Below are positions 1 through 57,936 of a stretch of DNA of 57,936 nucleotides, piece after piece. The translations under genes and the position numbers were made by a program. Origin of the DNA: a virus (taxonomy: Duplodnaviria; Caudoviricetes); the IMG/VR virus record IMGVR_UViG_3300037424_000596, positions 1-57,936 of that record; one strand, written 5' to 3'. The first letter of the stretch is position 1; each line of letters opens with the position of its first letter. Below the pieces are notes generated by a model. It was not told the DNA's origin and ran no database searches. It saw nothing but the letters and a program-made list of their open reading frames with translations.

Positions 1-448
1 ATCAATGTTATTGACCGCACTTAGCGGCAAGAAGTAGAGTTACGAAAAGTCTGATCTAGGAGAAGAAGCCCTCCGGCCGAAGAAAGCCGGAGGGTTCCTG
101 GGGAAAGGCACCGGAGATAGCGACTCCGATGTGGAATCATTGTATCAGTTGTTGGACAAAACCAGCAACATCAAAACCATCATCGAAAACGCTATCACCC
201 GCCCAAGGTGGATGACTATATGGCGCAAAACTACAGGTCGTGAACTGTTGCTATCGGGCATGAGCGCGGGGAATAAAGCAAACCCTGCGGCGCGGTTGAC
301 CCTCCGGAAGATGCCTCTCGGCCTATGTGTGAACACCGAGAACAGAGACCATATTCGATACGGTAGCAAACAGCACGTGATAGCGGACCCTGTAGGCGAT
401 GATGAATCGCCATAAAAGGGAAACTTACCCTGAATTTGGAGTAGTTAC

Positions 449-1849
449 ATGGGAATAGGAGAACATCAAGGTGCGGCAGCGCAGTACAGCGCTTTCCTGG
501 AAGCAAAGAGGCATACGATTGGATCGTTTGGATTTAAGCCAATTTGGATGCCAAAAAGGGCTTTCGAGTTCCAACAGTGTGTAATCGGCAGGTCGGTGTC
601 TAAGGGACGCTACGGGGTATTTGCCGACACCGGCTTAGGCAAGACCACAATCCAGCTTGCTATTGCTCACAATATCGTGATGAAAACCAACAAGCGCGTA
701 TTGATTCTGACTCCACTGGCTGTGGCGTTCCAGTTCATTGACGAGGCAGCATTGATTGAAGTGCCGGACGTAGATCACAGCAAGGACGGAAGCTTGAAAG
801 GTAAAATCATTATCTGCAACTACGAGCGGCTGCACCTGATGAATCCTGACGACTTCGAGTGCGTGATTTGCGATGAGTCCAGCATTCTGAAAAACTATGC
901 TGGCGCAACCCGTGATTCGATCATCGCATTTATCAAGCGCGTGAAATATCGGTTCCTTGCTACTGCCACACCATCCCCCAATGATTACCTTGAACTTGGC
1001 AACAGCTCGGAAGCGCTCGGCTACATGGGCTACATGGACATGCTCACTAAATTTTTCAAGAGCAACCAAAACAGTGTAGATAGCAACAATCGCAACATTG
1101 GAGAAAAATTTTACCTGAAACCTCACGCCGAAAATGATTTCTTCGCATGGGTAAATCAGTGGTCAATTATGGTTAAGATACCGTCTGACCTTGGCTTTTC
1201 GGATGAAGGGTATGATTTACCGCCCTTGATAACAAACAAACATATCGTTCACAACGAGAAAACATGGTGCATTGATGGCCAATGTTCGCTGTTTGCGATG
1301 CCAGCAAAAACCATGACAGAAGTTCGAGAAGAACAAAAGCTGACAGTTAAAGAGCGTTGCGAAAAAGCCGTAGAACTGGCCGAAGGAAAGACGTCTGTTT
1401 ACTGGTGCAATTTGAATGAAGAGAGCGCCTTGCTTGCTAGCCTTGACCGGGAAGCAATAGAAATCATCGGCGGTATGTCCATCGACAATAAGGAAGAAAT
1501 TCTTGCCGCCTTTGCGCACGGAGAAATCAAAAGGCTTATAACAAAGGCCAAAATGACCAGCATGGGATTGAACTGGCAGCATTGTAACCATACGGTATTT
1601 TTCCCCACATGGAGTTATGAACAGTGGTACCAATCAATCCGAAGGTTTTGGCGTTTCGGTCAGAAAAGCACCGTAACCTGCGACATGGTTATATCAGATG
1701 GACAGGAGCGAGTGCTTGAAGCGCTGAAGCAAAAAACAGAAAAGGCCATCAGCTTTTATGAAAGCCTTGTTGCCAACGCCAACCGAGACTTTCATCAAAC
1801 AACAAAAGAATTTAATCAGCCCATTCAACTACCGAGATTTATAAAATGA
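449..1849 (+). CDS. SF2 (SNF2-like) helicase/ATPase
   Basis: Walker A DTGLGKT, Walker B ICDES, motif III ATATP, helicase-C motifs SMGLNWQ and QSIRRFWRFGQ. Confidence 0.9.
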   Translation: MGIGEHQGAAAQYSAFLEAKRHTIGSFGFKPIWMPKRAFEFQQCVIGRSVSKGRYGVFADTGLGKTTIQLAIAHNIVMKTNKRVLILTPLAVAFQFIDEAALIEVPDVDHSKDGSLKGKIIICNYERLHLMNPDDFECVICDESSILKNYAGATRDSIIAFIKRVKYRFLATATPSPNDYLELGNSSEALGYMGYMDMLTKFFKSNQNSVDSNNRNIGEKFYLKPHAENDFFAWVNQWSIMVKIPSDLGFSDEGYDLPPLITNKHIVHNEKTWCIDGQCSLFAMPAKTMTEVREEQKLTVKERCEKAVELAEGKTSVYWCNLNEESALLASLDREAIEIIGGMSIDNKEEILAAFAHGEIKRLITKAKMTSMGLNWQHCNHTVFFPTWSYEQWYQSIRRFWRFGQKSTVTCDMVISDGQERVLEALKQKTEKAISFYESLVANANRDFHQTTKEFNQPIQLPRFIK

Positions 1850-2865
1850 GCGCAAAAGACCAATTGATAACCGAAGATTATGCTATTTATTGCAGCGATA
1901 GCATGGAAGTGTTACCGACTATCCCATCAGAATCAATCGACTTAAGCATTTATTCGCCGCCCTTTGCTGGGCTGTACAACTACAGCAGCAGTGAGCGCGA
2001 TTTTTCCAACTGTGAAAGCAAAGATCAATTTCTTGAGCAGTATGATTTCCTTGTGGCAGAAATGGCGAGAGTCACAAAGCCGGGAAGAATTACTGCTGTT
2101 CATTGTACAGACGTTTTCGATAACTCTTGTTTCTTGTGGGACTTCCCGCACGAGATTATCAAGATCCACGCCAAGTACGGGTATCACTACCGCAACCGAA
2201 TCACGACATGGAAAGAGCCTTTGAAAGTCAGAATGCGCACGATGGTTAAGAGCCTGATGCACAAGCTGATAGTGGAAGACTCCACACAGTGCTTTACTGC
2301 CATGCCTGATTATGTGCTGGTGTTCACTAAGAATGGCCAGAACCAAGTGCCTGTAACGCACCCTTGTGGCATGAAATACTACGCAGGCGAGACACCGATT
2401 TTGCCAAACATTTTGCAGGCTTGGAATAATGCCAACGACTCCAAATTGACAGCAGAGGAATTGTGGGAGCGACTGAACACCATGTTCCATGATGCGAGCG
2501 ACCCAAAGACAAACAAGCTCAGTCATTACATCTGGCAGCGCTATGCCTCCAGCGTTTGGGATGATATCCGGATCGACAACGTGTTGCCGTACCGAGACAG
2601 CAAGGAAGATGACGATGAAAAGCATGTGCACCCGCTGCAGCTTGATGTGATCGACAGGCTGGTGGACTTGTATAGCAATCGCGGCGAGGTGGTGCTGACC
2701 CCGTTCATGGGTGTTGGTAGTGAGGTATACAGCCCGGTCTCAATGGGGCGCAAGGCCATCGGCATAGAACTCAAGGACAGCTATTACAAGCAGGCTATTA
2801 TAAATTTGCAGCACGCCAAAGACAGGTTCAAGAAGGAGGATCAGCGTCAGGAGATGCTGATATGA
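1846..2865 (+). CDS. DNA N4-cytosine/N6-adenine methyltransferase (beta-class motif order)
   Basis: Catalytic motif IV YSPPF near the N-terminus, SAM-binding TPFMGVGS and IGIELK near the C-terminus; ATGA-coupled to the helicase. Confidence 0.9.
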   Translation: MSAKDQLITEDYAIYCSDSMEVLPTIPSESIDLSIYSPPFAGLYNYSSSERDFSNCESKDQFLEQYDFLVAEMARVTKPGRITAVHCTDVFDNSCFLWDFPHEIIKIHAKYGYHYRNRITTWKEPLKVRMRTMVKSLMHKLIVEDSTQCFTAMPDYVLVFTKNGQNQVPVTHPCGMKYYAGETPILPNILQAWNNANDSKLTAEELWERLNTMFHDASDPKTNKLSHYIWQRYASSVWDDIRIDNVLPYRDSKEDDDEKHVHPLQLDVIDRLVDLYSNRGEVVLTPFMGVGSEVYSPVSMGRKAIGIELKDSYYKQAIINLQHAKDRFKKEDQRQEMLI

Positions 2866-3659
2866 AAGACTTGCTCGGAAAAGACGAAGAAGTGGTAGCC
2901 GGCCAGATGCCCAACTTTGAAGACTTCTACAAGCACTATCCGGTGAAGAAGTCACGTAAAGTGGCCGAAAAATCATGGGAGCGGAAGAATATCACGTGGG
3001 ATCAACTGCGCATCATCGTGATCGACATCCGGCGCCGGCTGAAGTGGCGCGAGTGGCGACTGGAAGAACCGCAGTACATCCCTCACCCATCGACCTACTT
3101 GAATCAAGAGCGATGGACGGATACCGAGGATCTGCTGGCGCAACGAGCGGACAGCAATAATTTTGTGGCGCTGCCACCGGCAAACAAAAATGGGGTCATT
3201 GAGCGTGACTGGACTCCTGACGCTGAAGCTGTGGCCATTCTGCAGCGTGGGGGTATAAGCGTGCCATTTATCGAAGACGCCGTGGCTGAATTCGCCTTGT
3301 ACTGGAGAGAAAACGCCACACCAAATACGCAGTGGAACACGAAGTTCATCGCGCATGTGCGGCGCCAGTGGGTGAAGTACACGCATGCGCTGGAGCACGA
3401 CACCACACCGCGGCCGATCCCGCCGGATTTCCAGCCCGACCCGGCCTGCCTCGACGTGCTGGCCATGGCCAACATCGACATCGACTTCGCGCTGGCGCAG
3501 CTGCCTGAATTCCTGCTGTACTGGCAGGACCGCAAAGAGGCGCACAGCTCCTGGAACACCAAGTTCCTGCAGCACGTCAAATACAAGTGGGCGCAGCACA
3601 TGCAGCCGGCCGGTCAACCGCTGCTGGAGCGCCTGACAGACCGGAGCTGGGCAGAATGA
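2862..3659 (+). CDS. Replication protein with two DnaT-like ssDNA-binding repeats
   Basis: Phage replication-protein N-terminus (FEDFYKHYPVKK...YIPHPSTYLNQERW), then two repeats of W/F-x-PD...EF-x-LYW...WNTKF-x-x-HV. Confidence 0.75.
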   Translation: MKDLLGKDEEVVAGQMPNFEDFYKHYPVKKSRKVAEKSWERKNITWDQLRIIVIDIRRRLKWREWRLEEPQYIPHPSTYLNQERWTDTEDLLAQRADSNNFVALPPANKNGVIERDWTPDAEAVAILQRGGISVPFIEDAVAEFALYWRENATPNTQWNTKFIAHVRRQWVKYTHALEHDTTPRPIPPDFQPDPACLDVLAMANIDIDFALAQLPEFLLYWQDRKEAHSSWNTKFLQHVKYKWAQHMQPAGQPLLERLTDRSWAE

Positions 3660-5254
3660 ACACATTATTGGATTTCGGCAGTATCTGCAGCGGTATTGAA
3701 GCGGCAAGCGTGGCATGGGAGCCGTTGGGCTGGCGCGCATCGTGGTTCAGTGAGATTGACCCTTTTGCCAACTCGGTTCTGGCGCACCACTTCCCCGACA
3801 CCCCAAACCATGGCGACATGACAACGCTACCGGAGCGCATCCGATCCGGCGAAGTAAAAGCACCGAGCCTGCTATGCGGTGGCACCCCCTGCCAGGCGTT
3901 CAGCGTGGCCGGCAACCGCGAATCGCTGGGCGATGCCCGTGGCAACCTTTCCCTTGTTTTCTGTGGAGTAGCAAATGCAATTGACGATGTTCGACAACAA
4001 CGAAGTGAGCCAGAAGCCATCATCGTGTGGGAAAACGTGCCAGGCGTCCTCAGCACCAAGGATAACGCCTTCGGCTGCTTTCTGGCAGAGCTTGCCGGCG
4101 AAGACAGCCCGCTGCAGCCTGCAGGGAAAAGATGGTCGGACGCTGGTTGTGTGTATGGACCCAAAAGGACGGTCGCATGGCGAATCCTTGATGCCCAATA
4201 TTTCGGCTTGGCCCAACGACGCAAGCGTGTGTTCGTTGTGGCAAGTGCTCGAAACGACTTTGATCCCTGCGCGGTACTTTTTGAGTTCGACGGCGTGCGC
4301 CGGGATTCTGCGCCGAGCCGAGAAGCGCGGGAAGAAGTTGCCGGAACCTTTGAGGCTCGCACTGGAGCAGGCGGTTTCCCCGGCACGGATGGAGCCTGCA
4401 GCAACCACGTTGTCCCAGGATGCTGGTGGGACGGCGGACAAATAAGCCAGACCCTCGACGCAGTCCTTTACAAAGGCCAGACGATGCCGGAGAAGAACCG
4501 GTTTCCGGCAGTGCTGCAGCCGGTTGCTATCACGCAGTTCGGCGAAACCGCGGGCACGCTGACAGCGCGGCACGACAGCAGCCCATGCCACGACAGGGGA
4601 ATGAATGTCGTTGCTTTCCATCCCACGCAAGACCCAATCAGCAGTACCGATGGCAGCACGCATGCTTTAGGGTGCGGATCGTCAGGCGGACAGGCAAGCG
4701 TAGCGGTGGCGGTATCACTGCGAGGCCGGGAGGGTGGAGGCACTGCAGAGCTTGGCGATGATCTGCAAAACTGCTTGCGAGCATCAGGTGGCGGAGGCGA
4801 CAAGCCGCATGTGCTTACAGGTATCGCCTACCCACTCGACCTACGCAACGCCCTGCGCGACCCGGAGAAGTATGACGAGCAGAACCGCCAGGGTGTCGGC
4901 ACTGGTGATGATGGCGACCCAGCCCCAACGCTGACTAAGGCGCATGTGCATGGAGTGGCGACCGCCATGCAAGTCCGCCGCCTCACAGCCCGCGAGTGCG
5001 AGCGGCTGCAGGGATTTCCGGACAACTGGACGCTGGTCCCGCACGGCACGAACCGCGCGAAAGACTTCCGGGAATGGCTGGAGTACCTGCGCCTGCGCAT
5101 CGGTGGTCTGACTGAGAAAGAGGCGCGCACCCTGGCCGCTGACGGCCCGCGCTACAAAGCCATCGGCAATAGCTGGGCTGTGAATGTCGCCCACTGGCTC
5201 GGCGCCAGAATCGACAAACACCTACAGGAGGTTGGTCTGGAGAAGCAACAATGA
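3656..5254 (+). CDS. DNA cytosine-C5 methyltransferase
   Basis: Motifs I (CSGIEA), IV (GGTPCQAFS), VI (ENV), VIII (QRRKRVF), IX (RRLTARECERLQGFP), X (RYKAIGNS); start placed at ATG 3656 (ATGA overlap) rather than 3587. Confidence 0.93.
   Translation: MNTLLDFGSICSGIEAASVAWEPLGWRASWFSEIDPFANSVLAHHFPDTPNHGDMTTLPERIRSGEVKAPSLLCGGTPCQAFSVAGNRESLGDARGNLSLVFCGVANAIDDVRQQRSEPEAIIVWENVPGVLSTKDNAFGCFLAELAGEDSPLQPAGKRWSDAGCVYGPKRTVAWRILDAQYFGLAQRRKRVFVVASARNDFDPCAVLFEFDGVRRDSAPSREAREEVAGTFEARTGAGGFPGTDGACSNHVVPGCWWDGGQISQTLDAVLYKGQTMPEKNRFPAVLQPVAITQFGETAGTLTARHDSSPCHDRGMNVVAFHPTQDPISSTDGSTHALGCGSSGGQASVAVAVSLRGREGGGTAELGDDLQNCLRASGGGGDKPHVLTGIAYPLDLRNALRDPEKYDEQNRQGVGTGDDGDPAPTLTKAHVHGVATAMQVRRLTARECERLQGFPDNWTLVPHGTNRAKDFREWLEYLRLRIGGLTEKEARTLAADGPRYKAIGNSWAVNVAHWLGARIDKHLQEVGLEKQQ
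3975..4445 (+). CDS. Nested +1-frame gene inside the C5 methyltransferase (probable small/beta subunit)
   Basis: ATG preceded by GGAG at 3965-3968; C-terminal SLWQVLET..IPARYFLSSTACAGILRRAEKRGKKLP resembles alternative-frame polypeptides of phage C5 methyltransferases. Confidence 0.7.
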   Translation: MQLTMFDNNEVSQKPSSCGKTCQASSAPRITPSAAFWQSLPAKTARCSLQGKDGRTLVVCMDPKGRSHGESLMPNISAWPNDASVCSLWQVLETTLIPARYFLSSTACAGILRRAEKRGKKLPEPLRLALEQAVSPARMEPAATTLSQDAGGTADK

Positions 5255-5733
5255 AAAACCTGTGGATGAAGCGCATCGGCAAAACCCTGGTACCCATTGA
5301 CGAGCACACCGACGAGCGCATGGCTGACATCAAGGAAGGCATCCGCCTGAAGGTGTCCTGTGTCTACCCGCGCGATGTGGAGCAGCACAACCGATTCTTC
5401 GCCATGCTGCGTTTTGCTTTCGACTACTGGGAGCCGCCCGCAATGCAGATAGGAAATATGAGCGCTGTGAAAGAGTTCGAAACTTTCCGGGAGAACGTCA
5501 TTGTCATGGCCGGGTTTCGTTATCCTGTTATCAACACAGACGGCAGCTTCACTTGGAAAGCCAAAAGCATTTCGTTTGATGACATGGCCCCCGAGGATTT
5601 CAACAAGTGCTATCAGGCCTGCTTCAGCGTCCTGTACGACATGGTGCTGTCATCCGTGGAGGGCATGAGTCTGCACGAAATCAATATGGCACTGAACAAG
5701 ATTACCAAGTTTGAGGAAAAGCACCGTGCCTAG
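5251..5733 (+). CDS. DUF1367/NinB-like protein
   Basis: PR...HNRFFAML and AKSISFDDM...F..CY motifs; directly upstream of NinG. Confidence 0.75.
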   Translation: MKNLWMKRIGKTLVPIDEHTDERMADIKEGIRLKVSCVYPRDVEQHNRFFAMLRFAFDYWEPPAMQIGNMSAVKEFETFRENVIVMAGFRYPVINTDGSFTWKAKSISFDDMAPEDFNKCYQACFSVLYDMVLSSVEGMSLHEINMALNKITKFEEKHRA

Positions 5734-6445
5734 ACGTTGCCGCAACTGCAAGATGCACAGGATCCCAAAAACAGCGCCACCCCGGCAGTTCTGGTGCAGC
5801 GACCCATGCCTTGACGCCATTATCAAGAAGACGCTGGACGACAAGCAGGCGATGGCAAAGGCTTCGCAGAAGATGCAGGGGGCAAAACACCGTCAGGCCA
5901 AGCAGAAACTGAAAGAGGATAGCCTGCCAAAACAGGTATCACTAACCCAGGCAGACTTCAATATACTGGTGCGGATGATCGATGAGTGCGCCGACCTTCC
6001 CTGCATCAGTTGCGGTAGGCACGACTGGGAGATTGACGAGAAGCCAACAGGCGGCAAGTGGGACTGTGGCCACTTCATCACGGTAGGTGCTCATCCTGAA
6101 CTGCGGTTTGTCTTCATCAACGCGGGACGCCAGTGTAAGAGTTGTAACGGTGGTAGTGGGCGCTTCACGCGCAAGAATAGAACAGTGAGCGAAGAATACA
6201 AAGAGCGCCTGCAGGCTCGCATAGGGACCGATCTTGTAGCGTGGCTGGAGCGCGACGATCATCCGGCAGCAAAGTATCAGGCTGTTGAGTTAATTGTTTT
6301 TCGCAAGATACTGACCGCAGAACAACGTTTCATTACAAAACACTGCAAGCCTAGTCGAGAGTGGCGAGCACTGCCGACCGATTTCCGCACATGGGACTTC
6401 TACCAGGTAGCCCTTAATGAGCACTTGCAGTCAAAGGCGGACTGA
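5726..6445 (+). CDS. ninG: NinG/Rap-like recombination endonuclease
   Basis: N-terminal CxxC...CSxxC, PCISCG, WDCGHF, ELRF...N...QCKSCN; start uncertain (5711 or 5726). Confidence 0.85.
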   Translation: MPRRCRNCKMHRIPKTAPPRQFWCSDPCLDAIIKKTLDDKQAMAKASQKMQGAKHRQAKQKLKEDSLPKQVSLTQADFNILVRMIDECADLPCISCGRHDWEIDEKPTGGKWDCGHFITVGAHPELRFVFINAGRQCKSCNGGSGRFTRKNRTVSEEYKERLQARIGTDLVAWLERDDHPAAKYQAVELIVFRKILTAEQRFITKHCKPSREWRALPTDFRTWDFYQVALNEHLQSKAD

Positions 6446-6484
6446 ACATAATTAGGAAACCCCCAGTTTTTGAGGAACGCACGG

Positions 6485-6832
6485 ATGTCGGGAGAGCAAC
6501 ACGCCACCATGGAGCCACTGTGGAATAAAATCCACGAGCACAGCGACCGAATCGGAGAGTTGAGATTGCAAACCGCCGTGCAGGAAAAAAGCCTCGAATC
6601 CATCCGCAGAGAGTTCAATGAAATGCAGGCGCGGATAGCTGGGCAATACGGCGAACTGAACGGGAATCTGCAAAACCTGAATGGCAGAGTGCAGACGGTT
6701 TTGGATGACATGAACGCCCGGCGCGGCGCACAGGAAGAGCGCAAGCGCACATCGGTCGATTTCCGTTGGGTTATCGGCATACTTCTAACCGCGATGGGTT
6801 TGGTCATCGCCTATTACGCGAGCTACGCATGA
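6485..6832 (+). CDS. Coiled-coil protein with C-terminal transmembrane helix (holin-like candidate)
   Basis: Hydrophobic C-terminus WVIGILLTAMGLVIAYY; immediately upstream of, and coupled to, the endolysin. Confidence 0.5.
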   Translation: MSGEQHATMEPLWNKIHEHSDRIGELRLQTAVQEKSLESIRREFNEMQARIAGQYGELNGNLQNLNGRVQTVLDDMNARRGAQEERKRTSVDFRWVIGILLTAMGLVIAYYASYA

Positions 6833-7326
6833 ACAGTTCAGACCAACGACTTACCGCCAATTTCCAGCTGTCCGAGTTCCTTCGCAGCGAAACTGCAACA
6901 CGCCGCGGCATTGATAACTCCCCAGACGATCAAAGCCTGCGCAACATCCGCGAGCACCTGGCGCCCGGCATGCAGCGCATCCGTGATTTACTCAATGAAA
7001 CGCACAGGGCTCAAGGTGGCGCATCCGACATCTACATCACTGTTTCCAGCGGATACCGAGGACTGGCCCTGAACAGCGCTATCGGTGGCAGCACAAAGAG
7101 CCAGCACATGTTGGGATTGGCCGCCGATTTCACCGCCCCGCGCTTCGGCACGCCGCTGGAAATTTGCCGGCTACTGCATCAGTACAAGGAACGCATCCGG
7201 TTCGATCAGTTGATCCACGAAGGATCATGGACACATGTGAGCTTCACTGGCGCTCCGCGACTTTCCATTCTCACGGCACATTTTGAAAACGGCCGAGTAC
7301 GCTACACGGAGGGTTTGACTGCATGA
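6829..7326 (+). CDS. Endolysin, peptidase M15 family
   Basis: LTANFQLSEF, SSGYR..LN..IGG...SQH..G.AAD, FDQLIHE..WTHVS; start at ATG 6829 (ATGA overlap). Confidence 0.9.
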   Translation: MNSSDQRLTANFQLSEFLRSETATRRGIDNSPDDQSLRNIREHLAPGMQRIRDLLNETHRAQGGASDIYITVSSGYRGLALNSAIGGSTKSQHMLGLAADFTAPRFGTPLEICRLLHQYKERIRFDQLIHEGSWTHVSFTGAPRLSILTAHFENGRVRYTEGLTA

Positions 7327-7721
7327 TCAAATACACCTGCGGCTACAAGTACCAGCTGTTCAGCGACTACAGAATTGAGCTACCTGAACCATTCTGCGCC
7401 CACACATTTTCAGCTAGATTTTTTGCGCTTGAGGGTGGGGTGCTGACCATTCGGACTGGATATGCCTGGAATGGCGCATCAGGCCCAACATGGGACGATA
7501 AGAGCAACATGCGCGGGTCTCTGGTCCACGATGCTCTGTATCAGGCGATCATTGAGGGCCACTTGCCGCGCACGCTGCGCGCAGAAGCGGATGCATTGCT
7601 GCATGCGATGTGTGTTGAGGATGGCATGAACTCAATTCGCGCTGGCGTATGGTTATGGGCAGTCAGGCGTCACGGGCTCACTCCATCAATACGCAACAAA
7701 GACATATTTGTGGCACCGTAA
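7323..7721 (+). CDS. DUF1353-like protein
   Basis: GYAWNGAS, SLVHDALYQ, R..AD, RA...WAVR motifs; in the lysis region. Confidence 0.7.
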   Translation: MIKYTCGYKYQLFSDYRIELPEPFCAHTFSARFFALEGGVLTIRTGYAWNGASGPTWDDKSNMRGSLVHDALYQAIIEGHLPRTLRAEADALLHAMCVEDGMNSIRAGVWLWAVRRHGLTPSIRNKDIFVAP

Positions 7722-7728
7722 ACTTAAA

Positions 7729-7757
7729 TTTACAAAATTCAGCGGCAGCATTATTAT
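7729..7757 (+). promoter_or_regulatory. Sigma70-like promoter
   Basis: TTTACA-N17-TATTAT in the gap upstream of the lipoprotein/tRNA unit. Confidence 0.5.
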
Positions 7758-7788
7758 CGGCACCCAACCACCACACAGGAAGAAGGCC

Positions 7789-8223
7789 ATGAAGAGAACA
7801 CTGATCAACCTTGTCATTATGTGCGTCCTACTGCTCGAAAGCGCTTTGCTCATCAGCTGCCAGATGGCCCAGGGCGGAGCTGTGCCCCAGATCGCATTTC
7901 AATATGCGACTGTCCGAGCCATTCAGGAGTCGGAAGAAATCACCCGGGATGATGCCTTCGAGTTCGTGACTGTAGCCAGGCGCATACTTGAGCAAGATAC
8001 AACCGGCACGGCTGACGTCGTGATGCTTGCCATCCGGGAGCAGATCGACTGGACGCGACTATCACCGGAAAGCCGGATCTTGGTCGAACTGGTCTTCACC
8101 TACGCGCGCCAGCACATCGAACAGTCCACGGTATCCATCGGATCAGAAGCGGCCCGAACATCAGCCCTGGCGATTCTCGGATGGATCGAGCAGGGCGCTA
8201 CATTGGCCAACCCGGAGACCTGA
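7789..8223 (+). CDS. Putative lipoprotein
   Basis: MKR, a hydrophobic stretch, then lipobox-like LLISC; start at ATG 7789. Confidence 0.55.
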   Translation: MKRTLINLVIMCVLLLESALLISCQMAQGGAVPQIAFQYATVRAIQESEEITRDDAFEFVTVARRILEQDTTGTADVVMLAIREQIDWTRLSPESRILVELVFTYARQHIEQSTVSIGSEAARTSALAILGWIEQGATLANPET

Positions 8224-8226
8224 TCC

Positions 8227-8376
8227 GTGAAAAGCAAAAGACCCAGCTTCAAAGCGTGGTGGCACTGCAACGACCCGGAATACTTTCCGCACTGCCTGTG
8301 GGATGACCTGCTGCTGCTCGCCGCCGCGGTAATTTTCGGGCTCGCTGCCTTCGGAGCCTACAAGATATTCTTTTGA
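8227..8376 (+). CDS. Small membrane protein (49 aa)
   Basis: Translated by hand: MKSKRPSFKAWWHCNDPEYFPHCLWDDLLLLAAAVIFGLAAFGAYKIFF; fills the gap before the tRNA. Confidence 0.5.
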   Translation: MKSKRPSFKAWWHCNDPEYFPHCLWDDLLLLAAAVIFGLAAFGAYKIFF

Positions 8377-8381
8377 TTCAT

Positions 8382-8454
8382 AGCGGGGTAGTTCAGAGGT
8401 CAGAACGCTGGACTCATAATCCGGAGGTCGCAGGTTCAAATCCTGCCCCCGCTA
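8382..8454 (+). tRNA. tRNA-Met (anticodon CAT), 3' CCA not encoded
   Basis: Acceptor AGCGGGG/CCCCGCT, D-stem GTTC/GAAC, anticodon arm CTGGA-CTCATAA-TCCGG, T-arm GCAGG-TTCAAAT-CCTGC. Confidence 0.93.
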
Positions 8455-8471
8455 CCGCATCAAGGTAAACC

Positions 8472-8774
8472 ATGACCGAAAAGATCAAGTACATCCCTTG
8501 CAACGATGCCGAGCGCACCTACCACTTCATGATGGACGGCATGCGCTTCAGCGAAACATTCACAGACGTGGTAGCCGAGGACGAGGAATATCCCGGCAAC
8601 ATCAAGCTGGCCGATGGTCGCTGTGTAGAGCTGATACCCGCCTGGTTCGGCATGACGCGCCTCAAACGAGAAACGGCCACGATAGTCACCCTTAATGTGG
8701 TCACTGTCACCAAAGGCGATTCCCCTGCGCCTGAACAACCTGGGGATGGTAGCGGGGCAAGCATTCTGGGATGA
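8472..8774 (+). CDS. Hypothetical protein
   Basis: ORF with AAGG RBS after the tRNA; coupled to the next ORF. Confidence 0.6.
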   Translation: MTEKIKYIPCNDAERTYHFMMDGMRFSETFTDVVAEDEEYPGNIKLADGRCVELIPAWFGMTRLKRETATIVTLNVVTVTKGDSPAPEQPGDGSGASILG

Positions 8775-9121
8775 CCACACAGCCACGGACGGCGGCATTC
8801 TCAACCATTGAGGTCTACATGATCCCCAACATCATCCGCACCAGCGGCGGCATCCTGGACGTATCCACCCTTTCCTTTGTCAGCGACTACATGACCAAGG
8901 AAGCCTTTGACCTGCTACTGCATGACAAAAGCGAATCTGCCGGCATTGGCGGCATCATGATCCGCTTCCACACCGGTACAGCCGTCATGGTCAACTGCAC
9001 CAAGGAAGAGGCCAAAAACACCCAGAACTACTTCATTTCCTATAACATGCACCTGGGCAGCTTTTCGGAGTCTCAGAGGATCACGGTTGTGGCACCAATT
9101 GAGCCCAAAGTGGCGCACTGA
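8771..9121 (+). CDS. Hypothetical protein
   Basis: ATGA overlap with the previous ORF; phage-like codon usage. Confidence 0.6.
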   Translation: MTTQPRTAAFSTIEVYMIPNIIRTSGGILDVSTLSFVSDYMTKEAFDLLLHDKSESAGIGGIMIRFHTGTAVMVNCTKEEAKNTQNYFISYNMHLGSFSESQRITVVAPIEPKVAH

Positions 9122-9252
9122 AAAATCGGCTCCGAAAAAGCACAGCAAATACGCCAGCTTGCGACCGTTTGTTAAATAAAATTTTCGGGATTGTTCCATG
9201 CGAAACATCGCCACTCACACTCAGGCAAGGAGTAGCAACCCAGAGGTAAGTA

Positions 9253-9849
9253 ATGACAGCCAAGAAGCCCGTCCCCAAAAAGAAAAAGATAGACCCCCGC
9301 ACCAAGCGCGCTCAGAAGGCCCACAAAAACAGGGCTGAAGTCGTCAAGCTGGCAATGCCCAAGAAAAAAGCCGCCCCCAGGAAAAACAAATCCAGAGCCA
9401 AACCCGTAGAAGAGCACGGAGATAAAGGCCGACCCACCAAGTACCGCCCAGAGTACGATGAACGCGCCATGAAGCTTTGCATGCTCGGATTTACCGACAT
9501 TGAGCTGGCTACTCACTTCGATGTAGCTGAATCCACTATACATTTATGGAAAAAAGAGCACCCCAGTTTTTCCGAGCACATCAAGATGGGAAAGGACTTA
9601 CCCGATGCTGACGCCGCCTACGGACTGCTGCAGAGAGCCCGTGGAATGACCATCCCGGACTGCCACGTCAGCGTCCATAAAGGCAAGGTAACCATCACCC
9701 AGCTGGTGAAGCACATCCCGCCAGACCCGAACGCTGCAATGAAGTGGCTGAAGAACCGCCGTAAAGATCAGTGGAAGGAGTTGATTGCCCACACAGACGG
9801 CGAAGGCGGAGCCCTGGGCATCGTAATCAACGAATCTTTGAAGGAATGA
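9253..9849 (+). CDS. terS: Terminase small subunit
   Basis: Lys-rich N-terminus, GRPTKY, HTH (TDIELATHFDVAESTIHLWKKEHPSF), PPDPNAAMKWLKNR; GAGG RBS. Confidence 0.85.
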   Translation: MTAKKPVPKKKKIDPRTKRAQKAHKNRAEVVKLAMPKKKAAPRKNKSRAKPVEEHGDKGRPTKYRPEYDERAMKLCMLGFTDIELATHFDVAESTIHLWKKEHPSFSEHIKMGKDLPDADAAYGLLQRARGMTIPDCHVSVHKGKVTITQLVKHIPPDPNAAMKWLKNRRKDQWKELIAHTDGEGGALGIVINESLKE

Positions 9850-9942
9850 AATTACATATTGCAAGCGGCGAATAACTGGAAGTAAACTGCTTCATCGCAA
9901 AGTATCAGCGACCATTAACAAAACAACAATTGGAGGCCTCAA

Positions 9943-10530
9943 ATGGCACTGAAATACGCACGCTGGATAGTTCTGGTACTCATGGCTGTAGCTCTGGTAA
10001 CGATGGTTGAGGCAGAAGGTGCCCTGATCAGAACCTGGGCTGCAGGGGTAGCATCAGTTCTTCTTGTCGGGTTACTGGAAGGCCTGGTTCACTGTGTCCG
10101 CACGCTGTCGAACAGGCAGGCCAGAGCAGATAAGAACGTGAACCGGGAGTTGGCTGAGCTATATGCCCTCTACCAGAAATTGGTTCCCAAGCTGGCACCG
10201 GAAGCATTGCTGCGGTTTAAGCGTGGCGGTGGAATCGTGTCGATTCGGAGCCCCATCAAGGCAACCCTGCGCACTCCTTACTATATGGATCAGCCCATCA
10301 AGCCTGGCGCCGAACCCTACCTTCACGCAGAACCGGCAGATTGCCAGATATGCAGGGACTATTTCGCTGACAGGTGGGTCACGGTCGCAATCGAGCCGGG
10401 TGAAGACAAACTGAAGGGGGTAGAAGCCACCGGCATTTTCGTGGACGAGGCGCAGCACATCACTGACGGCATGGTGAAGTCGGTGCTCGGAGAGGGCAAC
10501 CTGAGCCCATCGACAGGCGAGGCGCGCTGA
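9943..10530 (+). CDS. Hypothetical membrane protein with a C-terminal terminase Walker-B-like segment
   Basis: GGAGG RBS; two N-terminal hydrophobic helices; KLKGVEATGIFVDEAQHI. Confidence 0.6.
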   Translation: MALKYARWIVLVLMAVALVTMVEAEGALIRTWAAGVASVLLVGLLEGLVHCVRTLSNRQARADKNVNRELAELYALYQKLVPKLAPEALLRFKRGGGIVSIRSPIKATLRTPYYMDQPIKPGAEPYLHAEPADCQICRDYFADRWVTVAIEPGEDKLKGVEATGIFVDEAQHITDGMVKSVLGEGNLSPSTGEAR

Positions 10531-10531
10531 C

Positions 10532-10849
10532 GTGGCCCGCTTTGCTGACAAGTTCGGATCCAGCATTGGTCGTAACAGTGCCCGAATCAATGCTGCTCGT
10601 GGCTTTATCGCCGCCAAGGTGCGTAATGCTGCCGAGGAAGAGATTCAGTCCGTTCTGAAAGAGGTTGAGGGTCGCATCCGCGCGCGCATATCGCAGAACA
10701 TCGAATGCACGATTGGCGAGATGACGTGTGAATACGATGGATTTGCAGACAAGACGCGCGTTACGGTGAAAGTGCATGTGGTGGACAGGTCGCCTGGGCC
10801 GGAAGTGGTGCTAGGCGGTGTTGATTTGGGAACTGGAGAACTACTTTGA
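10532..10849 (+). CDS. Hypothetical protein
   Basis: Tiles between its neighbours; GAGG upstream of the GTG start. Confidence 0.55.
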   Translation: MARFADKFGSSIGRNSARINAARGFIAAKVRNAAEEEIQSVLKEVEGRIRARISQNIECTIGEMTCEYDGFADKTRVTVKVHVVDRSPGPEVVLGGVDLGTGELL

Positions 10850-11208
10850 ACCGCCGCAACTTCCTGCTTGGCTCTGCTGCCATTGTCGCAGCACCTGCAA
10901 TCGTCAGGGCTGAAAGCCTGATGAAGATATGGGTGCCGCCTGCTGAAGTGCTGACGGTAGATCGAATCAGAGCTATCAAGGCGCAGCTGTTGGCCAGCAT
11001 GGAGGCCAGTCATGTTTTGGATGCGCAAGCCTACAGCATGGGCATGATCCGCCAGATGCACCTGACACGCGAAATGATCCGCTACGGAGTTCTGCGCAAC
11101 GAGAGCATGGACATGCTGCTACACCAGCGACTGAAGAAGGACGCTGACGCCAGAGCCGCAACAGTTACGTTCAGGAGACACGGTGTATTTGCATCGAGCA
11201 ATTTCTGA
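10846..11208 (+). CDS. Hypothetical protein with twin-arginine-like N-terminus
   Basis: MNRRNFLLGSAAIVAAPAIVRA; GGAG RBS before the TTG start. Confidence 0.65.
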   Translation: MNRRNFLLGSAAIVAAPAIVRAESLMKIWVPPAEVLTVDRIRAIKAQLLASMEASHVLDAQAYSMGMIRQMHLTREMIRYGVLRNESMDMLLHQRLKKDADARAATVTFRRHGVFASSNF

Positions 11209-11217
11209 TTGTAGGAT
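11189..11217 (+). promoter_or_regulatory. Sigma70-like promoter
   Basis: TTGCAT-N17-TAGGAT upstream of the micropeptide and structured RNA. Confidence 0.5.
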
Positions 11218-11256
11218 TAGATTTCCCAACAACGCCAACCAACCGAGGACACTTCG

Positions 11257-11304
11257 ATGGGTGACAAAAAAGGCAAGAAGAAGGGCAAGCCCTGTTTGAA
11301 CTGA
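11257..11304 (+). CDS. Lysine-rich micropeptide MGDKKGKKKGKPCLN
   Basis: GAGGA RBS 7 nt before the ATG; downstream of a predicted promoter. Confidence 0.4.
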   Translation: MGDKKGKKKGKPCLN

Positions 11305-11320
11305 ACAACCAAGAGAGGCT

Positions 11321-11451
11321 GGCATACCCGCGTGAAGTATGCCCCGGAACCCTCTCCCGGGTAGTTTGAGAGGGCATCAGTAAGCGGCCCGTGGGCTCAC
11401 TGTCCCGCAGACGCATGACACGCCCACTATCCTTGGGCCGCTTACTGATGC
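11321..11451 (+). ncRNA. Candidate structured RNA (three consecutive stem-loops)
   Basis: GGCATAC/GTATGCC; CCCTCTC/GAGAGGG; perfect 17-bp GCATCAGTAAGCGGCCC/GGGCCGCTTACTGATGC enclosing GTGGGC/GCCCAC. Confidence 0.5.
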
Positions 11452-11484
11452 AAGAGCGCAGCAACAACACCCACGGGCCTGTAT

Positions 11485-11661
11485 ATGACCACGCCAGAAC
11501 AAGACTTTAATGCTTTGGTAGATCGTGCATGTGCCGACAATCCGGAACTGCCGCGTGAATTTGTCGAGCAATTACTACTGGCCCAAGACTCCCCTTGCAC
11601 ACTGAGAGGGTCAAAGGAGTTGCGGGAAGAGGCTGGGATTAAAGATGAAACGACTCACTGA
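11485..11661 (+). CDS. 58-aa protein resembling the C-terminal half of ParD-like antitoxins
   Basis: Translated by hand: MTTPEQDFNALVDRACADNPELPREFVEQLLLAQ...; TGATG-coupled to the next ORF. Confidence 0.5.
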   Translation: MTTPEQDFNALVDRACADNPELPREFVEQLLLAQDSPCTLRGSKELREEAGIKDETTH

Positions 11662-11912
11662 TGGAAGTTTGTCAAAACAACATCGCCCCAGCCACCATTC
11701 TCCTGCACGACCTGCGCGTGAACGGTCGTCGCAATGCTGCGCTGTACTACTACGAAGGCAACTTCTTCTACCCCATCCTCAACCTGGACAACTTTGACCG
11801 GGGTCGCGTGCGCAAAGCCATGCGTCATTTCGAAAGAGACAACAAATCCATGGTTGCCGCAGATCGAGCCCGCCCCGAATACCAAACCCTCGTTCAACTC
11901 TCTGGCCTGTAG
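11661..11912 (+). CDS. Hypothetical protein
   Basis: Coupled ORF with C-ending codon bias. Confidence 0.6.
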   Translation: MEVCQNNIAPATILLHDLRVNGRRNAALYYYEGNFFYPILNLDNFDRGRVRKAMRHFERDNKSMVAADRARPEYQTLVQLSGL

Positions 11913-11991
11913 TGGTTAATCTCGCCACTTTCCGGTAAAGTCCGCGCCATTGGTGGCACTAAGTGGGATAACCCACAAAGCCAACCACTTT

Positions 11992-12043
11992 CCTGCCAGT
12001 CAGTAACGGCACCTTCGCGGGTGTGGCTGGCGGGCTTTTTCTT
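11992..12043 (+). terminator. Terminator-like hairpin immediately upstream of terL
   Basis: CCTGCCAGTC (11992-12001) pairs with GGCTGGCGGG (12025-12034), followed by CTTTTTCTT. Confidence 0.5.
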
Positions 12044-12053
12044 CGGAGCCGCG

Positions 12054-14528
12054 ATGTCAGATAACCGGGTAATCCAATACCACCCACCTGGCCCGGTGTC
12101 GCTGAACTTCCTGCGCTCCAGAGCTTTCATCAGCGCCATTAAAGGACCCGTCGGATCCGGCAAAAGCACCGCCTGCGTGATGAAGATTCTCCGCAACGCT
12201 CAAATGCAGCCAATCAACAGCACCGGTTTCCGATCATCCCGCTACGCCATCATCCGCAACACCGCCCCCGAGCTGAAATCCACCACCATGAAGACCTGGC
12301 ACCAGTGGGTGCCGAAGTCGACCGGGCACTGGGTAGGTCAGGGACCGCCGACGCACCACATCCGCGACCCGATCAGCAAGCTGGACATGGAAGTGATGTT
12401 CGTTGCACTGGATTCCCCGGACGACGTGCGCAAGGTGTTGTCGATGGAGTTGACCGGCGCCTGGGTGAACGAAGCCCGCGAGATACCCAAGGCTATCATT
12501 GACGGCCTCACTGGCCGTGTCGGCCGCTACAAGCCTGCAGTGGACGAAAAAATCTATGCCTTCGAGCCGCAGCTGATCATGGATACCAACCCGCCAGAAG
12601 ATGATCACTGGTGGTACGTGATGGCAGAGCAGGACACCAGCACTGAGTTTGGGCGCAACATCCTGCGCAGCATGGAAGAGTCAGAGATAGAGCTGCGCAA
12701 TGCCGGCCTGTTGGCTCCCGGGCAGAAGTTGTTCGAGTTCTTTGGCCAGCCAGGTGCCTATGCCCCGGGAGCCGAGAACATAGAGAATCTGTCCCCCGGC
12801 TACTACGCGCGCACCAAGGCCGGCAAAGATGCTGACTGGATTAAGGTTTATGTGGATGCCGAATATGGCTTTGTGAAGACCGGCAAAGCAGTGTTCCCAG
12901 AGTACAGGGACAGCCTGCACTGCAAGGAAATCGAGCTGATCCCCGGCCTGCCAATCATGGTTGGCCTCGACTTCGGTCTGAGCCCGGCCGCCATCTTCGG
13001 CCAGTGCACCGAGTACGGTCAGTGGAGGATCTACAGCGAACTGTGCGGCGAAGGCATGAACATCTTCCAGTTTGCCGATGCCATCAAGCGCCACGCATCA
13101 CAGATGTATCAGGGCTGGAAGATCACCAAGATCACTGGTGACCCAGCCGGAAACAGTCGCAGCTCAACCGATCCAGAAACCCGCACGTCATTCCAGCTGC
13201 TGCACACCAAGAAGGTCTATGCCACACCGGCATCGACCAACGACATGACCACGCGCAAGGCTGTGGTGCAGCAACCCCTTACCCGAATCGTCAATGGTGA
13301 GCCTGGCATGCTCATTCACAAGCGCTGCAAGCTGCTACGCAAAGGTATGGCTGGCGGCTACTGCTACAAACGCGTGCCGGTGGCTGGAGAAGACCGGTAC
13401 CAGGACAAGCCAGACAAGAACCGCTACAGCCACCCATGCTTCGCGGCGGGCACCCTGATCACTACCCCGTCAGGCGTGACGCCCATCGAAAACCTGAATG
13501 CGGGAGACATTGTTAACACTCCGCTTGGGCCGCGCATCATTAGGTCAGCATTCAATAGGCCGGCCGATACCATCGCCCTTGAATTCTCCAATGGCACCAT
13601 AATAACCAGCACGCCAGATCACCCATTCTTCACGCAAGAAGGTTATGCTCGCGCCGATGCACTACAATACTCTCACCTAATAGGCACGGAGAGTAGATTG
13701 TGGAAATTCCTGTTCAAGTCGCTGCATTACGATCAAGGGCAAAGTGGCCGATTTACGAATTTCGTGGTCAGCGTTATTACCTTCGCGCTGGATACTACAA
13801 GATCGCGCAGGGCGACTACCTTCACAGGGCGGTTTGGGAAGCAAACTATGGCGCCATCCCAGACAGATGTCATGTTCACCACAAAGATGGAGACACCACA
13901 AACAACCACCCGGAAAATTTGCAGTGTCTTACCGAAAATGATCATGCGTCCTACCACAGTAGCCAGCCTGAGCGCGTTGCAGCATCCCGCAGAAATATTC
14001 GGAAAGCCGTTGATGCGGCGGTTGTTTGGCGGCGCAACAATCCTGAAGCGGCCTCTGAGCTTGGAAAGCTTGCCGGGAGAGCTGCTGCAGAAGTTTTGGC
14101 CTTGCAGCCAAAAGAAACTGCGCAATGCGCATACTGCGATCAACCATACGAAGTTCTCACCATTTACAAAAAAAGAGGGTTCTGCTCTTCATCGTGCCAG
14201 TCCGCCGCGCGAAGGATGTCTGGGGTGGATGATGAGACTCGCGCATGCTGTATTTGCAGCACTGGGTTCAATGCAAACCGCTATACGAAGAAACGCACCT
14301 GTTCGCCTGACTGCAAGAAGCGCCTGCTTTCCAGGGCACGTATACAGCATTGAAGTTGATGATGCGCATTGCTACTACGCAAATGGGCTGCTGGTCAGCA
14401 ACTGTGACGCATTACAGTATCTGTTGCTCGGCGGCGGCGAATTCACGAAGATTATGGACGCCGGCAACGACAATGTGCGCCCGGACATCCTGGAAACTTA
14501 CGAACACTACGTTGATGGAGTCATGTAA
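12054..14528 (+). CDS. terL: Terminase large subunit, intein-containing
   Basis: Walker A GPVGSGKS, Walker B GAWVNEA, coupling motif MDTNPP, nuclease motifs GLDFG, GDPAG and SHP-[intein]-CDALQY; GGAG RBS before ATG 12054; directly upstream of the portal. Confidence 0.93.
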   Translation: MSDNRVIQYHPPGPVSLNFLRSRAFISAIKGPVGSGKSTACVMKILRNAQMQPINSTGFRSSRYAIIRNTAPELKSTTMKTWHQWVPKSTGHWVGQGPPTHHIRDPISKLDMEVMFVALDSPDDVRKVLSMELTGAWVNEAREIPKAIIDGLTGRVGRYKPAVDEKIYAFEPQLIMDTNPPEDDHWWYVMAEQDTSTEFGRNILRSMEESEIELRNAGLLAPGQKLFEFFGQPGAYAPGAENIENLSPGYYARTKAGKDADWIKVYVDAEYGFVKTGKAVFPEYRDSLHCKEIELIPGLPIMVGLDFGLSPAAIFGQCTEYGQWRIYSELCGEGMNIFQFADAIKRHASQMYQGWKITKITGDPAGNSRSSTDPETRTSFQLLHTKKVYATPASTNDMTTRKAVVQQPLTRIVNGEPGMLIHKRCKLLRKGMAGGYCYKRVPVAGEDRYQDKPDKNRYSHPCFAAGTLITTPSGVTPIENLNAGDIVNTPLGPRIIRSAFNRPADTIALEFSNGTIITSTPDHPFFTQEGYARADALQYSHLIGTESRLWKFLFKSLHYDQGQSGRFTNFVVSVITFALDTTRSRRATTFTGRFGKQTMAPSQTDVMFTTKMETPQTTTRKICSVLPKMIMRPTTVASLSALQHPAEIFGKPLMRRLFGGATILKRPLSLESLPGELLQKFWPCSQKKLRNAHTAINHTKFSPFTKKEGSALHRASPPREGCLGWMMRLAHAVFAALGSMQTAIRRNAPVRLTARSACFPGHVYSIEVDDAHCYYANGLLVSNCDALQYLLLGGGEFTKIMDAGNDNVRPDILETYEHYVDGVM
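13437..14402 (+). mobile_element. Intein (322 aa) in the TerL nuclease domain
   Basis: Block A CFAAGTLITTPSG, block B TPDHPF (TxxH), block F VYSIEVDDAHCYYANG, block G LVSN followed by Cys+1. Confidence 0.92.
13700..14353 (+). CDS. HNH homing endonuclease with C-terminal zinc fingers, nested out of frame in the intein
   Basis: LHRAVWE..YG.IP...HVHHKDGDTTNNHPENL......H; two CxxC...CSxxC fingers; GGAG at 13688-13691 before GTG 13700. Confidence 0.9.
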   Translation: MEIPVQVAALRSRAKWPIYEFRGQRYYLRAGYYKIAQGDYLHRAVWEANYGAIPDRCHVHHKDGDTTNNHPENLQCLTENDHASYHSSQPERVAASRRNIRKAVDAAVVWRRNNPEAASELGKLAGRAAAEVLALQPKETAQCAYCDQPYEVLTIYKKRGFCSSSCQSAARRMSGVDDETRACCICSTGFNANRYTKKRTCSPDCKKRLLSRARIQH

Positions 14529-16885
14529 TGCAGACTGAAGAGACTCAGCAAACCACGGAAGACGATGACAGCAAGAAGGCTCGCTTTGATCTGCTGAATG
14601 CGTTCGGGCAATCGCTGTCAAAAACGCGGTCCGATGCCATTAACGCCCGCCAGAGTTCCGGCATCGAGGATATCTGGCGCGAGGACGAAGAGTTTTACGA
14701 GGGTGTCGACGACCTGAACCGGGGCGATGAGCGCTCCTTCACGCACTACAAACCGCCCCAGGGCGGCACCAATCGGACAGCATCCAACGGCAACGGCACG
14801 GTACGCCGATCCCGCGTGTTCCCGAACATCACCGCCCCCTACGTTGATTCCATCGCTGCACACATTTCCGACATCCTGATCCCAACTGACGACCGACCCT
14901 GGGGATTGGATCCAACACCGGTACCGGAACTGGACGAGTTAGCTGATGAGTTTGCGGCCGAGAACCCGGACCAAGCTGCTGCCGACAAGAAGAAGGGTTT
15001 CTTCTCCCGCATGAAGGGAGCCCTCACCGGACAGCCAGGAAAGCCAGCCGCAGACGGACCCACCCCAGAAGAGGCTTTCCGCAAGCGGAAGCTGGCCCGC
15101 GCTATTGCCGACATGACGCAGACTCGCATCTGGGACTGGCAGGTGGAAAGCCAGTTCAACGCCGAGCTGCGCCGCATTGTTGAAGATGGGTGCCGTGTCG
15201 GTGCAGGCATCATCAAAGGCCCAACGGCCAAAATGAAGGAATCACTGGGCTGGAGTCCTGCATCGGAGAAGCTGGACCCAGCTACCGGTTTGCCGGTCAA
15301 GACAGAAGCCGGCATGGTGGTGCGCCGCGAAACGATCCCCTGCAGCAAGCGCGTCGATTTCTGGAACTTCTACCCACATGGCGGGTGCGGTCAGGACATC
15401 CAGAATGGCGATTACACCTGGGAGCGTGACTACATCACCACCCGGCAGCTGATGAAGCTGTCTCGTGACGAGAACTACATTGGCGAGCAGATCATGCTGG
15501 CCCTGCAAGAAGGCCCGATGCGCGCCAACGCCACGGTGCAGGAAAGCCCAAGTGTTGCCGGCGACCTGCAACGCCGCGACCTGTACGAAATCTGGTTCGG
15601 CTACTGCACGGCGAAGACTGAAGACCTGGTAGCAGCCGGCTTTGATTTTGCTGAGGAAGGCGAAGGTAAAGGCTTGAGCATTGATGTGGCTGTGACCATG
15701 GTGAATGATCGCGTCATCAAGATCGCCCTGCCCCCGGTGGACCACTGTGGTTTCCCTTACGATGTGTTCTGTGTTCGCAAGCGCAACAACTTCTGGGCTG
15801 GTATTGGCTACAGCCGCATGATCCGTACCCCACAAAAGATTGTCGTGGGCGCTACCCGCTCAATGATGGACAACGCTGGGCTGGCTGGCGGTCCCATGAT
15901 CGTATTCAAGCAGGGTGTGGTCCGGCCGGCAGATGGTGTCGCCGGTATCGGACCCCGCAAAATCTTCTACATCAGCAAAGATGACACCAGTATTGCGGAT
16001 GCCACCAAGGCCATTGGCCAGATCAAGGTGGACATGATGGTGGACGAAATGCTGACCATCGTGAACTTCGGACTCAGGCTGGCCGAAGACACCACGGGCT
16101 TCCCCATGCTCATTCAGGGGCAGATGGGTGGCGCACCGGACAGAGTGGGAGTGGTACAGGCAATGGAACGCAATACCAACGCCGTAAAGCGCCGCATTGC
16201 CCGCAACTTCAGCGATGACGTGATCTACCGCCATGTGCGCCGGTACTACGCCTGGCACATGACCTACGGACCCGACAACGAGAAGGGCGACCTGCAGATC
16301 AACGTCAAAGGCTACGGTGCACTGGTGGAGCGCGACATCCAGAATCAAGAACTTGCCGGCATGTTCGCCATCATCACCGACCCACGCTTTGAGTTGGATC
16401 CACTGAAATGGCGCGATGAGTATTTGCGCAGCCGCCATATCAACCCAGAAACCATGGCCATTGATGACGAGCAGCGTCAGCAGCTGTACCAACGCTGGAA
16501 CGAGATTCTGCAGGCCAGCGGTGAAGACCCGCGCGTCAAAGTGGCCGAGATTGGAGCACAGGCACGCATTGGTGTGGCCCAGCTCAACGCTGAAATGCAG
16601 GGCGCTATCCAGATTAATCGTCAACAGCATGAGGCCGAGCAGGCCGAACTGGACCGTATGACCACACTGGTTGGCCGAGCAATCGACAAAGAGTTGATGG
16701 GGCTGCAGCAGCAAGGCGTCAGCGAAGATGTCACGCGCAAAATCAAGGCTGATCTGGCTAAAGAGGTTATGAAGATTACGTCGACCATGCGCCTGGCCGG
16801 CGTGAAGGCGCGGGCTGATCTGATGCCCAAGCCACCCATCGAGCCAATCGGCAGAGCTCCGGCTGGCGAATCGTTTCAGAAGTAA
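14528..16885 (+). CDS. Portal protein
   Basis: 785 aa, TAATG-coupled to terL; helical, with a Q/E-rich coiled-coil C-terminus as in podovirus portals. Confidence 0.85.
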   Translation: MQTEETQQTTEDDDSKKARFDLLNAFGQSLSKTRSDAINARQSSGIEDIWREDEEFYEGVDDLNRGDERSFTHYKPPQGGTNRTASNGNGTVRRSRVFPNITAPYVDSIAAHISDILIPTDDRPWGLDPTPVPELDELADEFAAENPDQAAADKKKGFFSRMKGALTGQPGKPAADGPTPEEAFRKRKLARAIADMTQTRIWDWQVESQFNAELRRIVEDGCRVGAGIIKGPTAKMKESLGWSPASEKLDPATGLPVKTEAGMVVRRETIPCSKRVDFWNFYPHGGCGQDIQNGDYTWERDYITTRQLMKLSRDENYIGEQIMLALQEGPMRANATVQESPSVAGDLQRRDLYEIWFGYCTAKTEDLVAAGFDFAEEGEGKGLSIDVAVTMVNDRVIKIALPPVDHCGFPYDVFCVRKRNNFWAGIGYSRMIRTPQKIVVGATRSMMDNAGLAGGPMIVFKQGVVRPADGVAGIGPRKIFYISKDDTSIADATKAIGQIKVDMMVDEMLTIVNFGLRLAEDTTGFPMLIQGQMGGAPDRVGVVQAMERNTNAVKRRIARNFSDDVIYRHVRRYYAWHMTYGPDNEKGDLQINVKGYGALVERDIQNQELAGMFAIITDPRFELDPLKWRDEYLRSRHINPETMAIDDEQRQQLYQRWNEILQASGEDPRVKVAEIGAQARIGVAQLNAEMQGAIQINRQQHEAEQAELDRMTTLVGRAIDKELMGLQQQGVSEDVTRKIKADLAKEVMKITSTMRLAGVKARADLMPKPPIEPIGRAPAGESFQK

Positions 16886-16905
16886 AACCATAAGAGGGCA
16901 ACACC

Positions 16906-17187
16906 ATGAGCACCACGGTCGGTGACAGGAAGGTTGCAGTAAGCAGGTCAGAAGCACTAAAAAATGACCTGCCGTTCTACGTCAGCAACATCAAATGTGC
17001 AGCTGGGCATACAGGTTACCGGGACACCAGAACAGGCGCCTGTATATCCTGCCAGCAAGAGAAGGCCAGACTTTCCAAATTCACCAAGGAAGGCGATGCC
17101 GAGCGTGCTGCACTGCGCAAGCGCATCGAGGCCAAGCAGGATCAGATTCAACTTAACCGTATCAACAGAGAGGCGTTTTATGGGTGA
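16906..17187 (+). CDS. Small zinc-binding hypothetical protein
   Basis: CAAGH...R..RTGACISC motif. Confidence 0.6.
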   Translation: MSTTVGDRKVAVSRSEALKNDLPFYVSNIKCAAGHTGYRDTRTGACISCQQEKARLSKFTKEGDAERAALRKRIEAKQDQIQLNRINREAFYG

Positions 17188-17572
17188 GGCAGCATTGAGG
17201 GGGCCAAAAGAGGTCAGGCTTGAGCAGGCCGTGGAAAAACAGATTGAGGTCGATGGTGCCGCCGAAAAGCGTGAGCACCACAAAGGTTTGGTCTGGCTGG
17301 TCATTGAATTCTCGGCATCCGAGCCGCAACAGGACGAAACCGGGGCATTTGTGCCAGATGCCGCAAACCCAGGTAAATTGCTGCACCGGCCGAAGAAGGA
17401 TGGTTTGACGCCACTGTCCCCGCTGGATACCCCGGAATGGCTGAAAGACCCGGAAATCATCGACCGCTTGCGCAACGGCTTCGAGCTGAACCGCGCGCCG
17501 GCCGATGGCGGGCTGTGGTATCGCGGTAAGGTCTGTACCCCCAGCAAGAAACAGGAGGACGCACCGGTATGA
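17180..17572 (+). CDS. Hypothetical protein
   Basis: GAGG RBS before ATG 17180; tiles between its neighbours. Confidence 0.6.
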   Translation: MGEAALRGPKEVRLEQAVEKQIEVDGAAEKREHHKGLVWLVIEFSASEPQQDETGAFVPDAANPGKLLHRPKKDGLTPLSPLDTPEWLKDPEIIDRLRNGFELNRAPADGGLWYRGKVCTPSKKQEDAPV

Positions 17573-17898
17573 ACCGCATCGAAGATGATCTGCAGGAAGA
17601 TCCCGAAGCACTGGAAATCGCTGCCACGCTGTACGACAACCGCATGGTCGAAGCGCAGGCGCAACCTGTGAACTTGCGACTGCAACTCACCGAGGCCGAG
17701 CGCGGTAGCGGACTCTGGAAGAAAATCGAGGCTCAGCTACAGGTCAATCTGGCGACCTGCAGAGCCCTGAATGACGAAAACCTGAACCCCCTTGCAACTG
17801 CGGACCTTCGCGGTAAGATTGGGGCGCTGAAAGAATTTCTGCAGTTCGCTGAAGAGCCAACTGTAGAACATCCGGATACCCCCGACTTGGGCTACTGA
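17569..17898 (+). CDS. Head-region hypothetical protein
   Basis: Between portal and scaffold; LRGKIGALKEFL helix typical of this position. Confidence 0.65.
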   Translation: MNRIEDDLQEDPEALEIAATLYDNRMVEAQAQPVNLRLQLTEAERGSGLWKKIEAQLQVNLATCRALNDENLNPLATADLRGKIGALKEFLQFAEEPTVEHPDTPDLGY

Positions 17899-17983
17899 GC
17901 GGCGATACCCGGAGTGAACGCGAACGACGACGAAAGTGCGCCCTTCGCTTAGTGGGGGATAACCCCGAACGATTGAGGTAACG

Positions 17984-19018
17984 ATGACCGTGGAAAACCA
18001 GGACCAGCTCAAGCCAGACCAGAATGTGACACTTGGCGAAGATGGCAAGCCCATCAAACCAGTAACAGGGCAAGAAGGTGGAGCAGGCACTGATGATCCT
18101 GGATCTGAAGAAGCTGTAGGGCAGTTCTCGACTGGATTCAACCGCATTCGAGGCGAACACCAGGAACTTGGCGAAAAGCCAACCGGTGCAGCCGATGAAG
18201 GCGGGGCAGACAAAGGTAAGCAGGCCGGCAATGAACAGCAGGCAGGCCAAGAACCTGAGGCCGTGAAGACGCTCCAGAAGAGATTGCGCAAAGTCGAAGG
18301 TCAGTTTGGTGAAGTCAACAAGCGTCTGGGTGAAATTGCCAGCGCTATCCAGTCCAACAAGGCTGGCGATGCAACCGCCAAGCAAACCCAAGAACAGGCG
18401 CAGGCCACACTGCATAATCTTCAGGAGCTGGAGCAATCGGTAGGGCAGTTCAAAGAGCTGACCCCTTTCCTGGAAGAGCTGAAAAGCATCAGCAAGACGA
18501 TGGATGAGCTGAAGGCCGCACCGGCAACTAAGCAAACCCAGGATCAAGCTGCTCAGGCCAGCTTGGATGTGTCGGAGATTGCCCTGCAAGTGCAGCGCAA
18601 CCTGGAACACCCGAAATGGCAGGAAGAAACGCAAACCCCAGAATTCGTGGGATTCATGCTGCAAGGTGGCCCGAAGAAAGAAGTCTTCGACGCCTGGGCG
18701 CAGATGAATGCGGTGAATCCAGAGCAAGCTGCTGAAGTGGTTGAGGACTGGCAGATTGACCACCCGCAATGGTGGAAAACAATGGGTCAGCACTTGTTCA
18801 GCGAAAAGACCGCGGATCAACTGCACGTGCTGAACGCCTTCAAAGCCCACAAAGGGGCCAAGACACAAGGCGACCAGCAGCAGTCTCGTACCCAAAGACG
18901 TTTGGCTGGAGCGATGGACCCGAATACGGTCTCCGCCGACCCCCCGCAAGGCAAAAACGAGCAGGAGCAGTTTGCGTCGGGATTCAAGCGGGTAGCTGCA
19001 CAGCGGCAGCACAAGTAA
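17984..19018 (+). CDS. Capsid scaffolding protein
   Basis: Low-complexity N-terminus and coiled coil; directly upstream of the major capsid gene. Confidence 0.7.
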   Translation: MTVENQDQLKPDQNVTLGEDGKPIKPVTGQEGGAGTDDPGSEEAVGQFSTGFNRIRGEHQELGEKPTGAADEGGADKGKQAGNEQQAGQEPEAVKTLQKRLRKVEGQFGEVNKRLGEIASAIQSNKAGDATAKQTQEQAQATLHNLQELEQSVGQFKELTPFLEELKSISKTMDELKAAPATKQTQDQAAQASLDVSEIALQVQRNLEHPKWQEETQTPEFVGFMLQGGPKKEVFDAWAQMNAVNPEQAAEVVEDWQIDHPQWWKTMGQHLFSEKTADQLHVLNAFKAHKGAKTQGDQQQSRTQRRLAGAMDPNTVSADPPQGKNEQEQFASGFKRVAAQRQHK

Positions 19019-19073
19019 CGCTATACCTTGACGTAGCTCCTGAAAACAAACACTTGTTTATGGAGATACGCAC

Positions 19074-20114
19074 ATGGCCACTTTCGCCTATTCGTCCCAA
19101 CCGGGCCGTATTAACGAAGTAAAGGGTGAGATTCTTGCCCACGCTCAACCTGTTGAAGTTCTGTCGCACGGCTGCACCATGAAGCCGATGCCGCGCCGCC
19201 AGGGTGACAACATCACCTACCGCCGCTTCTTGCCGCGCGGCGCTACCACAACCAACGTGAACACTCAGAACCGCCCCAGCGTGTCCGCGGCTGACCATTT
19301 GGTGCAGGAAGGTGTCACACCCACGGCTGACTCACTGGTGCCGGTGGATGTTTCCACGACCCAGCAGCAGTACATGTGCCTGTACAGCTATACCAACAAG
19401 ACCGCCGAACTGTACGAAGACGACATCCCGGAAGAAATGAAGATCCAGGCTGGCGAGCGTATGGGCTTGGTCCGCGAAATGGTGCGCTACGGCTCCATGA
19501 AGGCCTGCACCAACGTGCTGTACTCCGGTGGCAGTGGCCGTGGTTCGGTCGATGAAGCGATCAGCTTGCGCGTACTGCGTCAGATGACCCGCACCTTGAA
19601 GGCCAACCACGCGCAGAAGAAACGCCGTATTCTTGCCCCCAGCGAGAACTACGAAACCTTCGCCATCGAAGCGGCCTATATCGTGTTCGTGCATACCGAT
19701 GCCGAGAGCGACATCCGCGACTTGCCCGGCTTTGTGCCGGTGGCCAAGTACGGCCAGCGTCAGCCCATCAGCGAAGAAGAAATCGGTTCTGTAGAAGAAT
19801 TCCGCTTCCTGACCTCTCCCGAGCTGGGCGCCTACACCAACCAGGGCGCAACGGCTGCGGGCACCGGTTTGCTTACCAGCTCTACACTGGTCGACGTGTA
19901 CCCGTTCATCGTCTGTGGTGAACAGGCCGTGTTCGACGTGGCGCTGCGCGGTATGGGCAGCTTCAACGTGAACCACATCCCGCACACCCAGCGCGATAAG
20001 TCTGACCCAGGCGGTCAGCGCGGTTACATCAGCTGCGACTTCTGGGCTGCGGTGCTGGTCGTGAACGGCGGCTGGATGGGTGTCATCGAGGCCGGTGTAA
20101 GCGACCTGGGCTAA
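19074..20114 (+). CDS. Major capsid protein, N4-gp56 family
   Basis: PMPRRQGDNITYRR, LVQEGVTP, DIRDLPGFVPVAKYG, EIGSVEEFRF, DKSDPGGQRG motifs. Confidence 0.92.
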   Translation: MATFAYSSQPGRINEVKGEILAHAQPVEVLSHGCTMKPMPRRQGDNITYRRFLPRGATTTNVNTQNRPSVSAADHLVQEGVTPTADSLVPVDVSTTQQQYMCLYSYTNKTAELYEDDIPEEMKIQAGERMGLVREMVRYGSMKACTNVLYSGGSGRGSVDEAISLRVLRQMTRTLKANHAQKKRRILAPSENYETFAIEAAYIVFVHTDAESDIRDLPGFVPVAKYGQRQPISEEEIGSVEEFRFLTSPELGAYTNQGATAAGTGLLTSSTLVDVYPFIVCGEQAVFDVALRGMGSFNVNHIPHTQRDKSDPGGQRGYISCDFWAAVLVVNGGWMGVIEAGVSDLG

Positions 20115-20191
20115 TCCTGAAAATTGCTGCTTTGAGGCCAAGGACGGCCCCTTTTCAGCCAAAACCATCACATTGATCGGAGAGCACGAAC

Positions 20192-20659
20192 ATGAGCTTT
20201 GACCTTCTCGCACAATCCGGCTTCACCGGCAGCTTCTCGAAAGCTGGTCTGGCCGAAGGCACTAACAGTGCCACTATCGCCATTGCTGCACCCAACGGTG
20301 CCGGCGTGGACTATGCCGTTAACGGTATTGCCTATCACAAGGCCGATACTGACAACATCGCCATGACCGCACTTCCTGTGCAGGCGGTATCTACTACCTG
20401 CCTGTATCTGGTGCAGATTGCCGGTGGCACAGTGTCCATCGTGAAAGGCAACGAAGTGCTGACAGCCAATCTCGGCATCGAGAACAACTGCCAGATCCCA
20501 ATGCCTGACGAAAACAACTGTCCGCTGGGCTACATCAAGGTAGAAACCAACGACAGCACCACCTTTACATCCGGCACCACTGACTTGGGTGCTGCTGGTA
20601 TTACAGATACTTACGTGGATTTTATGGGTGGCATTCCGACCAAACCTGTAAGCGCGTAA
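20192..20659 (+). CDS. Capsid-associated (decoration-like) protein
   Basis: Follows the major capsid gene, before a terminator; beta-rich composition. Confidence 0.6.
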   Translation: MSFDLLAQSGFTGSFSKAGLAEGTNSATIAIAAPNGAGVDYAVNGIAYHKADTDNIAMTALPVQAVSTTCLYLVQIAGGTVSIVKGNEVLTANLGIENNCQIPMPDENNCPLGYIKVETNDSTTFTSGTTDLGAAGITDTYVDFMGGIPTKPVSA

Positions 20660-20685
20660 CGCTGAAGCTGAAGGCATGAAAGAAC

Positions 20686-20714
20686 AAAAAGGGGTGGGCA
20701 ACTGCCCCTTTTTT
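20686..20714 (+). terminator. Rho-independent terminator
   Basis: AAAAA-GGGGTGG-GCAA-CTGCCCC-TTTTTT. Confidence 0.8.
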
Positions 20715-20741
20715 CCATGAAAACCATACCGGAGACTGACC

Positions 20742-21374
20742 ATGATCGACTTCAAACAAATTCGCAAACTGCAAATCTTCAACAAGCTGACCTTGATGAA
20801 GGAAGCCATTCTGGAGATCGTCAACCCAGACGGCTCCAAGTCCACCATCAGCCTGGCTGAACTGGCAACCCTGGACAATCCAGCTCTGCTTACCGAGGCT
20901 GGCGCTGGTATTACTAGCGGTACCGGCACAATTTACCGAAGCAGCGTGCGCAAGATCGGCGGCATCATCTACACCAACATCCTGCTGGATTTGACTGGGT
21001 TGTCATCGGCCACCGACGATCTGGATATCATCGGGATTGGTGCAGGCGCTGCACACCTTGGCCAGATCACTGCTGCGCAGAACGGCACAATTCTGGAAAT
21101 ACGCATGACTTGCCTGGAAGCACCGGTCAGCCTGACTGATATCGATTTGTATGCCGCCACTGAAGCGACCGGCGTGTTCGAAGCTGGCATTGGTACACTC
21201 ACCGATACCGCGCTGATTAACGCAGGTGGCGCCTGGACCAACGGCATGGTGAAGGGCGCCACCGCAGTGCCTGCAGCAAACCAGTACCTGTACCTGACCA
21301 ATGGCGCTGCCGATACAGCAGACCCATTCACTGCAGGCAAGTTCCTGATCGAACTGATCGGCTACGAAGCCTAA
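20742..21374 (+). CDS. Virion structural protein (head fibre/decoration-like)
   Basis: A/G/T-rich beta protein ending TAGKFLIELIGY; in the structural operon. Confidence 0.6.
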   Translation: MIDFKQIRKLQIFNKLTLMKEAILEIVNPDGSKSTISLAELATLDNPALLTEAGAGITSGTGTIYRSSVRKIGGIIYTNILLDLTGLSSATDDLDIIGIGAGAAHLGQITAAQNGTILEIRMTCLEAPVSLTDIDLYAATEATGVFEAGIGTLTDTALINAGGAWTNGMVKGATAVPAANQYLYLTNGAADTADPFTAGKFLIELIGYEA

Positions 21375-21442
21375 TAGCAACACCCGGCCTCAATCCTGGG
21401 GCCGGTATCCGCCCATTTTTGGCACATTAAACGGAGAGACTG

Positions 21443-22270
21443 ATGACAGCAAAACCAGCAACAAGATCGAAACCGGCACGCAGAGATACGTCAAAGCGTG
21501 AAGCGAACACCGGGAAAATTGCGCTCGACAAGGTAAGCCAGCTCGAAGGCCAGATAGGCCAGCTAGTAAACATGATGGCTGGCATGGCGCAGACAATAGA
21601 GACACTGAAAAGTCCATTGCCGGAAGCCGTGCAGCGTCACGACCCTACTGAGCAGATGGCGCGCCAGGTACTGCGCGAAACGTATGAAGAAGATGTGGAA
21701 GAGCGGCCAGAAAATGTGCTGCCAGACCACCTGAAAGCCTTCAAGCGCATGCAGGAAACCGGCTACACCGCCAAGAACAATCCGGTTCAGATCACACAAG
21801 CCCTTGTTGCTGAAGATCAGGAAATTGGCCAGGCACAAGCTCGCACCATGAGCTCGACCGGTGCAGCCAGAGAATCGCTGTCTCCAATCCGCAGTGTGGA
21901 TGACATCGAAATCGACGGCCGCGTTTACAGCAAGGACAAGCTGGAGTACGAAGCCTTCCTGCACGAACAGGTTTATGTGCGCGTTGCTGACACATCCGAT
22001 GTCACGATGACGCCGCTGCCGATGTCGTGCAATGGCGGCACGATGCAGTATTTTGTGCGCAACAAGCCCCAGTGGGTAAAGCGCAAGTTTCTGGAACCAC
22101 TGGCGCGCGCCAAGCGTCGCACCTACAAGCAGCAGATCGTCAAGGATGAGGAAGGCTTGGAATCAGTAGCCTACCTGCCGATAGACACGTTGCTGTACCC
22201 GTTTGAAGTGCTGCAGGACACGCCGAAGGGCAAGCAGTGGCTCAGGAACCTTCTGGCCCAAACCGCATAA
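21443..22270 (+). CDS. Conserved-looking phage hypothetical protein
   Basis: GGAG RBS; C-terminal WVKRKFLEPLARAK...YPFEVLQD..KGKQWL domain. Confidence 0.65.
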   Translation: MTAKPATRSKPARRDTSKREANTGKIALDKVSQLEGQIGQLVNMMAGMAQTIETLKSPLPEAVQRHDPTEQMARQVLRETYEEDVEERPENVLPDHLKAFKRMQETGYTAKNNPVQITQALVAEDQEIGQAQARTMSSTGAARESLSPIRSVDDIEIDGRVYSKDKLEYEAFLHEQVYVRVADTSDVTMTPLPMSCNGGTMQYFVRNKPQWVKRKFLEPLARAKRRTYKQQIVKDEEGLESVAYLPIDTLLYPFEVLQDTPKGKQWLRNLLAQTA

Positions 22271-22294
22271 CGACAACACCCCAGGAGGGTCACA

Positions 22295-22651
22295 ATGCCA
22301 AGTTTCAAGTATCCACCGCTGCGCAAGGATGACGGCAAAGATCGAGCCATCCCGATGTCGGACTCTGCAGGCGTATCGCAGTTCCCGGACAGGTATGACC
22401 GATCTGTGCGTATCGCTGTCACGCCAGAAATGCTGCAAGGTCTGCAGGTGGGCGATGAGGTGGAAGTGACCCTTCTGGCCAAGGTGGAAGGCCTCAGCTC
22501 CAACACCAATGATTCCGGCCTCAACCGCAACTTCCTCGAAGTGCAGGTGGATGAGGTCAAAACGTACCAGGCTCAGGCCGAGCGCGATCAGTCGGACTTC
22601 GGCGCCGGCTTCAGTCGCGGCCCAGCTCCAATCATGTCACGCCGTCGATAA
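22295..22651 (+). CDS. Capsid staple-like protein
   Basis: QVGDEVEVTLLAKVEGLS...LEVQV pattern; GGAGG RBS. Confidence 0.55.
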   Translation: MPSFKYPPLRKDDGKDRAIPMSDSAGVSQFPDRYDRSVRIAVTPEMLQGLQVGDEVEVTLLAKVEGLSSNTNDSGLNRNFLEVQVDEVKTYQAQAERDQSDFGAGFSRGPAPIMSRRR

Positions 22652-22662
22652 GGAGAACTGCA

Positions 22663-22950
22663 ATGCTGGTACACACCGCTGGTGAATTCAAATTTGTAGT
22701 GTTTGATCTGGCTACTGAAACACTCGAAGTAACAACCCATAAGTGCATCTTTCGCGGCATTCGGGTAAATGTATCGCCTGATGCTGATGTCGAAATCAAC
22801 AATGGCACGGCGCCTGCATTCCTGATCCCATCCGGGCAGGCTGTTGGCCCTGATCCGTTTTTCGATGTGACGATGCCTGCTGGCATTACGCTGGATGCCG
22901 GCGAAGGCGCTACCGGTGAAATCGTGTTCATCTTTGCGGAACTTCCCTGA
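22663..22950 (+). CDS. Small virion protein
   Basis: AGGAG RBS; beta-rich; structural context. Confidence 0.55.
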   Translation: MLVHTAGEFKFVVFDLATETLEVTTHKCIFRGIRVNVSPDADVEINNGTAPAFLIPSGQAVGPDPFFDVTMPAGITLDAGEGATGEIVFIFAELP

Positions 22951-23648
22951 TGTTCAAGGTGACCGGATTTTTCGGTAAGAGGCTTGGAGGGGGTGGGCCG
23001 GTGCCCAATCCATTGTGGGCTTACACTGTGTTTCAAACATCCTTCACTGGTGCTGATGGTGGCACCATATTTACCGACGAGACAGGGCGTCACAATATCG
23101 TTAGGCTTGGGACTAACGCGATGACAGAGACAGACCAGTTTGTGTCCTCTCCATCGTCGTTCCTGTCAAACAACAATTCAGGGCTACGCGCTGACGATAA
23201 CCAGTCTGACTTTTCCTTCGGCACGGGCGATTTCACTATTCAACTACGCGCCAGACCTGTCTCATTGACCGGGTATCTAGCCCTAATTCGCGCTAATTGG
23301 ACGCTCTTATGGCAGCGCGGAGTAAATGTTAGATTTCAGGGAACAACGGTGTCAGATGTCCTTTTAACGTCTTCTCCCGGAGACGCGGCTGTTAGCGTCA
23401 ACACGTGGGACTATTGGGAAGTTTCCAGAATAGGCACGACGCTATCGCTGTACCGAAACACCAACAGAATTGCGCAGGCGACCTCTGCGTTTGACTTCAA
23501 CACAAACTCGCCGCTCTTTATCGCTGACAACACTGGCGTGTGGTTTCCCGGTTACATCGATGATGTGCGTGTTTTGAAGGGGGTTGGGCTTAACAGTGCG
23601 GCAACAATTACAGTGCCGGACGCACCATTCCCCGGTGAATTCCTATGA
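22950..23648 (+). CDS. LamG/concanavalin A-like lectin domain protein
   Basis: FSFGTGDFTI, NTW......R.GTTLSLY, FPGYIDDVRVLKG, TVPDAPF. Confidence 0.8.
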   Translation: MFKVTGFFGKRLGGGGPVPNPLWAYTVFQTSFTGADGGTIFTDETGRHNIVRLGTNAMTETDQFVSSPSSFLSNNNSGLRADDNQSDFSFGTGDFTIQLRARPVSLTGYLALIRANWTLLWQRGVNVRFQGTTVSDVLLTSSPGDAAVSVNTWDYWEVSRIGTTLSLYRNTNRIAQATSAFDFNTNSPLFIADNTGVWFPGYIDDVRVLKGVGLNSAATITVPDAPFPGEFL

Positions 23649-23836
23649 ACGACCGCGCCCGCCGAGTCATTGACCAACAAGTAGCCCAGCTCACTGTGGC
23701 TATCCGTGGCACCCAGTCGCTGCCGGACAATCCAGACGATTTCAATCTGACCGTACAGGAAGAACAACAGCTGAGGAATGCCATTGCCATGATCCAAGCT
23801 GCAAGGGACGAACTGCGCAAGATCATGAACAACTAA
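23645..23836 (+). CDS. Hypothetical protein
   Basis: ATGA-coupled 63-aa helical ORF. Confidence 0.5.
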   Translation: MNDRARRVIDQQVAQLTVAIRGTQSLPDNPDDFNLTVQEEQQLRNAIAMIQAARDELRKIMNN

Positions 23837-23873
23837 GCAGCCACTAAGTAATCACTAAATATCGAGGCTTCGG

Positions 23874-24620
23874 ATGTGGACATTTCTAGAACTTTGTAAA
23901 TCACTGTGCGTTCAGGCGCAGATAGCTGGCGGCAAGAACGCCATCCAGACCACCGTGAATCAGGATGGGAAGCTGGCTCGGATCGTGGAGTACATCCAAG
24001 ATGCCCTGATCCAGATCGAAAACCGCTACCAGCATGCAGGTATGAATCTGCGCTATATGCGGCATACCGCACAGATCACCACTGTTTCAGGGACGCCGGC
24101 CTACGCATGGAACGCGGTTCAGGTTCTGGATACCGCGACATCGGCAGCGATACCGCGCTTTCAGGCTTGGTTGGCCAAGGACATGAGCGATGCACCGAAG
24201 TGCTACCTGCAGAGCGCTGGTGTTGGATCCGAAGGTAGGGTCATGTACCTGCCATGGAATGACTTCAAGAACATTTACCGACTTGGCAATCAGAACCCGG
24301 GGCAGCCCGCCCACATCACTATCGACCCGCAAAACCGCATCGTGCTCGGACCTACACCGGCCGACACATACATCATCACGCTGGATTATCTGATCGGCCC
24401 GCAGCTGCTGGGCGATGTCACTGAAGGCATTGACGAGGATACCCCACTGATGCCAGACCAGTTCCGCAAGGTCATCGTGTGGAAAGCGCTGTCTGACTAC
24501 GGCATGAACGAGAACGCACCGGAACTGGTAACCAAAGGTGAAGACAAGTTCGCCACCTGGATGGGCGATCTGGAAGCCAACCAGCTCGAAGACATGATGA
24601 TGGCAGACCCACTATGCTGA
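23874..24620 (+). CDS. Head-tail adaptor protein
   Basis: MxTFLELC N-terminus, GQP...LGPTP..Y, DTPLMPDQF..VIVWKA; upstream of the nozzle gene. Confidence 0.7.
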   Translation: MWTFLELCKSLCVQAQIAGGKNAIQTTVNQDGKLARIVEYIQDALIQIENRYQHAGMNLRYMRHTAQITTVSGTPAYAWNAVQVLDTATSAAIPRFQAWLAKDMSDAPKCYLQSAGVGSEGRVMYLPWNDFKNIYRLGNQNPGQPAHITIDPQNRIVLGPTPADTYIITLDYLIGPQLLGDVTEGIDEDTPLMPDQFRKVIVWKALSDYGMNENAPELVTKGEDKFATWMGDLEANQLEDMMMADPLC

Positions 24621-26704
24621 AACGCACCCCACTGGCACAGGCTGTTGTACAGCCGCGCATTGACTACATGCCCTTCGCTGGTGGCCTTGATCAAGTGACG
24701 CCACCGGTAGAAGTGCCTGCAGGCTTTGCGAGAGCTGCTGCCAACTGGGCTGTAGATATCAATGGCGGCTACTACCAGCCTGCCGGCTACGAGCGCTTTG
24801 ATGGCCAGCCAAGCCCGTCCAGTGCGCTGTTTGTCCGCATTCATATTGACGCCGTGGGTGACCTCGAAGTGGGAGATGACGTTGAGGGCGGCACATCATC
24901 GGCAACCGGAACGATCATAGCCATTAACGAAAGCTATGATGAAGCAAGCCCATTCATTGTGTTGGGCAATGTTGTCGGCACGTTCGAAGACGGTGAGGAT
25001 CTGGAAGTGTCGACGGTCGTGGAAGCCACCACTACCAGCATTCCGTACAGCGTAGGCCCAACGCTGCAGCTCACGGCACAGTATCGCAATCTGGCAGCTG
25101 ATTTGCTGCGCGCCGATATTGAGGCTGTGCCCGGCGAAAACCCAGTCAGGGGCGTCTTTCGATACACGGGCATCACATACGCCTGGCGCGACAATGTAGG
25201 CGAGACAGCCGCAGAACTTTATAAATCATCATCGTCAGGTTGGGTGAAAGTAGAGCTAGGCCTTGAACTGGCTTTTACCAGTGGAGGCACCTACGAGATT
25301 CTGGATGGCGATGTCATTACTGGCGCTACATCAGCCGCCACAGCTACTGTAACGCGGGTAGTGCTGCAATCCGGATCATGGGCTGCAGGCACTGCGGTAG
25401 GACGCCTGATCTTCGCCAGTAAGACCGGTAACTTTGCTGCCGAGAATCTGAATGTGGGAGCAAGCTTAGACGTGGCCACCATTGCAGGGAATGCTACTGC
25501 TATCGTGTGGCTCCCGGGAGGCCGCTTCGAAACGCGCATTGACAATCTGAGCGGTGCTGAAGGCACGCGACGTGTCTATGGCGTGGATGGCGTGAACAGC
25601 TGCTGGGAATTCGATGGCACCGTGTTCGTACCAATCCGCACCACCATGCCTGGCGATGCCCCGGAGCATCTTGAAATCTTCAAGAAGCACCTGTTCCTGG
25701 CCTTCGGCTCATCCATTCAGCACTCCGGTATCACCAGCCCGTACACCTTCAGCCCGATCTTTGGCGCGGAAGAAATAGCGGTCGGTGACAACTGCACCGG
25801 TATGCAGGTTCAGCCGGGATCACAGGGGACCATGGCCATCTTCTGCCGCAACACTACTTTCATGCTGTACGGCAGTTCTTCTGAAGACTGGAACCTGGTA
25901 CAGCTGAAGCGCGAAGTGGGCGCCTACGAGTACACGATTCAGGAGCTGGGACTGACCATGCTCTATGACGACAGGGGCATTGCCACACTGGAATCAACGG
26001 ATGCCTATGGCAACTTCAAAGGCAATTCGGTATCCCGCCTGGTGCAACCTTTCGTCAACACGCACCGCAGCACTGCCGTGGCCAGCTGCATCAGCCGCGA
26101 TCATAGCCAGTACCTGATCTTTTTCAGCGACAAGTCGGCCCTGTACATCACGGTCGACGGCAACAAGGTAGCCGGCATCATGCCGCAGGCCTTTGCCCAT
26201 GAGTTCACCTGTGTCAGCTCCCAAGAAGAATCAGACGGCACTGAAACGATTTTTATGGGCGGATCTGACGGGTTTGTATACCAACTGGAGCGCGGCACTT
26301 CGCATGATGGCGAGGCCATTCAGCGCAGGCTGGAAATTCACTATTTCCACGGCAAATCTCCGCGCATCCACAAGACCTTCAAGGATGTCAGTATTGAGGT
26401 CGGCGGCAATGGGTATGCCGAGGTTTGGTTTACCTACTTGCTGGCCTACAACCTGCCAGGCGTCCCACAACCCGGTACCACAATGTTCCAAACCTTGTTC
26501 AGCATTGCCTACTGGGATCAGTTCGTGTGGGATAATTTCATCTGGGACGGCATCACATTGAGCCCGATCACCAAAGACTTGGATGGGGATGGCGAAAACG
26601 TATCCCTGATCTTCTCCAGCAACAGCGACTACTTTGAACCGATCAAGTTCAGTGGTGCGCACATCCGCTACATACCGCGGCGGCAAATGAGGAACGAGCG
26701 ATGA
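24614..26704 (+). CDS. Tail nozzle / DNA stabilization protein
   Basis: 696-aa beta-propeller-like protein with FAGGLD start and WDQFVWDNFIWD near the C-terminus; follows the adaptor. Confidence 0.7.
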   Translation: MLKRTPLAQAVVQPRIDYMPFAGGLDQVTPPVEVPAGFARAAANWAVDINGGYYQPAGYERFDGQPSPSSALFVRIHIDAVGDLEVGDDVEGGTSSATGTIIAINESYDEASPFIVLGNVVGTFEDGEDLEVSTVVEATTTSIPYSVGPTLQLTAQYRNLAADLLRADIEAVPGENPVRGVFRYTGITYAWRDNVGETAAELYKSSSSGWVKVELGLELAFTSGGTYEILDGDVITGATSAATATVTRVVLQSGSWAAGTAVGRLIFASKTGNFAAENLNVGASLDVATIAGNATAIVWLPGGRFETRIDNLSGAEGTRRVYGVDGVNSCWEFDGTVFVPIRTTMPGDAPEHLEIFKKHLFLAFGSSIQHSGITSPYTFSPIFGAEEIAVGDNCTGMQVQPGSQGTMAIFCRNTTFMLYGSSSEDWNLVQLKREVGAYEYTIQELGLTMLYDDRGIATLESTDAYGNFKGNSVSRLVQPFVNTHRSTAVASCISRDHSQYLIFFSDKSALYITVDGNKVAGIMPQAFAHEFTCVSSQEESDGTETIFMGGSDGFVYQLERGTSHDGEAIQRRLEIHYFHGKSPRIHKTFKDVSIEVGGNGYAEVWFTYLLAYNLPGVPQPGTTMFQTLFSIAYWDQFVWDNFIWDGITLSPITKDLDGDGENVSLIFSSNSDYFEPIKFSGAHIRYIPRRQMRNER

Positions 26705-27534
26705 GCGACTGGTATGACGTTTCAGGAAATCCCGGTACCGGCGCAGAGGGGCGCAGCATTGATATTCGCGCAGAGTTTATTCTGGTGCAGACGGCCTTTG
26801 GAAAGCTGCCTGTATTAACCAGTCGCGCCAATCGTGCCGTGTTCGTGAATGCCAGCGGCACCGGCCTTGAATCCGTCACGGCTGAAACCGCCCTTACGCG
26901 CCTTGGCCTTGGGAACCTGGGCACTGCATTTGCAACAGAGCACAACAGCACTACAGGCATGCACCTACAGGTCACTTCTGAGTCTTTGGAAGAAGAGCCG
27001 ACCCTTGAATCCGGCCAAGGCGCCGTATTCATGATGGATCACTTGGGTCAGCCCGAGTGGTGGTTGAAGGTTGGGAGCAATGGCGCCATTCGCCTAACAG
27101 CCAATGGTGGGCAAGAGTTCAACATTTCTCTGACAGAAACGGCTGTGGAGTTTGCTGAAATTGTCGCGGAAGCCATGTCGAAAGCTGGCTACTTCAGAGG
27201 GCGCCTTGTCACTGTGGAGTACGAAGACGATGTTGGGACGGTAGACTGGAAGGCTGGCAGCGCCTTTGATCTTGGCACCCTGTCTGGCCCGGTCACTATC
27301 GACTTCACAAACCTTCCAGATCCGGAGAACGATGAGTGTCAGGTGGTTTGGGCGCGCGTCAACAACGCTGGTGGTGGAAACTCTATCAGCCTGTCCGCCC
27401 CCTTGGGTGTCACGATCAAAACACAAGACGGTGCAGCAGCAGCGCCATCAGGGGGAGAGGACATCATGGTCTGCTTCATGGATGGCAACGATGTGCTGTA
27501 CGTCGACTATCGGGCAGATTGGCTTGCCCCATAA
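26701..27534 (+). CDS. Tail fibre/spike protein
   Basis: N-terminal attachment-like IRAEFILVQTAFGKLP; position after the nozzle. Confidence 0.6.
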   Translation: MSDWYDVSGNPGTGAEGRSIDIRAEFILVQTAFGKLPVLTSRANRAVFVNASGTGLESVTAETALTRLGLGNLGTAFATEHNSTTGMHLQVTSESLEEEPTLESGQGAVFMMDHLGQPEWWLKVGSNGAIRLTANGGQEFNISLTETAVEFAEIVAEAMSKAGYFRGRLVTVEYEDDVGTVDWKAGSAFDLGTLSGPVTIDFTNLPDPENDECQVVWARVNNAGGGNSISLSAPLGVTIKTQDGAAAAPSGGEDIMVCFMDGNDVLYVDYRADWLAP

Positions 27535-27547
27535 AAGCGAGGCTCAA

Positions 27548-28195
27548 ATGAATTTTCGATGCAGAGACACTGGCGCAATTCTTACCCAGCAACAAGTAAA
27601 GAGAACGCGCTGCAGTGATGCGTTCAGGCGCATTCTAGACGATAAGGGTAATCCAGCCTCTCGTTCGCTCATTCTGGTATTCCCTGATACCACCGAAGGC
27701 TGGACCAGCAGCAAATTTTGCGATGCAGCTGCTATTGATCCGATCCACCAGGACGAAAAGCCAGAAAGCGAGCTTGGCATAATCTGGGTTCTGAGCAGCG
27801 AAATTTACAAAACAGAAAATGGTTGGCGCCAAGGATGGACCAGAAGGATTCGCTGGAATTCTGCCGCATCATGGAAGGCTGAAATGCAGGATCGCATTCG
27901 GCGCATAGCTTCACGCCGCCGCGACGGACCGATATCAATTCACGGTGTGAAAGTTAAAACAGACCCATCTTCTTTGATGATGGCAATTGCTGCCGATACT
28001 GGAATTGATCGCGCCTGGGTGTCTGGCAATACAGGCGTTCGGATGACGGGCATCCAGGTTCATGAAATCAGGAAAGCAATCGAGGCGCACATACAGGCAT
28101 GCTTCGACAGAGAAGCTGAACTTCTCAACGAAGTGAACTCGGCAGAAGTAATTTCTGAAATTGATATCGGAGAAGGGTGGCCAGATGTCGGCTAA
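27548..28195 (+). CDS. DUF4376-like tail fibre assembly protein
   Basis: RR....I...GVKVKTD and AIEAHIQACFDREAEL....IGEGWP C-terminus; start at ATG 27548. Confidence 0.7.
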   Translation: MNFRCRDTGAILTQQQVKRTRCSDAFRRILDDKGNPASRSLILVFPDTTEGWTSSKFCDAAAIDPIHQDEKPESELGIIWVLSSEIYKTENGWRQGWTRRIRWNSAASWKAEMQDRIRRIASRRRDGPISIHGVKVKTDPSSLMMAIAADTGIDRAWVSGNTGVRMTGIQVHEIRKAIEAHIQACFDREAELLNEVNSAEVISEIDIGEGWPDVG

Positions 28196-29525
28196 CTTCA
28201 CATCCATGATGGCAAGCAAACAGGCTGCAACTCCTGAACTCACGATCAACTATGTGGCCATGAGTGGGCAGGTTCAAGTCGCATCATCTGTTCGTGCATT
28301 GGTTGAATGGTACGAAACGCTGTTCGTTGGATCATGGGGCGATGGAACACTTTACTACTGGGATGGGTTAAACAGTTTGCAGATTGCTGCTGATCCCTAT
28401 TCTGCCAACGACAGCAACATTGCTGGATTTGCTGAGCTTGATGAAGTTCTTTATGCGGCATCGGCATACGGAAGACTTCTTCGCTTCGATGATGTGAATG
28501 AAGAGTTTGTAATGGAGGCAGACCGCTTCAGCTTTCAAGCTATAGCCCTTGGCTGCTTTTTGAATTTTGGTGGCGAGCTGTACGCAGGAACGTCAGACAC
28601 AACACTGATGAGGTGGGACGCGGTTGATGCCTGGGAATTCGTGGCATCAAATGTGGCGTCTTTCGGCTGCACGTCGCTTCTCTCTCTTGGAGGATCGATT
28701 TACTGCACTACTGGTGACGGCTTTGTCGGGGTGCAGCCAGATAGAGGATCTTTGCAACGCTGGAATGGTACAGACGAGTGGGAGAATGTGGCTCCCCAGT
28801 TTGGCGCTGAAATAACCACTTGTGCTGCTGTGCACGATGGGCAGATTTGGGCCGGAACAGAATCCGGTGTGCTTCTGCGATGGAATGGAACTAACGCATG
28901 GGTGCAGATGGCAGCTTCTTATGGTGGCGAAATTTATTCGATTGCGTCGTTCAATGGAGATCTGATGGTAACGACAACGGACGGTACGCTGTTGCGGTTT
29001 AATCCAGAAGGCGGTAATTGGGACACTATAACCGACACCACCAATGGCGGACCGAATCAAAAAAGCGATCAAACGCGGCTATACGGACTTTATGTTTACG
29101 ATGCGAAACTGTTCATGGGGACGTTCCCGGATGGCTTGCTTTTGAGGGCAGTCGAAGCTGTAGAAGAAGAATTCACTGTCACCGTCGGCAACGAGGGGCT
29201 TCTGTATGGCTTCACAACCCCGCCGCTTGGTGACGAAGCTGGCGAAGTTGATCCAACTACCTACAATGGATTGGATATAGCCAGGATTGCTTTCGAAGAT
29301 GGAGTTTCAAGCGTGGAGATTCACGTCGGTCTAGTTGGAACAGATCTTGGGGATGAACAAATTGCTGAGGTGTTCCTTGATAACTACGGCTATGTAGAAA
29401 CGCTGCTTGCAAAGTCTTCATTTTCCGGCATTACGCTCTGGCGGTGGATAGACGAATCTATTACTGATTCCCCGTGGATAGTGGCCGAAGAAAGACCAGT
29501 AACAATCATCAGATACATCGAATAG
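28185..29525 (+). CDS. Beta-propeller repeat virion protein (receptor-binding candidate)
   Basis: Repeats of LYAGT..G.LLRW(D/N)G...W; acidic. Confidence 0.65.
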   Translation: MSANFTSMMASKQAATPELTINYVAMSGQVQVASSVRALVEWYETLFVGSWGDGTLYYWDGLNSLQIAADPYSANDSNIAGFAELDEVLYAASAYGRLLRFDDVNEEFVMEADRFSFQAIALGCFLNFGGELYAGTSDTTLMRWDAVDAWEFVASNVASFGCTSLLSLGGSIYCTTGDGFVGVQPDRGSLQRWNGTDEWENVAPQFGAEITTCAAVHDGQIWAGTESGVLLRWNGTNAWVQMAASYGGEIYSIASFNGDLMVTTTDGTLLRFNPEGGNWDTITDTTNGGPNQKSDQTRLYGLYVYDAKLFMGTFPDGLLLRAVEAVEEEFTVTVGNEGLLYGFTTPPLGDEAGEVDPTTYNGLDIARIAFEDGVSSVEIHVGLVGTDLGDEQIAEVFLDNYGYVETLLAKSSFSGITLWRWIDESITDSPWIVAEERPVTIIRYIE

Positions 29526-29541
29526 CAACACGGAGAAGCGC

Positions 29542-30807
29542 ATGCTCACCAAGCAGAATTTTTTGAAACAGGCTGGCGGCAACACTCCGCAGCAGATTTT
29601 TGATGCCTCGAAGAAACTGAATCTTGGTGCTTCAGACGTTGACAGCATCATGGGGTACAAGGCTGGTACAGCACAGAGCTTTCTGGACAGCTCTGGCAAC
29701 CTGAAGCCTGCACAAGCCGCCACCACAGCCTCAGCCCCAACCAAAACACTGGCGGCTCAGGCAGCTTCAGCGCCAAAGCAGAATGCAGTGGTTGGCATGG
29801 ATACAAAAACCGGTTTGCCAAACATGAAGGTCTATGCGGCACCGACAACAGGCAACCTGACGCCCCAACAGCAGCAATTGCGCGACTTCGCCACCAACAG
29901 CGCCAGTGGTAAAACGGGTAACCTAACCGATCAGGACGCCATGCAAATCTACTCCATGGCGGCTTCCAATGGCCTGACAAAGCAGCAGGTCGTGGACGCC
30001 ACTGGCGTGCCTGCTGACATCATCGACACCTGGATGAGCAAGAATGGTCTGGCGTGGCCTGCAGCTCAAACTCAAACCCCAAAACCTACATCCTCAACGC
30101 CGATGTCCGAAATCCTGAAGAACGCGATCAGTTACACACCGGAGCGCGTCACGATGGATCCGAGTGACACTGTTGAAAACCGTGTGGCCAATATCATTTC
30201 GGCAGACAGCCCCCTGATGCAGATGAATGAAACCAGATCCCTGCAGCGAATGAATGCCAGAGGTCTTCGGGATAGCACTATGGCAATTGAAGCGGGCCAG
30301 CGTGCTGTGATCGATGCTGCCACGCCGATTGCCACCCAGGATGCAGCCACGTCCGCCCAAATGAAGATAGCGAACCAGCAGGCGTACAATACGGCAGAAC
30401 AGCAGCGTGTCGATGGCCTTCAGAACATTCTGGAAATTGTCACGTCGGCCGAGCAGCAGTTGCGCTCTGAGGGCTCGTTGCTCGACCAGAAAGCAAGCAT
30501 TGAGCGTAGTCTTCAGGCGGCAGACCAAGCTTTCCAGATCAACTTGCAGAGCTTGCAAGGTGCGCAACAGCTAGAACTTGATCGCGTTCGAACACAAAAC
30601 GAAGGCATTCTGCAGGGCAATAACTTGGCCGCACAGGTCTACTCCAACGCTATGATTGCCATGGCTGAAGTGCTGGCACAGCCCGATCTGGACGAGGCAG
30701 CAAAACAGTCTCAGGTCACTAAAATTACGCAGATGCTGGACAACGGGCTGGCATTAATTGCCAATTCAGCCAAAATTGACTTTAGTGAATTGCTCAGCTT
30801 CGACTAG
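29542..30807 (+). CDS. DNA ejection/internal virion protein
   Basis: Q/A-rich helical protein; MNARGLRDSTMA...A.PIATQDA motif. Confidence 0.6.
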   Translation: MLTKQNFLKQAGGNTPQQIFDASKKLNLGASDVDSIMGYKAGTAQSFLDSSGNLKPAQAATTASAPTKTLAAQAASAPKQNAVVGMDTKTGLPNMKVYAAPTTGNLTPQQQQLRDFATNSASGKTGNLTDQDAMQIYSMAASNGLTKQQVVDATGVPADIIDTWMSKNGLAWPAAQTQTPKPTSSTPMSEILKNAISYTPERVTMDPSDTVENRVANIISADSPLMQMNETRSLQRMNARGLRDSTMAIEAGQRAVIDAATPIATQDAATSAQMKIANQQAYNTAEQQRVDGLQNILEIVTSAEQQLRSEGSLLDQKASIERSLQAADQAFQINLQSLQGAQQLELDRVRTQNEGILQGNNLAAQVYSNAMIAMAEVLAQPDLDEAAKQSQVTKITQMLDNGLALIANSAKIDFSELLSFD

Positions 30808-30809
30808 GT

Positions 30810-31265
30810 GTGTACGTGATCAGAAAGGCCCAGCCCAAAGATGTCAGTAAGATTGTAGAGCTCGGGATGGAGTCACTGAGGCGAAACGGATACGAAGAAT
30901 GGTTCGTTCTGGATAAGGAAAAAGTGATGGACGAGGCCAAGGAAGCGGTGAGCTCGCCAGCCTGTTTTGTCATGGTGTCTGAGATAGCCGGCGAGATTGT
31001 CGGCGTGATTGCAGCAAGAGTTTCGCCAATGCTGTTCTTCGAGCGCTCGCAAGCCAGTGTACTGATGTTCTACTGCAGGCGACCCGGTGATGGTACTTGG
31101 ATGATGAAGCGACTTTGGAAGTGGTATCGAGGCAGGCCAGCCATCAAGCGGCTTGAATTCACCTTCGATATCAACATGGTAGACAAGGACCGCATTGCGG
31201 CGTTCCTGATGAAACTTGGGATGCAGCCGGACTTTCCGGTCTACAACCACATACGAGGGAGATAG
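30810..31265 (+). CDS. GNAT-fold acetyltransferase-like protein
   Basis: IRKAQPKDV, VSEIAGEIVGVI; located among the ejection genes. Confidence 0.65.
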   Translation: MYVIRKAQPKDVSKIVELGMESLRRNGYEEWFVLDKEKVMDEAKEAVSSPACFVMVSEIAGEIVGVIAARVSPMLFFERSQASVLMFYCRRPGDGTWMMKRLWKWYRGRPAIKRLEFTFDINMVDKDRIAAFLMKLGMQPDFPVYNHIRGR

Positions 31266-31270
31266 CCCAA

Positions 31271-32065
31271 ATGACTGCATTCGCCAAAGGCGTTAAAAAG
31301 GTCGTTAAGAAGGTCGTGAAAGGCGTCAAGAAAATCTACAAGAAGATTACCGAGAGCAAGCTGGGTAAAGCCTTGCTGATTGGCGCTGCCATATTCACGG
31401 GGGGTGCCGCCCTTGGCTTCTGGAATATGCCAGCATGGATACCGGGAGCAGCCAATATCAACGGTGTCCTGACCAAAGCTGGCAGTCAGGCAGCACAAGC
31501 AGCAGCCGGCACGGCAACCACAGGCGCCACAGCAGGCACGGCGGCAGCTTCAACAACAGGCACGCTGGCTCCTGGCGGCGGTGTTCTTCAGGTGGGACAG
31601 GGTGGCGGAATGCTTGCCGAGAATGCCAGTCAAGCTTTGGTCAAAGGCGTTATGCCACAGGCTGCAGGCGGTACGGCGGCCAACACCATGGCTGCGCCCA
31701 CTATCGCAGCTGGCACTGCCCCCATGATCGCACCCACGGTGCAAGCCGGAGCGCAACAGGGACAACAAACCATTGTTGCCAGACTACTTGAAGGCGCCAA
31801 AACCAAGCTGACAAACACTGCAGGATGGGTGCAGGACCACCCATATGCCTCAGCTATGATGATGAACTCGGCGGCCAGCATGATGAGCCCCGACGAGCAA
31901 GATCTGATGGAATTGAACTGGAAGCGTCAAGATAGCGAGCTGGCACGTCGCAATCGCAACATGAACGTATCCGGCGTTGATTTGGGTGTGATGACGCCAG
32001 GACAACAAACCGGCCTCCCACGCAACAACTACTGGTTCCTGAACGGCTCTAAGAGCGGAGTGTAA
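31271..32065 (+). CDS. DNA ejection protein (membrane-active, Gly/Ala-rich)
   Basis: Amphipathic KKVVKKVVKGVKK N-terminus followed by hydrophobic AAIFTGGAALG. Confidence 0.6.
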   Translation: MTAFAKGVKKVVKKVVKGVKKIYKKITESKLGKALLIGAAIFTGGAALGFWNMPAWIPGAANINGVLTKAGSQAAQAAAGTATTGATAGTAAASTTGTLAPGGGVLQVGQGGGMLAENASQALVKGVMPQAAGGTAANTMAAPTIAAGTAPMIAPTVQAGAQQGQQTIVARLLEGAKTKLTNTAGWVQDHPYASAMMMNSAASMMSPDEQDLMELNWKRQDSELARRNRNMNVSGVDLGVMTPGQQTGLPRNNYWFLNGSKSGV

Positions 32066-32068
32066 GCG

Positions 32069-32635
32069 ATGAACATTGCACAAATGGCAACAGGACAGCC
32101 GCAAGCTGGGCAACAAGTCGAACAGCAGCCTGTACAACAAGTAAAAGGTCAACCGGTAGAAGCAGAAGGTGAGCAGCCAACTGCCAAGGAGCAAGAGAAT
32201 TTTTCCCGCATCGAGTTGGCCGCAAAGGCTGTGGTCAATAGCAGCAAGGAATCCTACGCCAATATCGTACAGATGCTGCAGGGTGGTGCTGACAATCCAG
32301 CTCAGGCTCTGGCTACAGCAGCGATGATGGTGTTCACGGCCGTCGACGATCAATCCAAAGGAAAAATTCCGGAAGAACTTATTCTTCGCGGTGCTGAGTC
32401 TGCACTGGATCAGGTCATCAAGGTCGCTGAGGATACCGGTACAATGCAAGTATCAGAGCAGCTTGCCGGCCAAGCACTGCAGCAGCTGGTTATGCAGGTG
32501 GGTGAGAGCTACGGTGTAGACCCAGCCGACCTTCAGGCTGAAATCGAAGGCATGGACAAGACCGAGTTGCAGGCACTGGTGCAGCAACAGGAAGCGCTCT
32601 ACGCGCAGGAGAGTAATGATGGCCTCACTGGCTAG
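32069..32635 (+). CDS. Hypothetical internal virion protein
   Basis: Q-rich helical ORF in the ejection cluster. Confidence 0.6.
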   Translation: MNIAQMATGQPQAGQQVEQQPVQQVKGQPVEAEGEQPTAKEQENFSRIELAAKAVVNSSKESYANIVQMLQGGADNPAQALATAAMMVFTAVDDQSKGKIPEELILRGAESALDQVIKVAEDTGTMQVSEQLAGQALQQLVMQVGESYGVDPADLQAEIEGMDKTELQALVQQQEALYAQESNDGLTG

Positions 32636-33668
32636 ACTGGTAGGAAAAGCCGCAGCCGGCGCTGCGCCCGTCATGCTGCAGAAGTGGCGGGATGATGTCG
32701 CCAGAATGGAAGCTGAACGCCAGCGTGAATTTCAGGCCGAACAAGGTCAGCTTGGCCGTGATCAGCAGGCACAGCAATTCGACAAAACCATGGCGATGAA
32801 TCAGGAGCAGATGGATAACAGCAGGCAAAATAGTGATCGTCAGCTGGGCATTGCCGAAGAAAATCTTGCCCTGAACCGTCAGCAGCAGCAGAAGCTGATT
32901 CAGAAGATGGATCAGGAAATCGAAACTGGTGAATTCTCGCTGCGCCAGGCGCGCCAGCTGCAAACCATCCGCGACCAGATTGAAAGTGCGGATGCTGCAG
33001 ATACAGACATGCTTCAGGGCTTGGTTCAGAAGTACAACGCGCTTACCGGCAAAGAGCCAACGGCAGATTTCACGTTTATGACCGTGGACAACCCCGATCT
33101 TTCACAGACGGTCTACAAGGGCAACAAGCGTACTGGTGAGTTCGGTCCAGCTGAAAAACCAGAAAAGCTGATTCCTGACGCTGAAGATATCAAGATGCTG
33201 AACGATAATCCGGAACGCATGCGGAGCCTGTTTGAAGAAGCGTTTGGCGTGAAGGCCGATGACTTCATTCAGAAAACCGAAACTCCGGTAGCCGCACAGC
33301 CGTCAGCTGACCGCGCCCGGATTCAGGACACCGATATCCAGCCCAGCCTGGCTACCCGCGCTGCCACAACGAAGCCAGACGATTCTGCGTTGGCTGGATT
33401 TACTGATCCGATGACAGACACTGCCGGACAGCGCATGAAGCGCGCCAATGAAGGCGCCGCAACCCTGATGCAGCAAGTCACTGCCGGAAGCCAGCAAGCC
33501 CAACAAAGCAATGCCGTGAACGAAATCAAAGCCATCATGGACAAGGGCGAGCTGCCAAAACTGTCCAGACCTTTCATGCGCAACAAGATACGGCGCGCCA
33601 TCGAGAGCGGCCAGCTACCGCCAGAATACACGTCAGCCCTGGAGGCTTACCTGCAGAAGTACGAGTAA
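32616..33668 (+). CDS. DNA ejection/internal virion protein
   Basis: Q/E-rich coiled coil; precedes the giant protein. Confidence 0.6.
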   Translation: MMASLARLVGKAAAGAAPVMLQKWRDDVARMEAERQREFQAEQGQLGRDQQAQQFDKTMAMNQEQMDNSRQNSDRQLGIAEENLALNRQQQQKLIQKMDQEIETGEFSLRQARQLQTIRDQIESADAADTDMLQGLVQKYNALTGKEPTADFTFMTVDNPDLSQTVYKGNKRTGEFGPAEKPEKLIPDAEDIKMLNDNPERMRSLFEEAFGVKADDFIQKTETPVAAQPSADRARIQDTDIQPSLATRAATTKPDDSALAGFTDPMTDTAGQRMKRANEGAATLMQQVTAGSQQAQQSNAVNEIKAIMDKGELPKLSRPFMRNKIRRAIESGQLPPEYTSALEAYLQKYE

Positions 33669-33702
33669 CACCGCCCTTCCACCGCACCACCAAGGAGCCA
33701 CA

Positions 33703-36700
33703 ATGGCCACCAATCCCTTCCTGGCACGCCGTGTAGATCAGCCGGCTGCCGCACCATCCAACCCTTTTCTGGCCCGCAGAACTGATCCAGTCGCCACCCC
33801 TCAAGACGAGGGGCGAGGCGTTTCTGGTGTCGTGGCAGATTTGTGGCGCAGCTACGCCGGGGGATCCAATGCACTCCTGAAAATAGCTGGTGACATGTAC
33901 GGCCTGACTACTGGAGACATGGACAACTGGGCCAGCAATCAAGGCCAGCGTGGCACGGAATACTGGCAGGAACGCAAGACACCCCAGCTGAAAGCCTTGG
34001 AACAGCAGCGTAAAGAGCGGGTGGATTCAACTGATTCTGAACTGGGCAAAGCCGGTGTAGCCTTCTGGGAAACCATGAAGTCCCCCTCTCTCCTGTCCTC
34101 ATTCATCTTCGAGCAGATGCCACAATTGCTGCCGGTGGGCGGTATCGGCCGTGGTGCCGGTTTGGCGGCCAAGGCTATGGGCGCCGGCGCCAAGACAGCT
34201 GGCGCAGTGGCTACCGGTGCTGCTGTGGGTACAGGCTCAGCCATGCAAGGCGCCGATGCGGGCGGGCAAGCCTTTGAAGACCTGATGACCATCCCGAACG
34301 ATGTCTGGCTGCTCGACCCTGCCGTGGCGCGCCGTGTGGACCGTGGCGAGGATTTGGACGCCGTGAAGCGGGATGTGGCTGGCAGGCTGTCCAGAAACGC
34401 CGCCGTATCCTCTGCCATCGTTTCCGTAGGCCTGAACATGCTCCCGGGTGCCCGGGTGCTGGAAAGGGCGCTGGCAGGCGCCAAGCTGCCGCAGGGGCGC
34501 GTAACCGGTGCGCTGAGTGGCTACCTTGGCGAATCGCTGCAGGAAGGCCTGGAGGAAGGTACAGGCCGCTACTTCGCCAATCTGGCCACCGGCAAGGTCG
34601 ACTCCACCGTTGACCCAATGGGCGGCGTGGGTGAAGCCACCGGTCTTGGTGCTGCTGGCGGTATCTTCGGCGGTATTGCTGGGGCCATGGGCGGCCGGCG
34701 CCGGGAGGAAGAAGAGCAGATCAACCGGATCATTGATGCCCCTGATGTGGATGAGGCAATCAAGGCGGCCGGCGATGCAATTGATATGAACACAGATCAA
34801 GCCACGGCCCGCGCAATGCCAGACTGGGGACTGGTGCCGAAAGGTGAGGAAACGCCCGGTGGCCGCGCTCCTGGCTCAGTCGATTTCGCGCCAACCTACC
34901 CAACCTTGGATGCTGATCTGGTGCCCATGGACATGCCAACCGATGAGGAATTGGCCGAAATCATGCGCCAGCGTGACGCCGCCTTCCGCCAGCGCGAAGA
35001 AGAGCAGGCACGCAAGAAGGATGAGGACTTTGCACTGGCTGCCCAGCAGAAGGCTGATCAGGAGGTGGAGGAAGCCCTGATCCGTGCCAACCTTGCCGGC
35101 GATGATGCAAACCCTGCCATGAAACTGGCCTTTGAAGCGGCGCTGCGCAAGAAAAAATCCGAGTGGGTAGGATTTACTCCGGACACCGGCACCTTAAACG
35201 TGCCCCGGGCAGAAATGCCACAAATCAAGGCCGAACACCGCGGCGCCATGGTTAACTTCCTGAAAGCGCGCGGCATTGAGAGCACGCAAGAATCGGTGCC
35301 GGCTGATACGCTGAAGCCAACCCAAGCCGAGTTCTCGCCTGCCAAGGTGGCTCAAGCTAAAAAATTCAAAGGTGGCGATCGATCCATCTTGGTATCCAGT
35401 GACAACTACGTGATTGATGGACACCACCAGTGGCTATCCCGCCAGGGGCAGGACATCAAGATCATTCGCTTGGACAAACCGGCAGCAGAACTGCTGGATG
35501 ATGTGCGCGCCTTCCCAAGCGCAGGAAGTGCAGCTGGCGCAACATCACCACAGATTTCCAGTGAGCCAGAGCTGATTCCTGATTTTGTCACTCCCAACAA
35601 GCTGCGCGGGTATGCCCAGAACCGACTCAGATACCTTGCCGACAAGAGTACGGCCGGCACGTTGTCCGCCGTAGAGCGCCGGGAACAGGCCTTCCTTGGT
35701 CCTGATGTCTTGACCAATACCGAAGCGCTGGCAGAGTTCTATGAGGTCACCCTGGACACCACACAGGAAGCTGCCAGTGCCCGTGCAGCTCAGATACGGA
35801 ACATTGTCGACAAAGCACCCAATCTGAAGCAGGCCCGTGTCGACATCGCTGCACAGTTGGGCGATGCGGTTACAGCTGAACAAGAGCAGGCCATCAAGGC
35901 GGCATGGAGCAGCAAACAGCAGAAGCGCCGGCAGAAAATCAATGATCGAGACTCGCTTGCAACGGCCGTAGCCAAACTGGGCGGCATCAGCATGGAATGG
36001 CGCGTTGATATCACTGGCGACACCAAAATCAACAAAACAGTGGCAGGCATTGGACCTGTATTCAGCAAGAGCGGCACCAGTCCGGATGACATGGCATCCA
36101 TGTTGGCGCAGCGTGGATACTTCACTCAGCAGGACATCGACAACCCGCAGGATAGCGATGCCGTCAATTTGCTCAGCGAACTGTTGCGCACAGAGTTGGC
36201 TGGTGGCAAGAAGCGCTACCAGTTGTCATCTACCGCTGCCGAGGAAGAACTGGAAGCCCTGTATGCAGCCCAGGCAGAGCAGGCTGAAGCCCAGCGAGAA
36301 ATGGAGTATGATGCCATCGCTGCCGAGTTCGGGCAGGACGCTGCAGATCAAGCAAGAGCTTACGATGAGGCCTTGATTCAGCTTTCCGCAGAGCTCGAAA
36401 AAGAAACTGAGCGCCAAATCCTCGACCAGAAGGAGACCGATCGTGAACAAGCAAATGCCGAAGATGCCACCGAAACCACCGCATACGACGAAGTTTGGGC
36501 AGGCTATGACGAAGAAGGTACAGACCCAGCAGAAGATGCTGGAGAAATTGCGCAAGGCGTCCGCCAAATAACACCCGATTTCTTCCTCACGACCGAAACT
36601 GAGGAAGAAAGGCGCGAACGCGAACAGCGCGCATCAGATCAAACCATCGAACAGAAAGATCAAGCCAACCGAGAGCTCGAGTTTTTTGATCTTGCCAAGC

Positions 36701-39700
36701 CTCCCGGTGCTACTACCGAGAAAGCCCCTACCAGCCAGCAGTCATTGCTTGGAATGACCACGCGCGGCCAGCGGCAGGCTCAGGAATCTGCCACTCAACC
36801 AGAGCCAGCCAAACGCTACGGCGATTCCAGCAACTACATCATGAACAGCAATGGTCAGCCTTTCGCTACCGAAGAAGAGGCTGATCAAGTCATTGCTACG
36901 CAAGGCATCAATACCAGCCAGTCAGTGCCCGTGCAGGGCGGATGGGCAGTCGATCCTTACTACCATGTTCCACAGCGCCGCGCGAAGCCTGGCGGTGAAC
37001 GTGGTGCCAATGGCGAGTGGTACGAAGGCGGCAAGTTCATTGCTACCAGTGAAAGGACTGTGAAAGGGGAGCAGACCCGTCCTTCAACGCCAGCCCAGCC
37101 TGAAGGCAATCCCATCATTGGTTTCGGCAAGTACCGTGGCCGCGATGTGCGCGAACTGATCAATTCGAAAGTGCCGGCCGAACGCAACTATGCGCAGTGG
37201 ATGGCTGAGAGCTTGATGAGTTCGCGGCCTGAACTGGCGCCCTACCTGAAGCCACTGCTTGAGCAAGGTAAGCCAGCTCCGCAAATCAGGATGGACGTGA
37301 ACACCCCAGCTATCCTGTCCCAGCTTGGCCTTGTCGTGAACCGTGACGGCGATTCCTTCCTGGTATCCGGCAACACCTACATGGTGCGCGCCACCATGAA
37401 CCAGATGGGCGGCCGGTTTGACTACAACACGAAGGCGTACCGTTTCCAGACAGACCCTTCCCAGGAAATTGCCAGCGCTTACGCTGATGAATCCGGGCAG
37501 GCAGTGGATGTCGATATCCTTGATCCGAAAGGCAAGGCGCTGCGCGAACAGGCCAAGGCCAAACGCAAAGAGCTGGATCAAGCATCAAACGAGAAACCGA
37601 CACCAGCGAAACTGGCTGCTGAAGTCAGTCAGGGGACCAAGGATCTGGTACGGCGCGGCCTGCAGTTCGGCATGACTGAAGATGTAGTCAAAGAGCAGAT
37701 CGAGGATATCGGACAAATTGTGTGGGCTTACAAAGCCGACAAACCAATGTTCATGCTGGCCAGCGAGGCCGGCAGCGGCAAAACCTTTGTGCTCGGCGGC
37801 GCCATCAAGGAAATCCTGCGCTCAAACCCAAAGGCAAACTTCACCTATGTGGCGATGAACCAGAACCTGATCGAGCAGATCAAGAGCGATCTTGCCCCTT
37901 ATGGCATTGCCGACAAAATCAGTTTCTTCACATACACAGACGTTTCTGGCAACACCAAAGCCGCCAACGATATGCGCATTGGTCCAGAGACTGTTCTGCT
38001 GTTCGATGAAGCGCACAATATCAAGAACATTGATCAGGCAGCTCGTGCGGCCCGGGCTATGGGATTGGCTGCAGATTCGAAATACACCGTCTATGCCAGT
38101 GCCACGCCTTATGAGAACCCGGTGGAAATGAAGTACCTGGAGCCAACCGGTGTGTTTGATTCGCTGAATGGTCATACCAACTTCGCACTAGCCTACGGCG
38201 CAAAACTTGAGCCGCAGCTGGTTTACGAGTACGGCAATCCCGTCACTGTGATGAAGCCAGTATGGCCGGGCGGCAAAGAGGCACGCGAGTCTGCCAAGGC
38301 TGCGCGTGACTGGTTCGACAAACGCGGCATGTTCACCCAGCGCCGCAAAAGGCTGCCAGCCGGCATGGTTAAGTCGGCATTCAAATCGGTTGAAGCCTCA
38401 CCAAAATACGTTGAAATGTTCAACCGTGTCACAGATGCTTACGATGCTGCACTGGATGAGGTATCAAGCACCGTCCTGCGCATGCACAAAATGAACGTGC
38501 AGAAGCGAATCCTTGAAGCGGCGAAGGTGAACGATGCCATTGCCCAGGCAGAGCAGGCCATTGCTGAAGGCATCCAAGCTGTTATTTTTGTGGAAACAAA
38601 GTCTGAGCGCACCATTGGAAATGAAGTTCCTTATGAGCAGATGCTGGAAGAAATGCTGGTGTGGCAGTCCACGCGCGATGATGGCGATCCACCCCCCTAC
38701 CCTGCATGGAAAATGGCGCTGGCCAAGGCTTTCGATGAAGACGGTATTAACTATGATCTGCCATCGACCGTGGACGCGATCTACACCCACTTTGGCCCAA
38801 CCGCTACCGGCGTGTATGTGGGCGCCAAGAAATTCGACACAGTAAGCGTCACCGAAAAGTCAGCGCAGCGAGATAAAGAAGAATGGCTGGCCGGCAAGAA
38901 GCAGGTACTGGTAGCTACGATGGCCAAGGGAGGTACAGGCCTTTCTCTGCACCCGACCAAGACAAACAACCCAAGGAAGCAGATCGGCATCAACCTGCCA
39001 TGGAAGGCAACCGGTGTTGATCAGGTCAGTGGTCGTCTTGCGCGTTACGGCATGCAGAGCGAAGTGGGTATTGACTGGATATTTGCCAGCAACATTCTGG
39101 TTGAGCTCACCATTGCCCGCCGTGTTGGTTCGCGCATGGAGTCCATGGGTGCCACAGTATCCGGCATCACGATGAAGTCTGCTGACCAGCTGCAGGAATG
39201 GGATTTTGAGGCTGGTGAAGAAATCAATGTCTCGGAGCGCTCCACAGTCTTTGGTGTTGAGGAAGACGGTGGACCATACCGTCCAATGAACCAGCAAGAC
39301 ATGTTTTTAGAGCTGGATAAAGTGAAGAAAGCTGCCAAGGAAGATCCGTACAAGGATGCCGAGCTGCGCCCAGACACCACACCAGAACAGCTGAAACTTG
39401 GCCGTGATGCCATGAAATCAATGTTCAATATGGTGTCGCGTCGACTGGCCAGGCTGACCGGAGATAATCAATCCTTCAGTGTGCTTGGCGCCAGGCTCTT
39501 CAAGGATTTGGCCACGCAGCAATCAGGCTCGCTTATTGGGCAGGAAGTGCGCACGCCAGAAGATTTGGCTGTGATTGCACAGGTGTATCGTGATCCGCGT
39601 TTTGAGACCTTCCGCATCATTTATACCAAGAAGCAGGATGATGGCACTATTCAGGTAGTTGCAGAAACGGCTGTCACTTCCCGCCTTCCCGCTATCGTCA

Positions 39701-42700
39701 ATTTCAGAGGCATGGACACAAAGAAAGTCCAGTCTATGTTCATGGAAGCGCGGGACAAGTATGGCGCGGATGGATACTGGATGATGCACAACCACCCGTC
39801 CGGAGACCCGTCACCGTCAAACTCTGATATCGGCACGACAAAAGTTTTCGCCCGTAACATTTCAGGATTCCAAGGCCATATGGTGCTGGATAGCAATGCC
39901 TTCACGGTAATCAGAGCCAATGGTTTATGGGATAGATACCTTGCTGACCTTGGTTCTCAAGAGTTCGATACTGATGAGGAGTACAGTGGTGCTTGGATCG
40001 GTCAGTCCATGAACTCACTTCCGGCAATTGCCAGTATGGCAAAGCGCATTGAATCGAATGACAAGACGCCAATCCTGATCACAACAGACAGAAACCTGAA
40101 AGTGACCATGGTTGCCAAGGTGCCAAATCAGATTATCGATGCCGATTACACTAATTCCGGGCTGTCAGATGGCAAAGCAAAGCAGGCTCAATACCTTGCT
40201 GTCCTGAGAACACTTGTGCGTGCCACCGGCAGTGGAGGATGGCGGTTTCTTGTTGTTGAAAGCCTTCCTTTAAGCAGTCCAAGAATGGTGAGCAGTGGCG
40301 TCTTCAGTGATGTGCTGACATTCTCAGGAGAAAGCTTTATCCAAAAATATGGCATGGGCAGATTCCGAAACGATGTATTTGAAGAAAACGCCAACACCTT
40401 CATTGGTGAACAGGAAAACGAGATAAGCATTGAAGAGCCCCCGGCCAATATGCAGGAAGAAGCTGAAGCCCAATTGTCCGTCTTGCATAACCTGTCTGCA
40501 GAGAATCTGAAGTTTGCCGATGAAATGGGCGGCCTTGCAGTTCCTTCGCTCGCCGTGGTGCGCAGCGACATGGGCATGGAAGACTTTGGTGAAATCACAC
40601 TGATTGGCCGAAAGGAGTTGGGCGATCCAGCACAGGAACCCGTGTTTGATGCTGATGCCTACTCTGCAACATTCCCAATCCCGGAGTATCCAAAAGTTTC
40701 AACCAAGATCGCGCAGGCGATGACTGATTCCGTTAAGCCATGGATCAAAAAGTACAGCCCTCGCTACGATTCCGCACAAGATGCGACCTGGGACTATGCG
40801 GTCAATAACCCAGACCCCGAGAAGATCATCAAAGGCTGGATGAGCAGTATTGGCATAAAAGTGATGTTTCTAAACGAAACAACAGGAAAGGCGCCGCGCG
40901 TTTTCATGATGAAGGCGCCACTTGAATACCCATTTTCAGAGCATCCTGCCGTTGTCGAGGCGGTAAAGAAGGCCTACATCGCTGGCTACCAAAGGAGCGG
41001 AGCTAGCAGCAATGAAGCAATTCAAGTGCGGCGTGATGCTGCTGTTGCTGTACGCACAGCTCTCAAGGACATGTACGCAGGCAAGCCTGAAGGGAAGAGA
41101 ATAATTTCTGCCTTTGTCGATAGCACTATCACTGATGAAGGCGAAATCAGATTTAACACCTTTGAGCGTATCATCCGCGACCAACAAAACAGTGGTGTGC
41201 AGATTCCTGACGCAGATCGAATTGAAGCGTCCGTGTCTAAGCTGATGAAAGGCAACGAAGCCAACTTCAAGAAGTGGGTAGAAACCAAAGTGCTTGGCAT
41301 GTTCGGCGCCCCCTTCCTTAAACTCGGCGGTAAAAAAGTGCCCTACACCATAGGCAACATTGCCGAGAAGATGATTTCTGCCAATGTAAAGGGAAAAGAA
41401 AAAACCATCACCTTCAGTCCAGGCAAGGCGCGCGCAGTCGCGGCCAAGCGCTATACCAGTCTTCAGTGGATGCGAAACGAAGCCAAGTATGCGATGACCA
41501 AGAAAGCTGACGTAGACGAATTCCGCAAGCAGGCCGATGAAGTGTTGACTGCATGGCGTGATTCCGTTTTGCCTTACTACACTGAAAAGAACTGGCGCGG
41601 TGAAGTGGATGTGTGGAATGGCCTCGACAGTTCGATGAAGACGCTGGCTCACTACGCTATCAACCGGCAGAAACGTGGCGGCGCAGCAGCACTGAAAGAA
41701 GGCCTGTCCAAAAATAACTTCCGTGGCGTTCCGAAAGATGTGATTGATGCAGGTGTTAAAGCTGGCATGGCTATGATGCACGCACCAGTTCCTTACTTTG
41801 AATCCAAGCCGCAGAGAGTGGTAACGCTGGATGAATTTGCTGGCGCCGTAGTGCCGCGCAACGCTGATGCCGAAACCTTCGACATCCTGGCCAAGCACAA
41901 CATCAAGGTGGCCACCTACAAAGGGCGCTACAACGAAACAGAGCGAACTGCTGCCACCATCAAGCTACGCAATCAGTTGGCAAAGCAGGGCGAGGAAGTG
42001 CTTTTTCAGTCTGAAGGCCACGTCACCATGGAAGGCAAGCCTGGCAGCCGCTTGACCAAAGCTGCCATTGAAGCCGCCATTGCACCAGCCCTTGAGAAGC
42101 TGCGCACGGAGGTCCAGATGGACGTTGCTGTGGTGCAGTCCTTCAGTGATCTGGATCAGGAAATCATCGACTTTGCAGATGGAAACACCACATCGTCAGG
42201 CGTCTACCTGCGCGGAAAGGTGTATCTGGTGGCCGACAATATCCCGACCACTGACTATGCCCAGGTCACACTGGCGCATGAGCTGATCGGTCACAAGGGT
42301 GTGCTGGAAGGTCTGACGCCGGAGGAATGGACGGATATCAAGGCTACTGTGAACCGACTGCTGGAGCGCGGCCATACCGACACAGTTTCAATCATGGAGG
42401 AAGTGAAGCGCCGCTATGGCACTGAAGTGGATGAGAACACGCTGATGAAGGAGTTCATCGCAGTTGCGGCCGAGCGCCGACAAGTAACCGGTACTCTGCA
42501 GCGCGTCATGGACACGATCAAGGAGGCGCTGCGCCGGATGCTGAAAGCGCTTGGCTTCACGGCCGCCTTCAGTGATGCCGATATCAACATCATCCTGTCC
42601 AACTCGGAGCGCTACTTGCGCACTGGGCAGCGCACCACCTTCACAGATACTGGCGCCAGCTTCAGTCAGGATGGAAAGTCAGCTCCTTTGCGCAAACAGC

Positions 42701-45700
42701 TGCAGACTGAAACCGAGGCCTTCCGCCGTTGGTTCGGTGACAGCAAAGTAGTGGATGCCGATGGCAAGCCGCTTGTGTTGTATCACGCCACGACATCACT
42801 AGATGATTTCAATCAGTTTGTCCCTTCTGAGCGCGGCACTTTGGGTAAGGGGCTCTATTTCACTGACGACCACAAACTGACAAGCCTTATGAGCGAAGGG
42901 TTAGACAATGGGAGAGTGATTCCAGCGTACATGAAGTTGGAAAACCCATACACCTTTGAGCAAGACTCCGAAATGGAAGGCGAGTTTGATTTTGACTCCC
43001 CCGCGGTGTCTCTGCTTGTCGATGTTTTTGGGAGTCGGACAGCGCGGTACATGATTGAAAACGAGTCGGATGAATTTGCCTATTTTGGAGATGAGATAGC
43101 GGAAGAATTGAAGAAAAGAGGGCACGACGGGATCATAATGAAATTTGAAGACGGTGACGGAGAGTATGTCGCCTTCGACCCCACCCAGATCAAATCCGCC
43201 ATAGGTAACCGTGGCACCTTTGATCCTGCTGATCCCAATATCCTGTTCAGCAAGGGTGCGCCTAACTCAACCGGATTTTCCGTACCAGACGAAACGCTAA
43301 CAACTGTTGCCATCCGCAAGATGCAGGACAAGTTCAAGGTGTTGAAAGACCTGCAGACAAACATTCGCGGAGCGGGCGGCACGATCACTGACAAGAACGA
43401 TGCCTATCTGGCTGAAGAGTTGTTCCACGGCAAAGCGGAAAACGATCTTAGGGAAATGCGTGATCAGTACATCGAGCCACTTTCAGCGAAAATGGCCAAG
43501 TTCAAAATCAGTCGAGAGCAGCTGGATCAGTTCATGTATGCCCGCCACGCACCAGAGCGAAATGCTCACATTGCCAGTATCAACCCAGCTATGCCTGATG
43601 GCGGGTCTGGCATGAAGAACGCTGAATCGGCCCGCATATTGAAAGAGGTCAGGGCGTCAGGGAAGCAGGATCAATACCAGCAACTTGCCGCCATCGTTGA
43701 CGACATTGTTAAGATGCAACGCGACATGATCGTGGAAGGCGGCCTAGAAGATGATGGACTGGTAGCTGCATGGCAGGACACCTACAAACATTATGTTCCC
43801 CTGAAAGGCTGGGCAGAAGATACGAAGGACCAAGGTATCCCGCGCACTGGCAGCGGCTTCAACATTGGCGGAAAGGAAACAAGGCGCGCTCTTGGTCGCA
43901 GCAGTCTTGCTGCCAGCCCGGTTTCATACGCAATCGTTGATCTGACAGAGAAGATCATTCGCAAGCGCAAGAATGAAGTCGGCAACGCATTGCTGGATCT
44001 GATTGAGTCAAACCCAAATCCAGACTACTGGGAAGTTTATACAAACGACAGCCCGGAAATGGATCGCCGCATCGTTAAGACGCCAGAGGGAGAGCAGGTA
44101 AAAGAAATGCCGCTTCCAATGCACATGCTGAAAGACCGCTACTTCACCACGAAGAAAGACGGCCGCACATACTTTATGAAGCTGAATGATCCCAGGCTGA
44201 TGACAGCAATGAAGAACCTTGGACCTGAATCAAACGGCGCCCTTCTGCGTGTTTTAGGTGGCATTAACCGTATCCTGTCAGCACTCAACACCAGCTACTC
44301 GCCAGAATTCCTGATTTCAAACTTTGCGCGTGACGTGCAGACGGCTGTGCTGAACCTGCAGGCGGAGCAATCACTTCCTCCTGGTGTCGGCAAGGCTTCA
44401 GGCAAAGCTATCGCGGCACAGACCATCAAGGACATTCCGTCAGCTATGAAGGCCATCTATGCGCGCTTGCGCGGTGCTGGCGCTGATTCCGAGTGGGGTA
44501 AGCTGTTCGACCAGTTCCGGGCAGACGGCGCCAAAACCGGGTACTTTGACATGAAGGATCTGGACGGCCAGGCGGCAGAAATTGACCGCATGATCGAGAT
44601 AGCGCAGGGCGGCTGGAAAGGGAATGCGCTGCGGTGGGCACAGAGCTCCGCCGCGATGGTGGAAACACTGAATCAGTCAGTGGAAAACGCAGTGAGGCTT
44701 TCCGCCTATGCCAACGCCATCAAGGCCGGCCTGTCACGCCCTCGCGCCGCAAGCCTTGCCAAGAACATGACAGTGAATTTCAACCGGCGTGGCGAGATAG
44801 GAACCACCCTCAATGCCCTGTACATGTTCGCTAACGCATCAATTCAGGGCAGTGCAAACTTTATACGCACGATGGGAACGCTGAAGGGCGACAAGACGCT
44901 GAAGTGGGCAAACCTGAACAACGCTCAGCGCCTGGCAGTAGGAATCACAGCGGCAGCTTTCTTCCTATCCATGGCGAACCGGGCGGGTGCCGGTGAAGAC
45001 GATGATGATGTTAACTGGTACGACAAGGTGCCGGCCTACGTGAGAGAGCGCAACATCATCCTGATGAAGTCTCTGTTCGGCGGCCAACAGAATGGAGAGT
45101 ATTGGAAGATTCCGCTTCCATACGGGTTCAATGTGTTCTCTGTGATTGGTGACAGCCTTTCATCAGTGCTTGATGGCGATGAAGATCCGGTAAGAGCCGC
45201 AGGGAATGTCGTGCTCGCCGCACTTGGCTCTTTCTCGCCAATCGGCTACCAGGATTCAAAAACCATTCAGGGCATGCTGCTGAAGAATGCAGCGCCCACT
45301 GTGGTCAAGCCGGTAGTTGAACTTGCTTTGAACGAAAACTTTGCCGGGTCATCCATTTTCAACGAAAACTTTGCATTTGGTACGCCGTCACCAGATAGCG
45401 CCATGGGAAGACGCTCTACACCAGAGGCATACAAGAAGATTGCAACATGGCTGAATGAAGTAACTGGCGGATCAGAGTTTAGGTCTGGTGCGGTCGATGT
45501 GAATCCGGATGTCATGCAGTACGTTCTTGATTACCTGGGTGGCAGCGCCTACTCATTCTTTGGGAGCAAGGTTCCAGATTACCTGTACAAGCAAGTTACT
45601 GGATCAGAGTCGGAGGTTGGGCAAATACCGTTCGTTTCGCGCATTTCTGGCAGGGTTCTTCCGTATGCTGACACAGAGACCTTCTACCAGCGCAGGGATG

Positions 45701-45975
45701 ATCTGATGCAGATCGAAGATGAGTTCCTGGCACTCACACCAGAAGATCGCCAGCGTTACCCTGTAGAGTATCGCAGCAAACTTGGATTGCGCGGACTTTT
45801 GAAAGTAACTGAGAAGAAGTTGAGACAGCTGCGCAAACGCCGCGATGGGATATATGCCGACGACATTACAGTGCGAGAAAGGGATGTCCAACTGAAAGAT
45901 GTAGAGGCCACCATGAAGCAAGCTGTAGATGAGTTCAACAGCGCCTACAACGCTATTGAATCAGGCTCCAGATAA
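33703..45975 (+). CDS. Giant polyvalent (DarB-like) internal virion protein, 4090 aa
   Basis: ParB-like (LKPTQ...VIDGHHQW), Strawberry-notch-like SF2 helicase (EAGSGKT, FDEAH, SATP, GGTGLSLH), JAB/RadC (HNHPSGDPSPSNSD), zincin (HELIGH), ADP-ribosyltransferase (WFGDSKVVD..GKPLVLYH...EYVAFDPTQIKS), LPD38-like C-terminus. Confidence 0.88.
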   Translation: MATNPFLARRVDQPAAAPSNPFLARRTDPVATPQDEGRGVSGVVADLWRSYAGGSNALLKIAGDMYGLTTGDMDNWASNQGQRGTEYWQERKTPQLKALEQQRKERVDSTDSELGKAGVAFWETMKSPSLLSSFIFEQMPQLLPVGGIGRGAGLAAKAMGAGAKTAGAVATGAAVGTGSAMQGADAGGQAFEDLMTIPNDVWLLDPAVARRVDRGEDLDAVKRDVAGRLSRNAAVSSAIVSVGLNMLPGARVLERALAGAKLPQGRVTGALSGYLGESLQEGLEEGTGRYFANLATGKVDSTVDPMGGVGEATGLGAAGGIFGGIAGAMGGRRREEEEQINRIIDAPDVDEAIKAAGDAIDMNTDQATARAMPDWGLVPKGEETPGGRAPGSVDFAPTYPTLDADLVPMDMPTDEELAEIMRQRDAAFRQREEEQARKKDEDFALAAQQKADQEVEEALIRANLAGDDANPAMKLAFEAALRKKKSEWVGFTPDTGTLNVPRAEMPQIKAEHRGAMVNFLKARGIESTQESVPADTLKPTQAEFSPAKVAQAKKFKGGDRSILVSSDNYVIDGHHQWLSRQGQDIKIIRLDKPAAELLDDVRAFPSAGSAAGATSPQISSEPELIPDFVTPNKLRGYAQNRLRYLADKSTAGTLSAVERREQAFLGPDVLTNTEALAEFYEVTLDTTQEAASARAAQIRNIVDKAPNLKQARVDIAAQLGDAVTAEQEQAIKAAWSSKQQKRRQKINDRDSLATAVAKLGGISMEWRVDITGDTKINKTVAGIGPVFSKSGTSPDDMASMLAQRGYFTQQDIDNPQDSDAVNLLSELLRTELAGGKKRYQLSSTAAEEELEALYAAQAEQAEAQREMEYDAIAAEFGQDAADQARAYDEALIQLSAELEKETERQILDQKETDREQANAEDATETTAYDEVWAGYDEEGTDPAEDAGEIAQGVRQITPDFFLTTETEEERREREQRASDQTIEQKDQANRELEFFDLAKPPGATTEKAPTSQQSLLGMTTRGQRQAQESATQPEPAKRYGDSSNYIMNSNGQPFATEEEADQVIATQGINTSQSVPVQGGWAVDPYYHVPQRRAKPGGERGANGEWYEGGKFIATSERTVKGEQTRPSTPAQPEGNPIIGFGKYRGRDVRELINSKVPAERNYAQWMAESLMSSRPELAPYLKPLLEQGKPAPQIRMDVNTPAILSQLGLVVNRDGDSFLVSGNTYMVRATMNQMGGRFDYNTKAYRFQTDPSQEIASAYADESGQAVDVDILDPKGKALREQAKAKRKELDQASNEKPTPAKLAAEVSQGTKDLVRRGLQFGMTEDVVKEQIEDIGQIVWAYKADKPMFMLASEAGSGKTFVLGGAIKEILRSNPKANFTYVAMNQNLIEQIKSDLAPYGIADKISFFTYTDVSGNTKAANDMRIGPETVLLFDEAHNIKNIDQAARAARAMGLAADSKYTVYASATPYENPVEMKYLEPTGVFDSLNGHTNFALAYGAKLEPQLVYEYGNPVTVMKPVWPGGKEARESAKAARDWFDKRGMFTQRRKRLPAGMVKSAFKSVEASPKYVEMFNRVTDAYDAALDEVSSTVLRMHKMNVQKRILEAAKVNDAIAQAEQAIAEGIQAVIFVETKSERTIGNEVPYEQMLEEMLVWQSTRDDGDPPPYPAWKMALAKAFDEDGINYDLPSTVDAIYTHFGPTATGVYVGAKKFDTVSVTEKSAQRDKEEWLAGKKQVLVATMAKGGTGLSLHPTKTNNPRKQIGINLPWKATGVDQVSGRLARYGMQSEVGIDWIFASNILVELTIARRVGSRMESMGATVSGITMKSADQLQEWDFEAGEEINVSERSTVFGVEEDGGPYRPMNQQDMFLELDKVKKAAKEDPYKDAELRPDTTPEQLKLGRDAMKSMFNMVSRRLARLTGDNQSFSVLGARLFKDLATQQSGSLIGQEVRTPEDLAVIAQVYRDPRFETFRIIYTKKQDDGTIQVVAETAVTSRLPAIVNFRGMDTKKVQSMFMEARDKYGADGYWMMHNHPSGDPSPSNSDIGTTKVFARNISGFQGHMVLDSNAFTVIRANGLWDRYLADLGSQEFDTDEEYSGAWIGQSMNSLPAIASMAKRIESNDKTPILITTDRNLKVTMVAKVPNQIIDADYTNSGLSDGKAKQAQYLAVLRTLVRATGSGGWRFLVVESLPLSSPRMVSSGVFSDVLTFSGESFIQKYGMGRFRNDVFEENANTFIGEQENEISIEEPPANMQEEAEAQLSVLHNLSAENLKFADEMGGLAVPSLAVVRSDMGMEDFGEITLIGRKELGDPAQEPVFDADAYSATFPIPEYPKVSTKIAQAMTDSVKPWIKKYSPRYDSAQDATWDYAVNNPDPEKIIKGWMSSIGIKVMFLNETTGKAPRVFMMKAPLEYPFSEHPAVVEAVKKAYIAGYQRSGASSNEAIQVRRDAAVAVRTALKDMYAGKPEGKRIISAFVDSTITDEGEIRFNTFERIIRDQQNSGVQIPDADRIEASVSKLMKGNEANFKKWVETKVLGMFGAPFLKLGGKKVPYTIGNIAEKMISANVKGKEKTITFSPGKARAVAAKRYTSLQWMRNEAKYAMTKKADVDEFRKQADEVLTAWRDSVLPYYTEKNWRGEVDVWNGLDSSMKTLAHYAINRQKRGGAAALKEGLSKNNFRGVPKDVIDAGVKAGMAMMHAPVPYFESKPQRVVTLDEFAGAVVPRNADAETFDILAKHNIKVATYKGRYNETERTAATIKLRNQLAKQGEEVLFQSEGHVTMEGKPGSRLTKAAIEAAIAPALEKLRTEVQMDVAVVQSFSDLDQEIIDFADGNTTSSGVYLRGKVYLVADNIPTTDYAQVTLAHELIGHKGVLEGLTPEEWTDIKATVNRLLERGHTDTVSIMEEVKRRYGTEVDENTLMKEFIAVAAERRQVTGTLQRVMDTIKEALRRMLKALGFTAAFSDADINIILSNSERYLRTGQRTTFTDTGASFSQDGKSAPLRKQLQTETEAFRRWFGDSKVVDADGKPLVLYHATTSLDDFNQFVPSERGTLGKGLYFTDDHKLTSLMSEGLDNGRVIPAYMKLENPYTFEQDSEMEGEFDFDSPAVSLLVDVFGSRTARYMIENESDEFAYFGDEIAEELKKRGHDGIIMKFEDGDGEYVAFDPTQIKSAIGNRGTFDPADPNILFSKGAPNSTGFSVPDETLTTVAIRKMQDKFKVLKDLQTNIRGAGGTITDKNDAYLAEELFHGKAENDLREMRDQYIEPLSAKMAKFKISREQLDQFMYARHAPERNAHIASINPAMPDGGSGMKNAESARILKEVRASGKQDQYQQLAAIVDDIVKMQRDMIVEGGLEDDGLVAAWQDTYKHYVPLKGWAEDTKDQGIPRTGSGFNIGGKETRRALGRSSLAASPVSYAIVDLTEKIIRKRKNEVGNALLDLIESNPNPDYWEVYTNDSPEMDRRIVKTPEGEQVKEMPLPMHMLKDRYFTTKKDGRTYFMKLNDPRLMTAMKNLGPESNGALLRVLGGINRILSALNTSYSPEFLISNFARDVQTAVLNLQAEQSLPPGVGKASGKAIAAQTIKDIPSAMKAIYARLRGAGADSEWGKLFDQFRADGAKTGYFDMKDLDGQAAEIDRMIEIAQGGWKGNALRWAQSSAAMVETLNQSVENAVRLSAYANAIKAGLSRPRAASLAKNMTVNFNRRGEIGTTLNALYMFANASIQGSANFIRTMGTLKGDKTLKWANLNNAQRLAVGITAAAFFLSMANRAGAGEDDDDVNWYDKVPAYVRERNIILMKSLFGGQQNGEYWKIPLPYGFNVFSVIGDSLSSVLDGDEDPVRAAGNVVLAALGSFSPIGYQDSKTIQGMLLKNAAPTVVKPVVELALNENFAGSSIFNENFAFGTPSPDSAMGRRSTPEAYKKIATWLNEVTGGSEFRSGAVDVNPDVMQYVLDYLGGSAYSFFGSKVPDYLYKQVTGSESEVGQIPFVSRISGRVLPYADTETFYQRRDDLMQIEDEFLALTPEDRQRYPVEYRSKLGLRGLLKVTEKKLRQLRKRRDGIYADDITVRERDVQLKDVEATMKQAVDEFNSAYNAIESGSR

Positions 45976-46108
45976 AAGCACCAAGCGTAATACAGCCAAC
46001 TGGTATCAATAGGAAGCAACCAATAATGCCAAGGAAGGCGCTGCCGGTTGACCAACCCACAACAATAAAAAAAATTGACGCCGCTAACAGGTGGGGAATG
46101 CACTTCAT
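45953..46108 (-). CDS. Small two-helix membrane protein (51 aa)
   Basis: Translated by hand: MKCIPHLLAASIFFIVVGWSTGSAFLGIIGCFLLIPVGCITLGAFIWSLIQ; ATGA-coupled to the HNH stop. Confidence 0.55.
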   Translation of the reverse strand: MKCIPHLLAASIFFIVVGWSTGSAFLGIIGCFLLIPVGCITLGAFIWSLIQ

Positions 46109-46692
46109 TGGCGGCTGTATATCGGCCTGTGGATGGCATCGGCGCCATCAATACCTGATCCTAGCCTCTTATAGATGCGCTGATCTGGCACACCGGTAAT
46201 CTCAGACCACTCAGCTACCGTTTTGGTAATGCCGTCAACAGTGATCGTTTTGGATCTCCGGGTATTGCGAGTTTGTTCTTTCTGCGTAGCCCAGCGGCAG
46301 TTGTCTTTGCAATAATTACCATTGCAATCTTTTCTATCGATGGAGTATTCAGGACCGGGGCGATTACCCATATCGCGGAAGAAGGCACTGAAATCAACAA
46401 GCCACTCATCACACACAGCAATCCCGCGACCGCCATAATCAATATAGCTTTTGTGATTTTCGTTGTAGCAACGCGCCTTCATGGCCTTCCATGCTGAATA
46501 CTCAGGGCAGCCATAAAGCCCATGCTTAACATTCCCTGGCGATCCAGAGCAGCCACATGAGGATGTTTTGCCGCTGATTAGGTTGTATCGGTTCACTGGT
46601 TTTTTTGTGCCGCAAGCACAGGCACAAACAACCATCTTTCCGCGTGCATCAGGAGAAAGGACTGACCATAAACCATAAGTTGAATTAAGCAT
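46105..46692 (-). CDS. Free-standing HNH-type homing endonuclease
   Basis: C.CACG, SCGC, WKAMKARC, YGGRGI.VC.EW, SIDRKD.NGNY...NCRWAT..EQ.RN, C-terminal HTH-like segment. Confidence 0.85.
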   Translation of the reverse strand: MLNSTYGLWSVLSPDARGKMVVCACACGTKKPVNRYNLISGKTSSCGCSGSPGNVKHGLYGCPEYSAWKAMKARCYNENHKSYIDYGGRGIAVCDEWLVDFSAFFRDMGNRPGPEYSIDRKDCNGNYCKDNCRWATQKEQTRNTRRSKTITVDGITKTVAEWSEITGVPDQRIYKRLGSGIDGADAIHRPIYSRQ

Positions 46693-46778
46693 GGGTGGAG
46701 TATATCAATCGTTTGCGCTCAGTAGAGTAGTGATGGATGCCCGCGCTTCGCGATGGATCGCTCGGCATCCAAAATTGA

Positions 46779-47015
46779 TTAATGCCTGATGGTTTTCTGG
46801 CCTTCCTTGTGGGCGGTGGCTTGGGCTTTAATGGTGTCTGCCAGCGGGTGCTTTTTGCCGGTGAACTTCTCGTAAATTTCTTCGCGGTGCACGGTAGTTT
46901 CCTTCGGTGCATTCACACCAATACGTACTTGATTTCCCTTCACACCAAGCACGGTAACGGTAACATCGTCACCTATCATCAGGGTTTCACCCACTCTTCT
47001 TGTTAATATCAGCAT
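46779..47015 (-). CDS. csrA: CsrA/RsmA-family translational regulator
   Basis: [45 protein letters not shown] is nearly the canonical gammaproteobacterial CsrA core. Confidence 0.95.
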
Positions 47016-47088
47016 TGCATTTCTCCAGCGGCACGGCCGCTTCCTTGTTGGTTAAGGCGGCAGGGAATCCTACCGCCAGCCGAGCGTG

Positions 47089-47607
47089 TTAATCGTCTGT
47101 TTCTTCTTCGGCATCTTCCAGCAAATCTTCCTGCTGATCATCGTCGCCCTCTTCATCTTCAGAGAGCACAACCAGATCACCACCCGACAACACCATTTCG
47201 CAGGTTGTCTGCAGCAGTTGGCGCAACTTGTTGACCCCGGCAGCGCTGACTTCCTCGACCGAGATATTGAAGGACAGGTCAACCTGACCGCCTGGCAGTG
47301 GCGTGAAGCTGATCTTGCTCATGGTGCCGTCTTTGAGTTCAGCGCCACCGATGTTCACCTGGCAGTACGTAAACACGGATCCACAGGAGCAACCGCCAAG
47401 GTAAGGCAGCGCCAAATCCTTGTTGCGTCCCTCTTTCCAGATCGATGAGGCCTTTCCGCCCAGCAGTGTGTTCAGGACAGAGCCTGCACACATGAGCGAC
47501 AGCTTGATGTCCAGCGGGACAGGGGCATTCTCGCCCTTGCCGTTCTTGTGATATTTGAGATTCGTCACCTTGCAGGACGACGATTTGAATTTCAGTGCCA
47601 TGATCAC
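47089..47607 (-). CDS. Hypothetical protein with acidic C-terminal tail
   Basis: Coupled to the exonuclease; D/E-rich tail. Confidence 0.6.
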   Translation of the reverse strand: MIMALKFKSSSCKVTNLKYHKNGKGENAPVPLDIKLSLMCAGSVLNTLLGGKASSIWKEGRNKDLALPYLGGCSCGSVFTYCQVNIGGAELKDGTMSKISFTPLPGGQVDLSFNISVEEVSAAGVNKLRQLLQTTCEMVLSGGDLVVLSEDEEGDDDQQEDLLEDAEEETDD

Positions 47608-48188
47608 TCCGTTTCAATGAGTTTGAAGTAGACTTCCATGCAGGCCTTGGCGTCACCCAAGGATGAGTGCGCATCTTCCATGGGGCGCCCTATCAAGCGT
47701 TCGTATGCCTCGGTCAACTTTGGCCACTTCCCGCCGAATTTCTTGGTGTACTGCATCATGGTGCAGTAATACAGATTCTTGTCTTCCTTCCATGATCGCA
47801 TCAGCTCCGCGAAGATGGGGTCTTCTTCAGGCCAGTATCGCTTCTGCGCAATCCGGACAATGCGATTGTCGAAAGTGGTATTGTGAGCAATGCGCAGCGT
47901 GGCACGCATATTCAGGCTTGTGAACATTTCCAGCGCTTCTTCTTCCAGAATGCCTTCATCCATGGCGCGCTCTCGCGTGATGCCATGCGTTGCAAAAGCC
48001 CCTTCTGATATTTCCCAATTCAGCGGCTTCACCAGCACGTTGACGGAATCGACAATTTCGCGCGTTTGGTCATCCACCAGCAGGCCGGTCAAAGAAACGA
48101 TGTGTGGCTGGTCTGGCCCTTCGCTGGGCTTCTTCCAGTCAGTGATGAGGTCGGTGGTTTCGGTGTCAAAAACGTTAATCAGGCTCAT
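47604..48188 (-). CDS. DEDDh 3'-5' exonuclease (DnaQ-like)
   Basis: FDTETT, AHNTTFD, AHSSLGDA. Confidence 0.9.
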   Translation of the reverse strand: MSLINVFDTETTDLITDWKKPSEGPDQPHIVSLTGLLVDDQTREIVDSVNVLVKPLNWEISEGAFATHGITRERAMDEGILEEEALEMFTSLNMRATLRIAHNTTFDNRIVRIAQKRYWPEEDPIFAELMRSWKEDKNLYYCTMMQYTKKFGGKWPKLTEAYERLIGRPMEDAHSSLGDAKACMEVYFKLIETE

Positions 48189-48229
48189 GGGTTTCCTTTG
48201 TTGGTTGGTTTGGTTAAAGAGGTCAGCGA

Positions 48230-50197
48230 TCAGTTCAGTGCAACGTAGAGGAAGCCGCCCGGCGCAGGAAGTTCCTGGTGAGGGATATCCTGCCCGTTTT
48301 GGTTCACTACGCCGTGAAAGAACGCAATGTTGCCACGGCGAGAAATCTTCACGAACGCAGCAACCAATTCGGCTGGTGTTGGATCCTCGACCAAGAACGG
48401 CAGTGCTTCGCCATCAAGCACATCCGGCAGATCGTCCAAGGCATCGACCACCATTTCCAGCGGTTCGTTTTTTACCGGATCAACCGTTGTCGCCAGATCG
48501 CACCAGCCCTTTGCTTCATCGACTGATTTGAAGCTGTCTTGATGCAGGGCATGAGCGTCAGACAAGCTGGCTTTGACACGATAGGCATCAGTGGCAATCT
48601 GCACGATGAATTTCCCGCCGTACTCCAAAGGCTGCATGATCTTGGCACGCTCGGCCGCAATCACTTCCTTCTCGGCAGCATCAATGGATTCCATCAGGGT
48701 CTGCATCAGGAGTATGCCTTCGGACTCAAACTCTTCGAGCTTTTTAATCGGCCGCAGTTTGTTCTGGTCACGAAGAATGCGCAGTTGCTGCAGTGTCATA
48801 TCTGAAGATACCAGTGCAGTTGCTGCCCTGATCTTGTCCAGCTCCAGCTTGTGCGCCGCAACCCGGTTTTGTTCAGCCACATCCTGATCGTCCAGATACT
48901 GCTGGATTTTGTTCTTGATGTGCAAAGTCAAATGGTCTGGCTGCAGCTCCACCAAGTCCTTAAGGTTTTCAAACAGGAAGCTGTAGCCATCACCTTCCTT
49001 GCGGATTATTTCAAGGCTTTTGGTTATGGCTTCAGCCTTCATCGTGGCCTTCATTTTGATGCTGGCAATTTCAGTTTTCACCGCATCGCGCATCAGCTTC
49101 AGGCTGCGCTTACCGTGGATGACATCCCACATGTTGTAAGCCGGTTCTGGCACCGTGATCTTCTCGTCCAAGAACAGTTTGTTGAGGCTGAACATGTGCG
49201 CCTTCACTTCGCTTTCGGCAGCCGTCACGATTTCATCGCGGCGCTTCTTCTTCTGATCAGACACCTGATTTGACAGCGCCAGTCGCGCTTTGCGCGCTCG
49301 CTCAGTAATGGTGTCCAGTGTACGGAACAGGTCAGCCAGCGATGCGGTCTTTTCCAACAGGCGCGCCTTCTCGGCTTTGATGTTCTTCTCGACATCATCC
49401 AGCCACTTCACGCTGACATCTGCATCAGCAAAGTCCTGATCGCTCTGCAACTCCTTCTTCAGCCCGTCAATGAGCATGAACGCCTTGCTTTGGAACTCTT
49501 CCAGATTGCCGGTAGTTGTGAGCTGGCCATCCAGATCGATCAGCAGTGCAGGCATGGTTTCTGGACGCACGCCAACTGGCTCTACCTTATCCACGGGAGG
49601 CGTCCAGGTCTTCATATCTGCGAGGAACTGATCCCAGCCGGCATACAGCAATTTCTGCCGTTCCGGTGTAGTGGTGTACTTGGTCCAGATCGTATTCCGT
49701 TTGGTTCCGTCGGAAACAATCCAGTAGATCACTTCCAGCTTCGGGTTCGCGGCAAACTGATGATCCAGCTGCCACCGAATGTAGTCCGGAATTTCACCTT
49801 CGCCCTTCTTGTGCGCTTTCAGTGCAGCCACCAGTTTTTCATTGTGCTGCTTACACTCGGCCGCAATCTTGGCATCCATCGACAGGCCATCGAACGAAGC
49901 AAGCATCATTCCGGACTGGCATGTGACCGGGAACAACTCTTCATCCAGCTCATCGCTGAGAATCTTGATGGCAATCTGTTCGACACGATGGCCTTCAGGG
50001 AAAATCTTCTCTGTGACATACCGGCTGAACTCTTTTGGTTCTTTGGTGACCTTGGCGCGCAACAACTCTTCGCGCGACATATTCGGATGTGAGCCCATCA
50101 TCACCGGGGCTTCCGATGCGTTGAGTGTGGAAATTCGTAATGCCTGCCACTCTTCCGAGCCTTGCACTACGCTATGACGGATAAAGCTGCTGTTCAT
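48230..50197 (-). CDS. YqaJ/lambda-exonuclease family recombination nuclease with coiled-coil C-terminus
   Basis: QGSEEW..LR....ASEA, ASFDGL, ECK, QLDHQ. Confidence 0.88.
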   Translation of the reverse strand: MNSSFIRHSVVQGSEEWQALRISTLNASEAPVMMGSHPNMSREELLRAKVTKEPKEFSRYVTEKIFPEGHRVEQIAIKILSDELDEELFPVTCQSGMMLASFDGLSMDAKIAAECKQHNEKLVAALKAHKKGEGEIPDYIRWQLDHQFAANPKLEVIYWIVSDGTKRNTIWTKYTTTPERQKLLYAGWDQFLADMKTWTPPVDKVEPVGVRPETMPALLIDLDGQLTTTGNLEEFQSKAFMLIDGLKKELQSDQDFADADVSVKWLDDVEKNIKAEKARLLEKTASLADLFRTLDTITERARKARLALSNQVSDQKKKRRDEIVTAAESEVKAHMFSLNKLFLDEKITVPEPAYNMWDVIHGKRSLKLMRDAVKTEIASIKMKATMKAEAITKSLEIIRKEGDGYSFLFENLKDLVELQPDHLTLHIKNKIQQYLDDQDVAEQNRVAAHKLELDKIRAATALVSSDMTLQQLRILRDQNKLRPIKKLEEFESEGILLMQTLMESIDAAEKEVIAAERAKIMQPLEYGGKFIVQIATDAYRVKASLSDAHALHQDSFKSVDEAKGWCDLATTVDPVKNEPLEMVVDALDDLPDVLDGEALPFLVEDPTPAELVAAFVKISRRGNIAFFHGVVNQNGQDIPHQELPAPGGFLYVALN

Positions 50198-50223
50198 GGT
50201 AAAGCTCCTTTTCGCGGGTGTTT

Positions 50224-51267
50224 TTAATCGTCGTTCTGGTTTTGGTCGGTCGTTTCTGCCTGAGACTCTTCTGGTTTTGGCTCTTCTTTGCGCGGCCTCA
50301 ATTTTTTGATCACGGCAACCTGATCGTCGGTCAGGGTGTATTTGATGCGCAGGGTTTTGAGTATTTCTGCACTGTCGCCGCCCTTGTCGATGTAATCCTG
50401 ATATTTGCCAAGGTTGTGCTTGAATCGATCATCAGGGAAAAGTTCGAGCGTTGTTTCGCCCGCCTGAGCTTGCGTAGCAGACGAACCGCTAGTGGTCTCT
50501 TGCTGCGCCCCTTGGATGATGTAGGCGCCAGGTGCGTACTCAAATTCATCGCTCTGCAATTCATCGGGAGTGTAGACGCCAAGTAGTGCGCCAGGAGCAT
50601 AGCGGCGAATGAACTTGCGTACAGCTGTGTAGGTAATTTGTTGCTCGGGATCAGTTGCCCACTGCGTTGAGAAGCGCGGGAAGCACTGCACCAGCATCAG
50701 CGTCAATTCGCGTGGCTTGGTTTCACCGCGCAGCACTGCTGTTACCTTCACGCCAAGCCCGTCCTCGTCATTCGGCACCCAGTTGATGACAGGGTATTTG
50801 CCATTGTTGCCGTCGACAATTTTGAACTTGCCCAGCACCTTTGACCAATCGCCAATAAACTCAAAATCAGGTGCTGTTCTCAGGGCGCCGCAGGACATTG
50901 CTACCGCGTTCACCAGCTGCGCTTCGTAGCCAAGCTTCCCACCAATATCAAAAGTCTTCTGCGCCACCAGAAATGGGTTCAACTGCCACTGAATTGCCTG
51001 CATCGCAACAGCAAAACAATCTGCCTTGCTTTCTTTCAAATGCTTGGGCACTGACATCTTGCCACTGCACATCAGCACCGCAATACGGTCGATTGAATCC
51101 ATGTGGTCACGGTTCAGGATAAGTGCAGACGTGCGTGCCTGGCCCTCATCAAACACCATCGGTGCATTGAAGTGCGATTCGGGAATATCGGTGTTAACTG
51201 ACTGTTCGATTGTTTGTGTGGCTGGTTTGGTTTTTTCCTGCTTGGGATTACGTTTACTGGCTGTCAT
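50224..51267 (-). CDS. recT: RecT-family ssDNA annealing protein
   Basis: VPKHL....ADC.AV..QA.QW.LNPF.VAQKT, LGYEAQLVNA, W.TDP.QQ..Y, RRYAP..LLGVYTPDEL; GGAGG RBS before ATG 51267. Confidence 0.88.
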   Translation of the reverse strand: MTASKRNPKQEKTKPATQTIEQSVNTDIPESHFNAPMVFDEGQARTSALILNRDHMDSIDRIAVLMCSGKMSVPKHLKESKADCFAVAMQAIQWQLNPFLVAQKTFDIGGKLGYEAQLVNAVAMSCGALRTAPDFEFIGDWSKVLGKFKIVDGNNGKYPVINWVPNDEDGLGVKVTAVLRGETKPRELTLMLVQCFPRFSTQWATDPEQQITYTAVRKFIRRYAPGALLGVYTPDELQSDEFEYAPGAYIIQGAQQETTSGSSATQAQAGETTLELFPDDRFKHNLGKYQDYIDKGGDSAEILKTLRIKYTLTDDQVAVIKKLRPRKEEPKPEESQAETTDQNQNDD

Positions 51268-51299
51268 GAAACCCTCCGTTGTCGGGCTGTAAAAAAGTG

Positions 51300-51336
51300 T
51301 TGACAGGAGAATAAGCGCCCAATAGGATTCCGTCAA
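51300..51336. promoter_or_regulatory. Overlapping divergent sigma70 promoters
   Basis: + strand TTGACA(51300)-N17-TAGGAT; - strand TTGACG(51336)-N17-TATTCT; flanked by a 15/16-identical inverted repeat. Confidence 0.8.
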
Positions 51337-51363
51337 CAGTTTTTTACCAGCAAGAACGGAGCG

Positions 51364-51558
51364 TTGCCAATGTTGTCATTTGAAGAAGTACAGAAGCGCC
51401 TGAAGGATCGGAAAATCAGCGTTGTTGCAGAGGAAACCGGACTTTCCAGGCCGACCTTGTACAAGGTCATGGCGGCAAAAGACCCGGGGCAGATCGCCTA
51501 TTCCACGATTCAAACCATTAGCAGCTATTTCGAGAAGCAGGAGGCTGGCGAACAGTGA
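51364..51558 (+). CDS. Cro/XRE-like HTH regulator
   Basis: LKDRKISVVAEETGLSRPTLYKV...YSTIQTISSYF; first gene of the rightward operon. Confidence 0.8.
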   Translation: MPMLSFEEVQKRLKDRKISVVAEETGLSRPTLYKVMAAKDPGQIAYSTIQTISSYFEKQEAGEQ

Positions 51559-51755
51559 GCGTGCAATTTTGCAGGGCTTGTGGCGGCGAGCTTCCGGCTG
51601 GCTGCAGCGGTGCTTTCAAAGGCGTTCCGGGCTGCCTGATGAGTGATGCGGCTGCAGCAATGGAACGCTCCAAGGAACCTACCGGCTACCAACCAGTGCG
51701 CCATGATCTGCAGGTAGTGCGGGTCGGCACTGAAGACGATGGGGAATACGCATGA
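51555..51755 (+). CDS. Hypothetical Cys-containing protein
   Basis: Coupled ORF, FCRACG. Confidence 0.5.
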   Translation: MSVQFCRACGGELPAGCSGAFKGVPGCLMSDAAAAMERSKEPTGYQPVRHDLQVVRVGTEDDGEYA

Positions 51756-51907
51756 GCAGTAAAAACGAGTCTTTTAGCCTGGGCGATGTCCTCTTTATCA
51801 TCGTGGTGTCTGCTCTGGTGTTCGCATTTACTGGCGATCCGAGCATTGCGGATGCTGTGCGCAAAAGTATTTTGGCGTGGGCCAGCGGTGGAGGGTTCTG
51901 CCAATGA
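51752..51907 (+). CDS. Small membrane protein (51 aa)
   Basis: Translated by hand: MSSKNESFSLGDVLFIIVVSALVFAFTGDPSIADAVRK...; ATGA-coupled. Confidence 0.5.
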   Translation: MSSKNESFSLGDVLFIIVVSALVFAFTGDPSIADAVRKSILAWASGGGFCQ

Positions 51908-51973
51908 GCGGTATTACCGCGCGCGCCGCAGAAATCAACGCCGCCTGGGAGCAGGCGCAGGAGGAACTGGGCA

Positions 51974-52222
51974 ATGGCTGACGTATTCTGCATTGCTGTC
52001 GAATACCTGGAGCAGAAGGCGCTGGCCCAGCTCCACTGCTTCGGAGACTGCGGCAAGATCGCCCTTGGCATCATAGACACCGGTGATCTTGCTGGCCCAT
52101 GCCTGGCGTGTTGCCAGCCGGTATGCGCTTACCAGAAGGCGGTTGTCGGCCCTATTGGTACTTCAAAGATGGACGGCAGCACGATCTACATCCGTGCACT
52201 TCAGGAACGGGTGTTCGCATGA
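51974..52222 (+). CDS. Hypothetical Cys-rich protein
   Basis: GGAGG RBS; coupled to the next ORF. Confidence 0.55.
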   Translation: MADVFCIAVEYLEQKALAQLHCFGDCGKIALGIIDTGDLAGPCLACCQPVCAYQKAVVGPIGTSKMDGSTIYIRALQERVFA

Positions 52223-52890
52223 ACATGATTGCACTCTACCCAACCGCCAAAGGCCTAACACTCTCGGACATGCTGGTGCCGATGGTGCTGGCCGACATTA
52301 AGACGATGACACGGCGGATGATCCCGGAGCGATTGGTAGAAAAATACTTCGACTATGACGACTACTGCAATGCCGTCATGCCGAGGGATGTTCCATGTTC
52401 TCGGTCATACGAAAAGGAATTTTACCAAGAGCGATCGCCGTGGAGTGCCGGGGATTTTGCCTACATCCGCGAAACCCACTACCGCATCGGCCACTGGGAA
52501 AAGACCGGAGAGAAGACGCGCACAGGCAAGGACAAGTGGGCATTCGTGCCTGATAGCGACAGAGTTGAGTTCATGCGCCCGGCTGGCACCTACCGCAAGA
52601 GCCGCGACCGCACAATGCCCGGCATGGCTAACTGGTACAAGCGCTTGGCTAGGTTCATGCCGAAAGCCTGCGCTCGCACGGTGTTAGAGGTTGTCAGTGT
52701 GCGCGTGGAGCGGTTGCAGGACATAAGCAAAGCCGACTGCATAGCCGAGGGCATGGAGGGTCTAAGTGATGTTCACGCGGGGTGGCATCAGTCATTCGCC
52801 GCGCTTTGGGAATCCATCAACGGCTCTGGAAGCTGGGAAGCCAACCCTTGGGTGTGGGTAATTGAGTTCAGGAGAGTGGTGAATGGCTAA
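52219..52890 (+). CDS. ASCH/PUA-like phage protein
   Basis: KTMTRR, GD..YIRET, FMPK...R..LEV..VRVERLQDIS, SWEANPWVWVIEF. Confidence 0.75.
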   Translation: MNMIALYPTAKGLTLSDMLVPMVLADIKTMTRRMIPERLVEKYFDYDDYCNAVMPRDVPCSRSYEKEFYQERSPWSAGDFAYIRETHYRIGHWEKTGEKTRTGKDKWAFVPDSDRVEFMRPAGTYRKSRDRTMPGMANWYKRLARFMPKACARTVLEVVSVRVERLQDISKADCIAEGMEGLSDVHAGWHQSFAALWESINGSGSWEANPWVWVIEFRRVVNG

Positions 52891-54610
52891 CCAAACCAAA
52901 ATCGAATGGTGCGACAGTACGTTTAATCCGTGGATTGGCTGCACGAAAGTTTCCCCTGCCTGTGATCATTGCTATGCGGCCGTAAGCACGCCAGCGAGAA
53001 CACGCGGCATTGAGTGGGGCACAGGAAAGCCAAGACAGCGCACCGCGCCGGACAACTGGGCCAAGCCGATCAAGTGGAATAAAGCCGCTTTCGGAGAGTG
53101 TGCAGCCTGTGGATGGAGGGGCGGTGCCAAAGAATTGAGATGGACTGATGGCACTTGTGCTCCATGCCCGTCTTGTGGACTGCAATCGTATCAAGGTGGC
53201 TACGCCGTTAATGATGCCCGCCGCCGCGTGTTCTGCGCATCGCTTTCCGACTGGCTGGACAACGAAGTGCCAACACAGTGGTTGATAGATTTACTGGATC
53301 TGATCCGCCTCACGCCCAATCTTGACTGGCAACTGCTGACGAAGCGCGTTGGCAACTGGGAGCGCCGCTTAGAACAAGTGCTAGCTGTTATGCTAATGGG
53401 CAGCCGCTCTGATCTTTACCGCTGGGTGTGGGATTGGAGATATGGAGACATCGCACCCGCCAACGTCTGGCTCGGCGCCACCGTAGTCAACCAGGCCGAA
53501 GCCGACCGCGACATTCCGAAGTTGCTACAGGTACCGGCGCGTATCCGGTTCCTGAGTGTGGAGCCGATGCTCGGGAGAGTTGACCTGTGCGAAATTTTCG
53601 GCATGTGGTGGAACCAGACCATGAAGTGTTTCGAGTCCACCGGAATGGAAATCAATCGACACTATCAGGGGCGCGGCATCGCAGGGAGGAAACTGATCGA
53701 CTGGGTAATCTGCGGCGGCGAGTCCGGACCGAAGGCGCGACCTATGCACCCTGACTGGGTGCGCTCACTGCGGGACCAATGTGCAGCGGCCGGTGTCCCA
53801 TTTTTATTCAAACAGTGGGGCGGGTGGACTGAACACATGCCACCACATGCAGAAGATGCCGACATTCTATCTCTCAGCGGGAAATACGATTTCATTGATG
53901 GCGTGCACATGACGAAGCTAGGTAAAAAAAATACCGGCAACCTGCTCGACGGCCGCCAGCACCTGGAGTTCCCGACAGCACCCAAAGCCCAGCAGGGTAA
54001 TGGCAGCATTGGGCCGGATCAGTTCGTTGCCAAAAATAGGCAACTTTTGCGCGAGATTGTGGAAATGGTCATCGCAGCACTGTCCGCCCCTGCACCTGTG
54101 CGGGAGGACACCTACAAGGCGGATAACCATGACTATGACGAGTTCGCAAACTGGTACACCCACGAGGCTCCAGATGAAGACTTGATGAGCATGCGAGATA
54201 TGGCGTATACGGCATGGCAGCATGCTCGCCTAGCCCCAGCCTCCGCGCCAGTTGCAGAGCCAGCGGTGTTGACTATGGAGGAAAGGGCCGCTCTCCAAGA
54301 TACGCTGCAACTGCTTCAAGAGCTTGTCCGGAATACGCCGCATGAGTCTTTAGCGCGTGCATGGGGCTGTATGGAGGCCACGATCAAGGCATTGCTATCC
54401 CGCACCGACCTGCCTGATTTGCCTGATCCTAAGTCAGCCACGAGCACAGTGCAGGAGCCAGTTGCTACGATCCATAGTGACGGGTACTGGACGCATGAGG
54501 CCGGCAAAGACCCATTCGACCGGCATGGGCCAAATAAAAATGCGGCGTCCCTCAAGGTTTACGTTGCCAGCCTGACACGCACTGAGCCAGCACCAAAGGG
54601 GGATGAATGA
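52883..54610 (+). CDS. Gp37Gp68/DUF5131 radical-SAM-like protein with long C-terminal extension
   Basis: TKIEWCDSTFNPWIGCTKVSPACDHCYA, QLLTKR, FLSVEPMLG, DWVICGGESG, FLFKQWG. Confidence 0.88.
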   Translation: MANQTKIEWCDSTFNPWIGCTKVSPACDHCYAAVSTPARTRGIEWGTGKPRQRTAPDNWAKPIKWNKAAFGECAACGWRGGAKELRWTDGTCAPCPSCGLQSYQGGYAVNDARRRVFCASLSDWLDNEVPTQWLIDLLDLIRLTPNLDWQLLTKRVGNWERRLEQVLAVMLMGSRSDLYRWVWDWRYGDIAPANVWLGATVVNQAEADRDIPKLLQVPARIRFLSVEPMLGRVDLCEIFGMWWNQTMKCFESTGMEINRHYQGRGIAGRKLIDWVICGGESGPKARPMHPDWVRSLRDQCAAAGVPFLFKQWGGWTEHMPPHAEDADILSLSGKYDFIDGVHMTKLGKKNTGNLLDGRQHLEFPTAPKAQQGNGSIGPDQFVAKNRQLLREIVEMVIAALSAPAPVREDTYKADNHDYDEFANWYTHEAPDEDLMSMRDMAYTAWQHARLAPASAPVAEPAVLTMEERAALQDTLQLLQELVRNTPHESLARAWGCMEATIKALLSRTDLPDLPDPKSATSTVQEPVATIHSDGYWTHEAGKDPFDRHGPNKNAASLKVYVASLTRTEPAPKGDE

Positions 54611-55125
54611 ACTATACAGGTAAGAGCGCAGAAATTAGTGAGTGTGGTCAATACAGGTATTTTCTTTCTCGTTGGTGGAATGCTCGTATGGGTGGGCGAC
54701 TGTGTGTGTTCATTGGGGTCAACCCGTCAACAGCAGACGCAAGCGAAGATGATGCAACCATTCGCAAGATGGTCGGGTTTGCTGCTCGCTGGGGTTTTGA
54801 CGGTATCGCAGTAGGAAATCTGTTTGCTCACCGTGCAACTGATGTCCGAGAGCTGGCTACTGCCATGAACCCTATTGGCCCGGATAACGATGGCTGGCTA
54901 CTGGATATGATGAATCTTGCCAACCTTGTAGTGCCGTGCTGGGGTAGCAGTGACAAACTCCCAAAAGAGTTGAGGTCGCGCATTGCTGAGGTTTCCGCTG
55001 TTATATCTCAGACTGCCACACCAGTAAAATGCCTCGGTTACACTGCCAGCGGAGACCCTAAGCACCCGTTGATGCTTGGGTACGTGAACGAACTCGCTGA
55101 CTTTGCAAAACGGAGCAAGCCATGA
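54607..55125 (+). CDS. DUF1643 family protein
   Basis: SECGQYRY.L.R.W, FIGVNPSTADA..DDATIRK, NLFA.RAT, PKHPL. Confidence 0.88.
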   Translation: MNYTGKSAEISECGQYRYFLSRWWNARMGGRLCVFIGVNPSTADASEDDATIRKMVGFAARWGFDGIAVGNLFAHRATDVRELATAMNPIGPDNDGWLLDMMNLANLVVPCWGSSDKLPKELRSRIAEVSAVISQTATPVKCLGYTASGDPKHPLMLGYVNELADFAKRSKP

Positions 55126-55373
55126 ACACACAAGAACTGTTGCGGAATGCGGAATGTAAATGCGCGGAAGAGTGGCCGGATGAAGTGGAGATTGGGGAAG
55201 TTTGCGACAACGAAGATCAGCACCCTAACCATGACATCTGCTTGAATTGTCTGCACAGCAACAAGTGCCACCTAGCCAAAAAGTATGCAAAAAAGTACGA
55301 AGGGCGCAAGCAACTACAAATTAAATTGGCCGCCACAGAGATAGCCGCACAAGTCGGCAAGGGGATGGAGTGA
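55122..55373 (+). CDS. Hypothetical protein
   Basis: ATGA-coupled, Cys-rich. Confidence 0.55.
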   Translation: MNTQELLRNAECKCAEEWPDEVEIGEVCDNEDQHPNHDICLNCLHSNKCHLAKKYAKKYEGRKQLQIKLAATEIAAQVGKGME

Positions 55374-55693
55374 TGAGCGATAATTATCAAGCGGTTTACG
55401 ATGCTGTTCGTAGTAGGTTTCATGGATGTGACGCAGAAGGAGCTATTCAATCTGTTCTGCGTGACGCTTTCGGCATGGCTAATCACCACATGGCTTGCGT
55501 AGCTCAAGAGTATGCCTGTGCTGCGCACGAACAACAAAGACCTGTAGTCGTATTCAAGCCAGTGCTATCCGTTGATGGCAGCATGTATTGCTTTTTATTC
55601 GGCAGCAACTTGCAAGAAGGGGTGGCAGGCTTTGGTGAAACTCCAGCGAAAGCTGCCGCCGCATTTGATGAAGCGTGGCTCAAAGGACAATGA
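55370..55693 (+). CDS. Hypothetical phage protein
   Basis: RP..VFKP.L..DG......G.NLQEGVAGFGETP..A...FD..W pattern. Confidence 0.7.
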   Translation: MMSDNYQAVYDAVRSRFHGCDAEGAIQSVLRDAFGMANHHMACVAQEYACAAHEQQRPVVVFKPVLSVDGSMYCFLFGSNLQEGVAGFGETPAKAAAAFDEAWLKGQ

Positions 55694-55971
55694 CAATGCA
55701 GACTGAACTTGAGAAGTGGTGCGAAGTTAACCGCCATATCGCTGCCTCGAATGATTGGGATGAAACACTGATTAGAGCATCGGACGTTATGGCCCTGCTC
55801 GCCCGTTGCACCTTGTGTGAGAAAGTGCCGGTTGGGTATGTCCAACCCTGCGTTCTTCTTCACCTTGGTAAATGGACTCACACTCCAATCGAGTCCTCGA
55901 TATGCCCGCAAGTCTTTGGGGTGTACGATCAGCCCCTCTACGCCCCTGCCGACATTGGCAAGGAGGGTTGA
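55690..55971 (+). CDS. Hypothetical protein
   Basis: ATGA-coupled; QPLYA motif. Confidence 0.55.
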   Translation: MTMQTELEKWCEVNRHIAASNDWDETLIRASDVMALLARCTLCEKVPVGYVQPCVLLHLGKWTHTPIESSICPQVFGVYDQPLYAPADIGKEG

Positions 55972-55973
55972 GC

Positions 55974-56153
55974 GTGAGCGACTATGGCGACATGTGCAAA
56001 GAACTGAGGGAAGAAAAGCGCGAGCTGCGTGCAAGGCTTGGCGTGAACTGCCCTGAGTGCGTAGCGAAGCTGCCGAAGGCTTGTCCGTCAATTCTGCTTC
56101 CGGGCCAACGATGCAGGATACACGGGTACAAAGACCCGAGGAAAAGAGAGTGA
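55974..56153 (+). CDS. Small zinc-binding hypothetical protein
   Basis: GGAGG RBS; CPEC...ILLPGQRCRIHGYKDPR. Confidence 0.6.
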   Translation: MSDYGDMCKELREEKRELRARLGVNCPECVAKLPKACPSILLPGQRCRIHGYKDPRKRE

Positions 56154-56368
56154 AAAAATTCCTCCAGTGGCGATCACGTCGATGGGGATATGACGGCTGG
56201 GCTGTGGTAATGGATGGCGCAACAAGGCCGCTGGCATGGACCACTTGCACCACCCGCGAAGAGGTGCGTGAGTTGATAGACGAGCACCAGGATATGTTCC
56301 TGCGTGGTTGCGACATTAAAAAAGTAAAAATAACCGTTGAGGTAATCGAAGATGAACAAAATTGTTGA
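56150..56368 (+). CDS. Hypothetical protein
   Basis: GTGA-coupled to the previous ORF. Confidence 0.5.
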   Translation: MKKFLQWRSRRWGYDGWAVVMDGATRPLAWTTCTTREEVRELIDEHQDMFLRGCDIKKVKITVEVIEDEQNC

Positions 56369-56510
56369 AGACAAAAAGCCGGAAGTGCCTGTTACACCCT
56401 GCCAACCTTTACCGCCAGCATCAGACTGTGGTGACGGCAAGAATCGCGGCGCGGAGCGTGAAGCAAATTGTGGCGGGTACTACTCTGAACAAGCGCGAGG
56501 ATAACGGGCT

Positions 56511-57140
56511 ATGAGAAAGTGCCAGAAAGCGTGCGACCTGAACTGGATACGCACCAACTCAAACACCAACCTTGGGAAGCTGCGCTGCCTCAATTGTGGA
56601 ACGGTTTATGCCAAAAACATCAAGTTTCAAATTGCAAGAGCAGCCGCGCAAGCACACATGCAGGATGGTGTAGACAGGCACCAACAGCTGCACGAAATGT
56701 TTATGCACCTGACAGCAAAGGCACCCTGCAAAACAATTGTTATTGATGGCCTGCCGTATCTGGAGCGCTACTACATGGGCGATGTCACGATATCCCAAAG
56801 GCGTACCCGTCAGCATTGGCTGCACCGGTTCCTGCGCTGCTCTTCTGAGGATTTGCACACGCACGCCTGGGAAGCAAACAGCACAGTGGTTACAGGTTGG
56901 TACTTGGAAGAAACGCCGGGCGGCATCTTCACTGTGCGTAAACCAGGGGACAACTACACAATCAACCTTGACACCATTCACCGGGTAGCGGCTGCACTGC
57001 CTGATACGTGGACATCGCTGATGGTAAGGCCGGGACTGAAAGAAACATGGGACTTTGTAGCTGGCGATGGCTCGCGGACAGCGGTTCAGTCTGGCGGTCC
57101 GGATTGGTGGAAAGAGTGTCTGCCAAGGGCTGCAGCATGA
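56511..57140 (+). CDS. Cupin-like hypothetical protein
   Basis: PYLERYY, LHRF....LHTHAW......GWYLEE, HRV. Confidence 0.6.
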   Translation: MRKCQKACDLNWIRTNSNTNLGKLRCLNCGTVYAKNIKFQIARAAAQAHMQDGVDRHQQLHEMFMHLTAKAPCKTIVIDGLPYLERYYMGDVTISQRRTRQHWLHRFLRCSSEDLHTHAWEANSTVVTGWYLEETPGGIFTVRKPGDNYTINLDTIHRVAAALPDTWTSLMVRPGLKETWDFVAGDGSRTAVQSGGPDWWKECLPRAAA

Positions 57141-57298
57141 GACACGACAGCAACGGGAAAATGCGTGTGTCGATCAACATACCGCCTTCACATTGTCCTG
57201 TTTGCGGCAAGGGAAGAAACCAGTACACCAACCACACTGCCTGCGCCAAGAAAATGCAGGCTCTAAGACTCGAAGCCAACAAGGAGCGCTCAAGATGA
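57137..57298 (+). CDS. Small zinc-finger protein
   Basis: CPVCGKGR....H..C; coupled on both sides. Confidence 0.55.
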   Translation: MRHDSNGKMRVSINIPPSHCPVCGKGRNQYTNHTACAKKMQALRLEANKERSR

Positions 57299-57831
57299 AC
57301 TACTGTCTGGAATGTGGCAAAAGCGACACTGACATTGTGTGCCCGTCTTGCCTCAACAAACTGAAAGCGTTCTACACCAACCGCCCTGTGCCCAACAAGC
57401 AGGTCGTGGATCTGAAGTGGAAACCAGAGGAAGTGGATCCGGAAGAGGTCAGAAGGATCCTGCAGAACATCCAGCTGGGCGCCAGCGAGAAGCTGAAGCA
57501 TGTGGCGGTACCGAGGGTGGTTGTCGCGGCAGCCCGGTACAGCATCGAAAAGCAGTACGCCGAAGTGCTGAGACTGGAGCGTGACATTGGCCTGCTCAAA
57601 GCGGGGATGGCCGGCGACTACGATCTGGACGCCTGGATGGACTGGTGCCGGGAGGTCGAACGTGGGCGCCAGAGCGGCCCAGGTGAGCCCTTGGACATCG
57701 AAGACCTGGCCTTCATCAAGCTGGCGCTGGAATCGGCCCTGACGGCTGCTGGTGACGACAGAGGCGCTGTGTACTACCAGAGATCCCTGCGCATCCTGAA
57801 GCGGCACATGGAGCGCCCTGATGCAGACTGA
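57295..57831 (+). CDS. Hypothetical protein with N-terminal zinc ribbon
   Basis: CLECG....CPSC; AGGAG RBS. Confidence 0.6.
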   Translation: MNYCLECGKSDTDIVCPSCLNKLKAFYTNRPVPNKQVVDLKWKPEEVDPEEVRRILQNIQLGASEKLKHVAVPRVVVAAARYSIEKQYAEVLRLERDIGLLKAGMAGDYDLDAWMDWCREVERGRQSGPGEPLDIEDLAFIKLALESALTAAGDDRGAVYYQRSLRILKRHMERPDAD

Positions 57832-57936
57832 GTGCCCACAACAGGAAAAGCACACCCCATGCCCCTCTGGATACAGCCAGTGGCACAGCTGGGCGAGCAA
57901 GATGAAAAAGACACACAACCAAAAACGGTGCCCTGG
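57821..57936 (+). CDS. Hypothetical protein, truncated by the window end
   Basis: MQTECPQQEKHTPCPSGYSQWHSWASKMKKTHNQKRCP..., no stop codon. Confidence 0.55.
   Translation, partial: MQTECPQQEKHTPCPSGYSQWHSWASKMKKTHNQKRCP

What the first reader, a model, noticed from the sequence alone, without database searches (positions are those of the whole stretch)
13437..14402. TerL intein whose HNH homing endonuclease is overprinted in another reading frame
Seen: a complete intein (C1, TxxH, block F, terminal Asn, Cys+1) is inserted at SHP|CDALQY, just before the last conserved Asp of the terminase nuclease domain. Between the splicing regions the intein frame has no endonuclease motif; it reads as T/M/K-rich filler yet has no stop for about 218 codons. 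The same DNA in a shifted frame (13700-14353) encodes an intact HNH nuclease with two zinc fingers, a GGAG RBS, GTG start and TGA stop, all inside the intein. Established: intein endonucleases are normally in-frame domains of the intein polypeptide. Inference: this is a two-frame selfish element in which protein splicing removes the filler and the nuclease is translated separately, uncoupling homing from TerL synthesis. I recall alternative-frame HNHs being reported in some actinobacteriophage insertion elements, so novelty needs a literature check.
Basis: partly seen in the sequence, partly recalled or inferred. Interest (0 to 1): 0.9.

Follow-up and report, generated by a model that had tools for sequence, protein, structure and literature searches.

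The report
Terminase intein with frame-shifted HNH gene
A phage DNA-packaging gene carries a self-splicing protein insert whose homing nuclease is a separate gene in another reading frame of the same DNA; this layout is real and widespread, and its kind was first described in 2025.

Summary
The TerL ORF (12021-14528) holds a canonical class-1 intein (13437-14402). Inside it, one base out of phase, lies an intact 217-aa HNH_3 / I-HmuI-like nuclease gene (13700-14353) with its own GGAG, GTG start and TGA stop.

It is not an assembly error. Of 77 full-length relatives fetched, 58 have the same nesting with the intein frame at HNH+1, and 2 use the other frame. Seven are "fractured" terL genes with a split intein and the HNH gene between the halves. 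Four have the HNH free-standing after an intein-less terL.

In 10 of 10 locus pairs the HNH frame is under purifying selection (dN/dS 0.09-0.26). The overlapping intein frame is only kept free of stops. AlphaFold2 gives pLDDT 93 for the HNH frame and about 45 for the same DNA read in the intein frame, while the two Hint halves score 93-98.

[quoted passage not shown] This element is therefore a new member of a known kind: an HNH_3 family at one motif of the TerL nuclease domain, found in phages of many phyla. Splicing, separate translation and homing are inferred, not shown.

The parts
12021..14528 (+). terL precursor ORF: 835 aa, N-extein + intein + C-extein, stop included. The true start may be the ATG at 12054.
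   Evidence: phrog_2 terminase large subunit E 4e-26; 42-43% identity to the TerL of Burkholderia phages BcepC6B, KL4 and vB_E332, starting at residue 18. ATG at 12054.
12021..13436 (+). N-extein of TerL (472 aa), ending ...DKNRYSHP
   Evidence: colinear with intein-less BcepC6B TerL across the junction (DKNMYSHV|AEASQYLL), with no gap.
13437..14402 (+). Class-1 intein, 322 aa, from Cys1 to the terminal Asn
   Evidence: C1, T59/H62 (block B), V302, V320 and N322 are conserved in a 52-sequence alignment. Hint fold.
13437..13706 (+). N-terminal splicing lobe of the intein (residues 1-90, blocks A and B)
   Evidence: pLDDT 93-98 for residues 1-80 and 85 for residues 81-90, beta strands. Foldseek top hits are the gp41-1, DnaB and RecA mini-inteins (E 2.7e-6 and weaker).
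13707..14300 (+). Intein-frame filler (residues 91-288): stop-free, Thr-rich, no family match, predicted mostly unstructured
   Evidence: no Pfam match in this stretch; mean pLDDT 44-60 per 10-residue block, with no secondary structure from residue 126 to 288; no purifying selection in this frame in relatives.
14301..14402 (+). C-terminal splicing lobe of the intein (residues 289-322, blocks F and G, ending VSN)
   Evidence: pLDDT 90-96 for residues 291-322, four strands. VY.L.V...H.(F/Y)(F/Y)ANG.LV(H/S)N is conserved.
13687..13690 (+). GGAG Shine-Dalgarno-like motif, ending 9 nt before the HNH GTG start
   Evidence: sequence; 24 of 60 distinct nested relatives have GGAG, GAGG or AGGA before a candidate start, against about 20% expected by chance.
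13700..14353 (+). HNH homing-endonuclease gene (217 aa). In the frame one base behind the intein frame, so intein codons start at HNH codon position 2.
   Evidence: HNH_3. AlphaFold2 mean pLDDT 93.0; the only PDB sequence hit is I-HmuI, E 6.7e-6. I-HmuI Z 8.1, rmsd 3.6, 75 residues aligned; purifying selection in this frame.
14111..14347 (+). Two C-terminal zinc-ribbon / treble-clef-like modules of the HNH protein (residues 138-216; Cys 143, 146, 162, 166 and the second CxxC...CxxxC set)
   Evidence: C143 and C146 invariant, C162 and C166 nearly invariant; two hairpin+helix units; treble-clef families match 11 and 9 of 66 members.
14403..14528 (+). C-extein of TerL (41 aa, CDALQY...) plus the stop. 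Carries the D-A of the conserved H-x-x-D-A-x-(R/Q)-Y nuclease motif.
14528..16885 (+). Portal gene directly downstream (context)
   Evidence: SU10_portal, E 4.4e-10.

Best explanation
The window is a viral contig. Its terL gene is invaded, at the last conserved motif of the nuclease domain (H-x-x-D-A-x-R/Q-Y), by a composite selfish element.

The element has two parts:
- A class-1 intein whose two splicing lobes are read in the terL frame.
- An I-HmuI-like HNH_3 endonuclease with two zinc ribbons. It occupies the usual endonuclease position between the lobes but is a separate gene in the -1 frame, with its own ribosome-binding site, start and stop.

Proposed mechanism (inferred):
1. Ribosomes translating terL read through the HNH gene out of phase and make about 200 residues of unstructured linker.
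2. The intein lobes fold around this linker and splice it out, giving a 513-aa TerL.
3. Internal initiation at 13700 gives the free 217-aa nuclease.
4. The nuclease nicks or cuts intein-less terL alleles in co-infecting phages, so that repair copies intein and nuclease together.

Selection therefore acts on the HNH protein in the overlap. On the intein frame it acts only to keep it free of stops.

What is shown: the layout, its conservation, the pattern of selection and the predicted folds. What is inferred: splicing, separate translation and homing.
For: Anatomy.

Conservation:
- 9 of 9 IMG/VR loci found with the HNH protein have the same nesting.
- Of 106 fetched loci with a tblastn hit, 77 match 120 or more of the 217 residues. 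Of these, 58 are nested in an ORF of 300 aa or more in the +1 frame, 2 in the +2 frame, 2 are cut by contig ends, and 15 have no spanning frame.
- The 58 include two sets of three loci with identical HNH proteins.
- Of 68 spanning ORFs, 55 match Intein_splicing, 44 Hint_2, 27 Terminase_3 and 26 Terminase_6N.
- 63 of 67 relatives pass the C1 ... N | C/S/T boundary test.

Open frame is selected:
- The 15 non-nested relatives carry a mean of 5.7 stops in the +1 frame (2.8 per 100 codons).
- Nested relatives carry 0 in the +1 frame but 8.5 per 100 codons in the +2 frame.

Which frame codes:
- In 10 of 10 pairs, substitutions pile up at HNH codon position 3.
- HNH dN/dS is 0.09-0.26 in the 7 pairs where dS is not saturated, against 0.74-2.5 in the intein frame over all 10 pairs.
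- HNH amino-acid identity exceeds filler identity in all 10 pairs.
- In the N-terminal splicing lobe the intein frame has dN/dS 0.05-0.42, in the 7 of 9 pairs where it is computable.

Folds:
- HNH frame pLDDT 93.0, with I-HmuI as top hit by profile and by structure.
- In the intein frame, the lobes score 93-98 and the filler 44-60; mini-inteins are the top hits.

Exteins are colinear with an intein-less TerL.

Cultured phages carry the nested form, so it is compatible with a working terminase: Tetrasphaera phage TJE1, Acinetobacter phage Highwayman and Clostridium phage phiCDHM19. Rhodobacteraceae phage LS06-2018-MD07, a deposited genome with no host on record, carries it too.

No indels: contigs from a second sample cover 13533-13895 and 14280-14500 with 0 differences.

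Start signals: 49 of 57 predicted starts are ATG. A core SD is present in 24 of 60 loci, against about 20% expected by chance.
Against: - There is no experimental evidence here for splicing, for translation of the HNH ORF, or for cleavage.
- Only 24 of 60 relatives show a clear SD.
- No promoter-like site above chance lies near the HNH start: 2 found against 1.6 expected in shuffles.
- The penultimate intein residue is Ser, not the common His. Other family members share this.
- For the window alone, stop avoidance is only moderately improbable (P 0.007-0.08).
- The run check used assembled contigs, not raw reads, and the only full-length holder may be the source sample.
- No close intein-less allele of this particular terL was found. 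The nearest intein-less relatives are 42-43% identical, so recent mobility of this copy is not shown.
Confidence: 0.85

Rival explanations
1. Assembly or sequencing artefact: two compensating indels hide an ordinary in-frame HNH intein.
For: The window is a metagenome-derived viral contig. In-frame HNH_3 inteins do exist: L089 in DNA polymerase A and L101 in an SNF2 helicase, and cyanophage CL131 dCTP deaminase (PMC6293099, passages read).
Against: The same phase relation is found in 58 of 77 relatives from independent samples and in deposited phage genomes. The HNH frame is closed by TAG one codon before its start and by TGA at its end. Contigs from another sample are identical across both junctions.
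Confidence: 0.01
2. The nuclease is not made separately. It is joined to the intein polypeptide by programmed ribosomal frameshifting into and out of the HNH frame, restoring a conventional intein-endonuclease fusion.
For: In some relatives the HNH frame is open well upstream of the homology: 159 codons in L002 and 90 in L010.
Against: In the window the HNH frame is closed one codon before the GTG. In many relatives it is closed within 1-7 codons of the start. The HNH ORF always ends in its own stop, 4-82 nt before the intein end, so a second shift would be needed. I saw no slippery heptamer at 13697-13720 on reading the sequence. Free-standing and split-intein relatives make the same protein as an independent gene.
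Confidence: 0.04
3. The HNH protein is no longer (or not only) a homing nuclease. It is a domesticated helper of packaging or recombination, like the HNH proteins next to terminase genes in HK97-like phages, or this copy is an inert relic.
For: Relatives sit between terL and portal in Pseudomonas phage PAE1 and Salmonella phage Shemara, and in Lactobacillus phage CL2, where terL is split. HNH nucleases next to terminase genes with zinc ribbons are known nicking enzymes with a proposed packaging role (PMC3592412, passages read). No close empty allele of this terL was found.
Against: The family is HNH_3 / I-HmuI-like, a homing type. It is absent from the nearest TerL relatives. It occurs in unrelated TerL families with HNH identity far above extein identity, and the rank correlation between the two is only 0.13. 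The window copy keeps every invariant residue of the family.
Confidence: 0.1
4. The insert is removed at the RNA level: a group I intron carrying an HNH ORF sits inside a mini-intein.
For: HNH_3 / I-HmuI-type nucleases are typical of phage group I introns (1u3e is intron-encoded).
Against: An Rfam E-value scan of 13200-14700 gives no intron match, only a chance-level snoRNA hit at E 0.46 on the other strand. An intron would not need the host frame to stay open through it, yet it is open in 58 relatives.
Confidence: 0.01

Closest known systems
[quoted passage not shown]
   Same: The nuclease ORF lies between the splicing blocks, on the same strand, in frame 3 relative to the intein (the same phase as here). 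The intein-frame stretch has no recognisable structure. The authors propose an origin by invasion of an intein by a free-standing endonuclease gene. Terminase large subunit is among their host proteins.
   Different: Their nuclease is assigned to IPR004211 (endonuclease VII), and their HNH inteins are in-frame. Here 66 of 66 family members are HNH_3 and none matches Endonuclease_7 at E <= 0.01. Their set is limited to PhagesDB actinophages. This family spans phages and MAG contigs labelled Pseudomonadota, Bacteroidota, Bacillota, Actinomycetota, Nitrospirota and a Thermoplasmatales archaeon.
Fractured genes: split inteins with a free-standing endonuclease gene between the halves (Dassa et al. 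2009, NAR, PMC2677866; passages read)
   Same: Seven relatives have exactly this layout in terL, including Lactobacillus phage CL2; Vibrio phage 1.245.O, fetched separately, has it too. The layout is TerL-N+IntN ORF, then the HNH gene, then an IntC+TerL-C ORF that overlaps the 3' end of the nuclease gene. Dassa et al. describe the same kind of overlap (6-69 bp).
   Different: In the window the intein is contiguous. Their endonucleases were GIY-YIG and Vsr-like; they only predicted that HNH could fracture genes. Their one terminase locus was gp17-like with an unusual break point.
ShiLan-type out-of-frame HNH insertion in a phage DNA methylase (Arsenault et al. 2025, Genes, PMC11855218; abstract and discussion read)
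   Same: An HNH gene with a GTG start is hidden in another frame of an insertion that stays open in the host frame.
   Different: That insertion has no splicing domains and is thought to stay in the protein. Here canonical intein lobes flank the overlap.
In-frame HNH inteins, e.g. cyanophage CL131 dCTP deaminase intein with HintN + HNH_3, shown to self-excise (PMC6293099; passages read)
   Same: The same nuclease Pfam family sits at the same position inside a Hint domain.
   Different: There the nuclease is part of the intein polypeptide. Here it is a separate translation product.
[quoted passage not shown]
   Same: A broadly distributed intein whose endonuclease is in an overlapping frame under purifying selection. 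Secondary invasion of a mini-intein is proposed.
   Different: A cellular host gene. The words HNH and terminase do not occur in that text. By the account of the 2025 preprint, the dnaX case is an antisense LAGLIDADG.

Membership tests
Class-1 intein (Hint superfamily) | Cys/Ser at position 1, block B TxxH, blocks F/G ending in Asn, Cys/Ser/Thr at +1, all in frame with the exteins | tested here: met
   C1, TPDH, VYSIEV...YANGLLVSN|C. C1 and N322 are invariant in 52 sequences.
Class-1 intein (Hint superfamily) | Hint fold formed by the N- and C-terminal lobes | tested here: met
   pLDDT 93-98 for residues 1-80 and 90-96 for residues 291-322; 20 PDB matches at E <= 0.001, all listed ones inteins or BIL/Hint domains (gp41-1 at 2.7e-6).
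Class-1 intein (Hint superfamily) | Removal restores a colinear host protein | tested here: met
   exteins align without a gap to BcepC6B TerL across the junction.
Class-1 intein (Hint superfamily) | Protein-splicing activity | not testable with these tools
   Needs expression and a gel or mass spectrometry. Indirect support: cultured phages carry the same layout in their only terL.
HNH_3 / I-HmuI-like homing endonuclease | HNH (beta-beta-alpha-metal) motif | tested here: met
   PF13392, E 4.7e-16; 66 of 66 family members match. H60, H61, D63, N68 invariant.
HNH_3 / I-HmuI-like homing endonuclease | Fold like a solved homing HNH enzyme | tested here: met
   1u3e_M Z 8.1, rmsd 3.6, 75 aligned, next row Z 5.4; profile hit to 1u3e only, E 6.7e-6. 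Foldseek alone was weak (E 0.14).
HNH_3 / I-HmuI-like homing endonuclease | Site-specific cleavage of the element-free allele, and homing | not testable with these tools
   Only indirect: the element is absent from the nearest TerL relatives and present in unrelated TerL families.
Intein with out-of-frame homing endonuclease (Gosselin et al. 2025 preprint) | Endonuclease ORF between the splicing blocks in a frame other than the intein's, while the intein frame stays open | tested here: met
Intein with out-of-frame homing endonuclease (Gosselin et al. 2025 preprint) | Endonuclease of the endonuclease VII-like type (IPR004211) | tested here: not met
   0 of 66 members match Endonuclease_7 at E <= 0.01; all are HNH_3. 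It shares the architecture but is not the same nuclease family.
Fractured gene / naturally split intein (Dassa et al. 2009) | Host gene in two ORFs, each ending or starting with an intein half, with an endonuclease gene between them | tested here: not met
   The window's intein frame is continuous. The feature is met in 7 related loci (L013, L014, L020, L028, L038, L050, L063) and in Vibrio phage 1.245.O.
Group I intron with HNH ORF | Ribozyme core detectable in the insert | tested here: not met
   no intron family in Rfam 15 at E <= 1 in 13200-14700. A divergent ribozyme cannot be excluded by this alone.

The most novel reading that the evidence does not exclude
This HNH/terL-intein family is a living series of the steps by which homing endonuclease genes and inteins join and part.

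The same nuclease is found in five states:
- free-standing just after an intein-less terL;
- between the halves of a split intein (fractured terL);
- overprinted inside a contiguous intein in the +1 frame;
- overprinted in the +2 frame (rare);
- in related HNH_3 genes, in frame inside inteins of other genes.

On this reading, contiguous and split states interconvert by gain or loss of stop codons in a linker that selection otherwise ignores. These inteins would then be able to splice both in cis and in trans.

The strong preference for one phase is set simply by how few stops that phase of an HNH gene contains: 2.8 against 6.4 per 100 codons in non-nested relatives.
Probability: 0.5. Interest if true: 0.75.

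Novelty: new member of a known kind. Interest (0 to 1): 0.6.

Why it matters
- **Annotation.** Gene callers and annotators miss one of the two genes. In Tetrasphaera phage TJE1, Acinetobacter phage Highwayman, Clostridium phage phiCDHM19 and Rhodobacteraceae phage LS06-2018-MD07, only "terminase large subunit" is annotated over the HNH gene. In Lactobacillus phage CL2 the C-terminal piece of terL is not annotated. In Vibrio phage 1.245.O the HNH gene is not annotated.
- **Evolution.** The family puts free-standing, split, overprinted and in-frame arrangements of one nuclease type side by side. That is the material needed to test the "endonuclease invades a splicing element" model of intein origin and the gene-breaking model of split-intein origin.
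- **Overlapping genes.** It is a clean natural case where one frame is under protein-level selection and the other only under "no stop" selection. This is useful for calibrating methods that detect overlapping genes.
- **Protein engineering.** An intein that tolerates about 200 residues of arbitrary linker, with close relatives that work split, may be of interest as a splicing tool.

Tried and rejected
**Sequencing error.** Rejected.

**Group I intron.** The Rfam scan found nothing.

**Internal promoter for the HNH gene.** The consensus scan gave 2 promoter-like sites against 1.6 expected, none convincing.

**Fused in-frame relatives of this HNH among longer proteins.** The search for homologous proteins with lengths 'longer' gave none among 2554 candidates. 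This is weak evidence, because in-frame HNH_3 inteins did turn up among the metagenome loci.

**Foldseek of the HNH model against PDB.** No match at E <= 0.001; I-HmuI was rank 2 at E 0.14. VIA-align and the profile search were clearer.

**Number of transitions between states.**
- The HNH tree is poorly resolved: 11 of 69 inner branches are starred.
- The best tree needs 4 changes for split versus the rest, and 7 for the three states.
- An AU test does not reject a single clade of the 7 split loci (p-AU 0.4).
- The number and direction of transitions are therefore open. The tree left out L089, loci with fewer than 120 matched residues, and identical rows.

**RNA evidence.** No RNA holder is listed among the runs. 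The runs laid were assembled contigs only, so they say nothing on expression or on rare variants.

**Near DNA relatives in the phage collection.** Only 4 records, 9-10% of the query at 67% identity.

**Homology to the preprint's actinophage examples.** I could not test this directly because their accessions are in supplementary files, which are closed.

**Searches behind "not in print".** Searches found no paper describing an out-of-frame HNH_3 gene in a terminase intein or an HNH-fractured terL. Subscription journals are not covered.

**First hand-in.** I added it and changed nothing else.


Full report
**What is in the window.** The record is a 57,936-base linear viral contig from IMG/VR, estimated 81% complete.

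ORF 12021..14528 (+, 835 aa) is a terminase large subunit. It matches phrog_2 at E 4e-26. Its first 472 residues are 42-43% identical to the TerL of Burkholderia phages BcepC6B, KL4 and vB_E332. A portal gene follows directly.

From 13437 to 14402 the ORF reads through 322 residues that begin with Cys and contain TPDH. They end VYSIEVDDAHCYYANGLLVSN, and Cys follows. Pfam sees Hint_2 and Intein_splicing at the two ends only.

A script joined the exteins in silico and aligned them with intein-less BcepC6B TerL. The alignment runs across the junction without a gap...DKNRYSHP|CDALQYLLLGGGE against ...DKNMYSHV|AEASQYLLVGAGE. The intein therefore sits inside the last conserved motif of the nuclease domain. 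That the Asp of this motif is catalytic is recalled knowledge, not tested here.

**The second gene.** One base out of phase, so that intein codons start at HNH codon position 2, lies ORF 13700..14353.
- It has a GTG start, with GGAG ending 9 nt upstream.
- An in-frame TAG lies one codon before the start, and the ORF ends in TGA.
- Its 217-aa product is PF13392 HNH_3 (E 4.7e-16) and phrog_15471 (E 8e-32).
- A 66-sequence profile finds one solved relative, the intron-encoded nicking homing endonuclease I-HmuI (1u3e, E 6.7e-6).
- AlphaFold2 with that alignment gives mean pLDDT 93.0.
- VIA-align against about 48,000 PDB representatives puts I-HmuI first (Z 8.1, rmsd 3.6, 75 residues, model residues 2-88), with the next row at Z 5.4. 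Foldseek alone was weak.
- After the catalytic domain come a helical hairpin and two hairpin-plus-helix units carrying the CxxC...CxxxC sets.

**The same DNA in the intein frame.** AlphaFold2 of the 322-residue intein, with 52 homologous inteins, gives pLDDT 93-98 for residues 1-80, 85 for residues 81-90 and 90-96 for residues 291-322. These lobes pack as a Hint domain, and Foldseek's top hits are the gp41-1, DnaB and RecA mini-inteins. Residues about 100-280 score 44-50, with no secondary structure from residue 126 to 288.

This filler is Thr-rich (11% against 5.7% in the extein) but not notably Met- or Lys-rich. It has no stop in 218 codons, while the third frame has 9. Given the HNH protein, this has P = 0.007, 0.03 or 0.08 under three null models.

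**Is it an error?** No.
- A search of IMG/VR with the HNH protein gave 9 loci, and all 9 had the HNH ORF nested in a long TerL-intein ORF in the same relative phase.
- One scan each of GTDB genomes and JGI metagenomes, plus four phage records, brought the total to 106 loci with a tblastn hit.
- Among the 77 that match at least 120 of the 217 residues: 58 are nested in a +1-frame ORF of 300 aa or more, 2 in a +2-frame ORF, 2 are cut by a contig end, and 15 have no spanning frame. The 58 include two triplets with identical HNH proteins.
- Of 68 spanning ORFs scanned, 55 match Intein_splicing, 44 Hint_2, 27 Terminase_3, 26 Terminase_6N, 19 Terminase_3C and 12 Terminase_6C.
- 63 of 67 relatives pass an automatic C1...N|C/S/T boundary test. 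One of these, L021, has stops just upstream of the intein.
- Contigs assembled from a second sample and study cover 13533-13895 and 14280-14500 with no difference or gap. Those stretches span the two places where the coding phase changes. The one run that holds the whole stretch may be the source. These are contigs, not raw reads.

**Which frame is under selection.** In 10 of 10 pairs of nested loci (59-93% HNH identity), substitutions concentrate at HNH codon position 3.
- Nei-Gojobori dN/dS in the HNH frame is 0.09-0.26 in the 7 pairs where dS is not saturated.
- In the overlapping intein frame it is 0.74-2.5.
- HNH identity exceeds filler identity every time, for example 0.76 against 0.47.
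- As a control, the first 80 intein codons give dN/dS 0.05-0.42 in the intein frame, in the 7 of 9 pairs where it is computable.

So the phase of protein-level selection switches from the intein frame to the HNH frame and back.

Standard dN/dS is biased in overlapping genes, so I rely on the direction and consistency of the contrast rather than the values.

The non-nested relatives are a natural control for stop avoidance. They carry a mean of 5.7 stops in the +1 frame (2.8 per 100 codons), and 14 of 15 have at least one; the exception is cut by a contig end. They carry 6.4 per 100 codons in the +2 frame. Nested genes have none in +1 and 8.5 per 100 in +2. The lower stop density of the +1 phase also offers a simple reason why nearly all nested cases use it.

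**Start and stop of the nested gene.**
- Predicted starts lie 212-296 nt into the intein in most loci, just after the N-terminal lobe, often within a few codons of an in-frame stop.
- 49 of 57 predicted starts are ATG.
- 24 of 60 distinct loci have GGAG, GAGG or AGGA upstream, against about 20% expected by chance. Many carriers are low-GC or Bacteroidota-like, where such motifs are not expected.
- The HNH stop lies 4-82 nt (median 55) before the intein end, so its last codons overlap block F.
- C-exteins are short (median 32.5 aa).

**Insertion site.** All inteins sit in the motif H-x-x-D-A-x-R-Y of otherwise unrelated TerL families, at three adjacent positions: H|C-x-D-A, H-x|C-D-A and D-A|C/T-R-Y. 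One metagenome TerL whose last 200 N-extein residues are 57% identical to the window's carries its intein three residues further on, with Thr at +1 (L060).

HNH identity often far exceeds extein identity, and the two correlate weakly (Spearman 0.13 over 1599 pairs). This fits movement of the unit between terminase genes. Global alignments of unrelated exteins are crude, so I take this only as a trend.

**The non-nested relatives.** Seven of the 15 are fractured terL genes (L013 = Lactobacillus phage CL2, L014, L020, L028, L038, L050, L063).
- The upstream ORF is TerL plus the N-terminal half of Intein_splicing (7 of 7) and ends soon after block B.
- The HNH gene follows.
- A short ORF overlapping its 3' end encodes ...VYN(M/L)(E/T)V...(V/S/T/L)HN|C(x)DA(x)RY..., that is, IntC plus the C-extein; L050 (...VYCISV...VKN|CDALRY) and L038 (...LHN|CDSLRC) depart from this pattern.

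Vibrio phage 1.245.O has the same layout, with the HNH gene unannotated between "terminase large subunit" and a "hedgehog/hint domain protein".

Four loci have the HNH free-standing directly after an intein-less terL (Pseudomonas phage PAE1, L051, L055, L065). In Salmonella phage Shemara it lies between terL and portal on the other strand. One (L089) is an in-frame HNH_3 intein in DNA polymerase A, and L101 is another in an SNF2 helicase. Three are unclear (L022, L027, L075).

The HNH tree is poorly resolved. The best tree needs 7 changes among contiguous, split and free states, but an AU test does not reject a single clade for the split loci (p 0.4). So neither the number nor the direction of transitions is settled.

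**Named carriers of the contiguous nested form.**
- Tetrasphaera phage TJE1 (terL 13379-15565)
- Acinetobacter phage vB_AbaM_Highwayman
- Clostridium phage phiCDHM19
- Rhodobacteraceae phage LS06-2018-MD07

In all four, only "terminase large subunit" is annotated over the HNH gene. At least the cultured ones show that the arrangement is compatible with a working terminase.

**How it most likely works.**
- Shown: the layout, its conservation, the selection pattern and the predicted folds.
- Inferred: (1) terL translation reads through the HNH gene out of phase and makes a long unstructured linker; (2) the Hint lobes fold and splice, removing the linker; (3) internal initiation gives the free nuclease; (4) the nuclease nicks or cuts intein-less terL near the motif, and repair copies the whole unit.
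- Rivals: error, frameshift fusion, intron and domesticated nuclease. They are weighed in their own sections.

**Comparison with the literature.** The idea is not new.
[quoted passage not shown] They propose invasion by free-standing endonuclease genes. Their HNH inteins are in-frame.
- Arsenault et al. 2025 (abstract and discussion read) describe a hidden out-of-frame HNH in a methylase insertion that has no splicing domains.
- Phillips et al. 2026 (abstract and passages read) describe the dnaX intein.
- Dassa et al. 2009 (passages read) describe fractured genes with GIY-YIG or Vsr-like nucleases and predict that HNH could do the same.

Five full-text searches found no description of an out-of-frame HNH_3 gene in terminase inteins or of an HNH-fractured terL.

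Here 66 of 66 family members are HNH_3 and none matches Endonuclease_7. I therefore file the window's element as a new member of a known kind. The added points are that the family is large, crosses phyla, keeps one phase, and contains contiguous, split and free states side by side.

**Verdict.** Novelty is moderate, and interest is 0.6.

Noticed in passing
window 33703-45975 (+): A 4090-aa ORF of the 'polyvalent protein' type: LPD38 (2.4e-38), ART-PolyVal ADP-ribosyltransferase (3.9e-23), PBECR5 nuclease (1.2e-16), ResIII helicase and a RadC-like JAB domain.
   Followed up: partly
L013 (Lactobacillus phage CL2, NC_028835.1) 455-1951, 1967-2590, 2487-2771: The annotated 'terminase large subunit' ends in an N-terminal intein half. 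An annotated HNH gene follows. A short unannotated ORF overlapping its 3' end encodes the C-terminal intein half plus the TerL C-extein. This is a fractured terL in a cultured phage.
   Followed up: yes
L111 (Vibrio phage 1.245.O, NC_055736.1) 2387-3118: An unannotated HNH ORF lies between a TerL ORF that ends in an intein N-half and an annotated 'hedgehog/hint domain protein'. This is another fractured terL, in an N4-like phage.
   Followed up: partly
L089:2-1393 and L101:3047-5728: Related HNH_3 domains lie in frame inside inteins of a family A DNA polymerase and an SNF2 helicase. This is the conventional architecture.
   Followed up: partly
L059:2053-4608 and L078:2614-4602: Two inteins carry the HNH gene nested in the other alternative phase (+2). 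L078's host is confirmed as TerL by Pfam; L059 matched Intein_splicing only. The phase is therefore not absolutely fixed.
   Followed up: partly
L060 (metagenome contig) intein 3675-4640: The last 200 N-extein residues of this TerL are 57% identical to the window's. Its intein sits three residues further on in the same motif (D-A|T-R-Y, Thr+1). This suggests a separate invasion of a related terL.
   Followed up: partly
L021 3798-5156: The HNH ORF is intact, but the intein frame has stops just upstream of the aligned intein start. It is either a decaying copy or an assembly problem.
   Followed up: no
L113 (Salmonella phage Shemara) 2465-3055: An HNH homologue lies free-standing between terL and portal, but on the opposite strand to both.
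   Followed up: no
window 12021-12056: The terL ORF as listed starts at GTG 12021. Homology to other TerL proteins begins at residue 18, and an ATG lies at 12054, which may be the real start.
   Followed up: no
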